Virus record (IMG/VR): IMGVR_UViG_3300048589_000279
Coordinates: 1 to 62,380 of that record
Length of the DNA: 62,380 nucleotides
Strand: one strand, 5' to 3'
Origin: a virus
Lineage: Duplodnaviria > Caudoviricetes
Part shown: positions 1 through 62,380 of the stretch, one piece after another
How the letters are laid out: every line of letters begins with the position of its first letter
Numbering within the stretch: the first letter of the stretch is position 1
The notes under the pieces: generated by a model
Databases searched by the model: none
Told to the model about the DNA's origin: nothing
Seen by the model: only the letters and a program-made list of their open reading frames with translations
Position numbers and translations under genes: made by a program

Positions 1-127
1 CCTGCTGGTAATAGGCTTCCCATTGCGCTTGGGTGAGGCCGGCGAGGTCGATGCCCATGGGGTCATGGGAAATGGCGGCCAACTTCTCCGCCCGCGCAAC
101 GCGGATGGCTTCGAGGGCTGCCGCGGC
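1..127. repeat. Terminal direct repeat, copy 1 (circular assembly overlap)
   Basis: 1-127 is identical to 62254-62380; an ORF runs through the junction. Confidence 0.97.
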
Positions 128-460
128 TTCGCGCTCCGCCGCCTTCTCGATGTCTTCCAGTGACTTCTCAATGGGGGAGGCGATGGCCAAGAAGATGTTC
201 TTCGCTCCATCCACGGCGCGGCCGAAAAGCAGGGCGTCCGCTTTGATTTCCTTGTGCTTCTTCTCCACCGCAACCCGGAGGTTCTTCATCTCCAGGCGGG
301 CAATGCGTGCTTCCTTCGGATCGGTGATCGCGGCGGCCTTGGCTTTCCATTCCTCGGCCTGGTTGAAGAATCCGCGGAACGCGAGTTCGACGGTGTTCTT
401 GGCGGTGAGTTCCAAGCCGAGTTCGGCGGGAACGATTTCAACGGTGATTACTTCGGTCAT
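1..460 (-). CDS. N-terminal half of a coiled-coil protein spanning the circular junction (continues 62253 to 61658)
   Basis: ATG at 460 gives MTEVITVEIVPAELGLELTAKN...RAEKLAAISHDPMG, in frame with the 61658..62335 ORF. Confidence 0.85.
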   Translation of the reverse strand, partial: MTEVITVEIVPAELGLELTAKNTVELAFRGFFNQAEEWKAKAAAITDPKEARIARLEMKNLRVAVEKKHKEIKADALLFGRAVDGAKNIFLAIASPIEKSLEDIEKAAEREAAAALEAIRVARAEKLAAISHDPMGIDLAGLTQAQWEAYYQQ

Positions 461-492
461 GGTGTTTGGTTCTATCGGTTGGGGTTGTCAGG

Positions 493-666
493 TCAAATCA
501 GGATGATCGGGATGACTTTGAACTTGTGCCACCGGGCACGGTGACGATCGCGGCGGAGGGCTTTCGCCTGCCGGTGTCCTTCAATCATGTTCTGGTGGCG
601 GGCGTGGCGGGATTCCAACGATTTTAGTTGGCGTTCGATGTCGGCGGGTAGTTCGGTGTCGCTCAT
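493..666 (-). CDS. Small hypothetical protein (57 aa)
   Basis: ATGA overlap with 663..947; MSDTELPADIERQLKSLESRH... Confidence 0.55.
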   Translation of the reverse strand: MSDTELPADIERQLKSLESRHARHQNMIEGHRQAKALRRDRHRARWHKFKVIPIILI

Positions 667-947
667 GGTTTCGGTTGTTTTCTGGTTCGGGATTTGAGGG
701 AGAGGAATTCTTTCACCGGCCAGCGGTCAGCTTCGGGTTGGCGTTCCCAGATCGTGAAGCGTCCGTTGGTTCCGCGCACCAGTTTGACCGGGCGCGGCCC
801 CTGGCTGAGTTGCTGGAATTCTCGGTGGATCTGTTCGGCTTCATGGGAGGGGAAATCACAGGTGACGGGTTCCCATCCCAACAACTCCGCCGAATCGTCT
901 TCGGTGATCGTTGATGCCGTGGCCAGGAACTGGTCAAGGTCGGTCAT
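663..947 (-). CDS. Hypothetical protein
   Basis: ORF with ATGA-coupled ends in the leftward operon. Confidence 0.7.
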   Translation of the reverse strand: MTDLDQFLATASTITEDDSAELLGWEPVTCDFPSHEAEQIHREFQQLSQGPRPVKLVRGTNGRFTIWERQPEADRWPVKEFLSLKSRTRKQPKP

Positions 948-1579
948 TCAGGATCGGATTGATGCAGGTAGGCTTCGATTTCTTCCTCCGTCCATGTCGG
1001 GTGATCTCGGCGGAAACGCTCAATGTAGAGTTCCATGGAGTAATCGTCGTCTCGCTCGTCGGGTTCGCTCATGGCTCGGGAAGTTCGGCTGGTTGTTCCT
1101 TGCGGGCGTTGCTGGCGAATACGTCGTATCGGGCGATGATGTCGGGAAAGGCCGCGATGATCTTCGCTAAGTTCTCGCCATCGGCGGCGAGCATTGCGTA
1201 ATGACAACCGGCGCACGAATTCCCCTCCCATCAAATCCATCTGCTCAACAATCTTATGCAACGGGTTCTCCATCGCGTAGGCGGGCGCTGGCGGGGCTTG
1301 CGCGGGTTCTGGCGACACTTGGCAGCCAAGCATGCTTTGAAGCCGCGGAAACGCATCCTTGAGCCTGTTCCATTGAGCGTCGTTTGGACTGGTCCATCCA
1401 ATGTCGTAAAGAAACTCCGCAATGTCTGAATGGTCCGCCGTTGGTCCCTGCGGGGCTTGCGCCTCCGGGGTGGCGCTCGGATCTTCGATGACGATCCCGA
1501 CTCCGAAAACCCTCTGTCCAAGCGCGGAAACCGCGGCTTCGATGCTTGGAAACGTGATGGCAAATCCGGAATCGCTCAC
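944..1579 (-). CDS. Apparent fusion of two hypothetical genes (1069..1579 frameshifted near 1200, plus 944..1072)
   Basis: The alternative frame after GGEFVRRLS reads YAMLAADGENLAKIIAAFPDIIARY...PEP*; its TGA overlaps the ATG at 1072. Confidence 0.6.
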   Translation of the reverse strand: MSDSGFAITFPSIEAAVSALGQRVFGVGIVIEDPSATPEAQAPQGPTADHSDIAEFLYDIGWTSPNDAQWNRLKDAFPRLQSMLGCQVSPEPAQAPPAPAYAMENPLHKIVEQMDLMGGEFVRRLSLRNARRRWRELSEDHRGLSRHHRPIRRIRQQRPQGTTSRTSRAMSEPDERDDDYSMELYIERFRRDHPTWTEEEIEAYLHQSDPE

Positions 1580-1758
1580 GCCTTCGCTCCTTCCTCCTTG
1601 GACTCGGCGGCGGCGGCTGCTTCGTCGGCTTCCACTTTAGCCAACCCGATCAGGGTCAGAACGTGGGTCTGTTGCTTCCGAACGCGCTTTTCGCGGGTGG
1701 CGATTGCGTCGATCCGGCAGGCTTCTTCTTCGGTGATGTCGATGGCTACGATTGGCAT
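1576..1758 (-). CDS. Small ribbon-helix-helix-like DNA-binding protein
   Basis: MPIVAIDITEEEACRIDAIATREKR pattern; first gene left of the divergence point; TTGACA on the minus strand at 1804-1809. Confidence 0.55.
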   Translation of the reverse strand: MPIVAIDITEEEACRIDAIATREKRVRKQQTHVLTLIGLAKVEADEAAAAAESKEEGAKA

Positions 1759-1867
1759 GGTTTCGGTTGGTTGATGCCGGAGAAAACCACGGCGGGCGAT
1801 ACCTGTCAATTATTTTTCTTTCTCTTTTTGCTTGCTCGCCAATATCGGCTATGAAATGGTCCCATCC

Positions 1868-2464
1868 ATGGCTAAGACCTACTCGGAGAAATTGAAAGAC
1901 CCTCGGTGGCAGCGGAAACGGCTTGAAATCCTTGATCGTGACAACTTCACATGCCGCCATTGCCGATCAAAGTCAGAAACCCTGCATGTCCATCATTCCT
2001 TCTACAAAAAAAATGCCGATCCATGGGATTATGATTCCAAACATCTCGTTTCTTTGTGCGAGGAATGTCATGGGCTGGTTGAATCAAGGCGTGAATCAAT
2101 TCTCCGCAACACGGCCTCCCCCCATGCCCAATCCCTGATTTGGCAAGCAAGTGGAGTTCTTTCGATGGAATCGCCCGTCAGTGGTTTTAATGAATGGATC
2201 ATTTCTTCCGCTATTCGCCTGTCGGAAATCGAAGAATCCATTGTGCTAGCGGAAACCGTAACTGACATGGAGGAAGCGTTTAATTCTTTGAACGCAGAAT
2301 CCTTTGATTTAATCCAGTCTGTCCACCGCCTCCTTTTTTACCTTGAAGGCAAGAAAGACTCAATTTTCCAAGGAATCATTGATTCGGAATCGCCTGTGAG
2401 TGCGTTCGACCGATTGATTGAGGCGGACCCGGAAACATCTGATTTAGATGGGGGTGGGTTTTGA
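1868..2464 (+). CDS. HNH endonuclease-domain protein
   Basis: YSEKLKDPRWQRKRLEILDRDNFTCRHC...LHVHH...LCEECH. Confidence 0.85.
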   Translation: MAKTYSEKLKDPRWQRKRLEILDRDNFTCRHCRSKSETLHVHHSFYKKNADPWDYDSKHLVSLCEECHGLVESRRESILRNTASPHAQSLIWQASGVLSMESPVSGFNEWIISSAIRLSEIEESIVLAETVTDMEEAFNSLNAESFDLIQSVHRLLFYLEGKKDSIFQGIIDSESPVSAFDRLIEADPETSDLDGGGF

Positions 2465-3225
2465 AACGCTTCACCGAGACAGGGAAGTGGGATGATCCTT
2501 GGTTCAGGTCGCTTCCTGGCGTCCACAAGCTCGTTTTCCTCTACATCATCGACCGGTGCAACAATGCTGGTTTCTGGGAGATCGACATGGCTTCCATGGC
2601 CTTCCATACCAAGCTCGAAGAAAAGCACCTTGAAGGGGCTTTGAAGGGGCTTGAAAGGGGCTTACAGACCCATGACGGATGGGTATGGGTGAAGAACTTC
2701 CTTCGGCATCAGAAAAATGAGGTTTTGAATCCCTCGAATCCCGCTCACAAGCAAATCATCAGTCTTTTGACCGTTCAGCCGAATCGGTTTCCTGAATCAG
2801 CAAAATACCTCCCCGAAGGGGCTTCAAAGGGGCATTTAAGCCCCATAGGTATAGGTATAGGACAAGGTAAAGGAGAAGGACAAGGTTCTACTTCTGAGAC
2901 AGCCAAGAAGAAAAGGAAACCCGCCGAAGCCAATGGGACGATTGAGGATATGACAGCTTTTGCAGTGGAAATCGGTCTTGAACCGTCCGATGGGGAAAAC
3001 GCTTTTCACAAGTGGAACTCGACCGGGTGGAAGGGCATCAAGGATTGGAAATCCAAAATGCGAACGTGGAAGATCGAAAAGTTTCATCCGAGTCAAAAGG
3101 AAGGCAGATCCTCCAGCCAGTTCACCAACGGCCACCAACCCCAGAAAACCACCGTCAACATCGGCAGACGCAAACCTCCAAGTGACCCATTCTCCAAATC
3201 CCAACCAACCCTGATCGAACCATGA
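2461..3225 (+). CDS. Phage replication initiator (replisome organizer-like)
   Basis: N-terminal KRFTETGKWDDPWF...LYIIDRCNNAG; C-terminal KDWKSKMRTW; followed by a DnaC-like gene. Confidence 0.75.
   Translation: MKRFTETGKWDDPWFRSLPGVHKLVFLYIIDRCNNAGFWEIDMASMAFHTKLEEKHLEGALKGLERGLQTHDGWVWVKNFLRHQKNEVLNPSNPAHKQIISLLTVQPNRFPESAKYLPEGASKGHLSPIGIGIGQGKGEGQGSTSETAKKKRKPAEANGTIEDMTAFAVEIGLEPSDGENAFHKWNSTGWKGIKDWKSKMRTWKIEKFHPSQKEGRSSSQFTNGHQPQKTTVNIGRRKPPSDPFSKSQPTLIEP
2631..2862 (+). repeat. Iteron-like AAGGGGC repeats inside the initiator gene (candidate origin)
   Basis: AAGGGGC(T/A) at 2633, 2644, 2655 and 2816, 2827 (11-bp period); inverted AGCCCC at 2839; ATAGG(T/A) three times. Confidence 0.5.
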
Positions 3226-3959
3226 ACCAAATCGAAAGCATCGCCTGTCCCTGCGGAGTATCCTTCCCATGGGAACCCACCGAAACCGATCCCATGCTAC
3301 GGGACTTCCTGCGGCCTTGCAAATGCCCCGACTGTGAGGCGAAGGATGCCGCGGAGTGGCAAGCCAAGCAGGACCGTGAGACGGCCGCCAAGGACGCACA
3401 TGAGCGCAAATCCGCCATTGCCAGCGTCACCGCCGCCATTCCATCCAGGTTTCGCGGGACCGACATCAACCATGAGGATTTCAACCTCTCGTTGTGGAAC
3501 GAAGTCAAGGAGTGGAAACCATCCCTCGAAATCCCATTTCTTGGCATGGTGGGGGAAAGTGGTGCTTCAAAGACGCGGGTCGCTTACCTGCTTTTCGCTC
3601 AACTCGCGTCTGCTGGCTCGATGACATTTGCAGCAAAGAGCATGACCGATCTTGGCATCCTGATCGCCAAGCAATTCCAGTCCTACGACTCCAAGGCGGA
3701 AGCTCGGGATGAACTCGACAGCCTGCGCCTGTGCGGTCTGCTGCTGCTGGATGATCTCGGGAAAGCCCGCAACACCCCTTCCGTCGCCGTGGAACTCTTT
3801 TCGATCATCGACCATCGCCATGCCCACAACCTGCCGACGATCTGGACTGCCAACGGGGAACCGGAGGAAATCGTTCACGGCATGAGCGACGACATCGCGG
3901 GACCGCTGGCCGGCCGCCTGATTGAATGTTCCAAGATTGTCCGCTCCACCCCACGCTGA
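3222..3959 (+). CDS. DnaC/IstB-like AAA+ helicase loader
   Basis: Zn-binding CxC and CxCxxC; Walker A GESGASKT; Walker B LLLLDDLGK; IIDHR...PTIWTAN. Confidence 0.85.
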   Translation: MNQIESIACPCGVSFPWEPTETDPMLRDFLRPCKCPDCEAKDAAEWQAKQDRETAAKDAHERKSAIASVTAAIPSRFRGTDINHEDFNLSLWNEVKEWKPSLEIPFLGMVGESGASKTRVAYLLFAQLASAGSMTFAAKSMTDLGILIAKQFQSYDSKAEARDELDSLRLCGLLLLDDLGKARNTPSVAVELFSIIDHRHAHNLPTIWTANGEPEEIVHGMSDDIAGPLAGRLIECSKIVRSTPR

Positions 3960-3963
3960 AACC

Positions 3964-4293
3964 ATGAAAACCGAACCCGAATACCCCACCGCTCCGGAAG
4001 ACGAAGCGGAAATGAACCGCCGCCAAGCGGAAACCCGCGAAGCCGGCCTTACCCACTTGGAGGAATCATCCGACGATGACGACCTGGAACCGGAGGAAAC
4101 CGCCGAGGACGCACTGGAACGCCAGATTGCCCTTGCCGACTACCTGCGCGACGACATGCGCGATCGTGAGTTTGACGGCAGGAACTCCCCAGGCTTCTAC
4201 CCTGAATCCGAGGATGCCGACGCCAAGGCCGATGCTGCCGATCGCCTGATCGACCGCGCCGACATGCTCCGGGACGAAAGGAGGGACGGATGA
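3964..4293 (+). CDS. Acidic hypothetical protein
   Basis: ORF from ATG 3964; internal ADYLRDD/ADMLRDE repeat. Confidence 0.65.
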   Translation: MKTEPEYPTAPEDEAEMNRRQAETREAGLTHLEESSDDDDLEPEETAEDALERQIALADYLRDDMRDREFDGRNSPGFYPESEDADAKADAADRLIDRADMLRDERRDG

Positions 4294-4466
4294 AACTCAC
4301 CGAACAGGAACAAGCCGCCGCCAAACGGGCAGCCAAACGTCTTTGGTGCCACGGCGATCCAGATGGAAAGCACTTGCTCAAACCCTACGTGTTTCCGGAC
4401 ATGAGCATGGGCTACAAGTGCGCCAAGTGTGATTTCCAGTCCAAGGCAAAGGAGGTGAAGCCGTGA
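4290..4466 (+). CDS. Small Zn-finger-like protein (58 aa)
   Basis: Overlaps both neighbours; contains CH...H...CAKC. Confidence 0.55.
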   Translation: MKLTEQEQAAAKRAAKRLWCHGDPDGKHLLKPYVFPDMSMGYKCAKCDFQSKAKEVKP

Positions 4467-5392
4467 ATCCGAAAAAACTCCTGCGGGACTTCCTCAACGT
4501 CTTCGCCACCACCCGGCGCAATGGTCACACAACGTCCCTGATTCGGGGCGAAGCCGCGGCACCGGCCATCGTGATCGTTGCCGATTTTAATCAGAAGGAG
4601 CAGTTCAAGCGGGATCATCCGCACGTCCTTACTTGCTCTCTTTCCCAAATGGACAGTCTCGTTGCTTCGAAGTGTCCCATCATCATTGATCTCTATGCCG
4701 TCGCCTCCCTGGTCAGCGGGGCAATCCGGATGATCGAGCACACGGAAACCGAACTGGCGAAGACCCAGGGGGACCGGGACGTTTTCGAACGGAAGTTTGA
4801 CGAGATGAAGTTGAAATTTTTGCAATCTGAGTTCATTCGGATCGAGATTTCTAAACAAGAACAGTCTTCAACCCGCTGCGCGTTGTTCTTGCGTGAGCAG
4901 CTTGCCGAGGCGCGGGCAGAACTCCAAGACTGGAAGGATGCCGCCGAATCCGCCGAGAATCCCCACCCGGACGAGGTGCATTGCACCTGCGTTCCGTTGC
5001 TCCAGGCGGCTCTTGCCGAGGCGAGGAAAGAACTTGGAGAAAAACGGCGTGAAGCCTCTGATGCCAAGCAGAAATACAACGGACTCGCCGCACTGGTTGG
5101 AACCATTCGCCAAATGTTCCCGATCCCACTCCGAAACGTCAGCGACATCGAACCGTGGCAGCACTCTCAAGAAATTGGCGCCGCGATCGATTCTGAGAAG
5201 GATCAGCTTGCCGAGGCAAGGAAGGATACCGAACTGACATCCCGAATTGCCGAGGAAATGACAAAGCAGCGCGACAGGCTGGAGAAGGCTTTGATTGGCT
5301 TGATGTCCGACCCTCACCGGGAACAGGCATACCGCAACGCGCGCGAAGCCCTCGCCGCCGTGAAACCCGAACCAGAGGGAACCGAACAATGA
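4463..5392 (+). CDS. Coiled-coil hypothetical protein with three LAEAR modules
   Basis: ORF coupled to its neighbours; CTTGCCGAGGC at 4901, 5012 and 5207. Confidence 0.75.
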   Translation: MNPKKLLRDFLNVFATTRRNGHTTSLIRGEAAAPAIVIVADFNQKEQFKRDHPHVLTCSLSQMDSLVASKCPIIIDLYAVASLVSGAIRMIEHTETELAKTQGDRDVFERKFDEMKLKFLQSEFIRIEISKQEQSSTRCALFLREQLAEARAELQDWKDAAESAENPHPDEVHCTCVPLLQAALAEARKELGEKRREASDAKQKYNGLAALVGTIRQMFPIPLRNVSDIEPWQHSQEIGAAIDSEKDQLAEARKDTELTSRIAEEMTKQRDRLEKALIGLMSDPHREQAYRNAREALAAVKPEPEGTEQ

Positions 5393-5823
5393 ACGCACTC
5401 ACGATCCTCCACAAGATCGACCGAAAGGCATTCATCGAGCTTCGCCGGGCCTACCAGAAGCGTGTTCGCACGTTCCCCGCCAAGCTGGAACCGGTCGATG
5501 AATCTGAAATCGAGCAAGCCCAACAGGACAACGGCCATATGACCCGCCCGCTCAAGTCCTGGCGCTCCCGCGATTTCCTCGCACAGCTTTTCCAAGACGG
5601 CGATTGCCTCCGGCTTTCGGTCAACCGAACGGACATTGACAATTCCGGAAACTGGAAGGACGGAATCACCTGGGATGAACTCATGGCGTGCAAACGCGCC
5701 TGCGGTTTCGGGAATCAATGGGCCGTGGAAGTGTTCCCCCCGGATTCCCAAGTGGTCAACGTCGCACCGATCCGCCACCTGTTCCTTATCGATCAACCAC
5801 CCTACGCTTGGACAAAACCATGA
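5389..5823 (+). CDS. Conserved phage hypothetical protein
   Basis: RLSVNR...ITWDELMACKRACGFGNQWAVEVFPPDSQVVNVAPIRHL motif. Confidence 0.8.
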   Translation: MNALTILHKIDRKAFIELRRAYQKRVRTFPAKLEPVDESEIEQAQQDNGHMTRPLKSWRSRDFLAQLFQDGDCLRLSVNRTDIDNSGNWKDGITWDELMACKRACGFGNQWAVEVFPPDSQVVNVAPIRHLFLIDQPPYAWTKP

Positions 5824-6188
5824 AACGCTTCGTCAACACCAAACGCCCGATCATCAACAAGCCTGCCGAATGGCGGGCCATGACGGGATTCCGCCGACTG
5901 CGCTACCTGCTTTCGGAATACCGTGCTTTGTTCCACCTCCTCATGGGTCGGATTCGCCTGCTTGAAGAATCGGTAGAACGCGCACGGCAGGAAAACCGCG
6001 ACATGGAAATCCGGTTGCGGAGGATCGCCAGGGTGGATGTCAGCAACTCTCTGACAAACCGCGATGTTGTCCGCCTCGACATGCAGATTGATCGTCGGCA
6101 CCTCACCGAAATGAACGCCGAGTTATTCCTTTCGGAACTCACCCGCCAGATGCGGGCCGGCCTTACTCAAACCCTCTCACGCCGCTGA
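5820..6188 (+). CDS. Hypothetical protein
   Basis: ATGA overlap at 5820. Confidence 0.65.
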   Translation: MKRFVNTKRPIINKPAEWRAMTGFRRLRYLLSEYRALFHLLMGRIRLLEESVERARQENRDMEIRLRRIARVDVSNSLTNRDVVRLDMQIDRRHLTEMNAELFLSELTRQMRAGLTQTLSRR

Positions 6189-6191
6189 ACC

Positions 6192-6689
6192 ATGAAACGC
6201 TCATTCATCCAAAAAAAACCCGCCAAGGTCAAAGTCCCATCCGTGAACCATCCAGATCGAGCCGCCTTGCCACCCAGCAAGCCCGTGGCGGCGTCCGGGG
6301 CGAAGAAGCGGGCGAGGATCAAGCCGCGTTCCTCCAAGGGCAAGGAGGACGACGCTGCGCTGGCAAGGCACGTCGCCAGGTTTCCAGACATCATCCGGGA
6401 TCCGTTCACCGGGGATTTGCTGGCAAAAAACCTGGCGGAGTTTCATCACCCCGCCGGCCGCCGCAAAGCCTCGTTCCTGTTCGTCATTCCGGTGTCTCCC
6501 GAAACCCACCGGCGTATCCATGACAACCCGAAATGGGCAACGCTGGTCGGCATGCTCTGGTCGGGCCGGAACAGCAAGGTCTTCACCGAGTCCGATGCTT
6601 GGAAACTTCTCGAACTTTGTCCCTTCCCCCAGCCGATGCGCTTGGCCATTGAGCTTTGGGTTGCCTCGAACGATAAAATCCTGCCGTGA
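6192..6689 (+). CDS. HNH-like nuclease-fold protein; C-terminus lies in attC-like site J
   Basis: EFHHPAGR...VSPETHRRIHDNPKWA. Confidence 0.65.
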   Translation: MKRSFIQKKPAKVKVPSVNHPDRAALPPSKPVAASGAKKRARIKPRSSKGKEDDAALARHVARFPDIIRDPFTGDLLAKNLAEFHHPAGRRKASFLFVIPVSPETHRRIHDNPKWATLVGMLWSGRNSKVFTESDAWKLLELCPFPQPMRLAIELWVASNDKILP

Positions 6690-6762
6690 CTGCCGCGCCC
6701 TCCATCTCCGATTCAGAACCGACCTCGCCGCGGCAGTCGTCGGCAGCGATGCCTTGTTCGTC
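6665..6762 (-). mobile_element. attC-like recombination site J
   Basis: Plus strand: GAAC-gataaa-ATC CTGCCG t GACTGCCGCG ... CGCGGCAGTC gt CGGCAG c GAT-gcctt-GTTC; hairpin with extrahelical bases. Confidence 0.85.
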
Positions 6763-7524
6763 CTTGGTGCAGTTCTCTAGCGGCATCTCTTCGTGGGCAG
6801 CGGGTAAACGCTACGCGGAGGAACACGGCACCGACGGCATGGTATTGCTCTTTGCGGATACCGGCATCGAAGATCCTGACAACTACCGATTCTTGCTTGA
6901 GGCGGTCGAAAACATCGGGGCAAGACTCGAAATCACAAGCGACGGACGCACGCCATGGGAGGTGTTTGAGGATGAGAGAATGATCGGAAACGCCCGCTTC
7001 GACCCATGCTCGAAACACCTCAAGCGCAAGCTACTGGATCGCTGGAGGAACGAGCACTGCGACGAATCCACGGACATCATCGTCGGGATAGCATTCGATG
7101 AGGTCGAACGGATCGAGCGGCTGAAAAAACGGTGCGCGCCATGGAACTACATCGCGCCGCTCTGTGAGAAGCCATGGATCACGAAGCGCGACTGCCTAGC
7201 GTGGGCAAAGCGTGAAGGCATCGAACCGCCGAGAATGTATGAAATGGGGTTCCCGCACGCGAACTGTGGAGGCTTCTGCGTGAAGGCTGGCCAAGCAACC
7301 TTCCGACTACTCCTCAAGCACTTCCCTGAGCGATACCGGGAGCATGAGGAGAAAGAGGCCGCGCTCATGGAGAAGCTGGGAAGCAAATGGGGGGTGATGC
7401 GCGACAGACGCGGAGGCGAGGCCAAGCCAATGACGATGCGCAATTTAGAGAAAGGATAGAAAACGATGAAAACGACTGCGACCAATTTGACTTTGGAGGG
7501 TGCGGGTGCGCTCTCAATTTGTAG
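6686..7524 (+). CDS. PAPS-reductase/adenine-nucleotide alpha-hydrolase family protein, 1-nt frameshift near 7440; cassette cargo
   Basis: FSSGISSW, FADTGIED, CSKHLK, GFPHANCGGFCVKAG; the expected tail DQFDFGGCGC is in the -1 frame and ends at TAG 7524 (track ORF stops at 7459). Confidence 0.8.
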
Positions 7525-7578
7525 GACGAACACCAAGGATCAGGCGCGCGAAGCGTCTCCTGTATCCGACTGTTCGGA
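7525..7578 (-). mobile_element. Short attC-like site K (54 bp)
   Basis: Minus strand: CCGAAC-agtcg-GAT a CAGG aga CGC ttc GCG cg CCTG ATC-cttggt-GTTCGTC; 5- and 6-nt spacers as in classical attC. Confidence 0.85.
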
Positions 7579-7589
7579 ATAATCCAGGA

Positions 7590-8198
7590 TCAGAGAAGAG
7601 TCTCAGTCACTCGAACTTTTTTGCGCGTCATTTGAGCGTTCATGCCTGGCTTTGGGGGCGGGGTTAAATCCGCAACCTGCGTTCTGGTCGGCGTCTTCCA
7701 AGATGGACCACTCCCGTAACCATAGGCAAGGCTGCCGGCAGGGGCCGAGGGTTTGACTTTCGCCACCGCATTGATGCTTGGCGGAGTGGAAAGAGACGAG
7801 CGGCGGGCGCGAGCTTGAGCCGTTTTTCCAAACCCTCCGTTCATCTCCACTTCCTTGCGTTTCCGCTTTTCGTTGGAAACCCCAAAGTCCGTAGCTGGTC
7901 CGGTCGATTGCATGGCGGCCAGTCGGTCAAGTCCGGGAGTCGCGGGGCGGCCCAAGTATCCGCCGCCGGCCACCGGGGGACGATTCCCGCCTGGGCCCAT
8001 AGGTGATGTTGCCCATGATGTCAATTTGGCCGTGCCTATGCGCTCGCCTTCCGCGGTGATTCCACCAACCGCCCTGCCGGACGTGTCCCGGCGTATGTTG
8101 CGCATGCCGGCGGCAACCGCGGGGTCACTCTGCGGCCTGGTGTCGATCCTGAGCTTGTTCCGGTTGTGCGAGTTTTCGTAGGTTCCGATTCTTGCCAT
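7590..8198 (-). CDS. Basic low-complexity late protein (possibly virion-internal)
   Basis: 202-aa ORF preceded by the late promoter motif. Confidence 0.7.
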   Translation of the reverse strand: MARIGTYENSHNRNKLRIDTRPQSDPAVAAGMRNIRRDTSGRAVGGITAEGERIGTAKLTSWATSPMGPGGNRPPVAGGGYLGRPATPGLDRLAAMQSTGPATDFGVSNEKRKRKEVEMNGGFGKTAQARARRSSLSTPPSINAVAKVKPSAPAGSLAYGYGSGPSWKTPTRTQVADLTPPPKPGMNAQMTRKKVRVTETLL

Positions 8199-8204
8199 GC
8201 GCGA

Positions 8205-8240
8205 AGACTACGATACGCGGGGCGTTGATGAACGGGCGGG
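8205..8240 (-). promoter_or_regulatory. Late promoter: CCCGCCCGT-N21-TAGTCT-N6-ATG
   Basis: One of five copies with conserved spacing. Confidence 0.75.
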
Positions 8241-8380
8241 TTTCCCGCAACCCTTGCATGGAACGACAAGTTTCTGACCTTGGTAAATCGGCCCGTCTGA
8301 CTCTCCCTTGATTCGTAATCTCACCTTGGCCACCCGATCCTTTGGGGGATACTTCTTGGCGGAGATTCGCGGGATGGGTT

Positions 8381-8806
8381 TCATGGATCTGGGAGTTCGA
8401 CGGCCTCGCCAGTCACTTGCGGCTTGTTGCCGTATTTGGGTGAGCGGTAGCACTCGAAGCGGATGTTGACCACGCGGCGGGTGCCGGGGACTTCGGGCGG
8501 GTCGATCTCAAACCACGGGCTTTTCCATGAGTCGTCATCCTCGGGATCGCCTGGTCCGGTCCATTCCCAGGTCTGATCGCTAAGGTGGAAAGACCGGAAG
8601 ACGGTGGGCGATGGATCGTCCCAGCCGTCCGGTTCTTCGAGGATGTCCCAGGTGATCTTGAAGTAAGATCCGGTGAACGGCACGTCCAGTCCTGTGTTCT
8701 GATCGGTCCATGTGTCCGGGATTACCCAGCGGAATCGGAGTTTCTTGATGCTTGCCGCAGTGATCCGCTCGGGGTTCTCCGCAAGTGTCAGGTCCGACTC
8801 CGCCAT
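8381..8806 (-). CDS. Tail-region protein, probably the C-terminal part of a split gene
   Basis: KKLRFRWVIP...GSYFKITWDI; its ATG is the antisense of the integrase-remnant His codon. Confidence 0.6.
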   Translation of the reverse strand: MAESDLTLAENPERITAASIKKLRFRWVIPDTWTDQNTGLDVPFTGSYFKITWDILEEPDGWDDPSPTVFRSFHLSDQTWEWTGPGDPEDDDSWKSPWFEIDPPEVPGTRRVVNIRFECYRSPKYGNKPQVTGEAVELPDP

Positions 8807-8955
8807 TTCTTCGCCTCATACGCCATCGAGTCCGGGATTGACGTGCCCACCGTCGCCCGGTGGCTCGGGCACAAGGATGGGGGAGTCCTGGCCATGCGCA
8901 CCTACGGGCCCTCCGGGACGATCACTCGCTGGCGAGCGCCGCCAAGTTCGGGTAA
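8793..8955 (+). pseudogene. C-terminal remnant of a tyrosine recombinase
   Basis: LRHFFASYAIESGIDVPTVARWLGHKDGGVLAMRTYG then a frameshift then LRDDHSLASAAKFG*; contains box II RH, LGH and the catalytic Tyr. Confidence 0.85.
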
Positions 8956-8959
8956 TGCG

Positions 8960-9703
8960 TCAGGAAAGTTCCCATTCAAAAGTGACCGACACGTTGGTGG
9001 TGGAACCGGTGTCAAACCAATCGGTTTCGTCGTATGTGATCGAGTTGGTGCCCATTTTGGCCCGCCACTGTGCGTTGTCCCATCCGCCGATGTTCTGGCC
9101 AACCACCGCGCCGCCGCCGCTGTCGAAATGACTCGGTGCGCTGATTTCCGTGCCCCAGCGGTCGGCGGGTGCGCGGAGGTATTCAGGATAACCCAATGAG
9201 GCGTTCCAAAAAGCCAAGCCGGTGGGAAACGATGAGATCATGATGTCGCCTGAATCATCATTTGCAGGGTCCGCATGACCGGTTTCGCTCCAGGTGCCAC
9301 AGATTTCCGCGGTGAAGCTTGCGTCATAAAAGAAGTCAATGATCTGCCAGCCAATCTTGGTTGGCACCTCGCTCAGTGTCCCCACACTGAAATAACCACT
9401 GGCGGGCGAAGTAAGCGTGTAATCTCCAACGTCAAAACCGTCATTTGCGGGACCGTTCCCAGCAGGAGCAGGGATGATCGATGTGCCAGATAGCTCCATC
9501 GGCACGCGATCCAGCGTCACTTCTTTCATGAAACTCATCGTTTCCGACCGAGTTATCCCGCTGCCATCGGTATGCGATCTCGACCCGGAAATGGTCAACT
9601 TGAGGCGGAGATGGCTGTAAAACGGCGGTCCCTCAAAGTATGGCCAAACATCTAGCAGTTTGGTTGGATTCAAAATCCCGGAATGGACGGTGCGAATGCT
9701 CAT
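8960..9703 (-). CDS. Tail-region structural protein (N-terminal part)
   Basis: ATGA overlap at 9700-9703; ends at the integrase remnant. Confidence 0.7.
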   Translation of the reverse strand: MSIRTVHSGILNPTKLLDVWPYFEGPPFYSHLRLKLTISGSRSHTDGSGITRSETMSFMKEVTLDRVPMELSGTSIIPAPAGNGPANDGFDVGDYTLTSPASGYFSVGTLSEVPTKIGWQIIDFFYDASFTAEICGTWSETGHADPANDDSGDIMISSFPTGLAFWNASLGYPEYLRAPADRWGTEISAPSHFDSGGGAVVGQNIGGWDNAQWRAKMGTNSITYDETDWFDTGSTTNVSVTFEWELS

Positions 9704-10308
9704 GATAACCACCACAGGTTCACGTTACCAAACGATTCGACACCGAGGTTGCCACCGTTGTGAAAGTTGGAAATAACATACGTGGCCGGATCTCCGCCGG
9801 CCGCCGCCGTGTAATCCACCTTGCCGACACAGCGGAACGAGGTGAATCCAGTCGAGGAAATCGCCGTGCCACTTGGCACAACGCTTGATGCGCTGGTTTC
9901 GATAGTAATGGTGTATTCGTCTTCCCCGAAACTGCCGGTCCCGAACGTCCCCACGCATTTGATCCAAACCCACACGTCTGCCGTTACGGTGATTTCCGGC
10001 GGGGTTTCGGCGTCCAATGCGGTGCTGGACAGTGTTGGCATCAGGCTGTTGACGTAGCCTGGAATGACCTGAAACTTGTCCACGGCGGTGCCGTTTTTTA
10101 GAGTGAGCGGTTTCAGTTCCGCCGCAGATACACCGCCGCGGCCCCGGCCGGCGGGCGTGACCGGAAACACGATTTCCGACTGGTTTGATCCCACATTGAG
10201 ATGCGGATTCGTGATGAGCGCCGTGAGGAGTTTGCAGAGTTGCTTCCACTGGCGGGCGTCCGGCGCCTGCCCTTCATCGATGCCGAATCGGTGGAGTTCG
10301 CTGCCCAT
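9700..10308 (-). CDS. Putative tail/virion protein
   Basis: Coupled ORF rich in Thr, Ser and Gly. Confidence 0.7.
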   Translation of the reverse strand: MGSELHRFGIDEGQAPDARQWKQLCKLLTALITNPHLNVGSNQSEIVFPVTPAGRGRGGVSAAELKPLTLKNGTAVDKFQVIPGYVNSLMPTLSSTALDAETPPEITVTADVWVWIKCVGTFGTGSFGEDEYTITIETSASSVVPSGTAISSTGFTSFRCVGKVDYTAAAGGDPATYVISNFHNGGNLGVESFGNVNLWWLS

Positions 10309-11045
10309 TATTGTGCTTTCACCCAGGTTGTCTTGAGCATGTAGAAGCAATACCAACGGTGCATGATGCGGCTGGCCATCAGTTCCGTCTTGGCTGAAAC
10401 CAATCCAGCGTAAGTTGTGGCACTTGGTGAGGAAGCCCCCAAGTTGTAATACAGATCACCTGGCGCATAGATGACGAGCGCATCGTTGATGGTGCTGACT
10501 CCAATGAAGGAAGGATTCAGGAAGTCGCCCACAAGGCCGTTCTCTTGGTCGCCGTTGGTGTATTGTTGGCCGGCTGATTCCAGAATGTAACTCAAGACTT
10601 CGAATGGTCCGGTGCTGAGTGACGAGTAGTCCCAGATTGCGGCAAGCGCCGTCCAGTCGGTGGGGGCACTTGTCGGATCCAACTTGTATTCATACGTCAC
10701 TCGCCCTGTGACAACCCGTGACCGCTCGCGGCTGCCGCCGGGGAAGAAGGCCGTGCTGTTCGGGTAGATCGGCGGGAACGTGTAGGCAACGCTTTCGTAT
10801 TCCGTGAATACCCCGGATGGAACCTCTCCATGGGTCACGGTGACGATCTTGCGCGATCCCCGCGGCCGGTCGCTAACGTCCATGATGTAATGGCCGGTGA
10901 AGCCGGCAATGAACGTGGACATCGCCGCGCCGATTGTCGGCAGCGGGTATTCCGCCGCCACTTCCCGTTGGGTTGTGTAGATCCGATAGCCCTGCGGGGT
11001 TTGCAGGGTGCGGGACGTGGTGATCGGTGAAAAGGCGTCTGACAT
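10308..11045 (-). CDS. Putative tail/virion protein
   Basis: 245-aa ORF in the structural operon. Confidence 0.7.
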   Translation of the reverse strand: MSDAFSPITTSRTLQTPQGYRIYTTQREVAAEYPLPTIGAAMSTFIAGFTGHYIMDVSDRPRGSRKIVTVTHGEVPSGVFTEYESVAYTFPPIYPNSTAFFPGGSRERSRVVTGRVTYEYKLDPTSAPTDWTALAAIWDYSSLSTGPFEVLSYILESAGQQYTNGDQENGLVGDFLNPSFIGVSTINDALVIYAPGDLYYNLGASSPSATTYAGLVSAKTELMASRIMHRWYCFYMLKTTWVKAQ

Positions 11046-11051
11046 GGCGGT

Positions 11052-12608
11052 TTATCCGTAGATCGGGCGCATCCGGCGTTCGTTGTCTTCCTGCGGGGTG
11101 AGGGCATCCAGGTCGGCCAATGCCTGACGGTAGCCATCCGCAAGCCCGGGAATTGCTTCCTGATTGCGGAAGAACGGCGCCCGGGATAATCGGAAAAGAG
11201 CCATCGGCAAAAGGATCGATTCCACGAACTCATGCGGAATTGGAAACACGGAGGTCGCGGAAAGACTGGTCACAAACGGCGGCCGCATCGTCGCCTGGTA
11301 GGTCAGGAAACCGGCCTCCGCCGGCGCCGGCACGATCCGCATGCGCTGGGTTGGAGTCGCGGTGTTGGAAACGTGGTGAGATTCGGTCTTGTAGCCTGTC
11401 ACCTTGCCCTTGGTTTCCCCCACCCGGATATTGCGCGGGACGAGGTTCTGACGAGGATTGGAAGCGAAATCCCCAAAAGTCGCGGACTGGTGGGAATGTG
11501 GATTGGCAACCGGGATCAATTCCACAAGGTTTGCAATCACCGGTTTCAAGATCCGCATCACGGCGGCCGGGATCGAGATGGACGTGTGATACACCGTCGC
11601 GTCCACTGTTCCTGTGTCTCCGGCGTAGGGGAAAAGCAGGGAAACCCCACCGTCGCCACCGGCAAGGCTGACAGGGCCAACGGAAGCCACTTCTCCGGTC
11701 ACGGTGCCACTGGCAGAAGCCGAAACCAACACGGCTGCCGCGAAATCAGAGTTGATCGCGTCGATGACTTGTTGGGCGGATGACGTTCCGGCCGTGACCA
11801 CTGGAGTTCCTGTTCCGCCTACCGGGTTCCAGGTTGTGACTTGTGATGGATCGGCTACCGGATCCGTCGATGACCATTCGGCTACTTGGCTGGAACCGAT
11901 CCAAACGTCCAATGTCCAGAAACCAGTTACTCCATAAGCCCGATAATAATTACCAACTCCGGGGTAGGTTTGTTCTCCATTGCTGGACCAGAAATCGTAA
12001 GTCCCGTCGTTGCCGGCATAGGACAAATCAGTGAAAACCACTGGATCGGTGTTGGTGTCTTCAAGTCCTCCGCCGGTGTCGGTCACTATCATCCGCGCCT
12101 TGGTTCCAGGCGTGATGGTGATCGAGAGGTCAGAGACGTTGACGGTGGTGGTGAACTGCGCCGCCGCCGCATCGTAGGTGATGGTGATGGAGTTTCCCGA
12201 TTGTCCGCTGGAGATTGCCGTGTAAAGCACCGAGTTGTCACCGCCTGATGGATTCACCGTCGCTGACGCAAAGAACGAGCCTCCGGTTGCCTCCATGATC
12301 CGGTTGTCGATGTCATGGCCGGCAATCACGATCGCGCATCCTTCCATCCATGCCTCAAACTGGTTGATTGTCGCGGCAGTGGAATTCTCCACGCAAGAAA
12401 TCGTCACCGCTGTTGGCGCATGCAGCACAACCCCAAACTCCGCATGGTGAACCCACACCGGGGACCGGGTGTAGGCTTCCTGGATTGCTCCGTTGATCGC
12501 CGCCATCACCGCGGCATTGCGGCCCGGGTATGTCACCGAATCAGGAACCGTCCGTTCTTCGGGCGAGAAGTTTCCAAAAAGAATGGTGGCAAGTTCGGCG
12601 TGGGTCAT
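11052..12608 (-). CDS. Head-tail adaptor-like protein with an internal beta-rich insertion
   Basis: Helical N-terminus (AINGAIQEAY) and C-terminus (PIPHEFVESILLPMALFRL...YRQALADL); located downstream of the capsid gene. Confidence 0.6.
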   Translation of the reverse strand: MTHAELATILFGNFSPEERTVPDSVTYPGRNAAVMAAINGAIQEAYTRSPVWVHHAEFGVVLHAPTAVTISCVENSTAATINQFEAWMEGCAIVIAGHDIDNRIMEATGGSFFASATVNPSGGDNSVLYTAISSGQSGNSITITYDAAAAQFTTTVNVSDLSITITPGTKARMIVTDTGGGLEDTNTDPVVFTDLSYAGNDGTYDFWSSNGEQTYPGVGNYYRAYGVTGFWTLDVWIGSSQVAEWSSTDPVADPSQVTTWNPVGGTGTPVVTAGTSSAQQVIDAINSDFAAAVLVSASASGTVTGEVASVGPVSLAGGDGGVSLLFPYAGDTGTVDATVYHTSISIPAAVMRILKPVIANLVELIPVANPHSHQSATFGDFASNPRQNLVPRNIRVGETKGKVTGYKTESHHVSNTATPTQRMRIVPAPAEAGFLTYQATMRPPFVTSLSATSVFPIPHEFVESILLPMALFRLSRAPFFRNQEAIPGLADGYRQALADLDALTPQEDNERRMRPIYG

Positions 12609-12751
12609 GGCTTTTTTGAAAAAAGGTTGAGAATTTTTTTCCAGAAAGACGACCGAGAACGTCCCTCGATCGCCTCAACGATCCGTTGCGTCTGCCACTC
12701 AACCAGGCATTGCGGGCAAAGTGGTGAGGGATGCTTGTGGCAGGGTTTCAT
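12605..12751 (-). CDS. Small Cys/His protein (48 aa)
   Basis: MKPCHKHPSPLCPQC...; TGA overlaps the ATG at 12608. Confidence 0.5.
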   Translation of the reverse strand: MKPCHKHPSPLCPQCLVEWQTQRIVEAIEGRSRSSFWKKILNLFSKKP

Positions 12752-12754
12752 GGA

Positions 12755-13252
12755 TCAAGAGGGTTGGAGAAGGGCGGCAGCTTCGGCCTGCTGTTTTTTG
12801 CGCTCGCGCATCTTGCGCATCCGTTCGGCGGCCGGCGTGACTCCATTGCCACGGTTGTCGTGTGAGAAGGCGTCCGGTGGCACTACTCCAGCCTCGAAGG
12901 CTTTGAACGCCTCCAGCCGCTTCTCAGCGCCCGGGAACGGCACAACCAGCGTCACCAGCGGAAACAGTTTCACGTTGCGGCTGCCCATCACGTCATGGCA
13001 CACGGAATCGTTGTCACGATACGGGCCTTTGGCGATTCCGGCCATCCAGACGGAAAGCGGAACATCGATGACGTGGCAGCGGAGGGCTTCGTCATACTTC
13101 GCAAGGTATTTGCGGGCGATCCGGTTCTTCCCCCGGATGACGTAATCCGCGTGGTTGGTCTGGTTGCGGACCAGGATGCGGACTTGGAACAGTTCGTCCG
13201 GAGCGGCAAGGCTTCGAAGGCCGGCGTTGGTAACGGTTTTGGGCAGGTTCAT
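12755..13252 (-). CDS. Hypothetical protein downstream of the capsid gene
   Basis: ORF from ATG 13252. Confidence 0.7.
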   Translation of the reverse strand: MNLPKTVTNAGLRSLAAPDELFQVRILVRNQTNHADYVIRGKNRIARKYLAKYDEALRCHVIDVPLSVWMAGIAKGPYRDNDSVCHDVMGSRNVKLFPLVTLVVPFPGAEKRLEAFKAFEAGVVPPDAFSHDNRGNGVTPAAERMRKMRERKKQQAEAAALLQPS

Positions 13253-13287
13253 GGTGGTTCTTGGGGAGGTGTTGACTCCTTTCGCCC

Positions 13288-13321
13288 AAAATGCCCCGGC
13301 ACTCACAAGGAATGCCGGGGC
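13288..13321 (-). terminator. Intrinsic terminator-like hairpin after the capsid gene
   Basis: GCCCCGGCA/TGCCGGGGC stem followed by ATTTT. Confidence 0.55.
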
Positions 13322-13341
13322 GGGTGTAGCAGTCAGGTGGA

Positions 13342-14883
13342 TCAGAGGTCCACCAGCGGGGTCGGCAGTCCTTCATGCTCAACCGCGCACTCAACGAGGA
13401 GATACCCGGCGTTGCGGCCGAGCGGATCCAGGGTGGTGCAGGTTCCCATGATGGTTTCATAACCCTTGGCGGTCACGAAGCCGAAGTCTTCCTTCTGCTC
13501 GATCATCGCCTTTTCGATGCGGCCGTTGGCGAAACATCCCGACATGGCGCCGAGGATGTAAGCAAAGCCGGTGGTGGTGCCCTTCGCGTTGGCGGGAAGC
13601 ACAACTGCGCCAACTGCGAACTGGTCCGTGTAGGTCCAGCCGGTCGGCAGGTTGGTTTCGCCCGTGGTCGGGGTGTAGGTGCCGTCGCCGCCGGTGGTGC
13701 CGGAGGTGCGGGCGACCACTTCGCCAACCGTCTGCTCGTTGATTCCTGTCGTGTTGGTGGACAGGATCTTCGTCAGGGTCACGCCGTTCGCGCCGTTGGT
13801 CCAGTCGTCCTGGTAGGCCGCGAAGCCAACCGATCCGTCCGGATTGATGATCCAGACATAGAATTCGTCGTCAATCGCCGTGGTGGCGGTGCCGTCGAAG
13901 TTGTATGGAGCGCCAGGGAAGAACTGGAGATACTGAGACGAGGTGTTGTCCGGATTGGGGAGGACGTTGGCCGCAGCACGGGAAACCGCTTGGCCGAGAA
14001 CGGCTTTCGGGGTCAACGCGTTGCCTTGGTAGTCATCCCAGGCCATGTCCAGGCTGGGCAGTTCGTAGAACGGCATTCCCTGCCAGTCGAGCAAGGTGCC
14101 GCTGAACAAAGCGTTCCCATCGCCGCGGGTGTCCGCATTGCTTTGAACGGTCTGGAACGAGTCGTCGTTGCGCAGCGGCCGGAACTGGTTGTCCGTGGCG
14201 AACGTCAGGAACGACTTGATGGGGTAGCCGGTGCCGCCGATCTTCTGATTGATCGGCTTGCCGCCGATGGTGCTCAGGCGGGTTTTGGCATCGACCACGA
14301 AATCCAGCGACAGCGTGTCTTCGGGAAGAAGCGCATCGTAGGAATTGCGGTTGCCGGGACGGATCGTGTTGAACGTGGTCGCGTCCTTGCGCAAGCGCAT
14401 CATCATGTGGTTCTGCTCCTCCAGGCCCATCTTCTCAGCAAGCATGCCGAGGGCCGTGGACTCCAGCGTTCCGCCGGCGCTCAGGAACTCGAACATGTCC
14501 TTCGAGAAACTGATCGCGTCACGGTGCCAGGCGACGGTGGCGTTGAAGGTCTTCATCGAAACCGGAGAAGTCCGGCCGACAAGCGTTTGCGTGCCTTTCG
14601 CGCCGGGACCGGCGGGCGGGCCAACCACGTTGAAATACACCTGCTGGCCGCCGCCTTTGGAGAGGTCGGTTTTGCGGGCGAAGATCGAGCGCACGCCGCG
14701 GCCGACCATGCTGTTCGCATCGACGGTGGAGGTGAACGCCGAAAAGGCATTGTGTTGAAGCGCCGACTTGGCGAGGAGCTTGGAATACAGAATCCCCTTG
14801 AGATTCGAATCCATTGAGGTCGCGTCAGCGATTTGTTGGAAGGCGAGAGTAGCGGTGATGCTACCAGTTTGATTGTCAGACAT
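13342..14883 (-). CDS. Major capsid protein (N4-gp56/DUF4043-like)
   Basis: KTDLSKGGGQQVYF...G.QTLVG, LRNDDSF..V...A..RGDGNALFSG; follows the scaffold gene. Confidence 0.85.
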   Translation of the reverse strand: MSDNQTGSITATLAFQQIADATSMDSNLKGILYSKLLAKSALQHNAFSAFTSTVDANSMVGRGVRSIFARKTDLSKGGGQQVYFNVVGPPAGPGAKGTQTLVGRTSPVSMKTFNATVAWHRDAISFSKDMFEFLSAGGTLESTALGMLAEKMGLEEQNHMMMRLRKDATTFNTIRPGNRNSYDALLPEDTLSLDFVVDAKTRLSTIGGKPINQKIGGTGYPIKSFLTFATDNQFRPLRNDDSFQTVQSNADTRGDGNALFSGTLLDWQGMPFYELPSLDMAWDDYQGNALTPKAVLGQAVSRAAANVLPNPDNTSSQYLQFFPGAPYNFDGTATTAIDDEFYVWIINPDGSVGFAAYQDDWTNGANGVTLTKILSTNTTGINEQTVGEVVARTSGTTGGDGTYTPTTGETNLPTGWTYTDQFAVGAVVLPANAKGTTTGFAYILGAMSGCFANGRIEKAMIEQKEDFGFVTAKGYETIMGTCTTLDPLGRNAGYLLVECAVEHEGLPTPLVDL

Positions 14884-14941
14884 GGTAAATGGTCTTTCTG
14901 ATTATTGAGATTTGGAGATCAACCGCGGTTCCCGCCGATGC

Positions 14942-15928
14942 TCACTTGCGGTCCACAAGTGCGGCGAGTTGTTCGATTGAGAGTTGGTCGATTGAGGCCA
15001 GGATTTGATCCGTGGTTGGCACTGCCCGGTGCGTGTGGCCTGGGGCCGTGGTGCTTCCCACCGGCTTTGCAGCGCGGGCGGGTGGCGTCGGGGCCAGGGT
15101 GGTTGCAGGGGTTTTGCTCAGTCCGAGAACGCGGGCCGCTTTTTCCGCGAGTCCGATGACGTAACGGGGGTCTTGGATGATCGGGTCATTGCTGCTTTCA
15201 GCCTTGGCCTTGTAGGCATCCAGAAGTTCCTCGAAGTCGGGATTCGTGTCGAAGACGTGCGCGTATTGCTGTTCCACTTCCGCCACTGCTTCCGCGAATT
15301 GGTCGTTGTAGCTCCGCATCTCCCCCTGTTGGTCCCGCTCTGAGAGCTTGGCCGTTTGGATGGAAAGAAGAACGTCTTCGATTTCGTCGGTGAGTTCGGC
15401 ATCCCTTTCGTTGTCGTAGTCGGCTTTCGCTGCTCTCCGTTCTTGCCGGAGGATGGCCAGGCGTTCTTCGAGTTCCGTCAGGTTTGGCGGCTCAGGTGTT
15501 GGTTCCGGTTCCGGTTCGGCCTGTGGTTCAACGGGGGCGGCTTCTTCGCCTGCCACCATTTTCATCGCGGTTGCGATGTCACTGGCTTTTCCTTCACGGA
15601 CGAGGTTCAGCGCATCCGTCACCTTCTGCTGGTCCGCTTCCTGCAATCCGGTCAACCGGATGCGTTGGGCGTGCTTCGCTTTGGGTTCGGGCTCGGGTTC
15701 CGGGACCGGCGTTTCTTGAGGCTGCACGCCTTCAATCACCTGGGGTTCCGGGGTGGATTCCGCTGCGGGGGTCGGGGCGGGTGTCCGGCCATCGATCAAT
15801 GCGAGGGCTTGTTCATCCGTCAGACCGTCGAATGCGGTTTCCGTAATTGCTCCTGTCTGCGGCGTTGCGCCTGCTTCCGGGACTGTCGTTGCTGCCGGCT
15901 GTTCGCCAGGCGTTGCGGTGGTGCTCAT
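14942..15928 (-). CDS. Capsid scaffolding protein
   Basis: Acidic, Pro/Glu-rich and coiled-coil; directly upstream of the capsid gene. Confidence 0.75.
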   Translation of the reverse strand: MSTTATPGEQPAATTVPEAGATPQTGAITETAFDGLTDEQALALIDGRTPAPTPAAESTPEPQVIEGVQPQETPVPEPEPEPKAKHAQRIRLTGLQEADQQKVTDALNLVREGKASDIATAMKMVAGEEAAPVEPQAEPEPEPTPEPPNLTELEERLAILRQERRAAKADYDNERDAELTDEIEDVLLSIQTAKLSERDQQGEMRSYNDQFAEAVAEVEQQYAHVFDTNPDFEELLDAYKAKAESSNDPIIQDPRYVIGLAEKAARVLGLSKTPATTLAPTPPARAAKPVGSTTAPGHTHRAVPTTDQILASIDQLSIEQLAALVDRK

Positions 15929-15936
15929 CGGGGCGG

Positions 15937-15973
15937 ACCTTACGCCCGCGTAACGGCGCAAAGAACGGGCGGG
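15937..15973 (-). promoter_or_regulatory. Late promoter: CCCGCCCGT-N22-TAAGGT-N8-ATG
   Basis: Conserved motif and spacing. Confidence 0.75.
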
Positions 15974-15981
15974 AAAGCCCG

Positions 15982-16533
15982 TCACGCCTCATTGGTCGAG
16001 ATGGCTCCGGCGGCTGTCACCCGGTAGGGCTTGACGGTCTTGGGAATCTGCAAATAGGGCGGGCGCCGGCAGGCAATCATCCGGTTTTTGGCGATCCGGG
16101 TGATGCAAACCTGATTGGACTGGTTCCCGCCGAGAACATGGAAAGAGGTGGCATCCTCCGCGACGTAGAATCCGACATGGCCGCCGCCGCCGGGACGCTC
16201 GAAAACAAGGATGTCGCCCAAGGACGGTTCCGGCGACTTGGTGCCATACTTCGACCAGTTCCGCGCCCAGAGCGGGTCTTTCACCACTTCGGCTGGGTTC
16301 TTGACGCGACGGTAACAGAGGATTGCGGCGAAGAGTCCGCACCACGGGATGTCGTCGTCGGAGTATCCGCTGATTTTTACGCCGGCCAGATTCAACTCGT
16401 CACGCCATTCCATGATTGTCCGGTTGCTGCCCTTTCCAACAACCTCCTTCACTCCATATTCAGAGAGGCCGAAACGGATGACATTCGGGAGGCCACGGAG
16501 TTTCGTCAGCCATTGGTATTGGGTAGGAATCAT
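15982..16533 (-). CDS. Endolysin, TIGR02594/NlpC-P60-CHAP-like peptidase
   Basis: DDIPWCGLF, WARNWSKYG, GDILVFERPGGGGHVGFYV, VLGGNQSNQV. Confidence 0.9.
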   Translation of the reverse strand: MIPTQYQWLTKLRGLPNVIRFGLSEYGVKEVVGKGSNRTIMEWRDELNLAGVKISGYSDDDIPWCGLFAAILCYRRVKNPAEVVKDPLWARNWSKYGTKSPEPSLGDILVFERPGGGGHVGFYVAEDATSFHVLGGNQSNQVCITRIAKNRMIACRRPPYLQIPKTVKPYRVTAAGAISTNEA

Positions 16534-16784
16534 TTTAGTAGCAGGGTGAGACCGGAGGCGGCAACAGCCGATCCGGCGAGTTTAATGCGTTCAGCGGATG
16601 CGCTGGTGGCGGAACTGTGATCGACGGTGGCGGTCTTCCATGTGACTGAGCCATCGGCCTTCTGGTGGTATTCGAGGCCGGTCATGTCGCCTTGGAATCG
16701 CGCGATTGGCTTACCGTCGCGGTAGAAAACGGTTTGAGCGCATCCGGACAAGGCAACGGCGGCGGCAAGGATCGGGATTTTCAT
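16530..16784 (-). CDS. Small lipoprotein (spanin-like)
   Basis: Signal peptide with lipobox ALSGC next to the endolysin. Confidence 0.7.
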   Translation of the reverse strand: MKIPILAAAVALSGCAQTVFYRDGKPIARFQGDMTGLEYHQKADGSVTWKTATVDHSSATSASAERIKLAGSAVAASGLTLLLK

Positions 16785-17704
16785 GGGGCCGGGGTGGCTT
16801 CGATTTTCAGGCGGAAGAATTGGCGTGGCTTTTGCTCAATCTCAAAAACTCTCAGTTCGTTCCAATTTGAGAGATCGTCGCAATCCTGCACGGTCAGGCG
16901 CACCATCGGCGCGGGGGAAACAGGGACGTAGGTGCCTGCCAGCGAGACTTCCGCGGCAGCGGCGCGCGACTCCAAGCCCCAAAGCCGCACGAAGCGGGCT
17001 TCGACCAGAGGAAGATCGACATGCTTCTCCGCCGGGGTGGCCGCCCACTGTCCACGCAATGGCTCGCTCCATGAGATGCCGTCGAGGCTCGTTTCAATCT
17101 CGAAGGCTTCAATGATGCCGTTTGTTCCTTCGTCCTGGCGCGGCAGATACCAGAAACGGGACAACAACGCGGGCTGCGGCAGTTCGATGCGGAGGAAGTG
17201 CGGTGGAATCGCTCCGCCCCATGTCGTGTGCCAGAGCGTATTCGGGTTCCCGTCGATCGCGTTGGCGGCCTTGTTGTCCTCCCGAATGACTTCGGCGCTC
17301 GATGCCGTGGCGATCCATCCATCCTGCGACAACCGTGGAATGGCGGCCGCAGTCGTCGCCGTGATTGCCGGAGCTTCGGCAGATTCCGTGCCGGCCGTGT
17401 TCACGGCTTTGAGCGAAAAATGGTAGAGCGTTGCGCTGGCGAGGTTTTCAACCACGCAGGAGGTGACGTTGCCGACTGGAATGCTGCGGGTCCATTCGCC
17501 GGGAGCAGGACCTACGAGAACGACATAGCCGGCGATGTCTGGCTCCGGGTTGGGATTCCATGCCAATTTGACCTCCGCGCCGAAGCACGACTTGGCATTG
17601 ATCGCCGCGAAAATGATTACGACGACCACCCAAAACAACAGCCCCGGCCACCATTGTTCGCCAATGGCTTTGCGCCGGTCGTCGTTGTCGTCTGGTGAAG
17701 TCAT
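16781..17704 (-). CDS. Membrane-anchored FN3 plus F5/8-C (discoidin) domain protein
   Basis: TM helix; LAWNPNPEPDIAGY (FN3); NAIDGNPNTLWHT...YLPRQD (discoidin). Confidence 0.85.
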   Translation of the reverse strand: MTSPDDNDDRRKAIGEQWWPGLLFWVVVVIIFAAINAKSCFGAEVKLAWNPNPEPDIAGYVVLVGPAPGEWTRSIPVGNVTSCVVENLASATLYHFSLKAVNTAGTESAEAPAITATTAAAIPRLSQDGWIATASSAEVIREDNKAANAIDGNPNTLWHTTWGGAIPPHFLRIELPQPALLSRFWYLPRQDEGTNGIIEAFEIETSLDGISWSEPLRGQWAATPAEKHVDLPLVEARFVRLWGLESRAAAAEVSLAGTYVPVSPAPMVRLTVQDCDDLSNWNELRVFEIEQKPRQFFRLKIEATPAP

Positions 17705-18273
17705 TTCAATTCCAGTTCCAGTTCGTTGCGGACCATCGTGAACCACTCCGGCGCTTCATCAATGTTGCAATGGTTGTAAGGCAGCACACGAGGTTCATGG
17801 ATGACCTGATGCGGCAGAGTGGGGACGATTTGATGTCCACACGGGATGCTGATGGTTTGCCTCACGGATGCGACCCGCCGGATGGCGGGCGGGAGGTGGA
17901 TTTTTGTCCTGCGGTCGATGGAGTAGATATTGAGCGGGTTGGCTGGCAACCAGCGCGGCATCCATGTCGGGCGATAGACCGGATCGCAAAGCAGCGCCAA
18001 CGGGATCTTGATCCCGCGATCCGGTGCGAGCTTGGCGAACTTCATGCAGGTGTATCCGGCCCCCCACGAATAGCCGATCAAAATCACGGTATGGATTTCC
18101 TGCCTGACGAGCATGTCCATGAACGCATCAAGATCGCAATTCCATCGTCGCGGGTGGACCACGGTGAGCGATTCGTGGGCGAACTTGCGCGTGACTTGAA
18201 AATGCAAATCTTCCATCCCGGACTGGTTCTCCCCGGTTTGCAAGTGCCCTTGGAATTGGACGATTGCTTTCAT
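17701..18273 (-). CDS. Alpha/beta-hydrolase fold protein
   Basis: VILIGYSWGAG nucleophile elbow, LCDPV, NHCNID. Confidence 0.75.
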   Translation of the reverse strand: MKAIVQFQGHLQTGENQSGMEDLHFQVTRKFAHESLTVVHPRRWNCDLDAFMDMLVRQEIHTVILIGYSWGAGYTCMKFAKLAPDRGIKIPLALLCDPVYRPTWMPRWLPANPLNIYSIDRRTKIHLPPAIRRVASVRQTISIPCGHQIVPTLPHQVIHEPRVLPYNHCNIDEAPEWFTMVRNELELELK

Positions 18274-18719
18274 AACTTGTCGAGGTAGTGGGAAATGATA
18301 ACCGTGAGGACGGCCCCGATAACGCTGGCGAAAAACGCAATTGCGGACCACACCCCGAGCACCCAAGCGCGCTGCTTGTCGATCTTGTGAAACTCCTCTT
18401 TTACCCCCTGCATGGCGAGTATGTTGATTTTGTCGCTTTCCACGCGCGCACGGTCGAACTCCAGCATTTTCAGTTCCAGCCTTTCCACTCGCTCGGTCTG
18501 TGCGGTGAGGAGTTTGACCGTGTGTGTTAGGTCATTCGACAACTGGACGCACGCGCCGGGATTCGGGCATTCCGCTTTTGCGGCACGCAGGGCATTAACG
18601 TTGACGGAATTTGTGAGAGCGTCGAGTTTCTCGAAAATCTTGGTGATGTCGGTGGCGATCCGGTCTTCCAACCGATCCACACGGGTTTCCAGTTTGTCGA
18701 TTCGGTCGTCGGATGTCAT
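18270..18719 (-). CDS. Coiled-coil protein with a C-terminal TM helix (holin-like)
   Basis: WVLGVWSAIAFFASVIGAVLTVII; near the lysis genes. Confidence 0.55.
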   Translation of the reverse strand: MTSDDRIDKLETRVDRLEDRIATDITKIFEKLDALTNSVNVNALRAAKAECPNPGACVQLSNDLTHTVKLLTAQTERVERLELKMLEFDRARVESDKINILAMQGVKEEFHKIDKQRAWVLGVWSAIAFFASVIGAVLTVIISHYLDKL

Positions 18720-18735
18720 GGGTGGTTTCTACGTT

Positions 18736-19983
18736 TCAGAGAGTGGGATCGGCGGCGACGGTGACAGTGTAGCCGGTGGCGGAACCTGCGCGTGTATCGG
18801 CCAGTGCGATCATGTTATTAATTACGGCGGGCAACAATCCCAGCTCTCCGCCCGCACTTTCCAATGCCCATCCATCATTTGCGACGGGAACCAAATGAGG
18901 AGAACCGGAGTCACCGGCATACAGGATGTGTGCGAATTTATAGCCGGGCTTGTTGCTCAAGTCTTCCCTTCCGTCTAAGTCCCAATAAGAAGTGCTTTGA
19001 TAAGTAAATCCGGAAGTTTGCGCGGTAATTCCCAACCCTAGCGGGTCGGGTGGATACGGTCTGGTATTTAAATCATAATCTTGATTCCATGCGGAAATCG
19101 GGGCAAGCAGACCTTCGTTGCCGTAAAAAATCATGGAGTAATACTGCGGGCAGTAGAAGCTTCCAGAAAGCGCGAAACTCTGGATGTTATGCAGCCACTC
19201 ACCAACGACGGGAAGCGGGGCGATGGTGCCGGGCATGGCGGCATTCAGCCGGAACAGTGCAACGTCGGGACCGCTGTATTCCTGTTGTAAATTCACCTCA
19301 GATACAACCGTTGCAGACGTGATGTTGTTATTCACGTCAGAAAAATAGATGGTGCTTCCAACGTAAGACCCGCCGTAATGACCGCAACCGATGAGATGCT
19401 GCGGCGTGACAAGTGCAAAGCGCTTGCCGCGAATTGCGCCGGTTGGAGGCACGTTGTATCCAGCAATGGGAATGCCGGTCAGCTTGACATGTGGGATGAT
19501 TCCCGTGTTGGCACGGACAATGTTATTGCCCGACATTTCGAGAAACTTGTTGTCCGGAAGCGCATCGCAAAGCGCAATCACCCGGTTTCTGGAATACTCG
19601 GCGTATGTGTCGGCAACTGGCGCAAACGATGTATTTGACACCTGTCCTCCGGTATTCCCGAAAAACACACTTTGGGTTCGTATCTCCGCTTTGCCATTGT
19701 CCACATACAGGCGCGTTGATCCGGTGAATCCACCGGATCGCCTTACAATCGGAAATGCGCTGTCATCCACGATGCCGGTGGACTCGCCTCGCACCGATCC
19801 ATTTCCAAAGTTGATTCCTTCCAGCAGATAATCATTGTGCGATGCTGCTGCGGTGGATGTCTGGAAAGTTAGGTTCCTGTGCGTTTTTTCTCCTGTTGTA
19901 TTCGGGGTGTCCACAACCGTCTGCGGCTTGATGCTGCTGACAATCGGCGCAAACTCAAACGGAGATTTTTGAACAATGGTCAC
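18736..19983 (-). CDS. Trypsin-like serine protease domain protein
   Basis: VTPQHLIGCGHY (His), PDVALFRL (Asp), AGDSGSP (Ser). Confidence 0.75.
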   Translation of the reverse strand: MTIVQKSPFEFAPIVSSIKPQTVVDTPNTTGEKTHRNLTFQTSTAAASHNDYLLEGINFGNGSVRGESTGIVDDSAFPIVRRSGGFTGSTRLYVDNGKAEIRTQSVFFGNTGGQVSNTSFAPVADTYAEYSRNRVIALCDALPDNKFLEMSGNNIVRANTGIIPHVKLTGIPIAGYNVPPTGAIRGKRFALVTPQHLIGCGHYGGSYVGSTIYFSDVNNNITSATVVSEVNLQQEYSGPDVALFRLNAAMPGTIAPLPVVGEWLHNIQSFALSGSFYCPQYYSMIFYGNEGLLAPISAWNQDYDLNTRPYPPDPLGLGITAQTSGFTYQSTSYWDLDGREDLSNKPGYKFAHILYAGDSGSPHLVPVANDGWALESAGGELGLLPAVINNMIALADTRAGSATGYTVTVAADPTL

Positions 19984-20975
19984 GGCACGAAGTTTTGTGT
20001 GAGTTTTGCGATGCCGTGCGCGGTGATGGCGGTTATGTTCTCGGAATCGGGAGGGATGACGAGCTTGAGGACAAGCGTGTTTGCAACTGATGCGGCAATC
20101 AGTGGTGTCGCACCCTGCAAAAATCTGGTTTGCGCGCTAGTATTGTAAATGGTTTCTATGGCAGTGGTTGCCCCATCACTGGGAGCGGATTGTGCCATAA
20201 AATCAAGCCCTAACCCTTCTTGAGTTTTCAGTGATTCTATCCTAATAACGGCGGCACTTTGAAGCGTCCGCAGAGCGTTATTAAAACGCACTCTGCAAAT
20301 CGGATGGGTTCCAACATCCACCGCAAACCCGCTGTCCCAGTCGTTGATGCTTTCACCGAGTGGGCGCGAGCCATAATCTACTGACAAATAACCCTCATAC
20401 GGCCCCGGTGTTCCTGCAACTTTGATTGATACATCGAACTCCAGCCAATGATATACGTCATTCTCCATGAATGCGGCAGGTATATCCCACGATGCCAGCA
20501 GGATGCCGCCGACTCCGGTTTGCGTTTTGGCGAACCTCACCGGGTCAAATGAAACAAGCGGAACCTCCCCGTAATGCAACACTCCGCTTTTTTGGCCAAG
20601 TGAATTGGCGGGTATTGTGACACCATCGGAGTCGGGAAGAGTGAGCCAGTTAGGCGTTATAACCTCCGGCAGATACTCCGCGCCAATGCGTGTGGCGTCG
20701 TCGGCATTACCCTTGAGCTTGTCGAGGATGGTTTCGGTGGTGCCGCCTCCAACCTCTTCTGCTGATACCGCTTCGCCGGTTTCCTGGTTGATGAGCGCCA
20801 ATGCATATCGGGCAACCGTGGCTTTCGGGAGTTCGGTTCCGACGTTGGCGGGTTTGTAGAGCTTGGCGACATCCTCAAAGGAATCGCCGGCCGGTTCGCG
20901 GGTGTTGGCTCCGCGCACGTTGGACGCGGGCTTGGGAAGTCTCTGTGATTTTCCGACAGTTGGATCGATTGGCAT
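19980..20975 (-). CDS. Putative tail fibre/virion protein
   Basis: 331-aa ORF with a lower-GC, beta-rich C-terminal half. Confidence 0.6.
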   Translation of the reverse strand: MPIDPTVGKSQRLPKPASNVRGANTREPAGDSFEDVAKLYKPANVGTELPKATVARYALALINQETGEAVSAEEVGGGTTETILDKLKGNADDATRIGAEYLPEVITPNWLTLPDSDGVTIPANSLGQKSGVLHYGEVPLVSFDPVRFAKTQTGVGGILLASWDIPAAFMENDVYHWLEFDVSIKVAGTPGPYEGYLSVDYGSRPLGESINDWDSGFAVDVGTHPICRVRFNNALRTLQSAAVIRIESLKTQEGLGLDFMAQSAPSDGATTAIETIYNTSAQTRFLQGATPLIAASVANTLVLKLVIPPDSENITAITAHGIAKLTQNFVP

Positions 20976-21206
20976 GGTCGTAGTTGGTTCGAGTTGTGCT
21001 GATTATTTGGATGGTGGTTTGGAAGGAGTCTTCCAGTTGGAAGATTTTGCTCTGGACTTCGCTCCTCGGAGGCGGGCGGCGTGGGATGTATCTTTTGGAT
21101 ATTGTGTCCACGGAGCTAAAAACCCGGTCTCGGTTTTTGTCACATAGTCGGGCATTTTCCTGACGTTTGGGCGAGGCATGGTTTTGAGTGGTTGACGGTG
21201 GTTGGT

Positions 21207-23285
21207 TTAAGCGGCGGGAATCGCCGGTGATACGGGCGGCATGGGTGAATCTCCAGGTTGCTCGGTTCCCGGTTGCGAGGGTGGGGCGATCATTCCGGCG
21301 GCCTGCATGGCGGCCTGCAACGGTCCCTGCATCTCGGGTGGCACCATGGCCAGCAGGCTTGCCGGATCGGTCACGGCTTCCCGCAGGATCTTTTCGGCGT
21401 CCGTGAAGCCGTAGCTACGCAAAATCTGGATGTAGAGCCGGCGGGCCGCGGTCTTTTCCGGCTCGGGGATCTGGATGTATTCCATCAGTGCCTTGCTGGC
21501 TCCTAGGGCGTCTTCCAGCGCATCCACGTTCTGACTCTGCGACATGGTGAGGGAAACATTCGCCCGGAGTCCCTGCACGTCGCCAGGCGTGATCTTGAGC
21601 AATTCTGCGTCCTGTCCCTCGCCCCACACAAACGCTTCCTCCCGGTCGAGGTTGGCGTAATTGAGGTGGACGGAGTATTCCGTGGGATGCCGGATGTCCT
21701 TGGTGATCTGGGCTATTGGAACCTTCACCAAGACGGCGCCGCGGGTCGTCAGGTCGCGCACTCCGGTTGCCGTATTGCTGCCTGGAACGCCTTTCAACTC
21801 TCCCTGGGCGGCGGAGGTAATCCCGTAACGCATCTGCATCAACTGGTGCATCTGGTTCAAGAGTTCCACGCTTTGAGCGTTGGTTTCCGGGATCGTCTTG
21901 AATTGAAGTCCCATTTCCAGCGTTTCCCCAGGCATCAACTCGAACACCTTGTCGGGGTCTTGGTTGAAGTCCTTGGCCGTCTTCTTGTCCTTGAACTTGG
22001 ACGGGTCGAATCCCTTGATCGGCACCCGGGCGCTGCGGTCGTTGTAGGTGGTCGAGTTGTATTGGATGTCCACCGCGTTGTTGGCGTCCTCGCACCGCTC
22101 CCAATAGCCGATTCCCATGATCCGGCGTGGCACCTTGAAGCAGCGCACCGGAAAGACAGGAAGGAGGCCCGACGGGGAAATCCCGCGGAGATAGTTGCAT
22201 GACAGCATGATCCGCAGTTCCGGGATGAACACCACTTGCAGCCGCTTCGGGTTGTTCTTTTGGAACGGATCGCAGCGCATGAAGCCTTCCACGATCTCAA
22301 CCTCCGGGTTGGCATCCAGTTCCCAATTCACCGGTTGCGCTTCTACTTCGCCGCGGTGTGACCGGGCGTTCCCGTTCCTGCCGGCCGCCACGGCGCCTTG
22401 CAAGGAAAGGGCTTGGTCCTCGTCCAGTTCGTAGAAGGAAATGGCGTCTAGGACACCCATGCGGAAACGGTGGAAGAACGGGGTGTAGCGCAAGTCGAGT
22501 TGCGGGGCCATCGCGTCGAATGCGACATCCTCGTAATCCAGACAGTCGCACGCCACGTTGTTGTAAACCTCGTCCGTCTGCTCGATGAGCATTTCCTGCC
22601 ATTGAATGTCGGTCCCATCGAACTCGCCGGCGGTGATCCGTTCATCCACGGCTTCCTTTTCGGTGAGGAACTCGCCGGCCTCGTCCAAGAGCGCGGAATC
22701 GGTGGAAATGCGCCAAGCGACAAATTTCGATTCCTCGAAGGTTTCGATTTCCTTGATCCACCGGGGTTTGACGAAGACGAGGCCAAGATTGATGGCTACC
22801 TTCACGGCATCAGTCAGAGCTTCTTCGAGATTGGTCTGGTTGAACTTCCACTGGCTGTGCGCGGAAATCAGGCTGGCAAGGTTCGGGTCATTGGCCCCTT
22901 CGGGCTTCGCCTGCATCCATGGCCGGGTTCCGAAAAGGTCGTCGCTGGCCTGGGCGAACACGAAGTCACAGAATCCAGAAACCACTCCAAGAGTGTTGTT
23001 CTGCTTCTCAAAAATCGACCTGGACGCATCGGTAATGTTTGGGTCGGGAGCCGTAGTCTTTCGGTCGGAATAGTCGTCTTCCGCCATCTTCTCGAACCGT
23101 TTGAGCTTCCCGCGCCAGTTGCTCAATGCCCCGTGAAGCGCCCCCCACCGGTCAACGGCATGGTTCAAAAGCCATTCCGCCTGCACTTCATTGAGCGACT
23201 TTGACAGGGGGGTTTTCCCTGCCGAAAGGATGCGTTTCGTTGGATTCTCCCCATCAGGGGCGGGCGTTGCGGTAGAAACGAGCAT
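21207..23285 (-). CDS. Portal protein
   Basis: 692 aa; GITSAAQG...SNTATGV and Gln/Pro-rich tail typical of podovirus-type portals. Confidence 0.85.
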   Translation of the reverse strand: MLVSTATPAPDGENPTKRILSAGKTPLSKSLNEVQAEWLLNHAVDRWGALHGALSNWRGKLKRFEKMAEDDYSDRKTTAPDPNITDASRSIFEKQNNTLGVVSGFCDFVFAQASDDLFGTRPWMQAKPEGANDPNLASLISAHSQWKFNQTNLEEALTDAVKVAINLGLVFVKPRWIKEIETFEESKFVAWRISTDSALLDEAGEFLTEKEAVDERITAGEFDGTDIQWQEMLIEQTDEVYNNVACDCLDYEDVAFDAMAPQLDLRYTPFFHRFRMGVLDAISFYELDEDQALSLQGAVAAGRNGNARSHRGEVEAQPVNWELDANPEVEIVEGFMRCDPFQKNNPKRLQVVFIPELRIMLSCNYLRGISPSGLLPVFPVRCFKVPRRIMGIGYWERCEDANNAVDIQYNSTTYNDRSARVPIKGFDPSKFKDKKTAKDFNQDPDKVFELMPGETLEMGLQFKTIPETNAQSVELLNQMHQLMQMRYGITSAAQGELKGVPGSNTATGVRDLTTRGAVLVKVPIAQITKDIRHPTEYSVHLNYANLDREEAFVWGEGQDAELLKITPGDVQGLRANVSLTMSQSQNVDALEDALGASKALMEYIQIPEPEKTAARRLYIQILRSYGFTDAEKILREAVTDPASLLAMVPPEMQGPLQAAMQAAGMIAPPSQPGTEQPGDSPMPPVSPAIPAA

Positions 23286-23291
23286 GCGCGA

Positions 23292-23327
23292 AACGTAGCC
23301 GCCTTGAATCGTCTATGAACGGGCGGG
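23292..23327 (-). promoter_or_regulatory. Late promoter: CCCGCCCGT-N21-TACGTT-N6-ATG
   Basis: Conserved motif and spacing. Confidence 0.75.
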
Positions 23328-23409
23328 GAAATGGCACCGGTTACGCATGGAACCGACGGCAGGAACTTCCGGATTGCGAAATTGTAACGGTTTGTGATGT
23401 ATTCAGCCC

Positions 23410-23901
23410 ATGGCGAACCGGAAAGTAGCTTCTCCCCCTGATCTCAAAACCCGTATTGCTTGCGTCAGATTGGTGCTGGATGCCGCCAAGCGCCACCAGG
23501 TGCCAGCGGCCTTGATCGTCTCCCACTCCAATCATCGGACGGCCTCCCAAGCACGCAAGGAGGCTCAGGCGGCCATGATTGAGGAACTCGGGATGAAACG
23601 CCGGTGGGTGGCGTTCATGTTCAATCGGGACTTGCGGCGCGTCCGTGCCTCGGAGCTTGGCCAGAAGGTCGATCGGAAATACTGCAAAAAAACGAGCAAG
23701 TTCCGGCACTTCCGGGAAATCCTTGTGCCGGTTGGCCTGCAACTCGTCTGGGTTGAATACTTGAACCTGCCGACGATCGGGCGCGCGCGGAGGATCGCTT
23801 GCCGGCCGATGTCACGGGAAGAATCCGCGGAAATCCAGTTGGTTCTCGGTTTCCTCAGTTGGCGGAATGTGAATCCCTACGGGAAACCGTCTCAGTCCTG
23901 A
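23410..23901 (+). CDS. DnaA C-terminal-like HTH protein
   Basis: AAKRHQVPAALIVSHSNHRTASQARKEA...VAFMFNRD. Confidence 0.6.
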   Translation: MANRKVASPPDLKTRIACVRLVLDAAKRHQVPAALIVSHSNHRTASQARKEAQAAMIEELGMKRRWVAFMFNRDLRRVRASELGQKVDRKYCKKTSKFRHFREILVPVGLQLVWVEYLNLPTIGRARRIACRPMSREESAEIQLVLGFLSWRNVNPYGKPSQS

Positions 23902-24252
23902 TTCTCGGGGGCCATCGAAACGACGTATCCGCCGGCCGGGTTGTCGCAAATCCCCACCGGCCGGATGCTCTTGAGCCTGCCGTTCTCGTATTTCAGGAAT
24001 CCGGCCAGCAGGTAGATCGCCTGTTGCTGCTCATGGGTGAGTTCCGCCGCCGGAACCGGATTGGCCTGCAACTCGTCGCAAATCTTGCGGGCCGGAGCGA
24101 AAAGGATGCGGTCCATCTGGTCTTCCGCGCTTTCAATCAAGACAAGCTCCTTGGAGTTCATCGAGAAACTGCTGCCGACTTTTGCCTGCATCGCCTCGAT
24201 CTTTTTCTTGGCCGCGAGTTGCTCCGGAGTCATCGAGGATCGGAAGTTCATG
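23892..24252 (-). CDS. Hypothetical protein with its own sigma70-like promoter
   Basis: TTGACA(24287)-N17-TATCCC-N7-ATG. Confidence 0.6.
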
Positions 24253-24297
24253 GCCGGAGGGATAGAACCTACGGCGCACGGTGTCAATCACGCTCTG

Positions 24298-27200
24298 TTA
24301 CGGCTTGGGGGCTTTCTCGCGGGCTTCCAATTCCCTTTCCGCGTTCTTGCGGATGGTTTCGAATCTGCCTCGCTCGATGCGTTCGGCGCGGAAGGCTGCC
24401 ACCGCTTCGCGGGCGATGGAGGTTTTCAGTTCCTCCAGTTCCCGGCGGTTGTTGGTCGTGAACTCCATCTTCGTGATCTTGCTGATGGCGACGATCGCCT
24501 TTTGGGCGTCTTCCAGCATCAAGCGGGCCTGCCGTTGGCTCGGGTTTTCCTGCCGGCGTCTGGACTTTTGGAGTTTGGTCGATTCATCCAGGGCATCATA
24601 CAGGTTGTCCACGCTCACGGAATTCATGGTGGATTGGCCGCCGCGGACAAACAGGGTGCCAAGAACCGGGAGGTCAACCAGTTCCCGCTCGCGGTTGATC
24701 TCCTCGGGTTTTCCGAACAGTTGCACGAAGTCGGTGCCGGCGCCGCCGAACGTGCCGTTGATGGCGTGATCGATGCGCAGCGGGCTCATGCCAGTCATCT
24801 GGCCAAGTTTCGCGGCGACTTGACTGGTGTAGGGCCCGATTTGCTCCTCGCGTGCCATTTCCTCCATGCCCCGCGGAACGATGGGCATGTCGAAGAAGAA
24901 CTTCCGGTTGGCGAGTTGCTCCGTCACGGTGTCGGCAACTGCCGGCATGGCGGATGGAATCATGCGCTTGAACCATTCCTGCATCCACTCGGTCGCCTGC
25001 TTGGGATCTTCCTGATACCAGGCGTCCGCCAGTGCCACGGTGCCGGACATGAACAGACCGTCCGCTTCGAATGCGCGCGGGATCCGGATGAGTTCCTTTT
25101 TCCCGTTGTGCTCGAAGGGAATGAACGTGAAGCCGAACTTCATCTTGGTGGACATTTCCTTCCACCAGTCGGAATCCTTGGCAAACCACCAGGCAATCAG
25201 GGCGACGATGGCATGGCCAAGCCCGCGGGAGATGAATCTGACATAGCTGTTCTTGAACGCACGAACGTGTGCGCGTGGTCCTTGGATTCCAGCGTTGAAG
25301 AACGGAACCAGTTGGTTCGCCACTCGGCCATAGCGGCCGGCGGCCGTGAAGTCCGTCGTCACTTGCTTGAGGGCCTGAAGCAGCAACAGGGATGTTTCCT
25401 CGTCCATGGCATCGCCTGGCTTCCAGCCAAGATCCTTGCCGACGAGCTTCATTTCCGTTGCCCGTGACGCGAGTTCCGGGAACTGGAGCAAGTCGCGCAG
25501 GTAGTCCGCCCAATTCCGGACATCCACGATTTTCCATCCGGTCTTCTCGAACAGCCGGCGGGAAGCCCGCTCAGTCGGGCGCATGTCCTGGCCAAGCGGG
25601 GTCGCCATCTTGCCGCCAAGGCGTTCGAGCACCTCGATGGTCTTCGGGCGAACCGCTCCGCCGGTGACGGAATAGATGAACGCTTTCGAAAGCTCTCCCA
25701 TCCAGGTCAGAAACAATTCCGCGGTGTTGGCACTGGCGCGGGAGTTGAAATGCAGGGTGGAGAAGTCGCGCAGCGGGTTGGTCACAAGCGAGAACGAAGC
25801 ACGCAGGCCGGTCGTTCCGATGCGGAATGTCCGGTTGGTCAAGCCAATCGTCATGTCGATGAGCGGGGCGAGTCGGTAGGCATTCATTCCTGAAAGCGTC
25901 TCATACAAGCCTGGGTCCACGTCATAGAGGCGCATCCGGCCGCCGCGGAACACGGCGAGGATCGGGCGTTCGCCGTTCTTCACGTCGTAGGACGGCGCGA
26001 AGAAGGTGGCGATTTCCTGCATCATTGCTTCCTGCTCCGGGGTCAGTTCGATTTCATCGATGCCGGCCTTGAACAGCTTCCGGTTGATTTCCTCGATCAG
26101 TTCGCCAAGGGCCCGCTGCGCGGCGGGGACCATCTTCGGGGAGATTTCCGCAACCAGGTTCCCCATGTCGGGAACGTTCTCGGCAATTTTGAAGATTTGA
26201 TCCAGCACCCGCTTTTGATGGGCGCGGGCCACGATGTCGGCGGCTTGGGAAATCATGCCGGAGAACGGATCCTTGATGCGGCGGCCGGAACCGCGGAGGC
26301 GATCCAGCAATTTTCCACTCGCCACGCTGGAGGATCCGCCCTTGGCGGCGGCATCGAATGCTTCGAACTCGCGGAACAAAGGGATGTAGAATCCGGGATC
26401 CACGGCGCGGATGCGTTGCACGGTTGCCCGGTAGTCCTCGGAGGCGGCCGCGGCGTAATCAAGCACCAGGTCATTCCAGCGGGATACCGCGGCGGCCGTC
26501 TGCTCGAAGATGGGAGTCTCGATCTTGGCGATGATTCCGATCGCGTCGTTTTCCGACAGTCCGGGGTTTCTGGCACCGTTAGGGTCGTTCCACATGGCCA
26601 CCGCCCGCTTCGCCCACATGTAGATGAGGAAGTCTGTCTTCTTGCCGCGCACCCGGGCGAGGATTTCCGTCAAGGATCGGCCGTCGTCGCCGGGAAGCGG
26701 ATTGCCGGCGAAGTCGATCATCGCGGATTTCACCATGAATTCCGCCCTGGCCGTCGAGGTCATCCGGAGCGCGGTTGCCGCCAAGGCTGGATTCTCCCTG
26801 GCCGGGATGGCGCGGCGGCCTTTCTCGATGGCCTCCGCCACGAACCGGTCAATCGGGGCGTTGGTGTCCACCCAATCGTTCATGTAGTCCAGCGAGGCGA
26901 GTTTCTGTCCCAACTCCACGATGCGGCCGGGGCGGCGATACACGCTTTGGCGGGCGCGTTCCAAGTCTCCTTGGTTCCGCCATGTCAGACTGGCGGCCTG
27001 GGCCTTGGCAATCGACTTGGCGAGCTTCGGGTTCACGGCTTCGACTTGCGCCTTGAACCAGTCATGGAACCTCGGCGCGGCGGCCCGTGATTCAGTGTTG
27101 CCGCCATAGACCAGCACGGAGAACCATTCCCCGAATCCTTCCGAAACATATCCGCCGGTCGGCACCGTGGCACCATAGAGGGCGCGGCCCACCGCTTCCA

Positions 27201-30200
27201 TTTCCGCAATCGCATTGGCCGGAACTCCGGCGGTTCTAAATGCAGTGGCGGCGTTCCCGAACAGTCCCTTTTGCAAGGCATGTCCGAGTTCATGTGCGGC
27301 GGTCGGGATGTCGTTGGCGATCTTGATTCGGGCCAGATGCTCCCGGGTGTAATACTCGCCAAGCGAATTCCTGCCCTTGAGGTTGCCAACCCGGATCGGC
27401 ACGCCATGGCCGATGGATTCCAGCACGCCTTGCATCGTCTTGATGACCTTCGGGGCGGAAATGCCCTTCTTGATGTTGCCGATGGGGTCCGGGGAAACCG
27501 GCATCCTTGTCGCGGCTCCTCCTCTGGCTGCACCGGCATCCTTCGTCTCTGGTGCCTTGCTGGCGGGCTTTGGCGCGGCTCCCGCTGGCCTTGTGCCAGA
27601 AACCGGGGGAGTGGGGTCAGGAACGCCGTTTTTGGCGAATCTTGCCTTCATCTGGGTGACGATGTTGAAAACTGCCCGGTCGGAGAGTTTCCGCGCCTTG
27701 GCGATCTCCGGCATCGATTTGCCGGCCGCGTAGTCGCGGAACACTCCGCGCATCTCGGGTGGCAGGCTCGCCCATACCGGGTGATCGTCGCCGGGGAGGT
27801 CGCTGGCTCGGGAGGCGGAGGAAAAGAGGATGCTGTCGCTCTCCGGGTCTTTGGCGAGTTCCAGATATTTAGCATCCTGACTCGGCATGGAAGCCGAAGA
27901 ATACAGGCGATCATTCTTACTTGCCTCGGATTTTCCGATCTCTTCGATCCGGTTGAACATGGCGATCTTCCGCTTGTTCATCTTCTTCCTCTCTTCGGAA
28001 GAGTATTTCCCGGTGCCCATGGAAGATTGCAATTCCGCCGCAAGGTCCATGGCCTTTTTGTAAATGGCCGCGCCTTCCTGGGTTGCCTGTCCAATTTGGG
28101 AGTAGTTGGTTTTTTTCGATTCCTCTGCCCGATTCTGGTCATTGACCTGGCGTTTGAGTTCCGCAATTTTTCCCCTGCGATCTATGATTTTCTGAATCCG
28201 TTCCGGCGCGGTGAAGTTGTCAGCACGGCCTTGAAGCCAGTCGATTGCATCAATCCAGTCGCCGTTGGATTCGCTCACGTCAGAACGTCCGTCGCTGATG
28301 GTGAAATCCGGGCGCTTGTGATTGGTGATGCTGGAAAGCTGCCGGTCATGGTCCGTGATGCGGAATTTGTATGTCTGCTCGTCTTCGTAAGTATTATCCT
28401 TCCACTCGGAATAGGTTGATCCCTTGCCTTCTGTGTAATCCCCGATGCGTAGTTTTGGTTCCCTGCCTTGCCGCACGGAATCCAGCACCTCATCAAACAG
28501 CCCGGCTTGAATCATGTGGTTGCGTCGAGGTGTTTCGAGCGGATCACGACGCGATTCTTCCTCTAGTTTGGCGAGTTCGAGGTAGCGGGCGTCTTCTGCG
28601 GGGCTTGCTGACGAGAACAGACCTCCCGACTTAGGACGGCGAATCATCGTTTCCGAAATCCGGTAATCCTTGTTCCGTCCCTTGTTCTCCACAAATCCGA
28701 ACCGCTTGTAGAAGTCTTTCAGTCTGTTGACGCTGGATGCTCCAAAGTCGATGGAAGGGGAAAGCACGATGGCTGCATTTTTGGAATCCGCGTAGTCGGT
28801 CAACTCCTGCATGAATTCCGAACCGAGTCCTTGTCCACGATCTGACTTTGGAACCTTGATCTGATGAAGCGTGATATTCCCCGTTCTCGCGTTCTCTGAA
28901 ACGTAGTTCTCAACACCACGGGCCTCCCACTTGTCGCGGAATGGCTTCATCGTGTCCTCATAGTTGCTCGATGACGAGAACAACGCGGGTTTCGCCAGAT
29001 CGTCCAACCGCTCCATTTCCTCCTTCGCTTCCGCGTAGGTGTCAAAGGTCCGGTCTTCCTTCATTCCGGTGCGCTCGTTGTAGGCGCGGACGATGTGCTG
29101 AACGTCGCCTTTGTTGGCTTCCGTGCGGTAGGTGTAGTCGTAGAGGTTGCGCGGCCATGAGGCGGAGGCTTGAAGCGTTGTCGCCGGTTTCTCTATCACC
29201 ACCATGCGGGTGTTCACTCCGGTGGAACGGAATGCGCTCTTGAATGATCCTTCCGGCAGTTTCTCGCTGGTGCCGCCTTGGGCTTCGAGCCAGTCGCGGA
29301 ATGCCTGGGCCTTCTTCGTGGACGAGAAGAACGGGCTTTCCGACATGATGGCGACGAGCTTGCCGCCGGGCTTGAGGAAGTCATAGGCGTGCTGGACGTG
29401 CTCCATGTCCTGCCCGTCTTCGAACGGTGGATTCATCAAAACCACGTCGTATCCGCTGGCGGCACCGCGCTTCTCGAAGCCTTGGAGTTCCGAAAGGTTG
29501 AAGTAGCCGATGACTTCGCCATCCTCTTTCTCCAACCGGACTCGCTCGCTGCCCATCTCACCCAGGCCGCGAAGGATGCCTTTCTTCCCGGTGGCGCGTT
29601 CCATGTAAATGTCGCCGTAGGTGAAACCGCGGGTTTTGGGGTCCATGTCCATGAAGTCCCGGCCAATCAGCAAGTGACCTTTGGCGGAAATGATGTCCCG
29701 GAGCGTGGATTGCGTTTCCGCCACGTCAACGATCGCGCCGGCCGCCTTGGCTGCATCCGCAATATCGGCTTTGCCGCCGGACGGCTCCAGAACGTGCTTG
29801 CCGCTCAAGTCGCCGGCGATGTCCAGCATGTCCTCGATGACGGTTTGCGGGGTGGGGAAGAATCCGGGGATGTTCTTGCCGATCAAGTCGCGCTCCATGG
29901 CTTTGATCGGGTCTGCCTTGGTTTTGTTGCCACGGAATTGCAGGAACTCACGGAGGGATGCGCGGAGTTGGGCGATGTCCCAGATTCCCATCGCGTGAAG
30001 GCGCTCGTGTGACTCGAACTTCCACTTGATGCCGTCCCACACGGGTTTTCCTTTCCAATCGCGGGTTTTCTTCGCCAGTTCCCGGACGTTTTCGATGTCG
30101 GATTCATGCGTGAGATACCCGCCGTTGCCGTTCTTCTTCGGATCGTAGAGGCGGATCTTGGCGACTCGCTCGGCAAGGAGTTTCGCTCCTGGAGTGGTGC

Positions 30201-33200
30201 GTCCGCGTTCCACCATTTCGAGCATGGAAGAATGGTCCATAAATGGGTAAGGCCATTCCGCTTTGTCCATCTGCTCAAGCGTAGGTGCCAATTCTGCGCG
30301 GGTTTGTTCTTCTCCGTAGGAGAGTCCTTCCGCCCTCATGGCGTCACGCTTTGCCGATTCGCTCAGGCTTTGCAAAGTCTCGACATGGGTCTTGGTGGAA
30401 ACTCCGTCCAGATGTGTCGCTTCGCCGCTCTCGATGGCATTGGCGAGGTTGCGCATGGTTTCCGCCATGGCTTTCACTCCGCGGGCTGCTGCCTCGGCGT
30501 GAACGGCTTCTTTGGCGCGTTTCGGGGTGTTCTCCCTGCGGTCGCGGTTGAGCGATGTGTCGGCCGCCTGGTCCATCCGGTCTGCGGCAGCGGAAAGCCG
30601 TTCGGCGGCGGCGTTCTTCTTCTCCGCGCGGCGCTCCTGCACGGCTTCGGTTCGGTCCACTGTCTCGCCCTTGGTGATCGCTTGGAACTGCTCGGCGGTG
30701 GCGCGGTCCTTGAATTGGAATCCGGGAACGGCTCCGCCCACCCGATAGGACGAGTAGTAACCACCCAGCTTTTTCGCCGCGGCATTGAGGCTGTTATACA
30801 CCTCGCGCTCCACCCGGTCGGCCAGCTTCACCACGAACAACGGCACGCCGGTCTTCGTGTGTTTGGTTTCGATGATCTCGGTGTCGGTGTCGGCCTTGAC
30901 GCCGCGCACGGTCGCTTTCCGCTCCGCCTGTGCCTGCTCCTGCGCCTTGCGGTCGATCCCGCGAACGTTGTCATAGGCGGCGAGTTGTTCCGGGGTCAGG
31001 CGGGATTCACCGCGGGCCATGATCGCGTCATGGCGGGCGTAATCGCTCTTGATGGCCTTGAATGCGGCCACTTCCTCGCCGGTCAGTCCGGTGACTCCCT
31101 TGCGGTTCACGAACTGCTTCCACTCGTCCAGCGTCTCGGGGTTCTCCAGGGCCTTACTGCGGGCTGCCTTGGCGTCCCGGCGCTCTTGTGCCTGCTTCTG
31201 GATGATCTCGTCCGTCCACGTCGCCACGGCCTTGTCCATTGCCGCACGGCGGGAGTTCTCCATCGCTCCGGGTTTGCTCGCGCTCAGGACGCTTCCACCG
31301 TAGGAAAGCATCGATCCGGGGTTGAACTGCCCTTCCAAGGCGTGCATCGCGCTCCGAACCGCATCCGCCTTGTTGTCGGGCTTCCGCATCCCCTGGAACC
31401 TCTCCAGTTCCTTCATGGTCATCTTGGCGATTTCCTTGTGAATCGCTGGCTCGATCGCCTTGAAGGTTTCCCAGCCGGCCTTGATCTGGTCGGCGGTCAC
31501 GTCGCCGTCCTGGATGTTGGTGAAGAACTTCCGCAGGCTCAGGAGGTCGGTGATCGGCTCAACGGTCGATTTCTTTGGAGCTAGGTCCGAAGGTTTGGAT
31601 TCGAGGTCCGAAGGTTGCTCCGAAGGTTTGGCGGATTCCCTGTCTTTCCTCACCTGATCGGCCATCGCCAACAGGGATTCAGCTTCACGGATCGCGGCGG
31701 CTTTGTCCTCACTCGGGTTCTTTGCCTGCTCGGCGCGGGCTTGGCGAAGTCCTTCTTCGAGGGCTTTACGGGTCGGCGCTGGCTTGGCGGCTTCGGGTTT
31801 CTCCACTGGTGGCGTCTCTGCCGGGGTTTCTCCCTTGATGGCGGCAATCTCGGACTTCGCCTCGTCAATGAGACGCTGCCATTGATCCAAGCGGTATTGC
31901 GGTTCTTTCGCCGCACTCGGGCGGGTCAAGTCCAGTTCCAGTTTGCGAATCAGAGCTTCGCGCCGTGTGATCTTGCGCTTGGCCGTTTCCGGCTTGCTCA
32001 TCAGGTCGGAGTAATCCGCCAAGGCCTTCTGTGCTGCTTCGAGGTTGCCTCCCAGCCAGCGACTCAGGGCCGCCCGTCCGCTTTCCCCGGTGGTCTTGCC
32101 GGCGGCTTCCTTGAGGGCCTTGTAAATGTCCTCGGATTCATAGGACGACCACTTCTGTTCGGTGCGACCGTAACCAACATCGACGGTGTTGCGAAACTCT
32201 TTCGCAAGATCGCGGCGGGCGTCCTCGATGGATTGCAAGGTCGCCTTGGCGGAGTTCTCGCGGGCTTCCGCGCCCATCTGTTCGCCGGTGATGTCGGCAA
32301 AGTGACTGATGCACTCGGATCCAACCAGCATCGTCCAGTTCTTCCCGCCGTGCTTGATGTGGTAGAAGTTCTTCACCGGCTGCTTGCCGCACCATTCGCA
32401 GTTGCCGATGACGGATCCGGTTGGGAACAGTGTCGGGGCGTGCTTCATGTCACGAAGTCCGCTGATGTCTTGAAGCGGTTTGCCGGATTCCGGGTCCGTC
32501 TGCCCGTTGAATGGCAGTGCTTCCCACTCGGGAATCCTGGTTCCCATGTGGATCTGGTTCGCGGCGACTGCCTGCTCGTAGGTCCGAATCGGACGATCCT
32601 TGAGGGATTCACTTTCCGCGATGATGGCTTTCGCCTGTTCCTTGGTGATCTTCGCCGCTGCTTCGGCCTGGGTGATCGCGGCGGGCGTCTCCTGCTCCAC
32701 CGGGGCGGCGGGTTGAACTGTCAACGATTGGTTGTCAGTTGCCGGTGCATACAGCTTCGCCCAATCCACCTTCTCGGCGGCGCGGCCCTGCATCGCCTCC
32801 AGGATGCCCCACACCGCTTGGCTGATGGGTTGCAGTCCGATGGGTTCAAGGAACTTCGCCATGTCCTCCGGGGTCTTCACCTCGCCCTTCTCGATCACGC
32901 TTTGCAGGATCGGCATGAGCTTCGGCAGTCCGGTCGGCTTGATCGGCAGCGAGTATTGCGCGTTCGGGTCGGGACTCGCGGAACTGAAAAGCGCCTGTCC
33001 GGCTTCGACTCCCGCTTTCATGGAGGGGGTGATCTGAATGACCCATGCCGGGAAAATTCCGCCTGCGTCGTTTTCTCGCTTTGCCCGGAGAACGTCCACA
33101 ATTTGCGTCACGAACTGGCTCAACCGTCCGGGGTCGTTGCCGGGAATGTCGTCGTAGGTGAGCGAGGTTTGCCCCCATTCGTCGTGAAACTCTTCCAAGT

Positions 33201-36200
33201 CCATGTCGCCGCGGATCAATCGCTTGGCGTCCTGACGGGCTTGTGAGAGTTCTTCACGGGTGAGCTTTCCGGTTCCCTCCTTGGGTTTGCCGATCTTGGA
33301 AAGTTGGACGACTCCGCCCCACTGCTTGACATACTTCCCGATCTCCTTGGGCAGCATGGTGTCGTAGAAGCCCTTCATGCCGGAGCCGCCGACTTTGAGG
33401 TCAACCCCTTCAAGTGATCCCATGCCGTTCCCGATGCTTCCGACGCCTTGCCGGATGCGTGCTGCAACGTCTTTCCCGACGGTGTCTTCGAGCTTCGCGT
33501 CGGTGGAATCTGTCTCCGTGATGATTTCGCCATCCTTGATGCCTTGGATTGTCCAGCCATCTTCAACAGATCCGCCGTAATTGAGAGAGTCAACTTGCCT
33601 CCCAAGATCAAACCTGTCGTTCTGCGTCTCTCCGACCGTCCAACCGATCCAGTCCTTGCCGGATGCCACGGCATCCCGAAGGGCGCGTTTGAATAGGGCG
33701 AGGGGCCATGTGGTGCGGAAGGGAGCGTCGGCTACTTTGCTGCTGTTCACGTCGCTGAATGCCTTCTGCACCGCCTGATTGCGGTCGCGGAACGATCCGA
33801 CAAAGCTCTCGAAGCCATGCGACTGGTGGTAAAGCGCGTGCAGTCCTGATTCGGCCTCGCGGATCGCGTAGCCGGGGGGAAGTTCGCCTTCGGTCTGGGT
33901 GGCAGATTCGACATATCCGCTCTTGCGCCCCGCTTGGTGGCGGTCGCTCTGGATCTCCTCGATGAACAGCCCGCCGTCGCGCTCGTTCAAGCGCATGTGA
34001 GCGACGTAGTTCGGAACGTCGGGGAAGTGGCTGGAGGTGTAGGAATCGTTTCTTTCCGGCGACTCATACAGGGCGTCCATTTCGATGGCGACATCTCCAA
34101 ACGCATCTTTCCAAAGTTGAAATTGCTTTTCTTTTGGGAGTGATAGGAAGTCCGCCTCCGCAATATCGTGATAATTTGCAACCTCATCAGCTTCCAAGGT
34201 TTCTTTAAACTTCCGACGTAATAGATCATTTTTGAATCTCTCCGTCTGAACTGGCATCGCCAGCACCACCTCGCGGTAGTTCTCACCGCCAGGGAGCGTG
34301 TATTGGGAGAACTTGGAATCTGGATGTCCTCCTTGGTCGGACAGTCGTTTCAACTCTTCCGCTTCCAATTTTGTCAGCTTGCCAGCATCCCGCTTGTCGA
34401 GAAGGTCGGACCATCTTTGGTTGTTGACTGGTGGATCAAGCGTCACCTCCTCGAACCTCACCGCGCCCTCATTGGCCAGCCACTCCAGCAACTCCGCCTT
34501 GTCCACTTTGCCGTCCTTGGCGAGTGACTGCGCGGCCTGCTCGATCCCGCTCCACTTGAACTCCTCCGCCTTGCTCCCGCCCTTGGCGATTGCGAGCACC
34601 TGACCCACCGGGGCCGACTTCGGCATCTTGGCTTCCAGCGTGCGGCTGAGTTGCGAGTAGAACGGGGGATTCTCACGGGAGGCGGAGGAGAACAGCGAAC
34701 CTTGCCCGCCGCGGTTCTCTGGTTCTCCCATGAAGAGGCTTTGCTGCGTGATCTTGGGATTCAGGACCGGTGCCGGCTTCACGGCCTCTTTCAATGCCTG
34801 CTCGACTAGTGGCTTGTCCTTAGCTGCCAGGTTCTCGGCCGCCATGTCGAACGCCATCTTCTGTCCAAGCGCGGTTTCCGCTTCGAGTAACGTCTGCTCC
34901 TCCTCGGCGGTCAGCGTCTTGCCGGCGTTACGCTTTGCCGTCAGCGTCTTGTATGCGCCGAACGCGGACTTCGTGCCTTGGATCTTGAGAGCTTTGATTT
35001 CCTCGGTGGGCTTCTGGTTATCGCCAAACAGGTCGTCCATGCCGGAATCGCGGGACCGGCTGGCGGATGAAAACAACCCTTCGAGTTCCTTCAAGTCCTG
35101 CTCCTCTTGCGTCAGGACCGTTTCTGCGGGCTTTGAATCCCTCGCCGCGAACATATCGCCTTGCGCGGCATCCATCGCCGCCTGTGCCTCTTCCTTGGCC
35201 TTGCGTGCGGCTGCCACCTTGTCGCCATCCGTGGTCTTGTCGCCTGTCAGGTTGAATCCTCCATCATCGGCAAACAGTTCCTTCGCATTGGTGTTGCGAA
35301 CGTCCATCTTGGAGACGGGGCGATTAACTCGCTGCCCTTGCTGCATCGCCATGATTTCGTCAGGAGAATAACCAAGGATGTTTTCCTTCTGCCGTTGCTC
35401 CAGATAGGCTTTGGATTCCTCCACGCTCATTCCCTTCGATGGGGCGGGGGCCGCATTGGGTTCTTTCCCCGGTGCGGCGGCGGCTTTCCCTTCCGGCGTG
35501 ATGACTGGCGCTCCGGGATCACTGAATCGGTTCTCCTTGCGGATTTGCTCAACCCACTTGTCCCATTCCGCCACCGTCGCATCACCTTTCTCCACCATGT
35601 AGGCGAAGCGGCCGGATCCCTCTTGATCGCCGGGGCGGAGTCCGGGGGTGTGATACTGGCCTTTCTTGACGAAAAGAATGTCCTGCTCGCGGCGGTTGAT
35701 GGCCGAATCAATGTCTTGGACGCTTACCGGCTGTCCTGCGGGCGCGGCTTTCTTTGCCTCGCGTGTCCTGCGGGCTTTGGCGGTGGTTTCCCGTTGCTTC
35801 TGTTCCGCTGCCTCACGGTCGGAGCGTTCCTGATTGAACTGGTCGGTCAACGGGTGCTTGCCGTTGGCGTTCCATGCTTCCAAGGCCGAATCTCTCGCTT
35901 GGCGAAGCTCGGCAAGCCTTGGGTCGGCTTTGAGGTTGTTGTATGCCCGGTAGCGGCTCGCCACGTTCATTCCGCCGCTCTGCTCGTCATAGAGCTTCCA
36001 TGCCTCATCGGACGCTTCGGACGGGGTAAGAGGAAAGCGGATGTCGTTCCCCATGTCGTCTTGCAAGGCAACCCAATCGTTTCCGCCTTCGTTGTAGGGA
36101 ATCGTTTTGAATCCGGGTGGAAGCGAAACGTCGGCTGCGGCTGCGGCTTCTTGCAATGCCTTCTCAAGCGGTGCCAGTTCTTGCACGGCGGCCTTGTAGT

Positions 36201-39200
36201 CGTCCGCGAGATTGGAATTGCGGGTTTGCCAGCCGCCTACTTCGTTCCCTCTCGGGGCGGCATCCTGCCCGCGTCCCGCTCCACCTTCCGGCGCTTCTCT
36301 TCCGCTCGGCACCTCTCCAGCAGGGCCATCTCCCAAATCCCCCTCCGGCTCAGGCCCGTATTGTTCGAGCAACTGCGCGTAGGTTTCGGGATCCGCTTCC
36401 TTGAGTTCATCCACCGAATCGTAACCTCGGGCAATCGCCGCGTCAACGATGGTCGAAATGATCGGTTCAAACTCGTCGGGCTGCTCCACATAGACGACAT
36501 CGCCGCTGTCGAGAACCTGCCGTCCGAATCTCGCGCCGTCTTGGAGAACCACTTGCCCGCCCTTCTCAACGGACTGAACTTGGAATTCCTCGCCATCGAT
36601 CGTGATCGTGGATCCTTCCACCAAATCACCGGCCTTGATTTCCTCGGTGCCAAAATCGAAGTCATTCGCCCGCTTGAATTCTTCGGCTTGGATCTCCGCA
36701 TCGGTGCGTTCCCGGTTCGGGTTGCGCGGATCGTTCTCCTTGGAAATCTTGCCCTTCGCCACTTGGTCGAGTTCCGCCATGACGGCAATCATCGCCTCGT
36801 CATTGGTCACTTTGTCGCCAAGCAGTCCCGCCCAATCGTCCAAGTCGGTGTTCTCATTGTATTGGCTGAAAAGCATCCCGTGGAGTTCCTGCGCGACTTT
36901 GCCGTTGAAATCGGTGCCGAATGCGGTCTTGGGCAGGTAGGCATTGAATCCCGCCTTCTCCCACTTGTCCCACAACTCGCGTTGCGCCTGGGTCGCTCTG
37001 CCTTCTTCCATCCGGCCTTTGATGATCTTGAGCATCCCCGTTGGCGGGGCTTGGATCCTGCCGCCCATGATCTTGTCGATGGTCGCCAAGTCGCCGGAGC
37101 GCAACAAGCGGAATGCTTCCCGGCGGGCCGGGGTGTCTGTCACCCGGCTTTTCTTCGGAGAAGGTTTCTCCCCGGCGGGTTGGGAAGGTTTGGAGGAAAA
37201 GTCAATTCGAGCCATTTCGGCGCGTTTCAACGTCTCAGCCATGCCTCCACGAAGGAGCAACGTGCGGATGTCTTTCGTCGGGGAGTAAGGCGTGATCCAT
37301 TGGGAACCGAGCTTTTGCTTGATATTGAATTCCCCGTTTCCAAGGTCCACAAGTCGGTAATCTTCCTCGTAAGGAAGTTCCTTGGCATACATGGCAATCC
37401 ATTCGTCTCGATGCGTTTTCAGCCACTCGGGATTGAGTGAAGCGGCGTTGAGCGTCTTTGGAGTGTTCTCCCCGGCATCCGGTGCGCTGGCCTCCTCGGG
37501 CTTTGATTGTGCGGCGGCCTTGGATGCGGGGGAAAGTTCGTCGGGGGACTTGCGCAGCAACGTCCCCAAGCTGTCGGATCTCACCATCAATCGCCCTTTG
37601 GCATCCGGGGCGGCATCCGTGACCGTGCCGGTGTCTTTGGTGCCAAGGTGGGTGAAGCTGACCTTCTCACCGGTGCGATCCTTCGTTTCCGGTTTCGTTT
37701 CCGCAATATCTCCCAGAGTTTCTGGCTTTGCGGCTGGTTCTTTCGGTTTCGTTTCTGGCTTCGTGTCCCCCTTGCCGGTGATCTCCTTGTAGAACGCTTC
37801 GAGTTCGTCCAGGTGCTTCTTGGCGGATGGCGGAAGGTCTTTCAGGATCGACTTCAAGTAGTTGATCGCGGCCTGGATCATGTTCTTGAATGCGTCGGTC
37901 CAGCCTTTGCGGGCCATCTCGCGGACAAGCTCGTTGGTTTCGCCGTTGAGCTTCGCGTTGAGCGCCATCCGGAAAATCTCCGCGCCCTTCTGGCCGGGGC
38001 TGAGTGCCTGCCATTGCGGGCTTCCAGGTGTCGGATCGTAGATCGCTGCCGCGGCCTGATCCACTCCGGAACCCTCGCCGCCCATCTCGGCGTATTGGCC
38101 GGCGTTGAACTGGTTGAACCACACGGCGAACGGCGGCTTCTTGCCCTCGATGGCTTCCCACTCCTGCCGCTTCAATTCGACCTGCGCGAAATGCCCGACT
38201 TCGTGACTGATGGCGAGGTCGGTCAAAACCTCGATGGCCTTGGCTTCATCCCAGCCGTTCACCTTGATCTCGCGGGCGATGTCCTTCGGGGAAATGGTCA
38301 GGGTGCCGTCCAGGGACATCCAGGCGCCTCCGCTGGCCTGCTTGCCATCGGCAACCTTCACCTTGCCCTTGAGGCGGGCGACGGTGCTTTCCACCGCGGC
38401 TTGAACGGCCTTGGCTACTTTCACCGGGTTGGGTGCTTTGTCGGCGGTGGGTGGCTTGGCCGGTTTCTCTACTTCGGGGGCGGATTGACCAGTTGGCGCG
38501 GTGGGTTTTTCCCGAATGACTCGGATTGATTGATCCCCGCGAAGTCTTGCTGCTGATACACGATGGCCGCCATCAAGAACGCTGAATGTTCCTTGGTCGT
38601 TTGGCTTCGACGTTACGAGAATCGGAGGAAATTCCCCGCCACGTTCCGCATACTGCCTGAAAAGAGGATCGCGGACGGTGGAATCGTAGCGTTCACCTTC
38701 CATGTTTGCTGTGATCGCGCTGAGTGGAAGCGTTTCGGCAACGTATTCTTTCCCGTCCTTGATTCTGGTGCGTGGATCAACTCCACCCTCCTTTTCTGAC
38801 GGTTTCAACATCAAGCGGGCTTGTTTTGCCGTGATCTGTTGTGGCTTGGCTACCTCCTCCGGCGCGGGCGCTCCTCCTCCTGGAGCCACGGTTCCGCCTT
38901 GTCCGGTTCCATCTCGAACAGGTTGACCCGGTGCTCCCGTTTCGGCGGGTGGGGATTGTGGATCTTGGGCAGGTGGTCGCGTTTCTTCTCGTCCTTGCGG
39001 GTATGGCTCATTGGATTGTGGTGCGGTTTCTTGGGATGATGGTGCGGCCGGCGCGGCAGTCAGTCCGAAGCGGGCGCGGATCTTCGTCAGCGACTTGTTG
39101 AATCGCCGTGCGTCAGGATTGGACGGATCAATCGGTTTCTCGGATTGTGCCAGGCGGGCTTCGAGGATGGCCGCGGTTGCGGTGTCGCCTCGATCGCGGG

Positions 39201-42200
39201 CCGCACTCAATGCGGTGGCGATGACCGGGAGATGGTCGATGGCTTCCACCGGGGCGGTGCCATCCATGATGATGTTCTCCCGCATCCAGAGGTCGTAATC
39301 CGCCGGCGGCATCGCGGCCACCTTCGCAGGATCGGTGGTGTCAACCACTTCGACCTGTTCGGGCGTGAGTGCTCCAGGAATGTCCTCGGGTGTTACTCGT
39401 CCATCTCGTCCCGGAGGCTTTCCAGCGTCGTCCCTTCCGGCAGGTGCTCCCGGATCATTTCCAGAAACTCCGGATCGTCCTGGTTGGCCTTGATCTCGTC
39501 CCGGCACATTTTGCGATGGATCTTTACCCAATCCTTCGGCATCTCGGCGGGCTTGCTGCTCTGCGGTGTAAGCGTCGTGTTGTTCATTGTTGCGTGCGTG
39601 GAAGGTCGATTGTGCGAAATCGACGGTTTTCTGATCGGTGGACTTGAGAGCCTTCTTGAGCCATGCGGAATACCATTTCTGATTCTTGGCTCCGTTTACC
39701 ATGGCGCGAGCATCACGGGCGCTTTCAGCATCACCTCTTGCGGCAGCCTGGTCCATGAAGTTTTGAAACTGCTGCTCACTGGTGAACCGTGCCGGGGGTT
39801 TTGGTCCGCGTTGCTTGCCTGCTCCGCTCGGACCGGGTGGCGGCGGGGGCGCGGTTGCGCGTCCGGCGGCGGGCCCCGGGCGTGGTCCTGTCGATGATCC
39901 CGCGGTAGGTCCGGGGCGCGGGCCACGTCCTGCGGTCGGGCCTGGGGTTGGTCCTGCTCCCGGCGCGGGTCCAGTGCTCGGTCCAGGTGTCGGGCCTGGT
40001 GCTGGTCCCGCGGTCGGGCCTCCACCAGTCGGCGGCGGTGCACCTGGTCCAGGTGGCGGACTTCCCGGCGGCGGTGGCGGCGGGCCTCCCGGTGCGGTGG
40101 TTCCGGCCATGCTTGGCGCGGCCGGCGTCCCCTTGAGAGCTTCCTTCGCCTTGTTGATGCCTTTTCCGGCGAGTTTCACACCTCCCACGCTTCCACCCAT
40201 CAGCGCCACGATCGCCAGCGTTTGCGGGCCGACTTCTTTCACTGACTTCTTGATGCCTCCAAGGCTCCAATCGGATTCGATCTGGTCGGGGTCCGCGCCT
40301 TGAAGAATCGCCTCGGCTTTCGCCTGTCCGGCTTTCTGCTGGATGTTGGTCGCCGTCTCGCCCGCGACTTCCACACCGGCGGCGCCGATCGCCGCACCCA
40401 TCTTGAGTGCGAGCTTCTTCATGGCGTCCTTGCTGAACTTCTTCACCGTCGAAGATCCGAAGACGAACTTGCCGGCACCCATCATCACGGCGTTGCCGAC
40501 TGCTTCCGGTCCAGCTTCCCAGAGACCGGTGTCCTGGGCAATCGGCAGAAGGATCGCGTAGGCTTCCGCCTTCTCGGCTTCATTCATCGGGCGGCCCTTG
40601 GTCCGCATCGCTTCTGCCTCGAAGTCCTTCCAAGTGTCTCGCATGAAGGATTGGCCTGCCATCCGGTATGCGGCATAGCCTGACGCCGCGGCTCCTGCCA
40701 ATTCTTCCCCTGCGGTGCGACCAACGGCTGAACCGGCAGCAGTTCCTTTCGGTCCAAACACGGAACCCACTACGGATCCCGTCGCTGCACCAGCAGGACC
40801 GGTGACGTATTTGCCCACTGTGTATTTCCCCGTCACATAGGCCGCCAACGTCACCAAAGAGAAAGGCAGTGAGGGTCCGGCTTCCCGAAATGACTCACCC
40901 ACCGACGAACTTTCGCCGGCGGCCTGGTTGATGGCGGTTTTACGCTCCATCTCCTGTTGGTATGCGTCCGCCTGTGCATAGCTCCGTTCCTCGGCGGGCG
41001 TGTATTGGTCCGGGCGTTTCGGTCCCGCCCATGCCGAACGGAATCGGGTCGGTGTGGTTTTCAGACCGGTCACTGCATCCACGATGGCGGAAACCGTGTC
41101 CGCCACGTCGAAGAATTCCTTCTCGGGGATCGGAATGACCTTGGCCTGCATCTTTTCCACCAAGGTTTCATCCATCCCAGGCTTCCATTCGTTCTCGTCC
41201 GCCCACTCGCGGAAGAACTGCGCCTTCACCTCGTTCTTCTCGAACTGGTTCTTCGCGGTGTTCCATTGGTGCTTGGTGTCCGCGTCCGATTTCGAAAGCC
41301 ATTGGCCGAATGCCTGCGGCGTGCTCGGATCGGGAACCGCCATCGAAACTTTGTAGATGCCTTTCAGGAGGGACTCACCGGCCTGGACGGAAAGCGTTCC
41401 GTCACGAACCTTCTTGGCGATGTCGTCCGGTGTCGCCTGTAACATCCGCATGCGGTTGCGGAACATGTCGTCGTCCGGTGACGCTTGGCCGGCCTGGAAG
41501 ACGCTGGCGACGTATTGGGCTTCCGCCACCGTGTCACGCTGGCCATCCGCGTCCCTGAGATAGATCGGTGCGCCGGTGGTGGCCGTGAAGTCCACCGCGC
41601 GGCGGAGTTCCCCACCCTTGTCGTATCCAACCGTGATGAACGGCAGTCCGTTCTTGTCTGTGGCGATCAGCCCGACGTTGCCGTTCTTGCCCTTGATGAA
41701 CGTAAATCCATCGCCGGAGATGCCCACCGTGAGGCTGTCCGCATCCTTGATGCCAACGAAGGCGTTGCGGAATGCTTCCACCTTGGCCGGATCGTCCTGC
41801 GGGATCAGCGGGCGCGCGGCACTGCTGGGCGGACCCATCTCACCGTCTCTGGCTTGGGCGGCATCGAGCACCTCGGGCGCATAGACCAGGGGATAGGATG
41901 CCGCGGCTTCCTGCTCGGGGTTGAGAGTTCCGGTTTCCGCGGCAGCCATGGTGTCGGCGGCGCCGCCATCTTCTTCCGGCAGTCCTTGTTCGTGCCGGGT
42001 GCGATCGACTGTCAGCTTGTAGCCGTCCATCGTCGCCTGGGTGTCCGCCGCGTTGAGTGCTTCCTGCTGCGGCCGCAACTCGTCATACTTTTTCCGGGCC
42101 GTGACGTAGCGGGACTTCGCAGCTTCCAGGGCTTTTCCGTGGGTGGCTACTTCCAATTCCGTCGCCTCGGATTCCGTGCCCGTCTCCTTGTTGCGTTTGA

Positions 42201-43092
42201 CCCATTGGACGATCGGCGTTCCTCCCTTGGTCAGCGGGGCGAACGTCTTGCGTTCGAACGTGAATCCCTTGTATTTCTCGCCGGTGTTGAACGCCTTGTA
42301 TTCCCGGGAGGCTTCCTTGAACTCCTGATCCACGGCATGCCACCTAGGCGCGAACGTGAGCTTTTGCTGATCGATCTGCGCCTTGCGCATCATCACCTCC
42401 TGGCCGCGCATCTTGAACTCCTCCGTCTTTTTCAGGTCGGTGACTACCTTCTTGTCCTCGCCAAGCGGCACCCGGTCATAAAGGCCGGTGACTTCGTTCT
42501 TCACCCGGGAGTAAATCTCGCCGGTTTGCGGATCGGTCTTGGTCGGCAACGGTTGCACCGACTCCTGGCCGCGGTCGTTGCGATACTTCTGCATCATCGC
42601 GTCTGGCTCTTTGGGTGCCAGTTCTCCCTCCTTCAACATCGTCGGGAAATCATGCAGCTTGCCCACCTGGCCTTGCACCAGTTGCGGGGATCCGATCGGA
42701 CCGGCATCGTATTTCAGGCTGCCGTCCGGGTGGCGAACCACGTCCGTCTTCCCGCTTTCCACGTCCACCGCGGTCTTCACGCCGGCGGCCGCGGCTTCCC
42801 GCACTGCGCGGCGCCGATCGGCTTCCGCAATGGCGGCCTGGCGCTTCTGCTCGCGTTCCTGCTCCTTGGCCATCGCCTCGGCTTCGCGTTCCTGATCCTC
42901 CGCGTTGCGCTGGTTCTGCTCCAACTGGTCGTCAATCATCCGCTGCCCGACTCGCTGCGCCCGCCAGTTGCTCGATGAACGGGCCAGAGTTTGCGCCCTC
43001 GGGTTCACCCCGGCGGTTCCCTGCCTCACTTTGTCGAGGTAGGATTGAACCTCGTCTTCCTGCGGACTCTTCCAGTTCTTGCGCGGTGCCAT
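24298..43092 (-). CDS. Giant polyvalent (DarB-like) virion/ejection protein, 6264 aa
   Basis: ParB-like VLDGGHR; zincin-like HEVGH and HELGH; EEIQSD domain; CxxC ribbon; adenine MTase FFPTP/VLEPSGG/NPPF; GNAT RGQGLG...FYKRFGF; HTH; LPD38-like C-terminus (VPFFNAGIQG, RIPRAFE). Confidence 0.9.
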   Translation of the reverse strand: MAPRKNWKSPQEDEVQSYLDKVRQGTAGVNPRAQTLARSSSNWRAQRVGQRMIDDQLEQNQRNAEDQEREAEAMAKEQEREQKRQAAIAEADRRRAVREAAAAGVKTAVDVESGKTDVVRHPDGSLKYDAGPIGSPQLVQGQVGKLHDFPTMLKEGELAPKEPDAMMQKYRNDRGQESVQPLPTKTDPQTGEIYSRVKNEVTGLYDRVPLGEDKKVVTDLKKTEEFKMRGQEVMMRKAQIDQQKLTFAPRWHAVDQEFKEASREYKAFNTGEKYKGFTFERKTFAPLTKGGTPIVQWVKRNKETGTESEATELEVATHGKALEAAKSRYVTARKKYDELRPQQEALNAADTQATMDGYKLTVDRTRHEQGLPEEDGGAADTMAAAETGTLNPEQEAAASYPLVYAPEVLDAAQARDGEMGPPSSAARPLIPQDDPAKVEAFRNAFVGIKDADSLTVGISGDGFTFIKGKNGNVGLIATDKNGLPFITVGYDKGGELRRAVDFTATTGAPIYLRDADGQRDTVAEAQYVASVFQAGQASPDDDMFRNRMRMLQATPDDIAKKVRDGTLSVQAGESLLKGIYKVSMAVPDPSTPQAFGQWLSKSDADTKHQWNTAKNQFEKNEVKAQFFREWADENEWKPGMDETLVEKMQAKVIPIPEKEFFDVADTVSAIVDAVTGLKTTPTRFRSAWAGPKRPDQYTPAEERSYAQADAYQQEMERKTAINQAAGESSSVGESFREAGPSLPFSLVTLAAYVTGKYTVGKYVTGPAGAATGSVVGSVFGPKGTAAGSAVGRTAGEELAGAAASGYAAYRMAGQSFMRDTWKDFEAEAMRTKGRPMNEAEKAEAYAILLPIAQDTGLWEAGPEAVGNAVMMGAGKFVFGSSTVKKFSKDAMKKLALKMGAAIGAAGVEVAGETATNIQQKAGQAKAEAILQGADPDQIESDWSLGGIKKSVKEVGPQTLAIVALMGGSVGGVKLAGKGINKAKEALKGTPAAPSMAGTTAPGGPPPPPPGSPPPGPGAPPPTGGGPTAGPAPGPTPGPSTGPAPGAGPTPGPTAGRGPRPGPTAGSSTGPRPGPAAGRATAPPPPPGPSGAGKQRGPKPPARFTSEQQFQNFMDQAAARGDAESARDARAMVNGAKNQKWYSAWLKKALKSTDQKTVDFAQSTFHARNNEQHDAYTAEQQARRDAEGLGKDPSQNVPGRDQGQPGRSGVSGNDPGAPAGRDDAGKPPGRDGRVTPEDIPGALTPEQVEVVDTTDPAKVAAMPPADYDLWMRENIIMDGTAPVEAIDHLPVIATALSAARDRGDTATAAILEARLAQSEKPIDPSNPDARRFNKSLTKIRARFGLTAAPAAPSSQETAPQSNEPYPQGREETRPPAQDPQSPPAETGAPGQPVRDGTGQGGTVAPGGGAPAPEEVAKPQQITAKQARLMLKPSEKEGGVDPRTRIKDGKEYVAETLPLSAITANMEGERYDSTVRDPLFRQYAERGGEFPPILVTSKPNDQGTFSVLDGGHRVSAARLRGDQSIRVIREKPTAPTGQSAPEVEKPAKPPTADKAPNPVKVAKAVQAAVESTVARLKGKVKVADGKQASGGAWMSLDGTLTISPKDIAREIKVNGWDEAKAIEVLTDLAISHEVGHFAQVELKRQEWEAIEGKKPPFAVWFNQFNAGQYAEMGGEGSGVDQAAAAIYDPTPGSPQWQALSPGQKGAEIFRMALNAKLNGETNELVREMARKGWTDAFKNMIQAAINYLKSILKDLPPSAKKHLDELEAFYKEITGKGDTKPETKPKEPAAKPETLGDIAETKPETKDRTGEKVSFTHLGTKDTGTVTDAAPDAKGRLMVRSDSLGTLLRKSPDELSPASKAAAQSKPEEASAPDAGENTPKTLNAASLNPEWLKTHRDEWIAMYAKELPYEEDYRLVDLGNGEFNIKQKLGSQWITPYSPTKDIRTLLLRGGMAETLKRAEMARIDFSSKPSQPAGEKPSPKKSRVTDTPARREAFRLLRSGDLATIDKIMGGRIQAPPTGMLKIIKGRMEEGRATQAQRELWDKWEKAGFNAYLPKTAFGTDFNGKVAQELHGMLFSQYNENTDLDDWAGLLGDKVTNDEAMIAVMAELDQVAKGKISKENDPRNPNRERTDAEIQAEEFKRANDFDFGTEEIKAGDLVEGSTITIDGEEFQVQSVEKGGQVVLQDGARFGRQVLDSGDVVYVEQPDEFEPIISTIVDAAIARGYDSVDELKEADPETYAQLLEQYGPEPEGDLGDGPAGEVPSGREAPEGGAGRGQDAAPRGNEVGGWQTRNSNLADDYKAAVQELAPLEKALQEAAAAADVSLPPGFKTIPYNEGGNDWVALQDDMGNDIRFPLTPSEASDEAWKLYDEQSGGMNVASRYRAYNNLKADPRLAELRQARDSALEAWNANGKHPLTDQFNQERSDREAAEQKQRETTAKARRTREAKKAAPAGQPVSVQDIDSAINRREQDILFVKKGQYHTPGLRPGDQEGSGRFAYMVEKGDATVAEWDKWVEQIRKENRFSDPGAPVITPEGKAAAAPGKEPNAAPAPSKGMSVEESKAYLEQRQKENILGYSPDEIMAMQQGQRVNRPVSKMDVRNTNAKELFADDGGFNLTGDKTTDGDKVAAARKAKEEAQAAMDAAQGDMFAARDSKPAETVLTQEEQDLKELEGLFSSASRSRDSGMDDLFGDNQKPTEEIKALKIQGTKSAFGAYKTLTAKRNAGKTLTAEEEQTLLEAETALGQKMAFDMAAENLAAKDKPLVEQALKEAVKPAPVLNPKITQQSLFMGEPENRGGQGSLFSSASRENPPFYSQLSRTLEAKMPKSAPVGQVLAIAKGGSKAEEFKWSGIEQAAQSLAKDGKVDKAELLEWLANEGAVRFEEVTLDPPVNNQRWSDLLDKRDAGKLTKLEAEELKRLSDQGGHPDSKFSQYTLPGGENYREVVLAMPVQTERFKNDLLRRKFKETLEADEVANYHDIAEADFLSLPKEKQFQLWKDAFGDVAIEMDALYESPERNDSYTSSHFPDVPNYVAHMRLNERDGGLFIEEIQSDRHQAGRKSGYVESATQTEGELPPGYAIREAESGLHALYHQSHGFESFVGSFRDRNQAVQKAFSDVNSSKVADAPFRTTWPLALFKRALRDAVASGKDWIGWTVGETQNDRFDLGRQVDSLNYGGSVEDGWTIQGIKDGEIITETDSTDAKLEDTVGKDVAARIRQGVGSIGNGMGSLEGVDLKVGGSGMKGFYDTMLPKEIGKYVKQWGGVVQLSKIGKPKEGTGKLTREELSQARQDAKRLIRGDMDLEEFHDEWGQTSLTYDDIPGNDPGRLSQFVTQIVDVLRAKRENDAGGIFPAWVIQITPSMKAGVEAGQALFSSASPDPNAQYSLPIKPTGLPKLMPILQSVIEKGEVKTPEDMAKFLEPIGLQPISQAVWGILEAMQGRAAEKVDWAKLYAPATDNQSLTVQPAAPVEQETPAAITQAEAAAKITKEQAKAIIAESESLKDRPIRTYEQAVAANQIHMGTRIPEWEALPFNGQTDPESGKPLQDISGLRDMKHAPTLFPTGSVIGNCEWCGKQPVKNFYHIKHGGKNWTMLVGSECISHFADITGEQMGAEARENSAKATLQSIEDARRDLAKEFRNTVDVGYGRTEQKWSSYESEDIYKALKEAAGKTTGESGRAALSRWLGGNLEAAQKALADYSDLMSKPETAKRKITRREALIRKLELDLTRPSAAKEPQYRLDQWQRLIDEAKSEIAAIKGETPAETPPVEKPEAAKPAPTRKALEEGLRQARAEQAKNPSEDKAAAIREAESLLAMADQVRKDRESAKPSEQPSDLESKPSDLAPKKSTVEPITDLLSLRKFFTNIQDGDVTADQIKAGWETFKAIEPAIHKEIAKMTMKELERFQGMRKPDNKADAVRSAMHALEGQFNPGSMLSYGGSVLSASKPGAMENSRRAAMDKAVATWTDEIIQKQAQERRDAKAARSKALENPETLDEWKQFVNRKGVTGLTGEEVAAFKAIKSDYARHDAIMARGESRLTPEQLAAYDNVRGIDRKAQEQAQAERKATVRGVKADTDTEIIETKHTKTGVPLFVVKLADRVEREVYNSLNAAAKKLGGYYSSYRVGGAVPGFQFKDRATAEQFQAITKGETVDRTEAVQERRAEKKNAAAERLSAAADRMDQAADTSLNRDRRENTPKRAKEAVHAEAAARGVKAMAETMRNLANAIESGEATHLDGVSTKTHVETLQSLSESAKRDAMRAEGLSYGEEQTRAELAPTLEQMDKAEWPYPFMDHSSMLEMVERGRTTPGAKLLAERVAKIRLYDPKKNGNGGYLTHESDIENVRELAKKTRDWKGKPVWDGIKWKFESHERLHAMGIWDIAQLRASLREFLQFRGNKTKADPIKAMERDLIGKNIPGFFPTPQTVIEDMLDIAGDLSGKHVLEPSGGKADIADAAKAAGAIVDVAETQSTLRDIISAKGHLLIGRDFMDMDPKTRGFTYGDIYMERATGKKGILRGLGEMGSERVRLEKEDGEVIGYFNLSELQGFEKRGAASGYDVVLMNPPFEDGQDMEHVQHAYDFLKPGGKLVAIMSESPFFSSTKKAQAFRDWLEAQGGTSEKLPEGSFKSAFRSTGVNTRMVVIEKPATTLQASASWPRNLYDYTYRTEANKGDVQHIVRAYNERTGMKEDRTFDTYAEAKEEMERLDDLAKPALFSSSSNYEDTMKPFRDKWEARGVENYVSENARTGNITLHQIKVPKSDRGQGLGSEFMQELTDYADSKNAAIVLSPSIDFGASSVNRLKDFYKRFGFVENKGRNKDYRISETMIRRPKSGGLFSSASPAEDARYLELAKLEEESRRDPLETPRRNHMIQAGLFDEVLDSVRQGREPKLRIGDYTEGKGSTYSEWKDNTYEDEQTYKFRITDHDRQLSSITNHKRPDFTISDGRSDVSESNGDWIDAIDWLQGRADNFTAPERIQKIIDRRGKIAELKRQVNDQNRAEESKKTNYSQIGQATQEGAAIYKKAMDLAAELQSSMGTGKYSSEERKKMNKRKIAMFNRIEEIGKSEASKNDRLYSSASMPSQDAKYLELAKDPESDSILFSSASRASDLPGDDHPVWASLPPEMRGVFRDYAAGKSMPEIAKARKLSDRAVFNIVTQMKARFAKNGVPDPTPPVSGTRPAGAAPKPASKAPETKDAGAARGGAATRMPVSPDPIGNIKKGISAPKVIKTMQGVLESIGHGVPIRVGNLKGRNSLGEYYTREHLARIKIANDIPTAAHELGHALQKGLFGNAATAFRTAGVPANAIAEMEAVGRALYGATVPTGGYVSEGFGEWFSVLVYGGNTESRAAAPRFHDWFKAQVEAVNPKLAKSIAKAQAASLTWRNQGDLERARQSVYRRPGRIVELGQKLASLDYMNDWVDTNAPIDRFVAEAIEKGRRAIPARENPALAATALRMTSTARAEFMVKSAMIDFAGNPLPGDDGRSLTEILARVRGKKTDFLIYMWAKRAVAMWNDPNGARNPGLSENDAIGIIAKIETPIFEQTAAAVSRWNDLVLDYAAAASEDYRATVQRIRAVDPGFYIPLFREFEAFDAAAKGGSSSVASGKLLDRLRGSGRRIKDPFSGMISQAADIVARAHQKRVLDQIFKIAENVPDMGNLVAEISPKMVPAAQRALGELIEEINRKLFKAGIDEIELTPEQEAMMQEIATFFAPSYDVKNGERPILAVFRGGRMRLYDVDPGLYETLSGMNAYRLAPLIDMTIGLTNRTFRIGTTGLRASFSLVTNPLRDFSTLHFNSRASANTAELFLTWMGELSKAFIYSVTGGAVRPKTIEVLERLGGKMATPLGQDMRPTERASRRLFEKTGWKIVDVRNWADYLRDLLQFPELASRATEMKLVGKDLGWKPGDAMDEETSLLLLQALKQVTTDFTAAGRYGRVANQLVPFFNAGIQGPRAHVRAFKNSYVRFISRGLGHAIVALIAWWFAKDSDWWKEMSTKMKFGFTFIPFEHNGKKELIRIPRAFEADGLFMSGTVALADAWYQEDPKQATEWMQEWFKRMIPSAMPAVADTVTEQLANRKFFFDMPIVPRGMEEMAREEQIGPYTSQVAAKLGQMTGMSPLRIDHAINGTFGGAGTDFVQLFGKPEEINRERELVDLPVLGTLFVRGGQSTMNSVSVDNLYDALDESTKLQKSRRRQENPSQRQARLMLEDAQKAIVAISKITKMEFTTNNRRELEELKTSIAREAVAAFRAERIERGRFETIRKNAERELEAREKAPKP

Positions 43093-43099
43093 GGTGCGG

Positions 43100-43136
43100 A
43101 CACTGCATGCCGATGCCCTTGGATTGAACGGGCGGG
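43100..43136 (-). promoter_or_regulatory. Late promoter: CCCGCCCGT-N22-CAGTGT-N7-ATG
   Basis: Conserved motif and spacing. Confidence 0.7.
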
Positions 43137-43150
43137 ATGCCCCGTTACGG

Positions 43151-43345
43151 TTACAGCGGAATCACCGTCGCTCCCTTTTGTTGAAGGAAAACCGCATGGT
43201 CCCGACACAGCGGGATTCCCGATCCTCTCTGCCGGTGGGTCGCCGGCGACTCGCACGCTATCCATTTCGCCTGGATCATGTGATGGCACTTGCCGCGGGC
43301 GGCATGGTTGGCTTGGCCGGCGGGTGTCGGTGTCGTGGCTCTCAT
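43151..43345 (-). CDS. Small Cys/His protein
   Basis: C...C...LCRDH pattern. Confidence 0.45.
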   Translation of the reverse strand: MRATTPTPAGQANHAARGKCHHMIQAKWIACESPATHRQRGSGIPLCRDHAVFLQQKGATVIPL

Positions 43346-43428
43346 ATTCGGGTTGGGGCGGAAAGTGGGGCCCTTTGGCATGTGCCGGACTCCGCCTAGG
43401 GCGGGTCGCCGGAACAATCGCGGGGCAT

Positions 43429-43489
43429 TGGAGCCATGCCGGGACTTTCACCCGCCGGAGGTCGATTCCGTCGCTTTGAGCGTCATGGC
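43429..43489 (-). ncRNA. 61-nt miniature tRNA-like cloverleaf ending in CCA
   Basis: GCCATG A CGCT-CAA-AGCG A CGGA-ATCGACC-TCCG G CGGG-TGAAAGT-CCCG G CATGGC T CCA. Confidence 0.6.
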
Positions 43490-43532
43490 ATTGAGGAGTG
43501 CAGGCGTAATGGCCTTTATACGACAGCCGCGT

Positions 43533-43609
43533 TCTCGCAACTGACGGGAATCGAACCCGCGTTTCCTGCTCGACGGATTCCCTACCGTCTCCATCGCAGT
43601 TCTGCAAGA
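43533..43609 (-). ncRNA. tRNA-like element with a canonical T-arm
   Basis: GCGGG-TTCGATT-CCCGT, a GACGG/CCGTC stem and a closing stem; no clear D-arm or CCA. Confidence 0.4.
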
Positions 43610-43873
43610 TCATTCCTTCCATTCTTCCCCGTCGTCTGTCGGGCGCTGGATCACCTTGCCGAGTTCGTGTGCCGTGGTTACAGCCGCATCCATTTCCAGA
43701 AACTCGCGGGCGACTCCCTGCCTTGCATACCAGTTTCCAATCCCCATCGAAACCCTTGCCGTGCATCCGTCGTCTTGCACGTAGGTTCCGAGAATCTGCA
43801 CCGAGTCGAAGTGTTCGCCAAGCTCACGGAGTATCCCGTTGACCTTTTCGGCAAGCATCTCTTCGTGAGTCAT
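43610..43873 (-). CDS. Conserved phage hypothetical protein
   Basis: LGEHFDSVQI...GNWYARQG; TTGAGT-N16-TACTCT-N6-ATG promoter. Confidence 0.75.
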   Translation of the reverse strand: MTHEEMLAEKVNGILRELGEHFDSVQILGTYVQDDGCTARVSMGIGNWYARQGVAREFLEMDAAVTTAHELGKVIQRPTDDGEEWKE

Positions 43874-44226
43874 GGAGGCAGAGTAGGAGAATCCCGTCGA
43901 GACTCAATCAAAATGGAACGCCCCAAGCCGGGTAGCTTTCCCGCACTTGGGGCGTTTGCGAGCCGTCGCACGCGCTTTAGTGGTCCAGTCCTACGGGTTT
44001 CCGAAGCATCCGACAAGCAAAAAGCCCGCCACGCGGAACCTCAGTGTCCCAGGCGGCAGGCTTTGTGACGAGTGCCATGGATTCCAACTCTCGCCGTGTT
44101 GGGGTCGAATAGGCTGTGAAGCCCCGCTGTGGCCGGTCCTATGGCTGCCGGTGGTTCCGCCGCGGTGTCTATGAACCGAAGTCCGAAGTCGCCGGCAGTG
44201 TGCGGCATCCCGCGGGCCAGGTCAAG

Positions 44227-46014
44227 TTAGAGAATCCGTCGTCTCCAACCGTTGATGTCGTCCGGATCCTGCGCTGATTCCAGCCTGTCGGCCCGATACT
44301 CCGTCGCGCAATCCAGCGTCTCCCAGGCCATCGCGGTTCCCATAACGTCGTCATCGTGGCATCCGCCGGCCGCCTCCGCCCGCCCGCTTGGAGTGGTGAT
44401 GAAAGACTTCAACTCCTCGATGACGTGCATGCACGGGATTTCCAGGTCGTAATTGCGGATGGCCGCGGCCAGGCCCTCGATGACGGAATTCCGATCCTGC
44501 TTGTCCATCAGGCGGAATCCGAACTGCTCCACCGTCTCCTTGGTCCTGTGACTCACCGGCCGGCGTTTGTAGAGCGGCACCCCGGAGGTCCGGAGTAAGC
44601 GGAGGATGTCGGTGGCCATGTTCATTTCGAGCACCGTGATGCACTTGCCGTAGTAGAATGAGAGCCTGGTTGCATCACCGGCTACCTCGTCACCGTCCGC
44701 ATAGAACGGGGCTTTGCGCCTTGCCACCAGTTTCGCCGGCCGCCAGGCATTCAGGTGTTGATCGTGGTAGCCTCGCCTCCACACGGTTACGCTGTGCCGG
44801 TCGGGATCCGCGCCGATCGTCTGGGACTCGTCCGTTGCCGGGTCGATGCTCACCAGGTAGCGCAATCCTTCCTGCGGGTGCTCGTAAATCTCGATGTTGC
44901 CGGCGCCGTCCCGACTCAGGCGGAAATGGATGTGGTCGCCATGCTGGGCGTGCAGGGTGCCAAGTTCGCAGTGCTGGTTCTTCGCCCTGGCCGCCATCTC
45001 GTTGAGGATCGCCATGTCGAACCGCGGGGCCCCGGATGCTGACCAGCAGGAAACCTCGTCCTCGGGGTAGTAGTAGTCGAAGATGCGCGGATCCCCGTTG
45101 CACACGTTCTTGATCGTCTCCCGGCGCCAGGCGATTTGCTCCATGTCCCAGCCGTATTTCTGGATACCGTCGCGCTCCCGTTGGTCGAGCGTGGACTGGA
45201 TGATTCCCCGCTCGTAATCGCTCACCGGTTTCTCCCGCCGGTGCTCCAGGAATTCCCACCAGGCCGCGAAGACCTTCACCCATTGCTCCTCGGGGCAAAT
45301 CCCCTGATCGTGCATGGCGATGAACTCCTCCAGGGACACGGCTTCGCACCAGGTCTTGTAATGCCAGCCCATCGCGCCCTCGGGCGTGGATTCCGCGATC
45401 ACAACCGTCCCGTCGCCCGAAAGGGAGGGAAGAACCGCGGTCATTGTCTTCTTGTCGTTCTTCGTCTGGGACTTCGGCCACTTGGAAACCTCCGAGAAAT
45501 GGCCGGCCTGCCGGGTGCCTCCAACCCCTGCATCCGGGTTTTCCGCGGTGTCGATCGTCCAGGACGTGCCGTTGGTCCACTCCAGGACGTTGTTGGCCGT
45601 CGGAATCAACTTCACCTTCCAGGGGAACGAGTCGGACGTGGAATACTCCTTGAGCTTGTCCATCAGTTCCGACGAGTGCTGCTTTTTGTCGGAAATCGTG
45701 ATCCCCTCGATGGGTTGGTTCATCCCGTGGTGGTAAACGACATGGCTGGCGAAGCTGGAGCATCCCGTCTGCCGGGGCTTCACCGCAATTAGGCGGATCT
45801 TCACGCCCATCGCCCTGAGCGTCTCATACGCCTCCGACATCCGCAGTTGCAGGATATTTGGAATCGGCTGCTCCTTGACGTTCTCCTTGTTGCGGATCGT
45901 GCAGTAGCAGGCGAAATGCACCGCGGGGCTCCGGATGGCCAGCAATTCGATTTCCTGTGGCGTCTTCCCTGCCAGCGTGTCCCGGAAGGCTTCAATCAGC
46001 GGATCAACCGTCAT
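44227..46014 (-). CDS. terL: Terminase large subunit
   Basis: VKPRQTGCSS (Walker A), HFSEV, IAESTPEG, IDPA, HDDDVM nuclease motif. Confidence 0.93.
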   Translation of the reverse strand: MTVDPLIEAFRDTLAGKTPQEIELLAIRSPAVHFACYCTIRNKENVKEQPIPNILQLRMSEAYETLRAMGVKIRLIAVKPRQTGCSSFASHVVYHHGMNQPIEGITISDKKQHSSELMDKLKEYSTSDSFPWKVKLIPTANNVLEWTNGTSWTIDTAENPDAGVGGTRQAGHFSEVSKWPKSQTKNDKKTMTAVLPSLSGDGTVVIAESTPEGAMGWHYKTWCEAVSLEEFIAMHDQGICPEEQWVKVFAAWWEFLEHRREKPVSDYERGIIQSTLDQRERDGIQKYGWDMEQIAWRRETIKNVCNGDPRIFDYYYPEDEVSCWSASGAPRFDMAILNEMAARAKNQHCELGTLHAQHGDHIHFRLSRDGAGNIEIYEHPQEGLRYLVSIDPATDESQTIGADPDRHSVTVWRRGYHDQHLNAWRPAKLVARRKAPFYADGDEVAGDATRLSFYYGKCITVLEMNMATDILRLLRTSGVPLYKRRPVSHRTKETVEQFGFRLMDKQDRNSVIEGLAAAIRNYDLEIPCMHVIEELKSFITTPSGRAEAAGGCHDDDVMGTAMAWETLDCATEYRADRLESAQDPDDINGWRRRIL

Positions 46015-46020
46015 GCCGCG

Positions 46021-46056
46021 ACTCTAGGCCGCCGGCTGGGCCTTTATACGGGCGGG
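46021..46056 (-). promoter_or_regulatory. Late promoter: CCCGCCCGT-N21-TAGAGT-N6-ATG
   Basis: Conserved motif and spacing. Confidence 0.7.
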
Positions 46057-46060
46057 ATGG

Positions 46061-46492
46061 TCACTTCCTGCCGGAGAACCGGTTGAGCCCGCTCACGACC
46101 GTCTCCGCGCGTTTCTGGAGGGCTTCCAGCGTGTTGTCGCCAGTCTCGATGGTGACTTTCTCCGGTTCGTAATGGCCGGCGAGCTTGGCATCCTCGCTGG
46201 CCGCCCTGATTCGATCGACCTTTGATGCCTTCTTGTCCCGGGCGATTTCCGCCATGATCCGGCGCTTCTCGTCCCGGCTCATCAGCTTCTCTTTCGTCAC
46301 CGGCGCCATCAGCTTTTCGATCCTTTGGATGATGTCCACCTTAGCGGCAAGCCTGGATCCGAGCTTGCGGGCTTCTCTGCGCGCGACATTGAACCCGGCA
46401 TCGAGGTAAGCATCAGTGCTGCTTCTGCCGGCAGCCTTAGCCACGCAAAAGCGTTCGTGCCTTACGTTCAAGGGTTTAGGTTTTGCGGGCAT
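46061..46492 (-). CDS. terS: Terminase small subunit
   Basis: LNVRHERFC...STDAYLDAGF...GSRL...I.QRI; adjacent to terL. Confidence 0.85.
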   Translation of the reverse strand: MPAKPKPLNVRHERFCVAKAAGRSSTDAYLDAGFNVARREARKLGSRLAAKVDIIQRIEKLMAPVTKEKLMSRDEKRRIMAEIARDKKASKVDRIRAASEDAKLAGHYEPEKVTIETGDNTLEALQKRAETVVSGLNRFSGRK

Positions 46493-46956
46493 GGGTGTTG
46501 GGTATCATGGGATGGGGTTGGGAGTCAATGGGGTTTTGGGGAGCGGATTGTGTAACGGAGCGGCGTTTGGCCTTTCGTTCTCGTTTCCGTTGGGCCGCGG
46601 CGATTCGGGCGAGGTCTTCGGGGGTTTTCTCACGGTTTGGGTCGTTGCGCTCGGCCGCGGCGGATCTTCCTCCGCCCATGCCATACATTGCGTATCCGGT
46701 AAGCATGGTTGCGATGGTGAGGAGTTGTAGAGGGCTCGGTTTCATGGCTGGAATTTCCCGGAGTATCGGTGGGGCCCCTGGTGGCCGGCGTGGAGCTTGC
46801 AGCCTCGGCCTGGCGGGCAGGCCATGCCGCGGTGATCGCACTGGACCGGTTGGGGCGGGATGACGACGATTCGCGCACTGGTTGGAATCCGGTAGCCAAG
46901 AGAGGCTTCCACGGATTTCAAGACTGCCGGCGTGATTTGGATGTTGGTGGGGTGAT

Positions 46957-47322
46957 TCATGCTGTTTTGGTTCCAGCCAGGTAGCCTCTCAAATGAACCA
47001 TAATCCATGTGAGTCCGACGGATTTTGAGGATTTGCCGCTTGTGGAGTGCATCGTGACCTGATTCAGCCGCTTGCCGATCCGCAGCGTCCATGCCCAAAC
47101 TTTCCCCGTGGAGAAATTAGTGATGCGGATTCCCCACACGGGATCACCCTGTTTGCGGGGAAGATTCTGGATCTCGATTTCCGCAAGCTCGCGGATGCGG
47201 GCGGGCATCTCCGCATCGCGGCGGGCACGGTCGGCGGACCATCTGGCTTTATTGGCCCGCTTGGAACTCTCAGAAGTCCAAGAGGTTCCGCGAGCTTTGC
47301 GGATGCGTCGATACCTTGGCAT
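46957..47322 (-). CDS. Basic hypothetical protein
   Basis: ORF from ATG 47322 with upstream AAGGAG. Confidence 0.55.
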   Translation of the reverse strand: MPRYRRIRKARGTSWTSESSKRANKARWSADRARRDAEMPARIRELAEIEIQNLPRKQGDPVWGIRITNFSTGKVWAWTLRIGKRLNQVTMHSTSGKSSKSVGLTWIMVHLRGYLAGTKTA

Positions 47323-47326
47323 GGTG

Positions 47327-47346
47327 GTTATAACTCCTTGTTCCAC
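47327..47346 (+). mobile_element. Candidate array entry site (attI-like simple site)
   Basis: GTTATAAC-tcctt-GTTCCAC; GTTCCACC is complementary to GGTGGAAC at R'' of site A. Confidence 0.5.
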
Positions 47347-47382
47347 CAAAGAGGGATCGGACCTCTCCGGTGGTGTTTCGCG

Positions 47383-47781
47383 TCAGTCGAGGTTCAGCGA
47401 TTGTTTCGCCACGGATCGCCACGCATCGGCCTGCTTTTGCTTGTTCGGATCGGCGGCGAAGTCTGCCCACGCGGGGAGCGGATCGCCGTTGAACGCGACG
47501 CCACCAACGGCTTCGCAATAGACCGAGTAGAGCAGATCGGCGTGTTCATCGAGGTTGGGCTGTTCTTTCGAGGTTTGGATGAGCGCCAGCAGCGCGTCGC
47601 CAATCGGTTCGCCGTAGCCCCATGAGCCAGGCGATCCCATCGCTCTCTCGACAGGGATTCCCTCAATCACCGATCCCAAGACGCTGATGAGCGCGGTGGT
47701 GTGATGATCCAGTTCAGGGTTGTTTTCGGCGGCGTGGTTGACGATGGCGTTGCGGAGGTCTCGTTGTTGTTGTGTTATCAT
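47383..47781 (-). CDS. Hypothetical protein (cassette 1)
   Basis: AMGSPGSWGY and YCEAVGGVAFNGDPLPAW motifs. Confidence 0.7.
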   Translation of the reverse strand: MITQQQRDLRNAIVNHAAENNPELDHHTTALISVLGSVIEGIPVERAMGSPGSWGYGEPIGDALLALIQTSKEQPNLDEHADLLYSVYCEAVGGVAFNGDPLPAWADFAADPNKQKQADAWRSVAKQSLNLD

Positions 47782-47812
47782 ATTTCGTTTGGTTTGGGGT
47801 GATTCGGAAGAG

Positions 47813-47909
47813 GTGGAACAAGACGCCGATCCCAACAGAGATGGCGTCCGAGTTCATTTAGGTAGCGGAGTCTTGCCCGCCATCTCTGTGGGATGGCTCA
47901 GCGTTCTGT
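47813..47909 (+). mobile_element. attC-like site A
   Basis: GAAC-aagac-GCC g ATCCC a ACAGAGATGGCG ... CGCCATCTCTGT GGGAT GGC-tcagc-GTTC. Confidence 0.9.
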
Positions 47910-48607
47910 GTATGAAATGGGAGCACGTCCTGCGCGAGACGAGCGGCGGCGATTTCGCAATAGCGTTCCTCCCGCTCAATCAGCACGGCACGCTTCCCGA
48001 GATTCTTCGCGGCGTGTCCTGTGGTGCCAGATCCCGCCCATGGGTCGAGGATGGTTTCCACGTTCCCCGCTTGCTGAATGCACCATTGCATCAGCCCCAG
48101 CGGCTTTTGCGTCGGATGCTGTGGGTTGCTGTCTGAGCGGCAGCGATGGTGCTTCGCTGGTCCTGGGATATTCGTGAAGGCGATTTCCGCGCTGCTTCGC
48201 GTTTCCAAGTGCTCCACATGCGGCTTTTGCCACATCAGGAACTTTTTGTGAGGCGGCAGCAGATTGCACAGGTAGTTCATCCCCCAGATGATTTGCAGGT
48301 TGGCCTTTTCCATTGCGGCGGCAATGGCTTCCCCGTCGATTTTTTCATCATCCCAGTTCCCTTTTCTTGCCATGCCGTATCGGCGCGTCGTCCTTGATCC
48401 GTCGAGTGCATTCATGCCATACGGAGGGTCGGTGAGCAGCAGGTCGAAGCGTTCCAGCATCGGCATGATTTCCCGACAGTCGCCGTGATAGATCGTCACG
48501 TATTCGTCGCGGTAGAACGGCACCGGCAACACAGAACAAGGCATCGCACCCAATGACTGCCCGGCGGCAGTTTGGGGCGAGGATGGAGCGTCAGGGCGGG
48601 CAGTCAT
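47858..48607 (-). CDS. N4-C/N6-A DNA methyltransferase, beta class (cassette 2)
   Basis: YHGDC, LTDPPY, HPTQKP, ILDPWAGSGTT. Confidence 0.93.
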   Translation of the reverse strand: MTARPDAPSSPQTAAGQSLGAMPCSVLPVPFYRDEYVTIYHGDCREIMPMLERFDLLLTDPPYGMNALDGSRTTRRYGMARKGNWDDEKIDGEAIAAAMEKANLQIIWGMNYLCNLLPPHKKFLMWQKPHVEHLETRSSAEIAFTNIPGPAKHHRCRSDSNPQHPTQKPLGLMQWCIQQAGNVETILDPWAGSGTTGHAAKNLGKRAVLIEREERYCEIAAARLAQDVLPFHTQNAEPSHRDGGQDSAT

Positions 48608-48628
48608 GGGTGGATTTTGTCGTTCATC
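48531..48628 (+). mobile_element. attC-like site B
   Basis: GAAC-aaggc-ATC g CACCC a ATGACTGCCCG ... CGGGCAGTCAT GGGTG GAT-tttgtc-GTTC. Confidence 0.9.
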
Positions 48629-48936
48629 CAAAAATCCTGTTGCCCACTGGCCGCGTGGATTCGCTCCTTGCGGCGGCGTTGGCGATCTTTCGCGTCGTGC
48701 CGGTTGTGGCAGCGTTGGCATAGTGCGGCGAGGTTTAGGAGATTCGACGCTTCGGGGCGGTCATCGAAGACATGCGCCACCGTCAGCACCACTTTCGATC
48801 CTGTCACCGGATGCGGCTGGTAGTTCTCGCATCCGCACCACTCGCAATGATTCTTGGCGCGGTAGAAGCGCACGAAGCGACTCCGAAGTTTCCAGTCTTT
48901 CGGGTATCGGTGTTTATTTTCTGCGAGGATCGGCAT
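48604..48936 (-). CDS. HNH endonuclease-like protein (cassette 3)
   Basis: CEWCG...LTVAH...NLAALCQRCHNRHD. Confidence 0.9.
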   Translation of the reverse strand: MPILAENKHRYPKDWKLRSRFVRFYRAKNHCEWCGCENYQPHPVTGSKVVLTVAHVFDDRPEASNLLNLAALCQRCHNRHDAKDRQRRRKERIHAASGQQDFWMNDKIHP

Positions 48937-48955
48937 CGGAGGTAATTCGGAAGAG

Positions 48956-49042
48956 GATGAACAAGGCGTGAGATGCGACGGCTATAAGCCGTCTTGTTGA
49001 GGCGGAGCGCAGCGATGCCGCGCATCCACATCGGCGTTCGGC
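48956..49042 (+). mobile_element. attC-like site C
   Basis: GAAC-aaggc-GTG a GATGCG a CGGC ... GCCG CGCATC CAC-atcggc-GTTC. Confidence 0.9.
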
Positions 49043-49308
49043 TGACGAATGCGGAGATACCATGTCTCAGGTGTCCAGACGTGTCCGCAGTCGGTGCAAC
49101 GGTCCATGTGCTGGAACTCGGCTCCTGCCCGTTCGCGCCCGTGTTTCCCGCATTCGGGGCAGTGTCTTCCGGCTGGCCACCAGTCAATGATCCAGCCCGA
49201 TTCGGCAGTGATCTTTTCCGTGATCGACGCAAGCCGAACAAGACGCAGCACAGAACCGCTGACCGCGGCGTTGTCCTGCGTGCTAGCAATGTCTGATTCC
49301 GCTGTCAT
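48982..49308 (-). CDS. Zn-ribbon protein (cassette 4)
   Basis: CPECG...CTDCGHVW. Confidence 0.7.
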   Translation of the reverse strand: MTAESDIASTQDNAAVSGSVLRLVRLASITEKITAESGWIIDWWPAGRHCPECGKHGRERAGAEFQHMDRCTDCGHVWTPETWYLRIRQPNADVDARHRCAPPQQDGL

Positions 49309-49332
49309 CGGTCCGTGTGCTCTGCGTTCGGC
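49233..49332 (+). mobile_element. attC-like site D
   Basis: GCCGAAC-aagac-GCAGCACAGAACCG ... CGGTCCGTGTGC-tctgc-GTTCGGC. Confidence 0.8.
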
Positions 49333-49724
49333 TCAAAGAATCCGCAGTCCTTTCCGCTATCCAACCAGATTGGCTGGCGCTCTTCGCGGAGCATCACGCA
49401 GGCGGGGGCTTTCCATTCCGGCAGTGGGTGCAGGCAGCGGCCCGAGACAGACGGGCGTGGGAGTCCGTTGAAGTCGGCGTGCTTGCAGTCGCCACAGGTG
49501 CCGCAGACGCGGGGAGATTCATCGTTCCTCCAGATGAGCTTGGCGAGAGCGTCGCACAATTCCCCGGTGTCTTTTGTGTCGAGATAGGCGACTTGACCGT
49601 TTGAGTGATGGATCGCCAGCCCAGCCGCCTCGTTGATGAAGTTGGCGCTCAGTGGCGTAGTGGGCAAAGCCGAACAAGACGTGGCTGCGGCAACCGGCGT
49701 TTCGCTTTCCAATTTCTTACTCAT
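49305..49724 (-). CDS. Cys-rich hypothetical protein (cassette 5)
   Basis: CGTCGDCKH...GRC...DCGFFEP. Confidence 0.7.
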   Translation of the reverse strand: MSKKLESETPVAAATSCSALPTTPLSANFINEAAGLAIHHSNGQVAYLDTKDTGELCDALAKLIWRNDESPRVCGTCGDCKHADFNGLPRPSVSGRCLHPLPEWKAPACVMLREERQPIWLDSGKDCGFFEPNAEHTDR

Positions 49725-49768
49725 GATCGTTCCTTTCGCTGCCGGTGGCAGCACTTGTTTCGTTCGGG
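49669..49768 (+). mobile_element. attC-like site E
   Basis: CCGAAC-aagac-GTG g CTGC..ACCGGC ... GCCGGT g GCAG CAC-ttgtttc-GTTCGG. Confidence 0.8.
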
Positions 49769-50328
49769 GGACAAAGTTTCACGCCCTCCAACGGGCATTT
49801 CAGAAGCGTTTCCTTGGCGCGGTCGCCATAGCCGATCAGCACGCTGGGAGAGGTTGCGCACGATCCGCCGCCCGTCCGCTGGAACTTTCCGCCCCGCGTG
49901 TCGTGGAAGCGGACGCGCCCCGATAGGAAGAGCATGGCGGCAGCGGTCTTGCTGACGGACTGAAACCACTTGGTATCCGAGCGAGCGAACACAAGCGCGA
50001 TGCCGTCGCCGTGGAGCGCAAGTCGCTCCATCCATTCCGCGATTTGCGAGCCGTAGGGCGGATTTAGCCACACATGCCCGGACCATTCGCGGGTGAGTCC
50101 ATCGTCCAGCACCGTGAAGCCCCTAGCGGCGGTTTCCCACGGCTGGTGCAGCGACATGCACGGGTCGAGATCGAACGGCCCGAGAGCGTCGAGGATGTGG
50201 CGCGGCGTGATCCAGTCGTGGGTCTGCGCCGTCGTCCGCTCATGCCCGTGGAAGCCGCCCGAACAAGGCAGCGCATGGAACGCCGGGGAAGTCGGTTCTT
50301 GAATCATAGTCTTGGGGTCGGCGTCCAT
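49717..50328 (-). CDS. Phage N6-adenine (Dam-family) methyltransferase (cassette 6)
   Basis: DWITP, FDLDPC, DDGL..EW...VWLNPPY, LVFARSDTKWF, GRVRF. Confidence 0.92.
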   Translation of the reverse strand: MDADPKTMIQEPTSPAFHALPCSGGFHGHERTTAQTHDWITPRHILDALGPFDLDPCMSLHQPWETAARGFTVLDDGLTREWSGHVWLNPPYGSQIAEWMERLALHGDGIALVFARSDTKWFQSVSKTAAAMLFLSGRVRFHDTRGGKFQRTGGGSCATSPSVLIGYGDRAKETLLKCPLEGVKLCPPNETSAATGSERNDHE

Positions 50329-50345
50329 GGCTTTAGGCGTTCTCC
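50258..50345 (+). mobile_element. attC-like site F
   Basis: GAAC-aaggc-AGC g CATGG a ACGCCG ... CGGCGT CCATG GCT-ttaggc-GTTC. Confidence 0.9.
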
Positions 50346-50680
50346 TCAATATCCTCCGTGGGCAGAAGTGCCCGCGCATCGCAGGTTATGTCGTGAGCTT
50401 CCACCTTCCAGTCCCGTGGATCGCGGACTTTCAGGTCGCGAATACTCACGACCTCATGGTCGCTGATATCGATCCGGTCGCTGTAATGGTCCCATGAGTC
50501 TTCCCAGTCTTCGACGTGCTTCAGCGCATCTGCTTCGGAGGCGGCGAAGATGACGGCGTTGCGGCGGATCAAGACGCTCACCTCGAAAAGCCGAGGAGAA
50601 CAAGCCGTGTCTGGCGACCCGGCCTCGTCTCTTGTTGGTTCGGAGATTTGGCCCTCCGCTGGCACTGATTGGTTTTGCAT
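50333..50680 (-). CDS. Hypothetical protein (cassette 7)
   Basis: Starts inside site G and stops inside site F. Confidence 0.7.
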   Translation of the reverse strand: MQNQSVPAEGQISEPTRDEAGSPDTACSPRLFEVSVLIRRNAVIFAASEADALKHVEDWEDSWDHYSDRIDISDHEVVSIRDLKVRDPRDWKVEAHDITCDARALLPTEDIEENA

Positions 50681-50729
50681 AGATTTTAGGTGTTACGCTG
50701 GCCGGATCGCCAGCACTTAGACGTTGTGT
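50595..50729 (+). mobile_element. attC-like site G
   Basis: GAAC-aagcc-GTG t CTGGCGACCCGGCC ... GGCCGGATCGCCAG CAC-ttagac-GTTG. Confidence 0.88.
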
Positions 50730-51043
50730 GAAGAATATCCTCGAAGTAGTTTCCCCATGGCTTGGGCGATTGTGAGCGAGTCGAGCACGTAGATGGTCCA
50801 CTCTTCGCGCTCCGCCCTCATCCTTTCGCGTCGATATACAGCCTCTTCGCGAATGAATTCGGACGGCAGCGCGGTTGCATACTCGAACTCCATCACTGGG
50901 CGGTCCGCGCACACTTTCCAATATGGCTGACCGGGATCAGGGCGGCGTTGTCCATCGGCAAGCCCTCCGATGAAGAGCACACAACAAAACGTGAGACGCA
51001 ATCCGCTATCAGCGGCATTGTCAGCTTTTGGGGAATCAGACAT
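50717..51043 (-). CDS. Hypothetical protein (cassette 8)
   Basis: LFIGGLADGQRR motif; starts inside site H. Confidence 0.7.
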   Translation of the reverse strand: MSDSPKADNAADSGLRLTFCCVLFIGGLADGQRRPDPGQPYWKVCADRPVMEFEYATALPSEFIREEAVYRRERMRAEREEWTIYVLDSLTIAQAMGKLLRGYSSHNV

Positions 51044-51099
51044 CTTCGGGCTTCGTTGGGGTTTTCTCGTCGGCGGATGCGTCCACATCGGCGTTCGGA
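50979..51099 (+). mobile_element. attC-like site H
   Basis: CAAC-aaaac-GTG a GACGC a ATCCGC ... GCGGAT GCGTC CAC-atcggc-GTTC. Confidence 0.9.
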
Positions 51100-51350
51100 A
51101 GATCAACCAGCTCCACCTCGACGGTGCGGCATTCCTCTTCGGATTCGGCCATAGAGCAGATTGCTTGCATCGCATGCCACTGATCCACGTCCGTCCATTG
51201 CGCGATTTTCCCGCAGCCGTGGCGTTCTAGGCTGACCCACACGATTTTGCTGCCGGGATAGCAGAATCGGGTTCCAAGCGGAAGATCGAAAAACTTCCGA
51301 ACAAGGCGTGGCTGGAGCAACGCGGCTCCGGTGTGAGTTTGATTTTGCAT
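51036..51350 (-). CDS. Hypothetical protein (cassette 9)
   Basis: FFDLPLGTRFCY motif; starts in site I and stops in site H. Confidence 0.7.
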   Translation of the reverse strand: MQNQTHTGAALLQPRLVRKFFDLPLGTRFCYPGSKIVWVSLERHGCGKIAQWTDVDQWHAMQAICSMAESEEECRTVEVELVDLPNADVDASADEKTPTKPEDV

Positions 51351-51419
51351 GGTAGTTACTGAGTTTTGGGAGTTATCGGCGTAGCGCTCTCGCCGCGTGC
51401 CAGCACATCGACGTCCGCG
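51296..51419 (+). mobile_element. attC-like site I (terminal; R' is GTC rather than GTT)
   Basis: GAAC-aaggc-GTG g CTGG..ACGCGGC ... GCCGCGT g CCAG CAC-atcgac-GTCC. Confidence 0.8.
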
Positions 51420-51592
51420 GGAATCAGGCTGACCAGGAACTTCCCGCGGGTCATTTCTCCGCGGAGCGAGTCCACGGCCTCCAGCTTGTCAGGCAGCAGG
51501 GAACAGGTGACGACGGTTGCAGTGCGACCGGTGCTCGGTTTGACTCCGGCTCCGGGGCGTTTCCCCCCGCGGGTGGTCTTGGGCTTAGTCAT
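51356..51592 (-). CDS. Small DNA-binding-like protein (RGGKRPGAG motif)
   Basis: Basic GGxRxGAG motif followed by an RHH-like region; C-terminus in site I. Confidence 0.65.
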   Translation of the reverse strand: MTKPKTTRGGKRPGAGVKPSTGRTATVVTCSLLPDKLEAVDSLRGEMTRGKFLVSLIPADVDVLARGESATPITPKTQ

Positions 51593-51791
51593 GGCGTTGG
51601 GTGATTCGGACTTTTTGGACCAGGTTCCAGTTGATCGGGGTGCCGGCCGGCGCCAGTTTGGTCCACACTTTTTCGAGTTCGGATTGAGTCGGCGCAATGA
51701 TGGCACAGCGATAGCCGTTGTGGTCGATGACGGTTGACCATTTGAATTCAGACGGATCGTGTTTCTTCGGTTGTTTTTTGGCGATTGGCAT
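51585..51791 (-). CDS. Hypothetical protein
   Basis: Coupled small ORF. Confidence 0.55.
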   Translation of the reverse strand: MPIAKKQPKKHDPSEFKWSTVIDHNGYRCAIIAPTQSELEKVWTKLAPAGTPINWNLVQKVRITQRHD

Positions 51792-51881
51792 GGGTTCAGA
51801 GGGTTGAGAGTTGCTGGTTGAGGACGAAGGAGAGCAACGCCAGGACGGCGAGCACTCCGATCAGGATGGCGGCGACGTATT

Positions 51882-52082
51882 TCATCGGAGGAGTAGTTTG
51901 GCGAAGAGCCAGGCGAATGCCGGGGCCATGACGATTGCCGCGGCAACGATGCCCATCGGGGTAATGCGGGGGTTCCTTGCCGGTTGTGGGGCCGGGTAGG
52001 CCAGCGATGCTAGGCGGATGTCGTTGAGGATCTGCCGGCGTGATTTCCGGGCTTGCCGGATGTCGAATGGGTCTTGGTTCAT
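51882..52082 (-). CDS. Small membrane protein
   Basis: C-terminal hydrophobic helix. Confidence 0.55.
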   Translation of the reverse strand: MNQDPFDIRQARKSRRQILNDIRLASLAYPAPQPARNPRITPMGIVAAAIVMAPAFAWLFAKLLLR

Positions 52083-52105
52083 ATTCGTTTGGTTTGGGGT
52101 GAGGG

Positions 52106-52315
52106 TTAGCGGGTTTGGTAGTCCATTTCCTCAGTGCGCGTTACGCTGATGTCGGACGGTTTTGCATCATATCCGCGCTGTTGCAGGTTAGCGGCGACGA
52201 TGCGGGCTGCACCACGGTTGGTCGGGGTCTTGGCCGAACGTGGGCGGATGACGGAAACCTGCCCTTCCTCGTTGCGTGTTCCGGCGGTGTAGTTGATTGT
52301 GAGGTATGTTTTCAT
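52106..52315 (-). CDS. Hypothetical protein
   Basis: ORF downstream of TTGACG-N17-TATCCG (about 52364-52392). Confidence 0.55.
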   Translation of the reverse strand: MKTYLTINYTAGTRNEEGQVSVIRPRSAKTPTNRGAARIVAANLQQRGYDAKPSDISVTRTEEMDYQTR

Positions 52316-52409
52316 GGTCTTTTTTTTGTTTGGGGTGGGCCTCATTGCCTGCCGATGGAAAACGGATAGCGGTTCCGTTATTAACCGTCAAATGAATTCG
52401 TTATTATTT

Positions 52410-52769
52410 TTAGAGTGCCGGTTTCGAGGGTGTTTTTCCCGTCTCTTCCGGGTGCAGGATTTGCCGCTCGACGGCTTGCGCTTGGGCGAGCGTGCATGGA
52501 ACGACGAAGAGAACGAATCTGGCAATGTCGCCGGGATACGTGTCCCGCGCCACCACGACGAAGCAGGAGAGGCTTGGGCTTGCGTCCAGCACTTTGCCAA
52601 GCTCCGCGCTCTGTGACTCGTCCAGAACAATCCTCGTCGCCGTGGGGTGCCGTAGCGGGTCAATCAGTGGTCCCATTGCCATCTTCGGGCGGATCCTCGG
52701 GTTCGGGGTTCGGTTTGTCGTGCTTCTTGCCGAATATCCGGTCGTAGCCGGATCGGTAGGCTTCGCCAT
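52410..52769 (-). CDS. Hypothetical protein (start uncertain)
   Basis: ORF in the leftward operon. Confidence 0.5.
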   Translation of the reverse strand: MAKPTDPATTGYSARSTTNRTPNPRIRPKMAMGPLIDPLRHPTATRIVLDESQSAELGKVLDASPSLSCFVVVARDTYPGDIARFVLFVVPCTLAQAQAVERQILHPEETGKTPSKPAL

Positions 52770-52826
52770 CCACTGCGCGGGGGCAATCCCCCTTGCCCGC
52801 TCCTTCTTGTGCCATGTGCATGTTTC

Positions 52827-53180
52827 TCATTGGTCTGTTTCTGGTTTGGGGATTCCGGCCCGCATCTTGGCGAGCATCGGGATTACAACCGTCTCGTAGA
52901 GGTATTCACGACAGGCGGCAACGTGGCGACATTCTACACGCCCGGTCAATGGGTAGGGAATGAACGTGCCGTGACGCTTCCAGTTCGGATTTGCTCGGCA
53001 TGAAAAGTCATGGCAGGAACAGCTTCCGAGTCCTCCCCGGTCGGTCATATCGACCAAATACCATCCAATGTCGGCGGATCTGGATTCCACACGGTAGCGG
53101 AAAGCCGCTCCGACATCCTCGCTGACGTTGGGCATCTCCATCATTGCCCGTTGCTCCTTGGCTTTGGCTTCTTGGGTCAT
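52827..53180 (-). CDS. SWIM Zn-finger protein
   Basis: YRVESRS...YLVD...CSCHDF...CRHV. Confidence 0.8.
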   Translation of the reverse strand: MTQEAKAKEQRAMMEMPNVSEDVGAAFRYRVESRSADIGWYLVDMTDRGGLGSCSCHDFSCRANPNWKRHGTFIPYPLTGRVECRHVAACREYLYETVVIPMLAKMRAGIPKPETDQ

Positions 53181-53788
53181 GGCTTCGTTTTTCGTTGTTT
53201 TAGCGGGTAGTGGAAGCGCCACTTGGAAACACGGGGGATTCGTGTAACGTCGGCATCGGGGGGCATGTTCCCTTTGCGCCCATACTTCTTGCCCGTGCGG
53301 GCGTCCACGTAGTCGCAGCGCGGGCTTTTCCGCTCGTCGTCGGTCATCCCGTCATGCCGCCAGTTCGCGGCCTTGTAGATCGTCCCGGCGTGTCCTGCGG
53401 ACGGGTCCGCGTAGCTCAAAAGGTGTTCAACGTCCCGGTGCGTCCGTTGGATGTAGCGGATGCTTTGGCCGATCAACCACGTTTCCGCGTTGCGGGGGAT
53501 TTCGTCCAGTAGGTAAAGGCGGGCGAGTTCCCATGTCTTGCCGCCATACCGCTTGTCAGCTTCCCGTGGCGGGGCTGAGTAGATGATGCACCCCACCGGT
53601 TCGCCATTGGTTAGCATCATCAGGCACAGGAGCACTATTGCGGGACGTTTCCCAAGGTAATGACGGCAAATGAAGTCGTCTACGTTGGCGACGGAGCACG
53701 GCTGAATTTTGGAAATAGACCGCCACGATGAATCAAACTTCTCGGAAGTTGGTAATTCGGCAGAGAGTCCGGGAAGGTTTCCGTTCAT
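53177..53788 (-). CDS. mom: Mom-family adenine-modification protein (GNAT fold)
   Basis: RHYL, WELARLY...PRNAETWLIG, SYADPSAGHAGTIYKAANW. Confidence 0.85.
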   Translation of the reverse strand: MNGNLPGLSAELPTSEKFDSSWRSISKIQPCSVANVDDFICRHYLGKRPAIVLLCLMMLTNGEPVGCIIYSAPPREADKRYGGKTWELARLYLLDEIPRNAETWLIGQSIRYIQRTHRDVEHLLSYADPSAGHAGTIYKAANWRHDGMTDDERKSPRCDYVDARTGKKYGRKGNMPPDADVTRIPRVSKWRFHYPLKQRKTKP

Positions 53789-54174
53789 GGCTTTGAAAAC
53801 ATGGTCGCCATCGCTTCGAGTTCGTCCGCGATCTCGGAAAGCAGTTTCATCTTTACACACGGCCAGCCTTCGGGAACGTGGTCGATCTCCAATATGCGGA
53901 TTTCCCCCACCAGTTCCTTCCAGCGGGGCTTTGGCGGTGGCTTTGGGACTCTCTCCCGCTTCTTGCGCTCCTCGCCTTCCACCGGTGCCTTGCGTGCGAT
54001 CGGCGGGCCCTTCTGGCTGCCGGCCTCGATCTCCTCGGGACTCACCCAGACAATACCCCAATCGTCTCGAAGGGGTTTGACCTTGGCCATCCCCTGCCAA
54101 CGTTCAATCAAAGTGCCGGAGGCGCGGAGCTTGCGTCCTTCACGTCGATAGGAAATGAGCGGGGCGGTTTTCAT
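53785..54174 (-). CDS. Hypothetical protein
   Basis: ATGA-coupled to the mom-like gene. Confidence 0.6.
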   Translation of the reverse strand: MKTAPLISYRREGRKLRASGTLIERWQGMAKVKPLRDDWGIVWVSPEEIEAGSQKGPPIARKAPVEGEERKKRERVPKPPPKPRWKELVGEIRILEIDHVPEGWPCVKMKLLSEIADELEAMATMFSKP

Positions 54175-54356
54175 GGCTCGATCAGGTATTCGCACTCAAA
54201 GGCGATGATGGCAGGCGGCGAAATCATGGAAACCATTTCAGTCCGTGGCGCGGTTCTCCGCAGGCAGGTTTCGCATCCTTCACGCCAGCCTTCTTCTTCG
54301 CTGCCGGAGCCGTCGCAGCGGGCTACGTCGTTGGGGAGTGTGGTCATGGCGGTGGA

Positions 54357-54689
54357 TCAGAACGGAATAATCGAGTCCGGATCTTCGTCCAGTGCGTCGT
54401 TGGTAGCTGCAAGCGGTGGTGCCTGCTGGCGCTGGCGCTGCGGTGGCGCGGCTTTGGTGGTCTCGCCTTTCTGTGATCCCGGAACAATCGTTCCGTCGCC
54501 TATGAACGGGGTTTCCTCGCCGCGGCGGTCCTTGCCCAAGTCCTGCTTGATCCCACCGTTCTTGCCATACTGGTTGGGTTCGTCGTCATAGAAGTAAGTG
54601 AGGTCGGCATAGGTGCCTTGCTTGCCTTTGAAAAAGGCTGTCTTGTCGAGCTTGGTGACATCGATCTTGAGTCGAATGATCTGTTTCAT
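54357..54689 (-). CDS. Single-stranded DNA-binding-like protein
   Basis: KIDVTKLDK...GKQGTY...NQYGKNG; acidic tail ending IPF. Confidence 0.7.
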   Translation of the reverse strand: MKQIIRLKIDVTKLDKTAFFKGKQGTYADLTYFYDDEPNQYGKNGGIKQDLGKDRRGEETPFIGDGTIVPGSQKGETTKAAPPQRQRQQAPPLAATNDALDEDPDSIIPF

Positions 54690-54865
54690 GTTGTTTGTTG
54701 GTTCTGGAGAGTTTCAATCTTGGCACGGCATGCCTGGATGCAGGCCGTGTGCTCGGCTTCGAGGGCTTCATCCTCCGCCTCGTCCGGGGACTTCCAGTTC
54801 TTGCGGCGGGCCGCCTGGATCGTCTCGATGCAGGCAAGGAGTTGGTCGATTTGTTCGGCAATCAT
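54686..54865 (-). CDS. Small helical protein (59 aa, below the track cut-off)
   Basis: ATGA overlaps on both sides; MIAEQIDQLL...RRKNWKSPDEAEDE. Confidence 0.7.
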   Translation of the reverse strand: MIAEQIDQLLACIETIQAARRKNWKSPDEAEDEALEAEHTACIQACRAKIETLQNQQTT

Positions 54866-56112
54866 GGGTTTAGTACTTCTTCACAGGTTTGGATGAACTC
54901 GGCTGCAACTTGCGGGACGATGGCGTTTCCCGCGCCACGGAGCAAAGGAGGGCGGATACTCCTGCGTCGTGCCAAGCCTGACACCACGTATTGCCCATCA
55001 TTAGCCAAAGGGAAAAGGCCGGGTTCAACTGGAATTTGCCGGAGCTTTCCGTCTCGGCATTGGATGAGGGTTCCAGCCCACTCGTTTGAGCGGTCAAGGT
55101 GTCCGCTACTCCCCTGCTGTGTCTCATTCCGCAGCACTCCGCATCCTCCGCCCGTGCTGTCGCCCAGCCCGCCGGAGTCATTCCCGCTACAAGACCGCCC
55201 ATCAGCATCTCGCCCTTCCTCGCTCCGCCTCTGCTCGTCTGCCCGCCGGTCATCGTGTTCGGAGTTGGCCATAGCTCGCACAGGTGCGCAACCCTCGGCA
55301 GTTGATCCAGCCGCGTGCGTGTCGAGCCGTCCGGGTTGGTTCCCGTCTCCGACATCCCCGGCGTATCCTTCCAGTCCCGCGCCGAAGCCGTTGGCCAGCC
55401 GGCCATGATTCCCTCCACGCTCTGCGGAGTCAGGCGTTGCCGTTTCCCGCCGTGATCGTTCCCGCGGTTCTCGCTCATGTTTGGTGCCTGCGTCACTTGT
55501 GGAGTTGGCCATGGGGCCATCGAGGCTGCATCGTTCAAGGTCGTTCCGGTGTGTGCTCCGCGCGCCTTCCTTGCCTCGTCGCTCTCCGGTCCCCTGCATG
55601 AGTCCGTCTGCACTGGCGTGGGCCATCCAGTAAAGTCGCTGGCGCTGATGCGGCGCACCGACGCTGAATGCGCCCAATACAGCCGCCCCGACCGTGTAGC
55701 CTTCCGACTCCATTTCTGTTGATACAACATCGAGCCAGTCGAATCCAATCGCTGCCGCAACCTGTTCCCCAAAGACTCGCTCAGGGCGTTTGACTTGGAC
55801 AAGGCGACGGAACACAGGCCAGAGGTTGCGTTCATCTGCCGCGCCTTCCTGCTTTCCGCTGGCGGAATAGGGTTGGCAGGGCAAAGAGGCTGTCCAAACA
55901 GGTCGAGACTCAGGCCAGCCGGCGAGTTTGAGAGCAAGGGGCCAGAGTCCAATTCCGGCGAAGAAGTGGCATTGTGTGAATCCGTCGAGTTCATGGGGTT
56001 GTATTTCGGTGATGGAACGATCATCGACCACACCGGCCGGGATCAGGTTGCGGGCGATCAACTCACGCAGCCATGCGGCGGCATGCGGATCGTATTCGTT
56101 GTAGTAGTTCAC
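54862..56112 (-). CDS. C5-cytosine DNA methyltransferase, main (alpha) frame
   Basis: HFFAGIG, LPCQPYS, FGEQV, PHQRQRLY, LRGAGNAIVPQVA. Confidence 0.9.
   Translation of the reverse strand: MNYYNEYDPHAAAWLRELIARNLIPAGVVDDRSITEIQPHELDGFTQCHFFAGIGLWPLALKLAGWPESRPVWTASLPCQPYSASGKQEGAADERNLWPVFRRLVQVKRPERVFGEQVAAAIGFDWLDVVSTEMESEGYTVGAAVLGAFSVGAPHQRQRLYWMAHASADGLMQGTGERRGKEGARSTHRNDLERCSLDGPMANSTSDAGTKHEREPRERSRRETATPDSAERGGNHGRLANGFGAGLEGYAGDVGDGNQPGRLDTHAAGSTAEGCAPVRAMANSEHDDRRADEQRRSEEGRDADGRSCSGNDSGGLGDSTGGGCGVLRNETQQGSSGHLDRSNEWAGTLIQCRDGKLRQIPVEPGLFPLANDGQYVVSGLARRRSIRPPLLRGAGNAIVPQVAAEFIQTCEEVLNP
54870..55994 (-). CDS. Nested alternative-frame polypeptide with WPTP repeats (MTase beta-like; start uncertain)
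   Basis: Same-strand frame open for more than 1.1 kb; repeated WPT(P/A); motif-IX-like QLNPAFSLWLM. Confidence 0.65.
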   Translation of the reverse strand: MNSTDSHNATSSPELDSGPLLSNSPAGLSLDLFGQPLCPANPIPPAESRKARQMNATSGLCSVALSKSNALSESLGNRLRQRLDSTGSMLYQQKWSRKATRSGRLYWAHSASVRRISASDFTGWPTPVQTDSCRGPESDEARKARGAHTGTTLNDAASMAPWPTPQVTQAPNMSENRGNDHGGKRQRLTPQSVEGIMAGWPTASARDWKDTPGMSETGTNPDGSTRTRLDQLPRVAHLCELWPTPNTMTGGQTSRGGARKGEMLMGGLVAGMTPAGWATARAEDAECCGMRHSRGVADTLTAQTSGLEPSSNAETESSGKFQLNPAFSLWLMMGNTWCQAWHDAGVSALLCSVARETPSSRKLQPSSSKPVKKY

Positions 56113-57563
56113 AGAAATGCCTCCTCGTCTTCGAATCGGCCAGCGGGCCTGGCCGGTTCTTCTGGTTCCACTTCGCGGGCGGAGCTTTCAAAGCGGGTCC
56201 GGTGCGCGATGTAGGTCAGTGGCACGATCCCGGTTTCGCCGCCGCGGTTCTTGGCAATGTGCATCTCGGCTTGGCCAGCGACGAGCATCTTCTTTTCCTT
56301 GGTATCGGCATAGAGTTCTTCCCGGTAGAGCAAACCCACGATGTCGGCGTCTTGCTCCAGGCTGCCGGATTCCCGCAAGTCAGCGATCCTTGGTTTGCCG
56401 ATGGCTTTCCCCGTCCGGTTCTCGCCGGCACGGTTTAACTGTGCCAAGAGGATGATCGGGATGTTCAACTCCTTCGCCAGTACCTTGATGCCGGCGGAAA
56501 CCTCCGATACTTCGCGCTCCCGCGAGTTCATCGCCTGCTTCGAGGTTGATTTGATGAGTTGAACGTAATCGATCGCCAGCATTTGAATCCCATGGTTGCG
56601 GTGCCAGCGGCGGGCCTTGGCGCGAAGTTGACCAATCGGGATGGCTCCGGTGTCGTCAATCCACAACGGGGAATCTGCGATGGCGCGGGCTGCAGTTCCG
56701 AACGATGTCCGTTCTTCCGGTGTCATCTGGTAGCCTTTTTCCAGTGCCAGCCACGACAACCCTGCGCGTGCGGCGATCGTCCGTTGCAAAATCTGGGTTT
56801 TCGGCATCTCGATTGAGAACACTCCGCACGGGATTCCCTGATCCACGGCGAGGCTTTCCACCACGTTCATCATCCAAGATGTTTTCCCCACTCCCGGGCG
56901 GGCCGCCACCACGAACACCTCGCCGGGTTGGAGGTCGGCACCCATGCGATCGATGTCATGGAATCCCGTCGAGATTCCCGGCAGCTTCACCTTGCCCTTC
57001 TGCGCGTCGTTCACGGCCTTGACGATGGCTGCCACGGTATCCGGGGTGCTTTGCCCTTCCGTCATGCCACGGGACTGCCGGATGGCGAGAAACCGGCCTT
57101 CCAGCGTGTCTAGGAGTTCATCCACTTCCTCCGGTGCGTCGTAGGCCGATTGAATCGCTTCGTTTGAGAACTGGATGACGGATCGGAGGATGAACTTCGC
57201 TTCCACCAGTTTCGCGTGATGGGAGAAATGTCCGGTGGTCACGGCATATCCGTAAATATCGGTCACTGCGGCGGGTCCACCCACCCGGTCGAGATTGCCG
57301 CGGTCGAGGAGTTTTTGAACCAGGGAAATCAGTTCCACCTCTTTCCCGCTTTCGTGGGTGTCAAGGATCTCGGTGAAGAGTGTCGAGTGTGCCGGAAGGT
57401 AGAAATGCTCTGCCGTGATTCCGTGTTCGATCGCGGCCGGGATCATTTCCTCCGGGTATTGGAGCAGGCAGGAAAGCAGGCTTTTTTCCGGTCCCATCGC
57501 ATACGGGAGGGAACGGGTCACGTCGTCTTGGTCAAGGGCGTGAAGGGCGACAGCATTCGACAT
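56109..57563 (-). CDS. dnaB: Replicative DNA helicase
   Basis: AARPGVGKT, IDYVQL, LAQLNR, DLRESGSLEQDAD, KNRGGETG. Confidence 0.97.
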   Translation of the reverse strand: MSNAVALHALDQDDVTRSLPYAMGPEKSLLSCLLQYPEEMIPAAIEHGITAEHFYLPAHSTLFTEILDTHESGKEVELISLVQKLLDRGNLDRVGGPAAVTDIYGYAVTTGHFSHHAKLVEAKFILRSVIQFSNEAIQSAYDAPEEVDELLDTLEGRFLAIRQSRGMTEGQSTPDTVAAIVKAVNDAQKGKVKLPGISTGFHDIDRMGADLQPGEVFVVAARPGVGKTSWMMNVVESLAVDQGIPCGVFSIEMPKTQILQRTIAARAGLSWLALEKGYQMTPEERTSFGTAARAIADSPLWIDDTGAIPIGQLRAKARRWHRNHGIQMLAIDYVQLIKSTSKQAMNSREREVSEVSAGIKVLAKELNIPIILLAQLNRAGENRTGKAIGKPRIADLRESGSLEQDADIVGLLYREELYADTKEKKMLVAGQAEMHIAKNRGGETGIVPLTYIAHRTRFESSAREVEPEEPARPAGRFEDEEAFL

Positions 57564-57687
57564 GGTGGGTGTTCATCAAAAGGTCAGGGTGTTTCCCTCC
57601 CGTCTCCGGCCTCACCCCGGTTAAAGGTCTGGACGGAAACGGAAGGGGATTTTCTCGGGTCTGCCACTCGGCAGGCCGTGAAGGTGG

Positions 57688-58371
57688 TTATGTCCATGGC
57701 AGTTCGGTTTCAACGACTGCCTGGACGGGTTGAGGTTTGGCTTTGGGAACCGATGCGCTGGCGGGTGTTCCCATTCTTACTATTTCCGCGCTGCGATCTG
57801 ACGGGGCGAGGAATGAGAGCAAATCCGGGGTCGGAGTGCGACAACCTTTTGGCGTGTGCCACGGAACCCATTGGCCTTTCTCAAGTGCGGTGTCGCGGGA
57901 GATGCTTTCGCGGGATGTCGGATCCTTGCTTTCGGCGTAAATGTCAACGAAGCGTTGCCAAACTTCCCATTCGTCGTTCACTGGCAAGGCTACTGTGAAA
58001 GCGGGCCAAGATGCCGTTGCCGTCTCGCGTTTCGTGAAGTGGATCAGGACGAAGCAGGGGACTCCGAACTTGGAACGGGAAAGCATGTGCGAAACCTGTC
58101 GCGGCTTGATAAACTTCTTGTCGAGCGGGAATGAAGGATCTCCGCAAACCTTGGCTTCGATGTTGAATTGCCGTCCACCCATAAGACAACCCTCAAAGTC
58201 CGGGAGAGAGGGAACGAGTAGCGTCCGGCTTCCGCCATTGCTCTTGTCCGCGACTACCATGCCTTGAACGCCGTAGCGTCCCATCGTGAGTAGTCCGTTG
58301 CTTTCCTCCCGCTTTGCAGCGGTCATCAGCAGCGTTTCAAAATCCTTTCCTTTGAGGGTTGAAGGGGTCAT
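57688..58371 (-). CDS. RecU-like Holliday junction resolvase
   Basis: GKDFE...PDFEG...FNIEAK...RQVSHM. Confidence 0.7.
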   Translation of the reverse strand: MTPSTLKGKDFETLLMTAAKREESNGLLTMGRYGVQGMVVADKSNGGSRTLLVPSLPDFEGCLMGGRQFNIEAKVCGDPSFPLDKKFIKPRQVSHMLSRSKFGVPCFVLIHFTKRETATASWPAFTVALPVNDEWEVWQRFVDIYAESKDPTSRESISRDTALEKGQWVPWHTPKGCRTPTPDLLSFLAPSDRSAEIVRMGTPASASVPKAKPQPVQAVVETELPWT

Positions 58372-58445
58372 GGGAAATTGGTGGTCCGGGGACCGCACGG
58401 AACCGCTCCGCGCTGCCGCCCCCGGACACTGGTTGGGGAATGGGG

Positions 58446-58763
58446 TTAGAGCTTCAACCCGTCCGCGGTGGGTTCAATCACCGGTGAGGTTGGATCGTAG
58501 CTGTGAGGATATGGATTCGGGCATGCTCCGGGTTCCATCTCGTTGATCGCCTTGAGGTCCATGCCAAGCCACATGATCGCTTCTTGGATCTTGGTGACGG
58601 CAATGGAACGCTCGCGGCTGTATCTCGCTCCGGATTGCGGAACGATTCCTTTTGACGGTTGATCGGTGTGATCCATCGCCTTCTTGATTTTCTGCAACGT
58701 CCCATCGAGGTCTTTGCGGAATTCCTTAGTGTCGGCAATGGATGATTCAAGATATTGGTTCAT
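58446..58763 (-). CDS. Acb2/Tad1-like helical hairpin protein
   Basis: SRERSIAVTKIQEAIMWL. Confidence 0.55.
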   Translation of the reverse strand: MNQYLESSIADTKEFRKDLDGTLQKIKKAMDHTDQPSKGIVPQSGARYSRERSIAVTKIQEAIMWLGMDLKAINEMEPGACPNPYPHSYDPTSPVIEPTADGLKL

Positions 58764-58774
58764 GGCTTGTCGGG

Positions 58775-59302
58775 TTAGTTGCCTCCGGTGCCGTCGAGGT
58801 CGAGCTTGCCAAGGTCCGCCACCGCTTGCAATCCGGCTTTGGCTTCATCGAAGTTGAGCAACTGTTGGCTGCGTTCGCCGGAAATGTAGCGACTGATTTC
58901 AAAGATTGCCTCCTCAATGGTAGCAACTTGTGATTCCGTAAGGTCAACCGATCCGCTTTCACCGTCCTGCGGCTTGTCGATGCGGACCCATGGAGTCGTA
59001 ATCTTCGGGGGTTTTCCTGCGGCCATTTCAACGGCTTTTGCCAGCTTGAATTGAACTGAACGGGTCCCATATTTGGTGTAGCGAAGGGCCAGCTTGAATA
59101 CGTCCATGCCGACAGCATATTTAGCGGGCCATTCCATGATCGCACATGCAATTTTAGGCAGGGCTGCGAACTTCTCCGAGAGTTCCGGCAAAGGAGCCTC
59201 TGGGCATTCTTCTGACTTCTTCGAGGCTCCATCGGAGTTCTCATTTACGGTGTAGGAGAAGACAACGAGGTCTTCTTTGATGGTGAGTGAGTTGATACGC
59301 AT
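58775..59302 (-). CDS. Conserved phage hypothetical protein
   Basis: 175-aa ORF ending YISGERSQQLLNF. Confidence 0.7.
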   Translation of the reverse strand: MRINSLTIKEDLVVFSYTVNENSDGASKKSEECPEAPLPELSEKFAALPKIACAIMEWPAKYAVGMDVFKLALRYTKYGTRSVQFKLAKAVEMAAGKPPKITTPWVRIDKPQDGESGSVDLTESQVATIEEAIFEISRYISGERSQQLLNFDEAKAGLQAVADLGKLDLDGTGGN

Positions 59303-59344
59303 GTGCTTTGTTTTCTATTGGTTTGGTTGTTGGTTTCGGGAGAG

Positions 59345-60109
59345 TCATGCCCAAGCGGGCTTTGGGAGTTTGTGGATTCCGGTGAGGGCGAACGGCCAGC
59401 GGTCTTCCTCCAAGCACCTCTTGTAGAGAGTCAGGACTTTTTCGAGTTTTTCCATGCCGGATTCAACGAACTCTTCCGGGGTATAAATCAGGTTGAAGAA
59501 CGGCGCTTTTTTCTCAACCACGATCCAGGTCCAGAGTGGAGGCTTTTCCAGATTGTTGACCACTGAGAACAGCGAGGAATACCAGGCGTGCTGGAGGTCG
59601 TAATGGCGGTTCGCTACCACCCGGCCGAACTCCCGCGGCGATGCGTCCGCGGCTGTCTTCAAGTCGCCTATGGATGGATCTCCCCACTCTTCGCCGTGAA
59701 GGTCGATCAGGCATTTACACTCCACTCCCATCAGGTTCCCAAACACCGGAGTTTCCCGGTGAGGAAGGCAGCGGAACAGATTGGCGGCATCCGGGTTGGC
59801 GGCGATCGCTTCGGCCATCCGGGGAATTGCGTTCGCGTCATCTTCCTTGAGGATCGGCAACGTCTGCTGCGCCTTCCATAGCTTGCCCTCGTTGCTGGCG
59901 AACGTCATGCCCTTCGGCTTGATCGCGTAAAGGTCGGAGAATGATTTCCCCTCCAAGATAAGGGCATGGGCGATAGAACCGACCCGCATAGCGTCAGTCT
60001 CTTCTTTTTCTTCGTCTTCGCCTGCCTTGAAATGTGCGGGAGAATCTAGAAGCAATTTCGCCATGCTGAAATTCAAAGCGGGCGCTTTTCGATATTCTTC
60101 GACTGTCAT
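59345..60109 (-). CDS. Exonuclease VIII/DUF3799-like PD-(D/E)XK nuclease
   Basis: LNFSMAK...SPAHF, GSIAHALILE, KCLID...DLKT, YDLQHAWY, VEKKAPF. Confidence 0.9.
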   Translation of the reverse strand: MTVEEYRKAPALNFSMAKLLLDSPAHFKAGEDEEKEETDAMRVGSIAHALILEGKSFSDLYAIKPKGMTFASNEGKLWKAQQTLPILKEDDANAIPRMAEAIAANPDAANLFRCLPHRETPVFGNLMGVECKCLIDLHGEEWGDPSIGDLKTAADASPREFGRVVANRHYDLQHAWYSSLFSVVNNLEKPPLWTWIVVEKKAPFFNLIYTPEEFVESGMEKLEKVLTLYKRCLEEDRWPFALTGIHKLPKPAWA

Positions 60110-60744
60110 TTGATTCGGTTTTTTGAGTATGGTGTGTAAATGGCTTGATGCGGAGTGAATCCACGTTTTAGGCGTTTCGCTAAAAGACGTTTGGGAAGAC
60201 CATATTCGATTTCCCAATCTCTTTGTCTTTTGGTAACTCCTTCAAACGTGAGGTAAAGCGTGTTCCTTTTGTTTCCTGCCTGATCCGGCAAGGGTATCCA
60301 TCTGCAATTCGATGGTTCATAATTTCCGTTCACATCGTCCCTCTCGATGGACATGCCGTTTGGACATTCGCCCATATCACGGAGAAAGTTTTCGAAGATG
60401 CTCCATTCAGGGCAAACCGATATTCCTCTCTTCCCATAATTCTTAAATGAAGGGAGCTTTGGATTCTCACAGCGTTTTCTCATTTCTATCCAAGCAACGT
60501 AAGTTTTCGTCTTGGAGCGGCCATGGGTTCGCCTCGCTTTACCGCAAAGCATTGGCTTATCACAGCCACAGCTTCCACCTTCTCCAATTTCAAAACTGTA
60601 TCGGTCAACCTCATTGATTGCACCGCATTGGCATTTACAAATCACCTTGGCTTTTCCGTTTTCGCCCCTCACATGAGAGATAACAGTCCTTTTACCAAAT
60701 TTGGTCCCAATTTCTGATGTGGTGATTTTAGCCTTGGCGGTCAT
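60106..60744 (-). CDS. Free-standing HNH homing endonuclease
   Basis: MRKRC.NP....NYG.RGI.VC.EW, SIERDDVNGNYEPSNCRW; AT-rich. Confidence 0.9.
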   Translation of the reverse strand: MTAKAKITTSEIGTKFGKRTVISHVRGENGKAKVICKCQCGAINEVDRYSFEIGEGGSCGCDKPMLCGKARRTHGRSKTKTYVAWIEMRKRCENPKLPSFKNYGKRGISVCPEWSIFENFLRDMGECPNGMSIERDDVNGNYEPSNCRWIPLPDQAGNKRNTLYLTFEGVTKRQRDWEIEYGLPKRLLAKRLKRGFTPHQAIYTPYSKNRIK

Positions 60745-61577
60745 CACTTGGCTTTCCCTTCTACTTTGAGTTTCGCGCGGAGCTTGTCCATCACCTCGTT
60801 GAACCTGGCGGACGGGATATCGGTTAGCGATTCCACGCGCAGCCAGTTGAGCATTCCGGAAAGCACGTTGTCGCGGGTTTCTCCGAACTTGTCGAGCAGG
60901 GTCGAGACTTCGGAAACCTCATGCTCGTTGAAGAGGGATGTTCCTCCGCCGGCTTCGCAATCGTCGTCTTCGCTGGTCACTACGATGTCCAGTGCATTGC
61001 ACAGACAGTAGCGTTTCGCGTAGGTGTTGGATGATGCCTGTGCTTGCGCGAGACTTGTCACGTTGCGGCCGTCGCTGGTTTTGATCGGTCCATCCTTCGG
61101 CATGGCGAACGGGCTTTCCAACGTGTGCCCTCCGACATGGGAGATACGGCAAACGATGGTCAGGGTGTCCGTGGTTTCCGACTGGCTGAATGAAACGGAA
61201 AGTCCGTTCTTCTGGAGGATCGGGCGGGCGAGTCGCATGATGTCGTCATAACTCGCATAGTTGTATTTCCCCTTGGATTCCGCCCGCCATTTGTAAACGG
61301 CCGGCATCTCGCCTTGGAAGGATGCCAGGGCCTTGTTGAATTGCTTTTCGGCTTCGATGGCTTCGATGCGGAGCTTCATGTCAAGAAGGTGCTGCATCTT
61401 GTCCACGTCGATGTCCTTGAGCATGTCGGCGGTGATGATGCCGAACAAGAGCGGGGCGGGTTCGGCCGGGGCTGCTAGCGGCATCGCCGGAGGTGTCGGC
61501 ATCAACTCACGTTTCTTCCCGCGGGCGGGTTTGACTTCGGTGGCGATCAATTCGGCTTGTGCTGCGGTTGGTTTCAT
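60744..61577 (-). CDS. erf: ERF-family ssDNA-annealing protein
   Basis: YNYASYDDI...PIL.KNGL, H.GG, SSNTYAKRY.L, EDDD. Confidence 0.9.
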   Translation of the reverse strand: MKPTAAQAELIATEVKPARGKKRELMPTPPAMPLAAPAEPAPLLFGIITADMLKDIDVDKMQHLLDMKLRIEAIEAEKQFNKALASFQGEMPAVYKWRAESKGKYNYASYDDIMRLARPILQKNGLSVSFSQSETTDTLTIVCRISHVGGHTLESPFAMPKDGPIKTSDGRNVTSLAQAQASSNTYAKRYCLCNALDIVVTSEDDDCEAGGGTSLFNEHEVSEVSTLLDKFGETRDNVLSGMLNWLRVESLTDIPSARFNEVMDKLRAKLKVEGKAK

Positions 61578-61657
61578 ATTCGTGTTGGTTGGATTCCCCG
61601 CCACCACCGCTCGATCTCCCCCCCGGGAAAGGAACGGATGGCGGCAAGGGAAAGGGG

Positions 61658-62253
61658 TTACAGGGTGCCGGCTTGGGTTTCGATCCACTTGGCGAAACTG
61701 GCAATCTTTCCAACGATTTCATCGCGGACATCGTTGGATTCATCGCTCTTCATGCTAGGAACTACGAGGGAGCGGACTTTGGCGGCGAACTCCATCAGCT
61801 TTGCCTTGTCCGGCGCCGCGGCGGCTTTCTTGGCTGCGAGAGCTTCGGCCTTGGCTTGCGCTGCGGCTTCCGCTTTCACCTTGGCTTCCGCTGCCTGCTG
61901 GTCGGCAATGCGCTTGGCTTCGGCATCCCGCAGGGCTTTTGCCTCGGCTTCGAGCTTCGCCTTTTCCTCGGCGGCGGCCATGATCTTCGCATTGGCTTCC
62001 TCGCGTTCCTTGTCAGCGATGGCTTGCAGGCGTTGGCGTTCCTTGAGTGCTGCGGCTTCGGCGGCTTCGCGTTCCAGTCGGCCTTTTTCGTGAAGTGCTA
62101 TCAATTCCTCATCCTTGCGCTTGGCTTCCTCCTTCAACCGGATGTTCTCCAGGCGGGCCGCTTCACGCTCGGCGGCTTCCGCGGCTGCCTTTTCCGCGGC
62201 TTCCTTGCGGGCTTGCTCCTCGCGCATCTTGCGGGCTTCTGCCGCATCGAGGG
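61658..62253 (-). CDS. C-terminal half of the junction-spanning coiled-coil protein
   Basis: Ala/Glu/Lys-rich, ends AAPDKAKL; continues from 1..460. Confidence 0.85.
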
Positions 62254-62380
62254 CCTGCTGGTAATAGGCTTCCCATTGCGCTTGGGTGAGGCCGGCGAGG
62301 TCGATGCCCATGGGGTCATGGGAAATGGCGGCCAACTTCTCCGCCCGCGCAACGCGGATGGCTTCGAGGGCTGCCGCGGC
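62254..62380. repeat. Terminal direct repeat, copy 2
   Basis: Identical to 1-127. Confidence 0.97.

Follow-up and report, generated by a model that had tools for sequence, protein, structure and literature searches.

The stretch of DNA analysed here (the window) represents a complete viral record; it is 62,380 bases long and has direct terminal repeats of 127 nt. Its gene content includes small and large terminase subunits, a portal, a major head protein, and a DnaB-like helicase, and the phage also encodes an Erf-like annealing protein, an exonuclease, and several DNA methyltransferases. Genes lie on the - strand almost throughout, and the rightward operon is short, occupying 1-7.5 kb. A first-pass annotation had placed a solitary cassette at the end of this operon, with a PAPS-reductase-like gene set between two attC-type sites termed J and K. 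The placement is correct, as this gene is the final one of the rightward operon. The features of the locus are as follows.

6192 to 6689, + strand: upstream phage gene, whose terminal six codons and stop codon fall within J
6667 to 6760, + strand: predicted attC site J; the + strand corresponds to the attC bottom strand
6671 to 7530, + strand: probable cassette of 860 nt, consisting of J, the gene, and, at the end, the left half of its own R box
6686 to 7459, + strand: PAPS-reductase-like open reading frame (ORF), 257 aa; start at GTG 6686 or ATG 6749, both within J; premature stop
6756 to 6764, + strand: extended 3' R box of J, GTTCGTCCT; pairs with 7523-7531, five bases beyond the core
Between 7440 and 7441, + strand: base missing relative to the copy in bacterial assembly G006, from DNA alignment; frame shifted
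7441 to 7524, + strand: displaced C-terminal coding part, ending at TAG 7522-7524, in the other frame open over 7387-7524
7523 to 7531, + strand: AGGACGAAC; its first eight bases are the cassette end, and the C at 7531 would complete the R box in the circle
7527 to 7576, + strand: weaker candidate attC site K, compact, its apical stem 3 bp long and its loop 3 nt

The ORF product matches the phage protein family phrog_424 (phosphoadenosine phosphosulfate reductase) with an E value of 1.7e-47. Against Pfam PF01507 it reaches 17.2 bits, which is under the gathering threshold of 22.5, and its close homologues are named PAPS reductase/FAD synthetase by several sources. On these sequence matches, the product is probably best called PAPS-reductase-like. 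The phage ORF and its counterpart in G006 are 98% identical over 254 residues, and the G006 frame stays open for 282 residues. In the phage, the frame shift at 7440/7441 leads to the stop at 7459, and the conserved C-terminal end thereby displaced is present in the G006 copy and in homologues of 67-83% identity. The base loss may reflect either real decay or an assembly error, and unless it is the latter, the phage gene copy may no longer work.

Relatives of the flanking genes give a partial view of the insertion point. One homologue of the upstream gene, P0003, is 84% identical and diverges at the AAC of J, immediately past the Ser-Asn codon pair, and other relatives of this gene in viral and metagenome contigs share only 32-37% identity. 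The downstream gene has one relative, L057 (78% identity), with synteny on the structural side; over 12.4 kb it carries neither an attC site nor any counterpart of the rightward operon. The search through relatives of the cassette, upstream, and downstream genes turned up no close relative in which the site is empty. Viral contigs yielded no relative of the PAPS-reductase-like protein, and a DNA search of the phage collection with the window returned two weak matches only. The terminase relatives L011-L017 have no CTTGTTCGG arrays, and one site was found in L012 by covariance model. In sequencing runs X1-X4, no contig bridges J, the cassette, or K, and no joints were seen. The material from these runs on the flanking genes consists of short contigs only (151-260 nt, depth 2-4), and X1-X3 have no cover over 6607-7200, a gap that carries no evidential weight.

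Architecture and distribution of the hairpin family

Site J is a long imperfect hairpin whose fold is more stable than that of all 200 of 200 shuffled sequences (z -3.96). Its 5' R box ends in the AAC at 6669-6671 and its 3' R box begins at the GTT at 6756, such that cleavage of an attC site of this form would fall between 6670 and 6671. A second copy, 75% identical, lies at 48533-48626 on the - strand ahead of a methyltransferase gene. When a pattern derived from these two copies was applied to the viral collection, 11 further loci were recovered that carry a near-identical element of about 92 nt. The flanks of these 11 loci are unlike on both sides, with the divergence beginning immediately past GAAC at the left end and past GTTC at the right end, and at least six unrelated genes stand behind the J-type copies. 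Taken by itself, the pentamer pair CGAAC...GTTCG shows no enrichment (11 pairs in the window versus 20.4 +/- 5.1 in Markov simulations), and therefore the case presented here is built on structure and comparison, not on the motif.

Several other accounts of the repeated element were considered and set aside. Against the idea that J is a duplicated gene start, the proteins behind both J-type copies have only the leader in common, and the proteins upstream of both copies are unrelated. A MITE-like element or transposon was dropped when inspection by eye revealed no target duplications in the J-type flanks. Translational bypassing was considered for the locus and dropped without a formal test, and splicing was dropped on reading of the sequence, as the frames fail to join.

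Two covariance models were used to extend the family. Model R1 was built from J-type copies, and model R2 was built from 25 more diverse matches (24 distinct). Site J scores 92.8 bits with R1 and 84.9 bits with R2 (E 1.2e-20). The 25 aligned sites have a common layout, in which an R box is followed by a spacer, 3 bp, a bulge, 6 bp, a bulged T, and a variable stem and loop. The unpaired spacer is 5 nt long in the 3' arm and 5-6 nt long in the 5' arm, and the two bulges, usually C and T in the family, are the 9th and 16th nucleotides from the 3' R box, 6 bp apart on the same arm. AAC and GTT are retained in 23-24 of the 24 distinct sites, and both J and K carry them. The full RYYYAAC/GTTRRRY consensus is matched only in part, with most phage sites reading GAAC/GTTC and so deviating at one position; the bacterial arrays described below also include TAAC/GTTA and CAAC/GTTG forms.

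This layout can be compared with that of integron attC sites, whose bottom strands, according to the available part of PMC7439510, are cut between the A and C of RYYYAAC. The same part of that source describes an unpaired central spacer and two extrahelical bases at 9 and 16 nt from the R box, and states that the 6-bp distance between these bases matters (PMC7439510). As judged from sequence and predicted pairing, the layout of the hairpin family is that of integron attC bottom strands.

The pairing itself is supported by covariation. All 19 of the 19 base pairs of the inner helix show changes on both sides, 97.6% of its alignment cells are paired, and G-U pairs occur in 2 cells. Across the whole structure, 95.7% of cells pair, compared to 28-44% in controls with partners shifted by one to three columns; these counts were made on a model-fitted alignment, which biases them toward the structure, and the shifted controls still favour a real fold. 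Because the inner helix is nearly without wobble pairs, folding as DNA rather than as RNA is indicated. The family thus conserves structure and not sequence, which is the behaviour expected of attC sites.

Site K is less easily recognized. The first-pass annotation had described it as a compact site with a CGC-TTC-GCG apex, and a compact hairpin is indeed present, with the apex at 7547-7555 reading CGC-GAA-GCG on the + strand and as described on the - strand. Its R2 score is 13.9 bits, for which the E value is 0.25 over the whole window and 0.0012 in a targeted search of the 301 nt behind the gene; this targeted search is significant, and a site at this place is what the logic of an array predicts. 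On the + strand the fold of K has a z score of -2.19 and is matched by 5 of 200 shuffles, and on the - strand it has a z score of -3.19 and is matched by none of 200. The cmsearch alignment fits the bases of K to the family layout, with T and T as the two bulges. In one low-depth X2 contig, bases 7529-7582 recur identically between flanks unlike those of the window, with the left break at AAC. Similarly, in G005, a distant relative of the phage, compact 56-nt sites that score 24.5 bits close the corresponding cassettes. On model scores and predicted folds, K can be regarded as a weak, compact member of the attC-type hairpin family.

Model R2 finds ten significant sites in the window, namely J and nine others at 47815-51417 on the - strand. 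These nine form the main array, as listed here.

47815 to 51417, - strand: main array, nine predicted attC sites bounding eight cassettes of about 280-720 nt
51298 to 51417, 50981 to 51097, and 50597 to 50727, - strand: main-array attC sites predicted by R2
50260 to 50343, 49671 to 49766, and 49235 to 49330, - strand: main-array attC sites predicted by R2
48958 to 49040, 48533 to 48626, and 47815 to 47907, - strand: main-array attC sites predicted by R2

The main-array sites score 26.4-96.2 bits with R2, and each gene junction in the array has one. The cassettes carry, among other genes, those for two DNA methyltransferases and an HNH endonuclease. In other viral contigs, R1 and R2 reveal arrays of up to 13 sites. 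The distance from J and K to the main array had been put at roughly 17 kb around the circle, in opposite orientation, and both statements agree with the data: the separation is about 17.6 kb if the 127-nt terminal repeats are joined, and J is on the + strand while the main array is on the - strand. The accompanying proposal that cassettes have been captured at more than one place in the genome is likewise supported by the two separate loci here and by G005, which has two attC loci in opposite orientations.

No integron integrase was found in the phage. A search with PF00589 gives only a 29-residue remnant at 8795-8881 (17.1 bits), and neither G006 nor G007 has a DNA match to the surrounding region, 8740-8990. 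Given that the phage lacks an integrase, its two loci are to be classed as attC clusters without integrase.

Bacterial integrons, a shared segment, and split R boxes

Scanning bacterial genomes with the same pattern produced matches in two Verrucomicrobia assemblies. In one of these, G006 (Verrucomicrobiae), the integron integrase model TIGR02249 identifies three integrases above its cut-off, at 380.8, 305, and 289.7 bits. R2 sites lie upstream of all three of these genes, on the coding strand, in numbers of 39, 8, and 4 respectively. A fourth integrase-like ORF in G006 scores 215.5 bits against the cut-off of 265, in one stretch spanning model positions 2-314, and ten R2 sites are found upstream of it on the coding strand, starting 186 nt away. 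Provided that the modelled strand is the attC bottom strand, the G006 arrays have the usual integron layout. On this comparison, the hairpin family can be identified as that of the attC sites in Verrucomicrobia integrons.

The fourth G006 array contains the segment under study. Window positions 6669-7531 align with positions 8236-7373 of L054, from G006 contig 29, at 98.96% identity over 864 nt. The shared segment starts at the AAC of J and stops at the GAAC of K, and the outer flanks are unlike. J is 100% identical in the two copies, which differ overall at 8 positions and by one indel, and the rest of the 18-kb G006 locus has nothing else in common with the window at either the DNA or the protein level. 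Within the G006 array, the shared cassette is the one closest to the integrase-like gene. Thus, the same unit is present in a second context with ends that coincide with the recombination point, which is how gene cassettes are recognized. This comparison mirrors the test put forward in the first-pass annotation, with the cassette seen in other surroundings in place of a relative that lacks it, and its outcome is favourable. The shared unit includes J but leaves K out, which places the exchange point, read along the coding strand, at the 5' AAC of each site; bottom-strand cleavage would be expected to give this result.

A further signature is provided by the R boxes. It had been pointed out in the first-pass annotation that a 9-bp complement joins the inner ends of J and K, and this holds exactly: GTTCGTCCT at 6756-6764 has its precise reverse complement, AGGACGAAC, at 7523-7531. 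This complement is the cassette's own R box, split by integration. If boxes are split in this manner, the 3' box of a site is expected to pair best with the bases before the AAC of the next site, and not with those of its own 5' box. Among 79 adjacent site pairs in six arrays, the 3' box of one site pairs with the 5' box of the next by at least three bases beyond the core in 73 cases. The corresponding counts for controls are 13 of 85 when each site's own 5' box is used (at least three extra bases) and 250 of 1895 (13%) for random pairs. The main array shows the split R-box signature at 8/8 junctions. For J and K, the extension is 5 (9 bp in all), versus 1 for J's own 5' box (5 bp), and of 1895 random box pairs, 29 extend their pairing by at least 4 bases past the 4-bp core. 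The 3' box of K pairs with the left half of J's 5' box for 5 bp and then stops. On this pairing, the cassette need not have been inserted into K itself.

Overall, the earlier reading, in which a solitary cassette is bounded by two attC-type sites, J and K, is supported. Signs of mobility come from the J-type copies before different genes, from the recurrence of K in another context, and from the divergence of P0003 at the AAC codon. The reading is further supported by the attC architecture and heavy covariation of the family, by the family arrays beside the G006 integrases and the near-identical J-to-K segment in the fourth of these arrays, and by the split R-box signature at J-K and at every main-array junction.

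Gene orientation and competing explanations

The gene of an integron cassette usually lies on the top strand, has no promoter, and can be read from a promoter beside the integrase. The cassette described here differs in that its gene is on the bottom strand and starts inside J. The description of the sites as antisense to the gene, as given in the first-pass annotation, is accurate in the sense that the coding strand is the attC bottom strand. This arrangement is common in the phage loci, where 46 of 54 sites contain the start of an ORF that runs at least 50 codons beyond the site. Such in-site starts are seen in 3 of 51 sites in arrays beside the above-cut-off integrases and in 13 of 27 sites in two mixed bacterial arrays. 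Moreover, behind the J-type sites, 6/6 downstream gene kinds are in frame with the in-site ATG.

On the evidence as a whole, it can be stated with considerable confidence that 6671-7530 is an integron gene cassette, composed of attC site J and the PAPS-reductase-like gene, at the end of the rightward operon, and that K is the next attC site. According to this explanation, the + strand, which is both the bottom strand and the coding strand, would fold as single-stranded DNA, and the integron integrase of the host would cut the folded strand and exchange it with another attC site. In this way, host integrons and at least two loci of the phage genome could trade cassettes. The cassette gene would be transcribed as part of the rightward operon, and its translation would begin at a start codon in J. 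Because the phage has no integrase, the action of a host enzyme on its DNA is something that we infer.

Several points weigh against this explanation: the weakness of K, the limited pairing of its 3' box with the left half of J's 5' box, the lack of a phage integrase, the departures of the R box and first bulge from their usual form, and the search for a close relative with an empty site, which gave none. In addition, the integrase-like gene next to the cassette in G006 reaches 215.5 bits, under the TIGR02249 cut-off of 265.

Integrase-made cassettes could instead have entered the phage by homologous or illegitimate recombination, perhaps through the Erf-like protein and exonuclease with attC sites serving as homology patches, in which case J and K would be inherited scars and not active sites. 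The phage does encode these two proteins and no integrase, a transferred block of an array would retain the split R-box signature, the boxes of K mismatch the left half of J, and the cassette gene is already decaying. However, this route seems improbable, as the left junction lies within a phage gene exactly at the AAC and the P0003 homologue diverges at the same codon, K is found elsewhere with a break at AAC, and the pairs of oppositely oriented loci both here and in G005 better fit repeated site-specific events. Least credible is the notion that the bacterial match is an artefact, caused by a chimeric metagenome contig that includes phage DNA or by bacterial DNA in the window. Both records are metagenome assemblies, but the 8 differences and one indel mean that the copies do not come from one molecule, and the shared part is bounded by structural landmarks on both sides. 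Furthermore, each of the two contexts is an array of this one site family, and the G006 contig that carries the cassette spans 441,881 bases.

An RNA-level explanation must also be considered, in which J and K act on the message as translational operators that hide start codons, or as processing sites, and their likeness to attC sites is convergent. In its favour, the sites lie on the coding strand at gene junctions and have a start codon in the 5' arm, and the frequency of in-site ORF starts in phage loci (46/54) and the in-frame ATG for all six downstream gene kinds behind J-type copies point in the same direction. Against this stand the near absence of G-U pairs from the inner helix (2 cells) and the bacterial arrays, whose genes are on the other strand (3/51 such ORFs), so that the structure is kept without a message. 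The arrays also adjoin integrase genes, and the split R box and exact AAC breakpoints have no RNA-level reason. It is therefore very unlikely that RNA function alone explains the sites. The sites may nevertheless have an RNA role in addition to their DNA role.

Relation to known systems and biological meaning

In the essential features, the phage sites resemble those of class 1 and chromosomal integrons. Both have a folded hairpin with an AAC/GTT R box, an unpaired spacer, a variable apex, and two extrahelical bases on one arm that are 6 bp apart. The cassettes are of similar size (about 0.3-1 kb) with the R box split at junctions, and arrays adjoin an integrase gene whose coding strand carries the attC bottom strand. 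In contrast to those systems, the fourth R-box base is mostly G/C here instead of Y/R, and the first bulge is C instead of G. The phage genes are on the bottom strand, with start codons and the stop codons of upstream genes located inside the sites, and the phage has neither attI nor an integrase.

Clusters of attC sites without an integrase (CALINs) have been reported in phage genomes (Qi et al. 2023, PMC9892861), so the kind of locus described here is already known. The available portion of that paper presents phage attC sites and cassettes without an integrase gene, includes DNA methyltransferases among the cassette genes, and proposes phages as a route of cassette transfer, all of which parallels or bears on the present case. 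That study, as far as the same portion goes, relied on IntegronFinder, on isolated phages of other hosts, and on IntI1 tests, whereas the sites here were found from structure, belong to a Verrucomicrobia-type attC family, and occur at two loci. By comparison with what could be consulted of PMC9892861, the present analysis also differs in that one cassette is 99% identical to a member of a bacterial array and in that bottom-strand genes start inside the sites. What is new by this comparison is the host group, the presence of two loci in one phage, and the match, exact at its ends, between a phage cassette and one in a bacterial array.

The promoter-stem-loop cassettes of T4-type phages offer another parallel, in that short structured boundary elements mark swaps of accessory genes between related phages. 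In the accessible text of PMC2839356, those elements are described as regulatory and are thought to act via homologous recombination, and they are presented there without integrase-type architecture, an AAC cut site, or a counterpart in bacterial integrons. The literature searched, insofar as its sources could be consulted, holds no evident description of start codons embedded in attC sites or of Verrucomicrobia integrons, and the term 'inverted orientation' in PMC11023631 has another sense. A bottom-strand gene that starts inside an attC hairpin may therefore be new for phage-borne cassettes.

Integrons are the best-known bacterial gene-capture system, and the movement of cassettes between cells is poorly understood. 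That the same cassette turns up in a phage and in a bacterial integron, 99% identical and with its ends exactly at the recombination point, is direct sequence evidence of exchange. In addition, R2 provides a covariance model for the Verrucomicrobia-type attC family that finds arrays in many uncultivated phages. The phage cassettes, which mostly carry DNA-modification genes, likely counter host restriction.

A broader proposal can be offered, to which we give a little less than an even chance. Verrucomicrobia phages would carry their own class of integron cassette, in which the gene lies on the bottom strand and the hairpin supplies the translation start and the first 20-30 codons. Such a cassette would be expressed at once within a phage operon without an integron promoter, host integrases would swap accessory genes, mostly for DNA modification, at several places in the genome, and arrays like G006:C29 would represent the shared pool. 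If the in-site start codons of bottom-strand genes are confirmed, they would change how the expression of cassettes is viewed and how cassettes are annotated.

Solitary cassettes and gene starts within attC sites

The placement of a single gene between two hairpin sites at the end of a rightward operon is not confined to the window. In G005, a distant relative of the window phage (35% capsid identity), the following arrangement is found at locus L034.

L034 4253-5033 (G005:C1:8752-9532), end of rightward operon: J-type site, methyltransferase gene and compact 56-nt site

This layout is identical to that formed in the window by site J, the PAPS-reductase-like gene and site K, but the gene is different. 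G005 also carries a second array on the opposite strand. When the PAPS-reductase-like gene of the window is aligned with its bacterial copy from G006, one base fewer is present at 7440-7441, and because this base is missing, the encoded protein ends before its conserved C-terminal end.

Phage-borne sites and those of bacterial arrays beside integrases differ in where genes begin. A gene on the bottom strand, the attC strand that carries the phage cassette genes, starts inside the site in 46 of the 54 phage-borne cases (the window plus viral loci L012, L029, L030 and L034-L039), versus 3 of 51 in the bacterial set (L059-L061). In the main array, the 5' box of the first site (51298-51417, minus strand) is degenerate, with GGAC in place of GAAC, and this may mark the edge between the array and the phage backbone.

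Other features of the phage genome

Several additional features were noted in the window.

2621-2866, plus strand: GAAGGGGCTT-like repeat units (families D2 and D11) in two clusters 172 nt apart, within ORF 2461-3225
8795-8881, plus strand: C-terminal tyrosine recombinase remnant of 29 residues (17.1 bits against PF00589)
24298-43092, minus strand: single ORF of 6264 residues between the terminase and portal genes
47781-47810 and 52082-52110, minus strand: common C/A-rich leader CACCCCAAACCAAACGAA, then ATATG or TATG, ahead of two genes

The recombinase remnant lies about 1.2 kb from K, in the gap separating two minus-strand structural genes, and its DNA has no match in either Verrucomicrobia genome (G006 or G007). 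Inspection by eye revealed nothing resembling a Shine-Dalgarno sequence ahead of the two genes with the C/A-rich leader, and the leader may be the translation start signal in this host. The repeats at 2621-2866 might be iterons of an origin.

Arrays in the Verrucomicrobia assemblies

The locus in G006 that holds the bacterial copy of the cassette also includes an array.

L054 6067-11284 (G006:C29): integrase-like ORF with a ten-site array alongside

The integrase-like ORF scores 215.5 bits, which is under the TIGR02249 cut-off, and the array has phage-type cassettes in about half of its positions. The integrase-proximal site, 186 nt from the integrase-like gene, is also a hairpin, and no attI was identified beside this ORF. 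In the 7-Mb G007 assembly, where integrase genes are fragmentary, at least 32 matches to R2, the covariance model of the hairpin family, are spread over many contigs (with 150 of 5930 candidates scored), and very large arrays may be present in this genome.

What the first reader, a model, noticed from the sequence alone, without database searches (positions are those of the whole stretch)
47327..51419. Integron-type attC cassette array inside a phage genome that has no integrase
Seen: nine hairpin sites A-I (87-135 bp) separate single genes. Each has the classical layout: AAC, a 5-nt spacer, an L arm with extrahelical bases, a variable loop, a 5-7-nt spacer and GTT. The R' box of each site is the reverse complement of the R'' box of the next site: GTTCTGTGT/ACACAGAAC (A-B), GTTCATCC/GGATGAAC (B-C), GTTCGGCT/AGCCGAAC (C-D and D-E), GTTCGGG/CCCGAAC (E-F), GTTCTCCTC/GAGGAGAAC (F-G), GTTGTGTG/CACACAAC (G-H), GTTCGGAAG/CTTCCGAAC (H-I). 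Established: this is how integron cassettes look after G|TT crossover. Inference: the phage acquires or shuffles phage-type accessory genes (two MTases, an HNH, Zn-finger proteins) using an IntI-like enzyme supplied in trans.
Basis: partly seen in the sequence, partly recalled or inferred. Interest (0 to 1): 0.96.

Follow-up and report, generated by a model that had tools for sequence, protein, structure and literature searches.

The report
Integron gene cassettes in a phage
A complete 62-kb phage genome carries a row of nine swappable single-gene cassettes bounded by genuine integron-type hairpin sites but has no recombinase of its own, and the genes sit backwards in the cassettes compared with bacterial integrons.

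Summary
Nine hairpin sites at 47812-51421, plus two more at 6668-7575, have the integron attC layout. A covariance model built only from the phage sites finds both true attC sites of a class 1 integron and nothing else in that locus at E<0.1. All eight flank pairs match as reported. The record is a complete phage with no tyrosine or serine recombinase.

The same site family lies upstream of IntI-type integrase genes in other viral contigs: 82 of 90 sites in 33 of 63 loci. The Dam cassette (49762-50341) occurs 100% identical in an unrelated 14-kb metagenome contig, cut at the GTT triplets.

So this is a cluster of attC sites lacking an integrase (CALIN), a kind already published for phages (Qi et al. 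2023, PMC9892861).

My searches found two features undescribed. The cassette genes are antisense to the attC. They also read across the crossover with AAC in frame (window 9 of 9; other loci 66 of 81).

IntI acting in trans is inferred, not shown. This scan has noted integron-like arrays in phages before, on other DNA.

The parts
47327..47347 (+). attI-like lone boundary. It ends in ...CTT G|TTCCACC, has no hairpin, and lies 18-21 nt before the start codon of gene g0.
   Evidence: An 11-nt perfect inverted repeat with the R'' of site A (I21). It resembles the TAAT..CT|GTT motif found 34-81 nt before intI in 14 aligned viral loci, but differs at one of two nearly invariant columns.
46957..47322 (-). 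g0, a 121-aa gene of unknown function that occupies the place where intI sits in related arrays.
   Evidence: A 57%-identical homologue in L043 also lies directly after a 7-site array and a similar boundary motif. No Pfam match.
47383..47781 (-). Cassette 1 gene gA (132 aa, unknown function). Its start lies 35 nt outside site A.
   Evidence: ORF list and translation. No Pfam or PHROG match.
47812..47911 (+). attC site A with its R boxes.
   Evidence: R2 58.3 bits; geometry; DNA fold z -4.0.
47858..48607 (-). Cassette 2 gene gB, an N6/N4 DNA methyltransferase. Its start codon lies inside site B and its stop inside site A.
   Evidence: PF01555 8.6e-19; phrog_67 3.5e-43, with the domain starting at residue 29.
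48529..48629 (+). attC site B.
   Evidence: R2 61.5 bits.
48604..48936 (-). Cassette 3 gene gC, an HNH endonuclease.
   Evidence: phrog_1571 1.4e-19.
48955..49041 (+). attC site C.
   Evidence: R2 60.0 bits. 77% identical to a site of the IntI-bearing phage G001.
48982..49308 (-). Cassette 4 gene gD, a Zn-ribbon-like protein.
   Evidence: Weak PF12773/PF09723 matches below the cut-off.
49232..49331 (+). attC site D.
   Evidence: R2 49.7 bits.
49305..49724 (-). Cassette 5 gene gE (139 aa, Cys-rich, unknown function).
   Evidence: Translation. No family match.
49668..49769 (+). attC site E.
   Evidence: R2 28.6 bits as a held-out site.
49717..50328 (-). Cassette 6 gene gF, a Dam-type N6-adenine methyltransferase.
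   Evidence: PF05869 8.1e-12. The stretch 49762-50341 is 100% identical in a 14,280-nt contig of run X1. Close homologues differ only in the N- and C-terminal tails.
50258..50347 (+). attC site F.
   Evidence: R2 62.9 bits.
50333..50680 (-). Cassette 7 gene gG (115 aa, unknown function).
   Evidence: Translation. No family match.
50593..50730 (+). attC site G. It has the longest loop, and its R' is GTTG.
   Evidence: R2 22.2 bits as a held-out site.
50717..51043 (-). Cassette 8 gene gH (108 aa, unknown function).
   Evidence: Translation. No family match.
50978..51101 (+). attC site H.
   Evidence: R2 31.5 bits as a held-out site.
51036..51350 (-). Cassette 9 gene gI (104 aa, unknown function).
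   Evidence: Translation. No family match.
51294..51421 (+). attC site I, the last of the array. It ends in GTC instead of GTT.
   Evidence: R2 28.9 bits as a held-out site. No partner for its outer flank anywhere in the window.
51356..51592 (-). gR, a 78-aa phage gene upstream of the array. Its last 19 codons run into site I in the same frame as the cassette genes.
   Evidence: Translation; frame test.
6668..6759 (-). attC site X2 of a separate single cassette. It resembles site B.
   Evidence: R2 59.0 bits.
6686..7459 (+). Gene of the solitary cassette, a PAPS-reductase-like protein antisense to its attC.
   Evidence: phrog_424 1.7e-47, with the domain starting at residue 27.
7528..7575 (-). 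attC site X1, a compact 48-nt site. Its R' (GTTCGTCCT) is the reverse complement of the R'' of X2.
   Evidence: R2 42.2 bits; sequence.

Best explanation
The region is a true integron-type cassette array without an integrase, a CALIN, inside a complete recombinase-less dsDNA phage.

Each unit is one gene plus one attC hairpin. Units are cut and joined at the G|TT of the R' box by an IntI-family integron integrase. This phage does not encode that enzyme, so it must come from elsewhere: the host's integron, or a co-resident phage of the related IntI-encoding lineage. Alternatively the enzyme was lost recently.

The cargo is phage-type accessory functions: two DNA methyltransferases (likely anti-restriction), an HNH nuclease, Zn-ribbon proteins and unknowns.

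The genes lie on the recombinogenic bottom strand, unlike in bacterial integrons. Eight of ten start inside their own attC. They read across the crossover with AAC as an in-frame Asn codon and stop 2-19 codons later in the neighbour's attC. The phage's own operon therefore expresses every cassette, and any reshuffling still gives a closed reading frame.

Shown: site type, junction rule, absence of a recombinase, family-wide linkage to IntI, and exchange at GTT.

Inferred: the identity and source of the enzyme acting on this phage, and expression.
For: 1. A model built from the phage sites alone (R2) finds both attC sites of a class 1 integron at 30.9 and 32.1 bits. The alignments are full length with identical bulge positions, and the next match in that locus has E=0.13.

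2. R2 finds 11 sites in the window and nothing else at E<1.

3. Covariation over 24 sites: 96.3% paired, 13 of 13 L-stem pairs with changes on both sides, and only 2 G-U cells of 404. This fits a DNA hairpin better than an RNA one.

4. The junction rule holds in 8 of 8 window pairs, in all 7 pairs of five other viral loci (two of the five are near-identical) and in 38 of 46 pairs of IntI-linked arrays.

5. 63 IMG/VR loci encode IntI relatives, and 33 of them hold 90 R2 sites. Of these sites, 82 lie upstream of intI on the opposite strand, as in class 1. A conserved attI-like motif sits 34-81 nt before intI.

6. The G001 integrase scores 234.7 bits on TIGR02249 over its full length, is 40.9% identical to IntI1, and has IntI4 (2a3v) as best solved relative at E 1e-34.

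7. Mobility: window 49762-50341 is 100% identical (0 differences) in a 14,280-nt contig that is unlike the window on both sides. Other contigs lose likeness at 47903, 48624 and 49764/49765, which are the GTT triplets of sites A, B and E. A cassette shared by G001 and L043 jumps from about 35% to 90% identity exactly at the R'.

8. No recombinase in the complete record.
Against: 1. No IntI is shown to act on this phage, and its host is unknown. The genome-contig scan with the G001 integrase found only distant recombinases.

2. The official attC models (IntegronFinder, HattCI) could not be run, and Rfam holds no attC family.

3. The cassette genes are antisense to the attC: 10 of 10 in the window. 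The classical system inserts promoterless cassettes in the sense orientation (PMC5027507, abstract).

4. The proximal extra base is G on the top strand in 6 of 9 sites, against C in the two class 1 sites. Top-strand GC skew is +0.095, whereas mobile-integron attC sites are reported as mostly negative (PMC5027507, section on nucleotide skew).

5. The bottom strand is not predicted to fold better: it is the more stable strand in only 4 of 9 sites.

6. Fold energies of sites E-I are no better than shuffled sequence.

7. Close Dam homologues (90-93% identical) differ from the window in the N-terminal tail encoded by the attC arm. Exchange may therefore also occur at the R'' side, which the classical mechanism does not predict.

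8. Site I ends in GTC.
Confidence: 0.8

Rival explanations
1. Fossil array. The phage descends from an IntI-encoding phage, lost intI, and now carries a frozen array that no enzyme rearranges. The hairpins persist only because they hold start codons, tails and stops of the genes.
For: The array sits where IntI-bearing relatives keep theirs, just upstream of the packaging genes. The window's small terminase is 39% identical to that of the IntI-bearing loci L051 and L053. An attI-like motif remains, but g0 stands where intI would be. CALINs are proposed to be degraded integrons (PMC9024848, passage seen). Site I ends in GTC.
Against: The Dam cassette is 100% identical in an unrelated contig, which points to very recent transfer of that cassette in one lineage or the other. 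Pairing and bulge geometry are intact in all nine sites. L043 shares g0 and the boundary motif but has entirely different cassettes, so the position has turned over without a nearby intI in the 66%-complete record.
Confidence: 0.15
2. The sites are used by another enzyme. This could be a Xer-like or other host recombinase, or the phage's own Erf/exonuclease recombination acting on the short conserved ends. The resemblance to attC would then be convergent.
For: The phage encodes an Erf-like annealing protein and an exonuclease. Earlier notes of this scan describe integron-like arrays beside Xer-like recombinases in other phages (unchecked here). Dam homologues also break at the R'' side.
Against: In this site family the neighbouring enzyme is IntI-type in every IntI-linked locus examined, with 82 of 90 sites in the class 1 arrangement. 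The model cross-detects true attC sites. The conserved ends are only 9-10 nt, and the break points fall at a single position, G|TT.
Confidence: 0.04
3. The hairpins are RNA elements of the polycistronic mRNA, such as terminators, processing sites or translational couplers, and not recombination sites.
For: Stop and start codons of neighbouring genes lie in the loops, for example overlapping ATGA and ATGTCTGA. The hairpins are transcribed.
Against: G-U pairs are almost absent (2 of 404 cells). The conserved box is read in two different frames at the N-terminal side, so it is neither a peptide nor a purely RNA signal. The flank complementarity across each gene, the linkage to intI and the exchange of whole cassettes have no RNA explanation. 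Rfam gave no match even at E<=10.
Confidence: 0.01

Closest known systems
Clusters of attC sites lacking an integrase (CALINs) in phage genomes (Qi et al. 2023, Front Microbiol, PMC9892861; abstract and sections 2.1 and 3.4 read)
   Same: These are attC arrays in temperate and virulent phages without intI. They include methyltransferase cassettes interpreted as anti-restriction. Five of six tested phage attC sites were recombined by IntI1.
   Different: That survey covered 10,705 cultured or deposited genomes and found 17 CALINs, each required to hold at least two sites; array sizes were not in the text I read. Here there are nine sites plus a second locus in an uncultured phage. The genes are all antisense to the attC, with starts and stops inside the sites. 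An attI-like boundary is retained. I found no mention of antisense genes in that paper. Its supplementary tables could not be seen.
Classical integrons: class 1 (IntI1, attI1, attC) and the Vibrio chromosomal integron (IntI4/VchIntIA, PDB 2a3v)
   Same: The attC geometry is the same: AAC, 5 nt, 3 bp, extra base, 6 bp, extra base. The G|TT junction rule is the same. In related phages intI lies upstream of the sites on the opposite strand, and the integrase family is the same.
   Different: The window has no intI. The cassette genes are on the bottom strand, point towards the intI position, start inside their own attC and finish inside the neighbour's attC in a fixed frame. The proximal extra base and the GC skew differ.
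Cassette insertion outside att sites by integron integrases (bioRxiv 10.1101/2022.09.11.507474; only the start of the abstract was seen, in the listing)
   Same: It offers a route by which a cassette could enter a genome that has no attI, such as the solitary cassette at 6668-7575.
   Different: Not tested here. The main array begins at a motif that resembles the family's attI rather than a random GTT.
Integron-like arrays beside Xer-like recombinases in Bacteroidota and other phages
   Same: Hairpin-bounded single-gene cassettes in phages. One note also reports genes facing the other way.
   Different: Those notes name other enzymes and site designs and are unchecked here. In the present family the enzyme is IntI-type and the sites match true attC sites.

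Membership tests
Integron attC site | R'' and R' boxes with conserved AAC ... GTT at the base of the hairpin | tested here: met
   AAC in 9 of 9 sites and GTT in 8 of 9 (site I has GTC). The same holds in the two extra sites.
Integron attC site | Imperfect L''/L' stem with extra-helical bases on the R''-L'' arm at fixed spacing, and an unpaired central spacer | tested here: met
   A 5-nt spacer, 3 bp, an extra base and 6 bp occur in 9 of 9 sites. A second extra A occurs in 7 of 9. The 3' spacer is 5-7 nt. The two class 1 attC sites align to the same model positions with no non-standard pair.
Integron attC site | Structure conserved while sequence and loop length vary | tested here: met
   Core lengths run from 48 to 129 nt. 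96.3% of cells are paired and 116 cells have changes on both sides, against 39.6 +/- 4.3 in shuffles (0 of 500 reach the observed value). The alignment was fitted to the model, which favours the structure.
Integron attC site | Detected by the curated attC models (IntegronFinder attC covariance model, HattCI) | not testable with these tools
   Neither model is available, and Rfam 15 holds no attC family (0 matches at E<=10). As a substitute, the phage-derived model R2 finds 2 of 2 true attC sites in locus L030.
Integron cassette array | R' flank of one site is the reverse complement of the R'' flank of the next, as expected after G|TT crossover | tested here: met
   8 of 8 adjacent pairs share 4-6 nt after GTT, against a mean of 1.25 for 73 non-adjacent pairs. 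The rule also holds between X1 and X2.
Integron cassette array | Cassettes move as units cut at the GTT of R' | tested here: met
   Window 49762-50341 has 0 differences in an otherwise unlike 14,280-nt contig. Other contigs lose likeness at 47903, 48624 and 49764/49765. The cassette shared by G001 and L043 shows a sharp boundary at R'. Counter-signal: Dam homologues also diverge at the R'' side.
Integron cassette array | Promoterless genes in the sense orientation of the attC top strand, expressed from a promoter at the integrase end | tested here: not met
   All 10 window genes are antisense to their attC. In IntI-linked viral arrays 21 bodies have an antisense-only ORF, 1 sense-only, 13 both and 11 neither.
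Integron attC site | Bottom strand folds better and is purine-rich (reported average for mobile-integron attC sites) | tested here: not met
   The bottom strand is more stable in 4 of 9 sites. Top-strand GC skew is +0.095 and AT skew -0.16. The reference values come from PMC5027507, section on nucleotide skew. This is a statistical tendency, not a strict criterion.
Complete integron | An IntI-family integrase gene next to the array | tested here: not met
   PF00589 and TIGR02249 give only a 17-bit fragment at 8795-8881. PF00239 gives none, and the G001 IntI protein gives no match.
Complete integron | An attI site at the integrase-proximal end | tested here: inconclusive
   47327-47347 has the right position, carries the G|TT and partly matches the family motif. 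It differs at one of two nearly invariant columns and abuts g0 instead of intI.
CALIN (cluster of attC sites lacking an integrase) | At least two attC sites and no integron integrase nearby | tested here: met
   Nine sites lie within 3.6 kb, and the whole record has no IntI. The definition is as given in PMC9024848.
Integron attC site | Recombined by an integron integrase as a folded single strand | not testable with these tools
   This needs a recombination or binding assay. The indirect support is linkage to intI in 82 of 90 sites.

The most novel reading that the evidence does not exclude
The window belongs to a distinct and apparently undescribed lineage of phage-borne integrons built the other way round.

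The cassette genes lie on the recombinogenic bottom strand and are co-directional with intI. Most carry their start codon inside their own attC. They cross the recombination point with AAC as a fixed in-frame codon, so each attC also serves as a universal C-terminal tail and stop module.

The phage operon, not a promoter at the integrase end, expresses all cassettes. Transcription that displaces the coding strand might itself help the bottom strand to fold.

Integrase-less members such as this phage keep an attI-like site. They draw on a shared cassette pool through integrases of co-infecting phages or of the host.
Probability: 0.5. Interest if true: 0.85.

Novelty: new variant of a known kind. 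Interest (0 to 1): 0.7.

Why it matters
Integrons are the best known gene-capture system of bacteria, and their role in phages has only begun to be described.

This phage shows that a virus without any recombinase can hold a long array of intact attC cassettes loaded with anti-restriction-type genes. It also shows that at least one of these cassettes circulates unchanged among unrelated DNA molecules in nature.

The family-wide reversal of gene orientation, with translation running through the recombination sites in a fixed frame, would be a new design rule for cassette systems.

It gives testable predictions:
- which strand is recombined;
- whether transcription promotes folding of the site;
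- whether shuffled cassettes always stay translatable.

It also gives a way to find accessory and counter-defence genes of uncultured phages: look between attC sites.

Tried and rejected
Rfam. The scan of 46000-53000 gave 0 matches at E<=10, so it offers no attC test.

Alignment. MAFFT could not align the 3' arms of the nine sites or of subsets. I therefore built a model from the pair C+F, which aligned cleanly, and enlarged it from its own hits.

Relatives by large terminase. There were 12 loci, the best at 63% identity. They gave one site in L005 and none in the others, so no close relative was available to score gene gain and loss.

Cassette sharing. At DNA level only the sites themselves matched other loci. 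At protein level only the methyltransferases had relatives in other arrays. In one search four of the proteins (g0, gB, gF and gR) were read in a wrong frame. This was corrected.

Empty-site reconstruction. Joining the two outer half-sites would give a plausible gR-g0 gene junction. No locus held gR next to g0, so this stays an idea.

Outer partners. No partner was found for the outer flanks of X1, X2 or site I.

Host. The genome-contig scan with the G001 integrase found only distant recombinases at 23-32% identity. The only named relatives of that integrase are from Verrucomicrobiota MAGs at 45-49% identity. This is a weak lead, not a host call.

Sequencing runs. All holders had small shares (0.05-0.11), so I name no habitat or strain. 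Parts of the stretch without cover in the laid runs say nothing. Three joints inside genes and the one inside the site G loop were each seen in a single contig of run X5 and are not used.

attI alignment. The three-way alignment of the window, L043 and G001 was not informative. The 16-locus alignment was used instead.

RNA-only reading. Rejected for the reasons given under rival explanations.

Supplements. The supplementary tables of PMC9892861, which list the phage CALINs and their boundaries, could not be seen. They may hold arrays like this one.

Full report
WHAT THE WINDOW IS. The 62,380-base window is a whole IMG/VR virus record with direct terminal repeats, rated 100% complete. The region of the finding lies on the minus-strand operon. 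On one side are replication and recombination genes: a DnaB-like helicase, an exonuclease and an Erf-like annealing protein. On the other side are the small and large terminase genes. It is a dsDNA phage.

THE OBSERVATION. On the + strand each reads as follows:
- AAC and a 5-nt spacer (AAGRC-like);
- three paired bases, one extra base, then six paired bases;
- a second extra A (7 of 9 sites; E and I have a small internal loop, G a mismatch);
- the rest of the stem and a loop of variable length;
- the return arm, a 5-7-nt spacer and GTT.

Site I ends in GTC. Adjacent sites share 4-6 nt after GTT (mean 5.25). The 73 non-adjacent combinations average 1.25. A ninth partner, GTTCCACC at 47340-47347, faces the R'' of site A and has no hairpin.

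Predicted DNA fold energies are clearly better than shuffles only for A-D. For E-I they are not, and the minimum-energy folds of H and I miss the consensus stem. Thermodynamics alone would therefore not have found these sites.

MODEL SEARCH AND COVARIATION. I built a covariance model from sites C and F and enlarged it to seven sites. This model, R2, found the four sites that had not been used (E 3e-5 to 7e-3). It also found two further sites on the other strand, at 6668-6759 and 7528-7575, which bracket a PAPS-reductase-like gene. Nothing else in the window matched at E<1.

Over 24 sites of the family, 96.3% of cells form standard pairs, against 32-41% when partners are slid by one to three columns. 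All 13 pairs of the L stem show changes on both sides. Only 2 of 404 cells are G-U. The near absence of wobble pairs fits a structure that must form in DNA. The alignment was fitted to the model, which favours the structure. The slid controls and the held-out detections argue that the signal is real.

ARE THEY attC SITES? Rfam has no attC family, and the IntegronFinder model is not available here, so I used a positive control. Locus L030 is a class 1 integron on a Pseudomonas plasmid: intI1, aac(6')-IIa, catB3 and qacEdelta1. R2, which has seen only phage sites, found exactly the two attC sites that follow aac(6')-IIa and catB3. The scores were 30.9 and 32.1 bits (E about 1e-6). The alignments are full length with no non-standard pair and with the two extra bases at the same model positions. 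The next best match in that locus has E=0.13.

The geometry is thus the classical one. The control also fixes orientation. In the class 1 integron the model matches the coding strand of the cassette genes. In the phage it matches the strand opposite to the genes.

NO RECOMBINASE. The tyrosine recombinase profile and the integron-integrase profile find only a 17-bit stretch at 8795-8881. This is a roughly 30-residue catalytic C-terminal fragment in a gap between two tail-region ORFs. The serine recombinase profile finds nothing. A true phage IntI used as a query finds nothing either.

THE ENZYME IN RELATIVES. A 17-nt motif shared by sites C and H led to other viral contigs that hold arrays of the same family. 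One of them, G001, is a complete 37.7-kb phage. It carries a 338-residue recombinase about 60 nt from the first cassette boundary. That protein has these properties:
- 234.7 bits on the integron-integrase model TIGR02249, over the model's full length and just under the curated cut-off of 265;
- 40.9% identity to IntI1;
- IntI4 of Vibrio (2a3v) as its best solved relative (E 1e-34), aligned without a break through the stretch I recall as the IntI-specific insert.

With an alignment of its relatives I found 63 IMG/VR loci encoding such integrases. R2 finds 90 sites in 33 of them. Of these, 82 lie upstream of intI on the opposite strand, which is the class 1 arrangement. Four are downstream and four are in the other orientation. 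Of the 46 loci with more than 1 kb of upstream sequence, 27 have such a site.

The partner of the first site's R'' lies 34-81 nt before the integrase match in 15 of 22 loci examined. It is preceded by a shared TAAT..CT|GTT motif.

The window's lone boundary (47327-47347) and that of L043 resemble this motif. L043 is another integrase-less contig, with a 57%-identical g0 gene and seven sites. In both, the g0 gene stands where intI would be. I rate the attI assignment in the window as plausible but not settled.

MOBILITY. Contigs of four public runs were laid on 46900-51900.
- One 14,280-nt contig of run X1 carries window 49762-50341 with no difference and is unlike the window on both sides. These coordinates are the G of site E's GTT and the second T of site F's GTT. 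The shared piece is therefore exactly the Dam cassette with its own attC.
- Other contigs lose likeness at 47903 (run X3), at 48624 and 49764 (run X5) and at 49765 (run X2). These are the R' triplets of sites A, B and E.
- G001 and L043 share one cassette at about 71% DNA identity. Identity rises from about 35% to 90% at the R' of the upstream site. It continues through the gene into the cassette's own attC and then fades.

One result does not fit the simple picture. Proteins 90-93% identical to the window's Dam differ from it in both the C-terminal tail, as expected, and the N-terminal tail, which is encoded by the cassette's own attC arm. Either attC sites are occasionally replaced or exchange can also happen at the R'' side.

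WHAT IS UNUSUAL. All ten cassette genes of the window are antisense to their attC.
- Eight start inside their own attC, and two start 23-35 nt beyond it.
- The methyltransferase and PAPS-reductase domains begin at residues 26-29. The first 25 or so residues are therefore tails encoded by the hairpin arm.
- At the N-terminal side the conserved box is read in two different frames, so its conservation is not a protein constraint.
- At the other end, every gene that reaches an R' box reads AAC as an in-frame codon and stops 2-19 codons later in the neighbour's attC. This holds for 9 of 9 sites in the window. In 81 sites of other viral loci the longest upstream open frame does so in 66. It uses another frame in 12, and 3 have no long frame. 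One third would be expected by chance.
- In IntI-linked arrays, 21 inter-site bodies have an ORF only on the antisense strand, 1 only on the sense strand, 13 on both and 11 on neither. Four near-duplicate loci were dropped before the count.

The classical system depends on promoterless cassettes inserted in the sense orientation and read from a promoter at the integrase end (PMC5027507, abstract). These phage arrays are read the other way, towards intI, by the phage's own transcription.

Smaller differences:
- the proximal extra base is G rather than C on the top strand (6 of 9 sites);
- the GC skew is positive;
- there is no bottom-strand folding advantage (compare PMC5027507, section on nucleotide skew).

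WHAT IS KNOWN. Qi et al. 2023 (PMC9892861; abstract and sections 2.1 and 3.4 read) reported integrons and 17 CALINs in 10,705 phage genomes. They noted five methyltransferase cassettes and showed that IntI1 recombines five of six tested phage attC sites. The kind is therefore published.

Four full-text searches found no description of antisense cassette genes, of translation through attC sites, or of a large phage-borne IntI clade. A term search inside the Qi paper found none either. Its supplements could not be seen.

Earlier notes of this scan report integron-like arrays in other phages, mostly with other recombinases. One mentions genes facing the other way. These are unchecked leads, not support.

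VERDICT. The array is a CALIN of true attC-type cassettes in an integrase-less phage. It belongs to a family that is served by IntI-type integrases in related phages, and there is direct evidence that cassettes move with break points at G|TT.

Two things are not shown. One is whether this array is still being rearranged. The other is who supplies the enzyme: the host, a co-infecting phage, or nobody any more.

The reversed, translated-through cassette design is the part that a specialist would not expect.

Noticed in passing
window 8795-8881 (+): About 30 residues of the catalytic C-terminus of a tyrosine recombinase (RH...LGH...Y pattern) lie in the gap between two minus-strand structural ORFs. 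It scores 17 bits on PF00589 and does not look IntI-like. It may be the remnant of a lost phage integrase, or a copied host gene end.
   Followed up: partly
window 24298-43092 (-): A single open reading frame of 6,264 codons lies in the structural region. This is an exceptionally large phage protein.
   Followed up: no
window 53177-56112 (-): More DNA-modification genes lie outside the cassette array: a Mom-like protein (phrog_1384) and a C5-type DNA methyltransferase (phrog_363). With the two cassette methyltransferases and the PAPS-reductase-like gene, the phage carries at least five DNA-modification functions.
   Followed up: no
L029 4374-5390 (G001); protein P0121: The G001 integron integrase occurs letter for letter on a second contig of 243,649 bases. 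G001 also has a second, 447-aa tyrosine recombinase. G001 is therefore probably a temperate phage seen both free and integrated.
   Followed up: no
protein P0005: A 183-aa predicted protein joins the Dam core (95% identical to the window's) in frame to the C-terminal catalytic part of a tyrosine recombinase. It looks like a deletion that fused a first-position Dam cassette to the neighbouring integrase gene.
   Followed up: no
L029 2915-3217 (-) in G001: One cassette of the G001 array holds a 100-aa gene in the classical sense orientation, with its own upstream region. It is the exception among otherwise antisense cassettes.
   Followed up: no
L043 2424-2470: Beyond the last detected site of L043, the start of the next gene has a short AAC...GTT-like palindrome that the model does not call. 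It may be a degenerate terminal site.
   Followed up: no
window 50624-50693 (loop of site G): One contig of run X5 skips 68 nt inside the loop of site G. This suggests natural variants of this attC with a shorter loop. It is a single contig with a short side (26 nt), so the evidence is weak.
   Followed up: no

What the first reader, a model, noticed from the sequence alone, without database searches (positions are those of the whole stretch)
47813..51419. Cassette genes are antisense to attC and translate through the sites in a fixed frame
Seen: spacer lengths and extrahelical bases make the plus strand the attC top strand, yet all genes are on the minus strand; the mirror arrangement holds at J/K. 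Most start codons lie in the cassette's own attC, giving N-termini such as PCSVL, SCSAL, PCSGG, ACSPR, FCCVL, RLVRL and RLVRK. Stop codons lie in the neighbouring attC. The crossover triplet is in frame in 10 of 11 sites: QNAE, MNDK, PNAD, PNAE, PNET, ENA*, HNV*, PNAD, SNDK, and ADVD at the degenerate site. Inference: the loop acts as a portable stop/start coupling unit, so any cassette order gives a compact coupled operon with swappable C-terminal tails. Classical attC sites are mostly non-coding and lie downstream of sense ORFs.
Basis: partly seen in the sequence, partly recalled or inferred. Interest (0 to 1): 0.9.

Follow-up and report, generated by a model that had tools for sequence, protein, structure and literature searches.

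The report
Backward, frame-locked integron cassettes in phage
A complete 62-kb phage genome carries nine swappable integron-type gene cassettes whose genes run the opposite way to textbook cassettes, so each gene starts in or just after its own recombination hairpin, mostly crosses the DNA swap point in one fixed reading frame and, where it crosses, stops in the next hairpin.

Summary
Observation confirmed. The window is a whole phage genome with terminal repeats and no integrase. Nine attC-like hairpins (A-I, 47814-51419) separate minus-strand genes; J and K lie at 6665-7581.

In all 10 sites that a gene enters, the AAC triplet (GAC in I) is read as a codon and the stop lies inside the hairpin. 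Seven of nine array genes start in their own hairpin, within -8 to +36 nt of the upstream stop.

These are genuine integron cassettes. The outer R-box half of each site pairs with the next site, not its own (32/32 against 16/36 positions). Cassette 6 is 100% identical, bounded by the GTT cores, in an unrelated 14-kb contig.

In homologous bacterial integrons the matching strand reads away from intI (3 of 3). The phage genes are therefore antisense to attC.

Homologue alignments of two cassettes conserve only the part between the hairpin-coded N-terminus and the Asn. In other viral arrays 33 of 35 entering frames are AAC-phased, against 10 of 20 in bacterial arrays.

Phage CALINs are published; this layout was not found in print. 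This scan noted it earlier in at least 12 other genomes.

The parts
47334..47347 (+). Hairpin-less left junction of the array (attI-like or secondary site). The crossover lies after G47340, and the 8-mer starting at 47340 is the exact complement of the R'' of site A.
   Evidence: No hairpin site was found to its left.
47341..47903 (+). Cassette 1. Gene c1 (47383-47781, minus strand, 132 aa, no family hit) plus its own attC A (47814-47909). c1 starts 76 nt after the c2 stop behind a phage-type leader and stops inside the cassette.
   Evidence: Contigs of runs X2 and X8 break at 47903.
47904..48622 (+). Cassette 2. N6/N4 DNA methyltransferase c2 (47858-48607, minus strand, 249 aa) plus its own attC B (48532-48628). 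The start is an ATGA overlap with the c3 stop inside the stem of B. The tail after Asn235 is encoded by site A.
   Evidence: PF01555, 69.5 bits; core residues 29-236. Breaks at 47903 and 48624.
48623..49036 (+). Cassette 3. HNH endonuclease c3 (48604-48936, minus strand, 110 aa) plus its own attC C (48957-49042). c3 starts 21 nt outside the hairpin, 45 nt after the c4 stop. Its stop lies in B.
   Evidence: (phrog_1571, E 1.4e-19).
49037..49326 (+). Cassette 4. Zinc-ribbon-like c4 (48982-49308, minus strand, 108 aa) plus its own attC D (49234-49332). Start is an ATGA overlap with the c5 stop. The only in-frame starts before residue 68 lie in D.
49327..49762 (+). Cassette 5. c5 (49305-49724, minus strand, 139 aa, no family hit) plus its own attC E (49670-49768). 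Its start overlaps the c6 stop by 8 nt.
49763..50339 (+). Cassette 6. Dam-type N6-adenine methyltransferase c6 (49717-50328, minus strand, 203 aa) plus its own attC F (50259-50345). It starts 4 nt after the c7 stop. No in-frame start exists between F and the Dam domain.
   Evidence: (PF05869). Window 49762-50341 is 100% identical in a 14,280-nt contig of run X1. L216 and L218 break at the same AAC.
50340..50723 (+). Cassette 7. c7 (50333-50680, minus strand, 115 aa, no family hit) plus its own attC G (50596-50729). Its start lies in the loop, 36 nt after the c8 stop.
50724..51093 (+). Cassette 8. c8 (50717-51043, minus strand, 108 aa, no family hit) plus its own attC H (50980-51099). Its start overlaps the c9 stop by 8 nt.
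51094..51413 (+). Cassette 9. c9 (51036-51350, minus strand, 104 aa, no family hit) plus its own attC I (51297-51419). The R' of I is degenerate (GTC) and is followed by phage backbone.
51356..51592 (-). Backbone gene of 78 aa. Its last 19 codons and its stop are encoded by site I, so its tail was replaced when the array went in.
   Evidence: No family hit.
6665..6761 (+). Site J, a twin of B in mirror orientation (the sense strand here is +). It holds a GTGA stop/start overlap between the 165-aa gene (6192-6689) and the PAPS-reductase gene (6686-7459).
   Evidence: phrog_424, core from residue 27; z -3.8.
7525..7581 (+). Site K, a short 57-nt attC-like hairpin. Its inner R box is the exact complement of the outer R box of J. 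No gene reads into it.
   Evidence: z -2.5.

Best explanation
The stretch is an integron-type cassette array without its own integrase (a CALIN) inside a complete phage genome.

Layout. Nine cassettes lie between a hairpin-less junction at 47340 and phage backbone at 51414. Read on the + (top) strand, each cassette is the outer R' half, then the gene, then its own attC. The genes lie on the attC bottom strand, the reverse of textbook cassettes.

Gene boundaries (shown from sequence). A gene usually starts in the loop or stem of its own attC. It runs through the 3' arm, which encodes about 20-27 N-terminal residues, and then through the gene body. In eight of the nine cassettes it crosses the recombination point AA|C as an Asn codon and ends at a stop in the 5' arm or loop of the next cassette's attC. 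That stop overlaps or abuts the next start.

Why the frame matters (shown). Every cassette crosses the cut in the same phase, and every hairpin carries an in-phase stop next to its own start. Any order of cassettes therefore gives intact genes; only the 1-19-residue C-terminal tails change. A circularised cassette closes on its own stop: joining the two ends of cassette 6 reads ...PPN-A-stop, 4 nt before its own ATG.

Expression and mobility (inferred). The array is probably expressed as part of the long minus-strand phage operon, by termination-reinitiation through the hairpins. Cassettes are probably moved by integron integrases of the hosts, because the same attC type fills integrons of Verrucomicrobiae and a planctomycete, and the same cassette sits beside an IntI-like gene elsewhere. 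The cargo of two DNA methyltransferases and an HNH nuclease fits anti-restriction functions.
For: - Cassette signature: the outer 4 nt of R' of site n pair with R'' of site n+1 at 32 of 32 positions. Own-site pairs match at 16 of 36. Only 7 of 100,000 permutations reach the observed value.
- Discrete mobility: window 49762-50341 has 0 differences in a 14,280-nt contig whose flanks differ. Other contigs break at 47903, 48624, 49764 and 50341. L036 and L051 share a 94.5% block running from a GTTAGCC box to the GTTA of the block's own attC.
- Compensatory change: window cassette 6 has GTTCGGG/CCCGAAC. L216, at 98% aa identity, has GTTGGGT/ACCCAAC.
- Orientation.
- Frame lock: 10 of 10 in the window. 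In other viral arrays 33 of 35 are locked at the AAC side, against 9/10/16 at the GTT side.
- Coupling geometry: spacers are -4, -4, -8, -8, +4, +5, +36, +45 and +76 nt. In other viral arrays 17 of 33 frame-0 junctions are xTGA overlaps and 8 more have an ATG within -8 to +12 nt.
- Protein cores start at residues 26-29 and end at the Asn. c4 and c6 have no other usable start.
- Integrase: none in this phage or in 5 of 5 other array-bearing viral records. IntI scores above cut-off in 5 of 5 bacterial genomes with this attC type.
Against: - No recombination or expression data exist, and no RNA run holds the stretch.
- Only 6 of 11 hairpins beat shuffles in folding energy, and I folds worse than shuffles.
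- The bulge rule fails in D and is unclear in C and E.
- c1 and c3 start outside their hairpins. c2, c5, c7, c8 and c9 also have in-frame GTG or TTG codons just inside the gene body.
- The R box is GTTC, not the published GTTR.
- Hairpins are shared on their own between unrelated genes. Bottom-strand-only integrase recombination does not explain this.
- The survey used my own scanner and an open-frame criterion on sites found with one pattern. The sites share ancestry, so the counts are not independent events.
- Bacterial arrays are not frame-random either (10 of 20).
- The IntI-like protein of L216 scores 198.8 bits, below the cut-off of 265.
Confidence: 0.75

Rival explanations
1. The hairpins are mainly RNA-level or translation elements (stop/start couplers, RNA-processing sites) that spread among phages by short-homology recombination, without an integron integrase. 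Their likeness to attC would be ancestral or convergent.
For: - Hairpin-only sharing has its limits exactly at GAAC and GTTCG, with unrelated genes on both sides.
- B-type and F-type N-termini sit on methyltransferase bodies only about 60% identical.
- There is no integrase in 6 of 6 viral records.
- A RecU-like gene is present at 57688-58398.
Against: - Whole cassettes are also shared, bounded at the GTT of R'.
- The outer R-box halves co-vary with the neighbouring site and change in a compensatory way. An RNA coupler does not need this.
- The same site type fills integrons next to IntI.
- The same cassette sits next to an IntI-like gene.
Confidence: 0.1
2. Passive by-product. Ordinary cassettes were inserted into the phage against its direction of transcription. 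Phage-strand reading frames merely borrow starts and stops from the sites, with no selected design.
For: - Secondary-site insertion is known for IntI1 (attG sites, consensus GWT; preprint passages read).
- Two of the nine genes (c1, c3) have ordinary leaders.
Against: - The genes with family hits lie on the minus strand, and their cores fill the cassettes.
- The phase lock of 33 of 35 and the 17 xTGA overlaps recur in unrelated arrays, but not at the GTT side.
- The same antisense cassette occurs beside an IntI-like gene.
- Bacterial arrays of the same attC type carry top-strand ORFs (22 of 26 and 7 of 9 cassettes).
Confidence: 0.07
3. Canonical polarity. The minus (sense) strand is the top strand, each gene owns the hairpin downstream of it, and the crossover lies at the other R box.
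For: - The neighbour-complement rule is symmetric and cannot tell the two polarities apart.
- Site D has its bulge on the other arm.
Against: - Blocks shared with other contigs run from the R' GTT through the gene to the hairpin that holds its start.
- Orientation relative to intI is consistent in 3 of 3 integrons and in L216.
- Canonical polarity would leave a hairpin without a cassette at I and a cassette without a hairpin at 47340.
- The phase lock is at the 5' AAC only.
Confidence: 0.03
4. Chance, or shadow reading frames in GC-rich DNA.
For: Open frames of 60-100 codons are common at 59% G+C.
Against: - The motif excess and the permutation test.
- Family hits on the minus strand.
- The internal control at the GTT side.
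- The invariant Asn in two protein alignments.
Confidence: 0.01

Closest known systems
Clusters of attC sites lacking an integrase (CALINs) and integron cassettes in phage genomes (Qi, Rajabal, Ghaly, Tetu, Gillings 2023, PMC9892861; outline, passages and section 3.4 read)
   Same: attC arrays without intI in phages, including virulent ones. DNA methyltransferases are frequent cargo. Phage attCs were shown to be recombined by IntI1.
   Different: [quoted passage not shown] The words antisense, opposite and reverse have 0 occurrences in it. It does not describe genes on the bottom strand, starts inside attC, a fixed codon phase at the crossover, or stop/start overlaps.
Canonical integron cassettes and attC sites (Nivina et al. 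2016, PMC5027507, passages read; Cury et al. 2016, PMC4889954, passages read)
   Same: An imperfect hairpin with R and L boxes, an AAC/GTT core, extrahelical bases on the arm opposite the AAC of the bottom strand, and an unpaired spacer. The outer R' half belongs to the next cassette.
   Different: There the ORF lies on the top strand, upstream of a largely non-coding attC, and is read from Pc. [quoted passage not shown] Here the attCs have normal polarity within the array but the ORFs are inverted and use the attC as coding sequence.
Translational coupling at integron sites: ORF-11 of attI1, and short ORFs inside attC that relieve the stem-loop block (work of Hanau-Bercot 2002 and Jacquier 2009, as summarised in the review PMC8876359; passages read; the primary papers were not read)
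   Same: A stop placed in or at the recombination core, close to the next start. Ribosomes pass an attC stem-loop by termination-reinitiation.
   Different: Those are short leader ORFs on the top strand of class 1 integrons. Here the cassette genes themselves run through the sites on the other strand, systematically.
Inverted (reverse) integrons of Treponema and others (Cury et al. 2016, passage read; listing only for the others)
   Same: An unusual relative orientation of integron parts.
   Different: There intI is co-oriented with the attC sites. In L209-L211 and L216 intI has the normal orientation relative to attC, and it is the cassette ORFs that are inverted.
Promoter-early stem-loop (PeSL) cassettes of T4-type phages (recalled from memory; no call)
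   Same: Short conserved stem-loop elements at gene junctions, thought to shuffle small phage genes.
   Different: As recalled, those are promoter-plus-hairpin units acting through homologous recombination, not attC sites, and no phase lock is known for them. Not tested here.

Membership tests
Integron attC site / gene cassette | Imperfect palindrome with inverse core sites (R'' RYYYAAC ... R' GTTRRRY) | tested here: met
   AAC...GTT ends are present in 10 of 11 sites; I ends in GTC. The fourth base is C, not R, in most sites. Folding is better than shuffles in 6 of 11.
Integron attC site / gene cassette | [quoted passage not shown] | tested here: met
   8 of 11 sites fit, with the minus (sense) strand as the bottom strand. 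D is the reverse; C and E are unclear. The rule is taken from PMC5027507.
Integron attC site / gene cassette | The cassette boundary lies inside R' (G|TT), so the outer half of R' pairs with the R'' of the next site | tested here: met
   32 of 32 positions between neighbours against 16 of 36 within sites. The complement extends to 7-9 nt (read).
Integron attC site / gene cassette | The cassette occurs as a discrete unit in other genetic contexts | tested here: met
   X1 contig, window 49762-50341 at 100% identity. L216 and L218 break at the same AAC. L036 and L051 share one cassette.
Integron attC site / gene cassette | Sites of the same type occur in arrays next to an integron integrase | tested here: met
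   IntI is above the TIGR02249 cut-off in 5 of 5 genomes, and arrays adjoin intI in 3 of 3 regions fetched.
Integron attC site / gene cassette | Recombination by an integron integrase | not testable with these tools
Qi et al. showed it for other phage attCs.
Complete integron | intI and attI beside the array | tested here: not met
   The whole genome holds only a 17-bit fragment at 8795-8881. It is therefore a CALIN, not a complete integron.
Textbook cassette layout | ORF on the attC top strand, ending before or in its own attC | tested here: not met
   All 9 genes are on the bottom strand. Bacterial arrays of the same attC type do follow the textbook layout (22 of 26 and 7 of 9 cassettes).
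Translationally coupled operon (termination-reinitiation) | Stop and next start overlap or lie within a few nucleotides | tested here: met
   6 of 9 junctions lie at -8 to +5 nt; the others are +36, +45 and +76. J has a GTGA overlap.
Translationally coupled operon (termination-reinitiation) | Translation of the downstream gene depends on translation of the upstream gene | not testable with these tools
   No RNA or ribosome data; no RNA holder is listed.

The most novel reading that the evidence does not exclude
Phages and integrase-bearing elements share a distinct class of 'inverted' integron cassettes. Each cassette is one reading frame that starts in its own attC loop, crosses the cut site in a universal codon phase and closes on its own stop when circular.

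This gives phages a plug-and-play, always-translatable operon of anti-restriction and other accessory genes.

The hairpins, each a stop/start unit with an N-terminal leader, are themselves exchanged between genes. That implies recombination at both R boxes.
Probability: 0.55. Interest if true: 0.85.

Novelty: new variant of a known kind. Interest (0 to 1): 0.8.

Why it matters
Integron cassettes are taught as promoterless genes lying upstream of a non-coding recombination hairpin. Orientation is said to be enforced so that genes face away from the integrase.

Here, and in dozens of other viral arrays, the coding strand is the recombined strand. The hairpin is coding sequence and the cut site sits in a fixed codon phase.

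That solves a general problem of modular gene exchange: how to shuffle genes without breaking translation. It does so with no non-coding DNA, which suits size-limited phage genomes.

It also links phage accessory genes such as methyltransferases to the integron gene pool of Verrucomicrobiota-like hosts, the side opposite to the anti-phage cassettes recently described in bacterial integrons.

It is directly testable with an IntI recombination assay and with reporter fusions.

Tried and rejected
- Rfam gave no hit at gathering thresholds in the whole window, and no tRNA was found.
- MAFFT alignments of the sites (A1, A2) were not structural, so I built no covariance model. I used my own scanner instead: AACAA...CGT[TC] plus an arm-duplex energy threshold.
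- The terminase relatives L072-L083 (63% identity or less) show no array in the flanks held, and no homologues of the flanking small genes. The empty-site test could therefore not be done.
- GenBank phages match only inside the methyltransferase body; no record covers 80% of the query.
- Promoter and terminator scan: 0 promoter-like sites and 6 terminator-like sites against 6.8 expected. The hairpins are not terminator-like by that scan.
- Sequencing runs: no RNA holder is listed. All holders had small shares of 0.13 or less.
- tblastn of the cassette proteins against the fetched loci gave few hits.
- The automatic count of arm bulges was noisy because inner loops were counted, so I read the base of the stems by eye.
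- The rejoined insertion site reads TTG|TCC. It fits the published attG consensus GWT at only 2 of 3 positions, so I do not call it an attG.
- Literature: 7 searches and the passages read gave no description of antisense, phase-locked cassettes. Supplementary files were not opened, and the tables of Qi et al. could hold such arrays unremarked.

Full report
What the window is. The 62,380-base window is a whole IMG/VR virus record with direct terminal repeats, rated 100% complete. It encodes a small terminase (PF03592), a large terminase (phrog_2), DnaB, RecU, a Mom-family protein and a C5 methyltransferase. A giant 6,264-aa ORF is also present. Searches of all six frames for Phage_integrase and for the integron-integrase model found only a 17-bit fragment at 8795-8881.

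The observation. Nine repeats lie on the + strand between 47814 and 51419, each running from xxxGAAC-AAGRCG through a variable hairpin to CGTTCxxx. A tenth (J, 6665-6761) and a short eleventh (K, 7525-7581) lie in mirror orientation among + strand genes. The left-end motif is enriched: 29 matches against 11.1 expected, and 0 of 100 shuffles reach 29.

As single-stranded DNA, A, B, D, G, J and K fold better than shuffles (z -2.5 to -5.1). C, E, F and H do not (z -0.5 to -1.5), and I folds worse (z +2.1). For these five, membership rests on the conserved ends and on the R-box rule below.

All genes of the array are on the minus strand. In all 10 sites that a long ORF enters, the AAC (GAC in I) is a codon, giving QNAE, MNDK, PNAD, PNAE, PNET, ENA*, HNV*, PNAD, ADVD and SNDK. 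In each case the stop lies inside the site.

The next gene's ATG lies at -4 (B, D), -8 (E, H), +4 (F), +5 (I) and +36 nt (G) from that stop. At C and A the next genes (c3, c1) start 45 and 76 nt later, outside the hairpin, behind a leader that also precedes other genes of this phage. J has a GTGA overlap.

They are integron cassettes. The outer four bases of R' of each site are the exact complement of R'' of the next site (32 of 32 positions). They are not the complement of R'' of their own site (16 of 36), and 7 of 100,000 permutations reach the observed value. This is the classical sign that the crossover lies inside R' and that the outer half belongs to the next cassette.

The partner of the R'' of site A is an 8-mer at 47340 with no hairpin before it. 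After site I the sequence continues as backbone. The array is thus nine cassettes with nine attCs between a simple left junction and the backbone.

Laying public contigs on the array gave direct evidence of mobility. A 14,280-nt contig of run X1 holds window 49762-50341 with no difference and runs on unlike the window at both ends. This is exactly cassette 6, from the G of the R' of E to the GTT of the R' of F. Other contigs break at 47903, 48624, 49764 and 50341, which are all R' cores.

Two metagenome contigs carry the same gene (98% and 89% aa identity) and diverge from the window exactly after the AAC. Between the window and L216 both R-box halves differ in a compensatory way. Two other viral contigs (L036, L051) share a 94.5% block from a GTTAGCC box to the GTTA of its own attC. 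That block has an antisense Mom-like ORF starting in the attC loop and ending at a TAA inside the R box.

Which strand is the top strand. The pattern scan of bacterial genomes found arrays of the same attC type, mainly in Verrucomicrobiae MAGs and in Zavarzinella. All 5 genomes tested encode IntI above the curated cut-off. In 3 of 3 regions fetched, the AAC-AAGGCG-first strand reads away from intI, which is the canonical top strand.

In those arrays the longest open frame is on the top strand in 22 of 26 and 7 of 9 cassettes. In the window it is on the bottom strand in 7 of 8. In L216 the c6-like cassette lies 46 nt upstream of, and co-directional with, a recombinase whose best family is the integron integrase (198.8 bits, below the cut-off of 265). 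This is again the geometry expected if the gene lies on the bottom strand.

[quoted passage not shown] That matches the rule given by Nivina et al. 2016.

Where the proteins begin and end. Family matches start at residue 29 (c2), 26 (c6) and 27 (PAPS reductase at J), just after the hairpin-coded part. The c2 match ends at residue 236, next to Asn235. For c4 and c6 the only in-frame start codons before the conserved domain lie inside the hairpin. The other five cassettes also have GTG or TTG codons just inside the gene body.

In the alignment of c6 with its ten best relatives, the block from GFHGHE to PPN is up to 93-95% identical, while the N-terminal ~25 residues and the tails after the Asn are unrelated. 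In the alignment of c2 with eleven relatives, the Asn (N235) and the Cys coded by the conserved box (C24) are invariant. The tails are unrelated, and B-type or F-type N-termini occur on gene bodies only about 60% identical.

Beyond this phage. The pattern scan of viral contigs returned 69 loci, and 15 strand-arrays had at least two sites by my scanner. Among their 43 distinct sites, 35 have an entering bottom-strand frame of 60 codons or more. In 33 of those 35 it reads AAC as a codon. Of those 33, 31 stop inside the site (two read through); 17 are ATGA or GTGA overlaps and 8 more have an ATG within -8 to +12 nt.

As an internal control, the frame of the ORF leaving at the 3' GTT is not locked (9, 10 and 16). 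In bacterial arrays 34 of 54 sites have no such frame, and 10 of the remaining 20 are in phase. Five array-bearing viral records, three of them with terminal repeats, have no IntI.

What is not explained. Hairpins travel alone. Site F recurs at 90-97.6% identity in at least nine other loci with unrelated genes on both sides. The block of identity runs from the GAAC to the GTTCG. A contig of run X2 has the c2 body and its R'' followed by a different hairpin. Cutting only at AA|C of the bottom strand cannot separate a gene from its own attC. Either the other R box is sometimes cut, or short-homology recombination between the conserved ends moves hairpins.

Mechanism. Shown by sequence: the layout, the phase lock, the position of stops and starts, the cassette limits and the polarity. 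Inferred: the array is transcribed with the minus-strand phage operon, ribosomes terminate in each hairpin and restart at the adjacent ATG, and host IntI proteins move the cassettes. In B and J the start lies within the stem, so restart there would need the stem to be opened.

What is known. CALINs and integron cassettes in phages, with methyltransferase cargo, were reported by Qi et al. 2023. Coupling through ORF-11 and through short ORFs in attC is known for class 1 integrons (review). [quoted passage not shown] Seven literature searches found no description of bottom-strand, phase-locked cassettes. This scan's own notes report the same layout in at least 12 other genomes. I therefore rate it a new variant of a known kind.

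Caveats. There are no expression or recombination data.

Noticed in passing
window 24298-43092 (-): One open reading frame of 6,264 aa fills 30% of the phage genome.
   Followed up: no
window 8795-8881 (+): A 17-bit match to the catalytic C-terminus of tyrosine recombinases and integron integrases, inside a 204-aa ORF (8585-9199) that has no NCBIfam hit. It is not a working integrase.
   Followed up: partly
window 47784-47802, 52084-52102, 52320-52338: A 19-nt leader is identical at two gene starts and 79% alike at a third. On the sense strand, CCGAAT(C/T)ACC precedes the ATG of c1, c3 and the 78-aa gene. It may be this phage's own translation-start or promoter-proximal element, with no Shine-Dalgarno sequence.
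   Followed up: no
window 47340 | 51414: Joining the two array flanks gives, on the sense strand, the 78-aa gene ending ...LIPAD-KEL-stop. AAGGAG then follows 11 nt before the ATG at 47322. This looks like the gene end and ribosome-binding site that existed before insertion. No relative with an empty site was found.
   Followed up: partly
window 6665-7581: J and K flank a single PAPS-reductase gene. Joining their outer flanks would give the 165-aa upstream protein a 17-residue tail ending at the TAA at 7580 (frame 0 of K). The outer R box of K has no partner nearby, so its status as attC or as old gene end is open.
   Followed up: partly
L216:1097-2062 (+): An IntI-like tyrosine recombinase (TIGR02249, 198.8 bits, below cut-off) lies 46 nt downstream of, and co-directional with, two antisense coupled cassettes. 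One of them is 98% identical in protein to c6.
   Followed up: partly
protein P0005: A c6-like Dam core (95% identical) runs on into a tyrosine-recombinase catalytic C-terminus instead of the PPN end.
   Followed up: no
window 47714-47857 (-): A 47-aa stub ORF starts at TAAATG in the loop of site A, runs through its 3' arm and overlaps the start of c1 out of frame. It may be a leftover of the hairpin's start module, or a leader peptide.
   Followed up: no
window 53177-56112 (-): Mom-family (PF25680) and C5 cytosine methyltransferase (PF00145) genes lie just upstream of the array. Together with the two cassette methyltransferases they give the phage a dense set of DNA-modification genes.
   Followed up: partly
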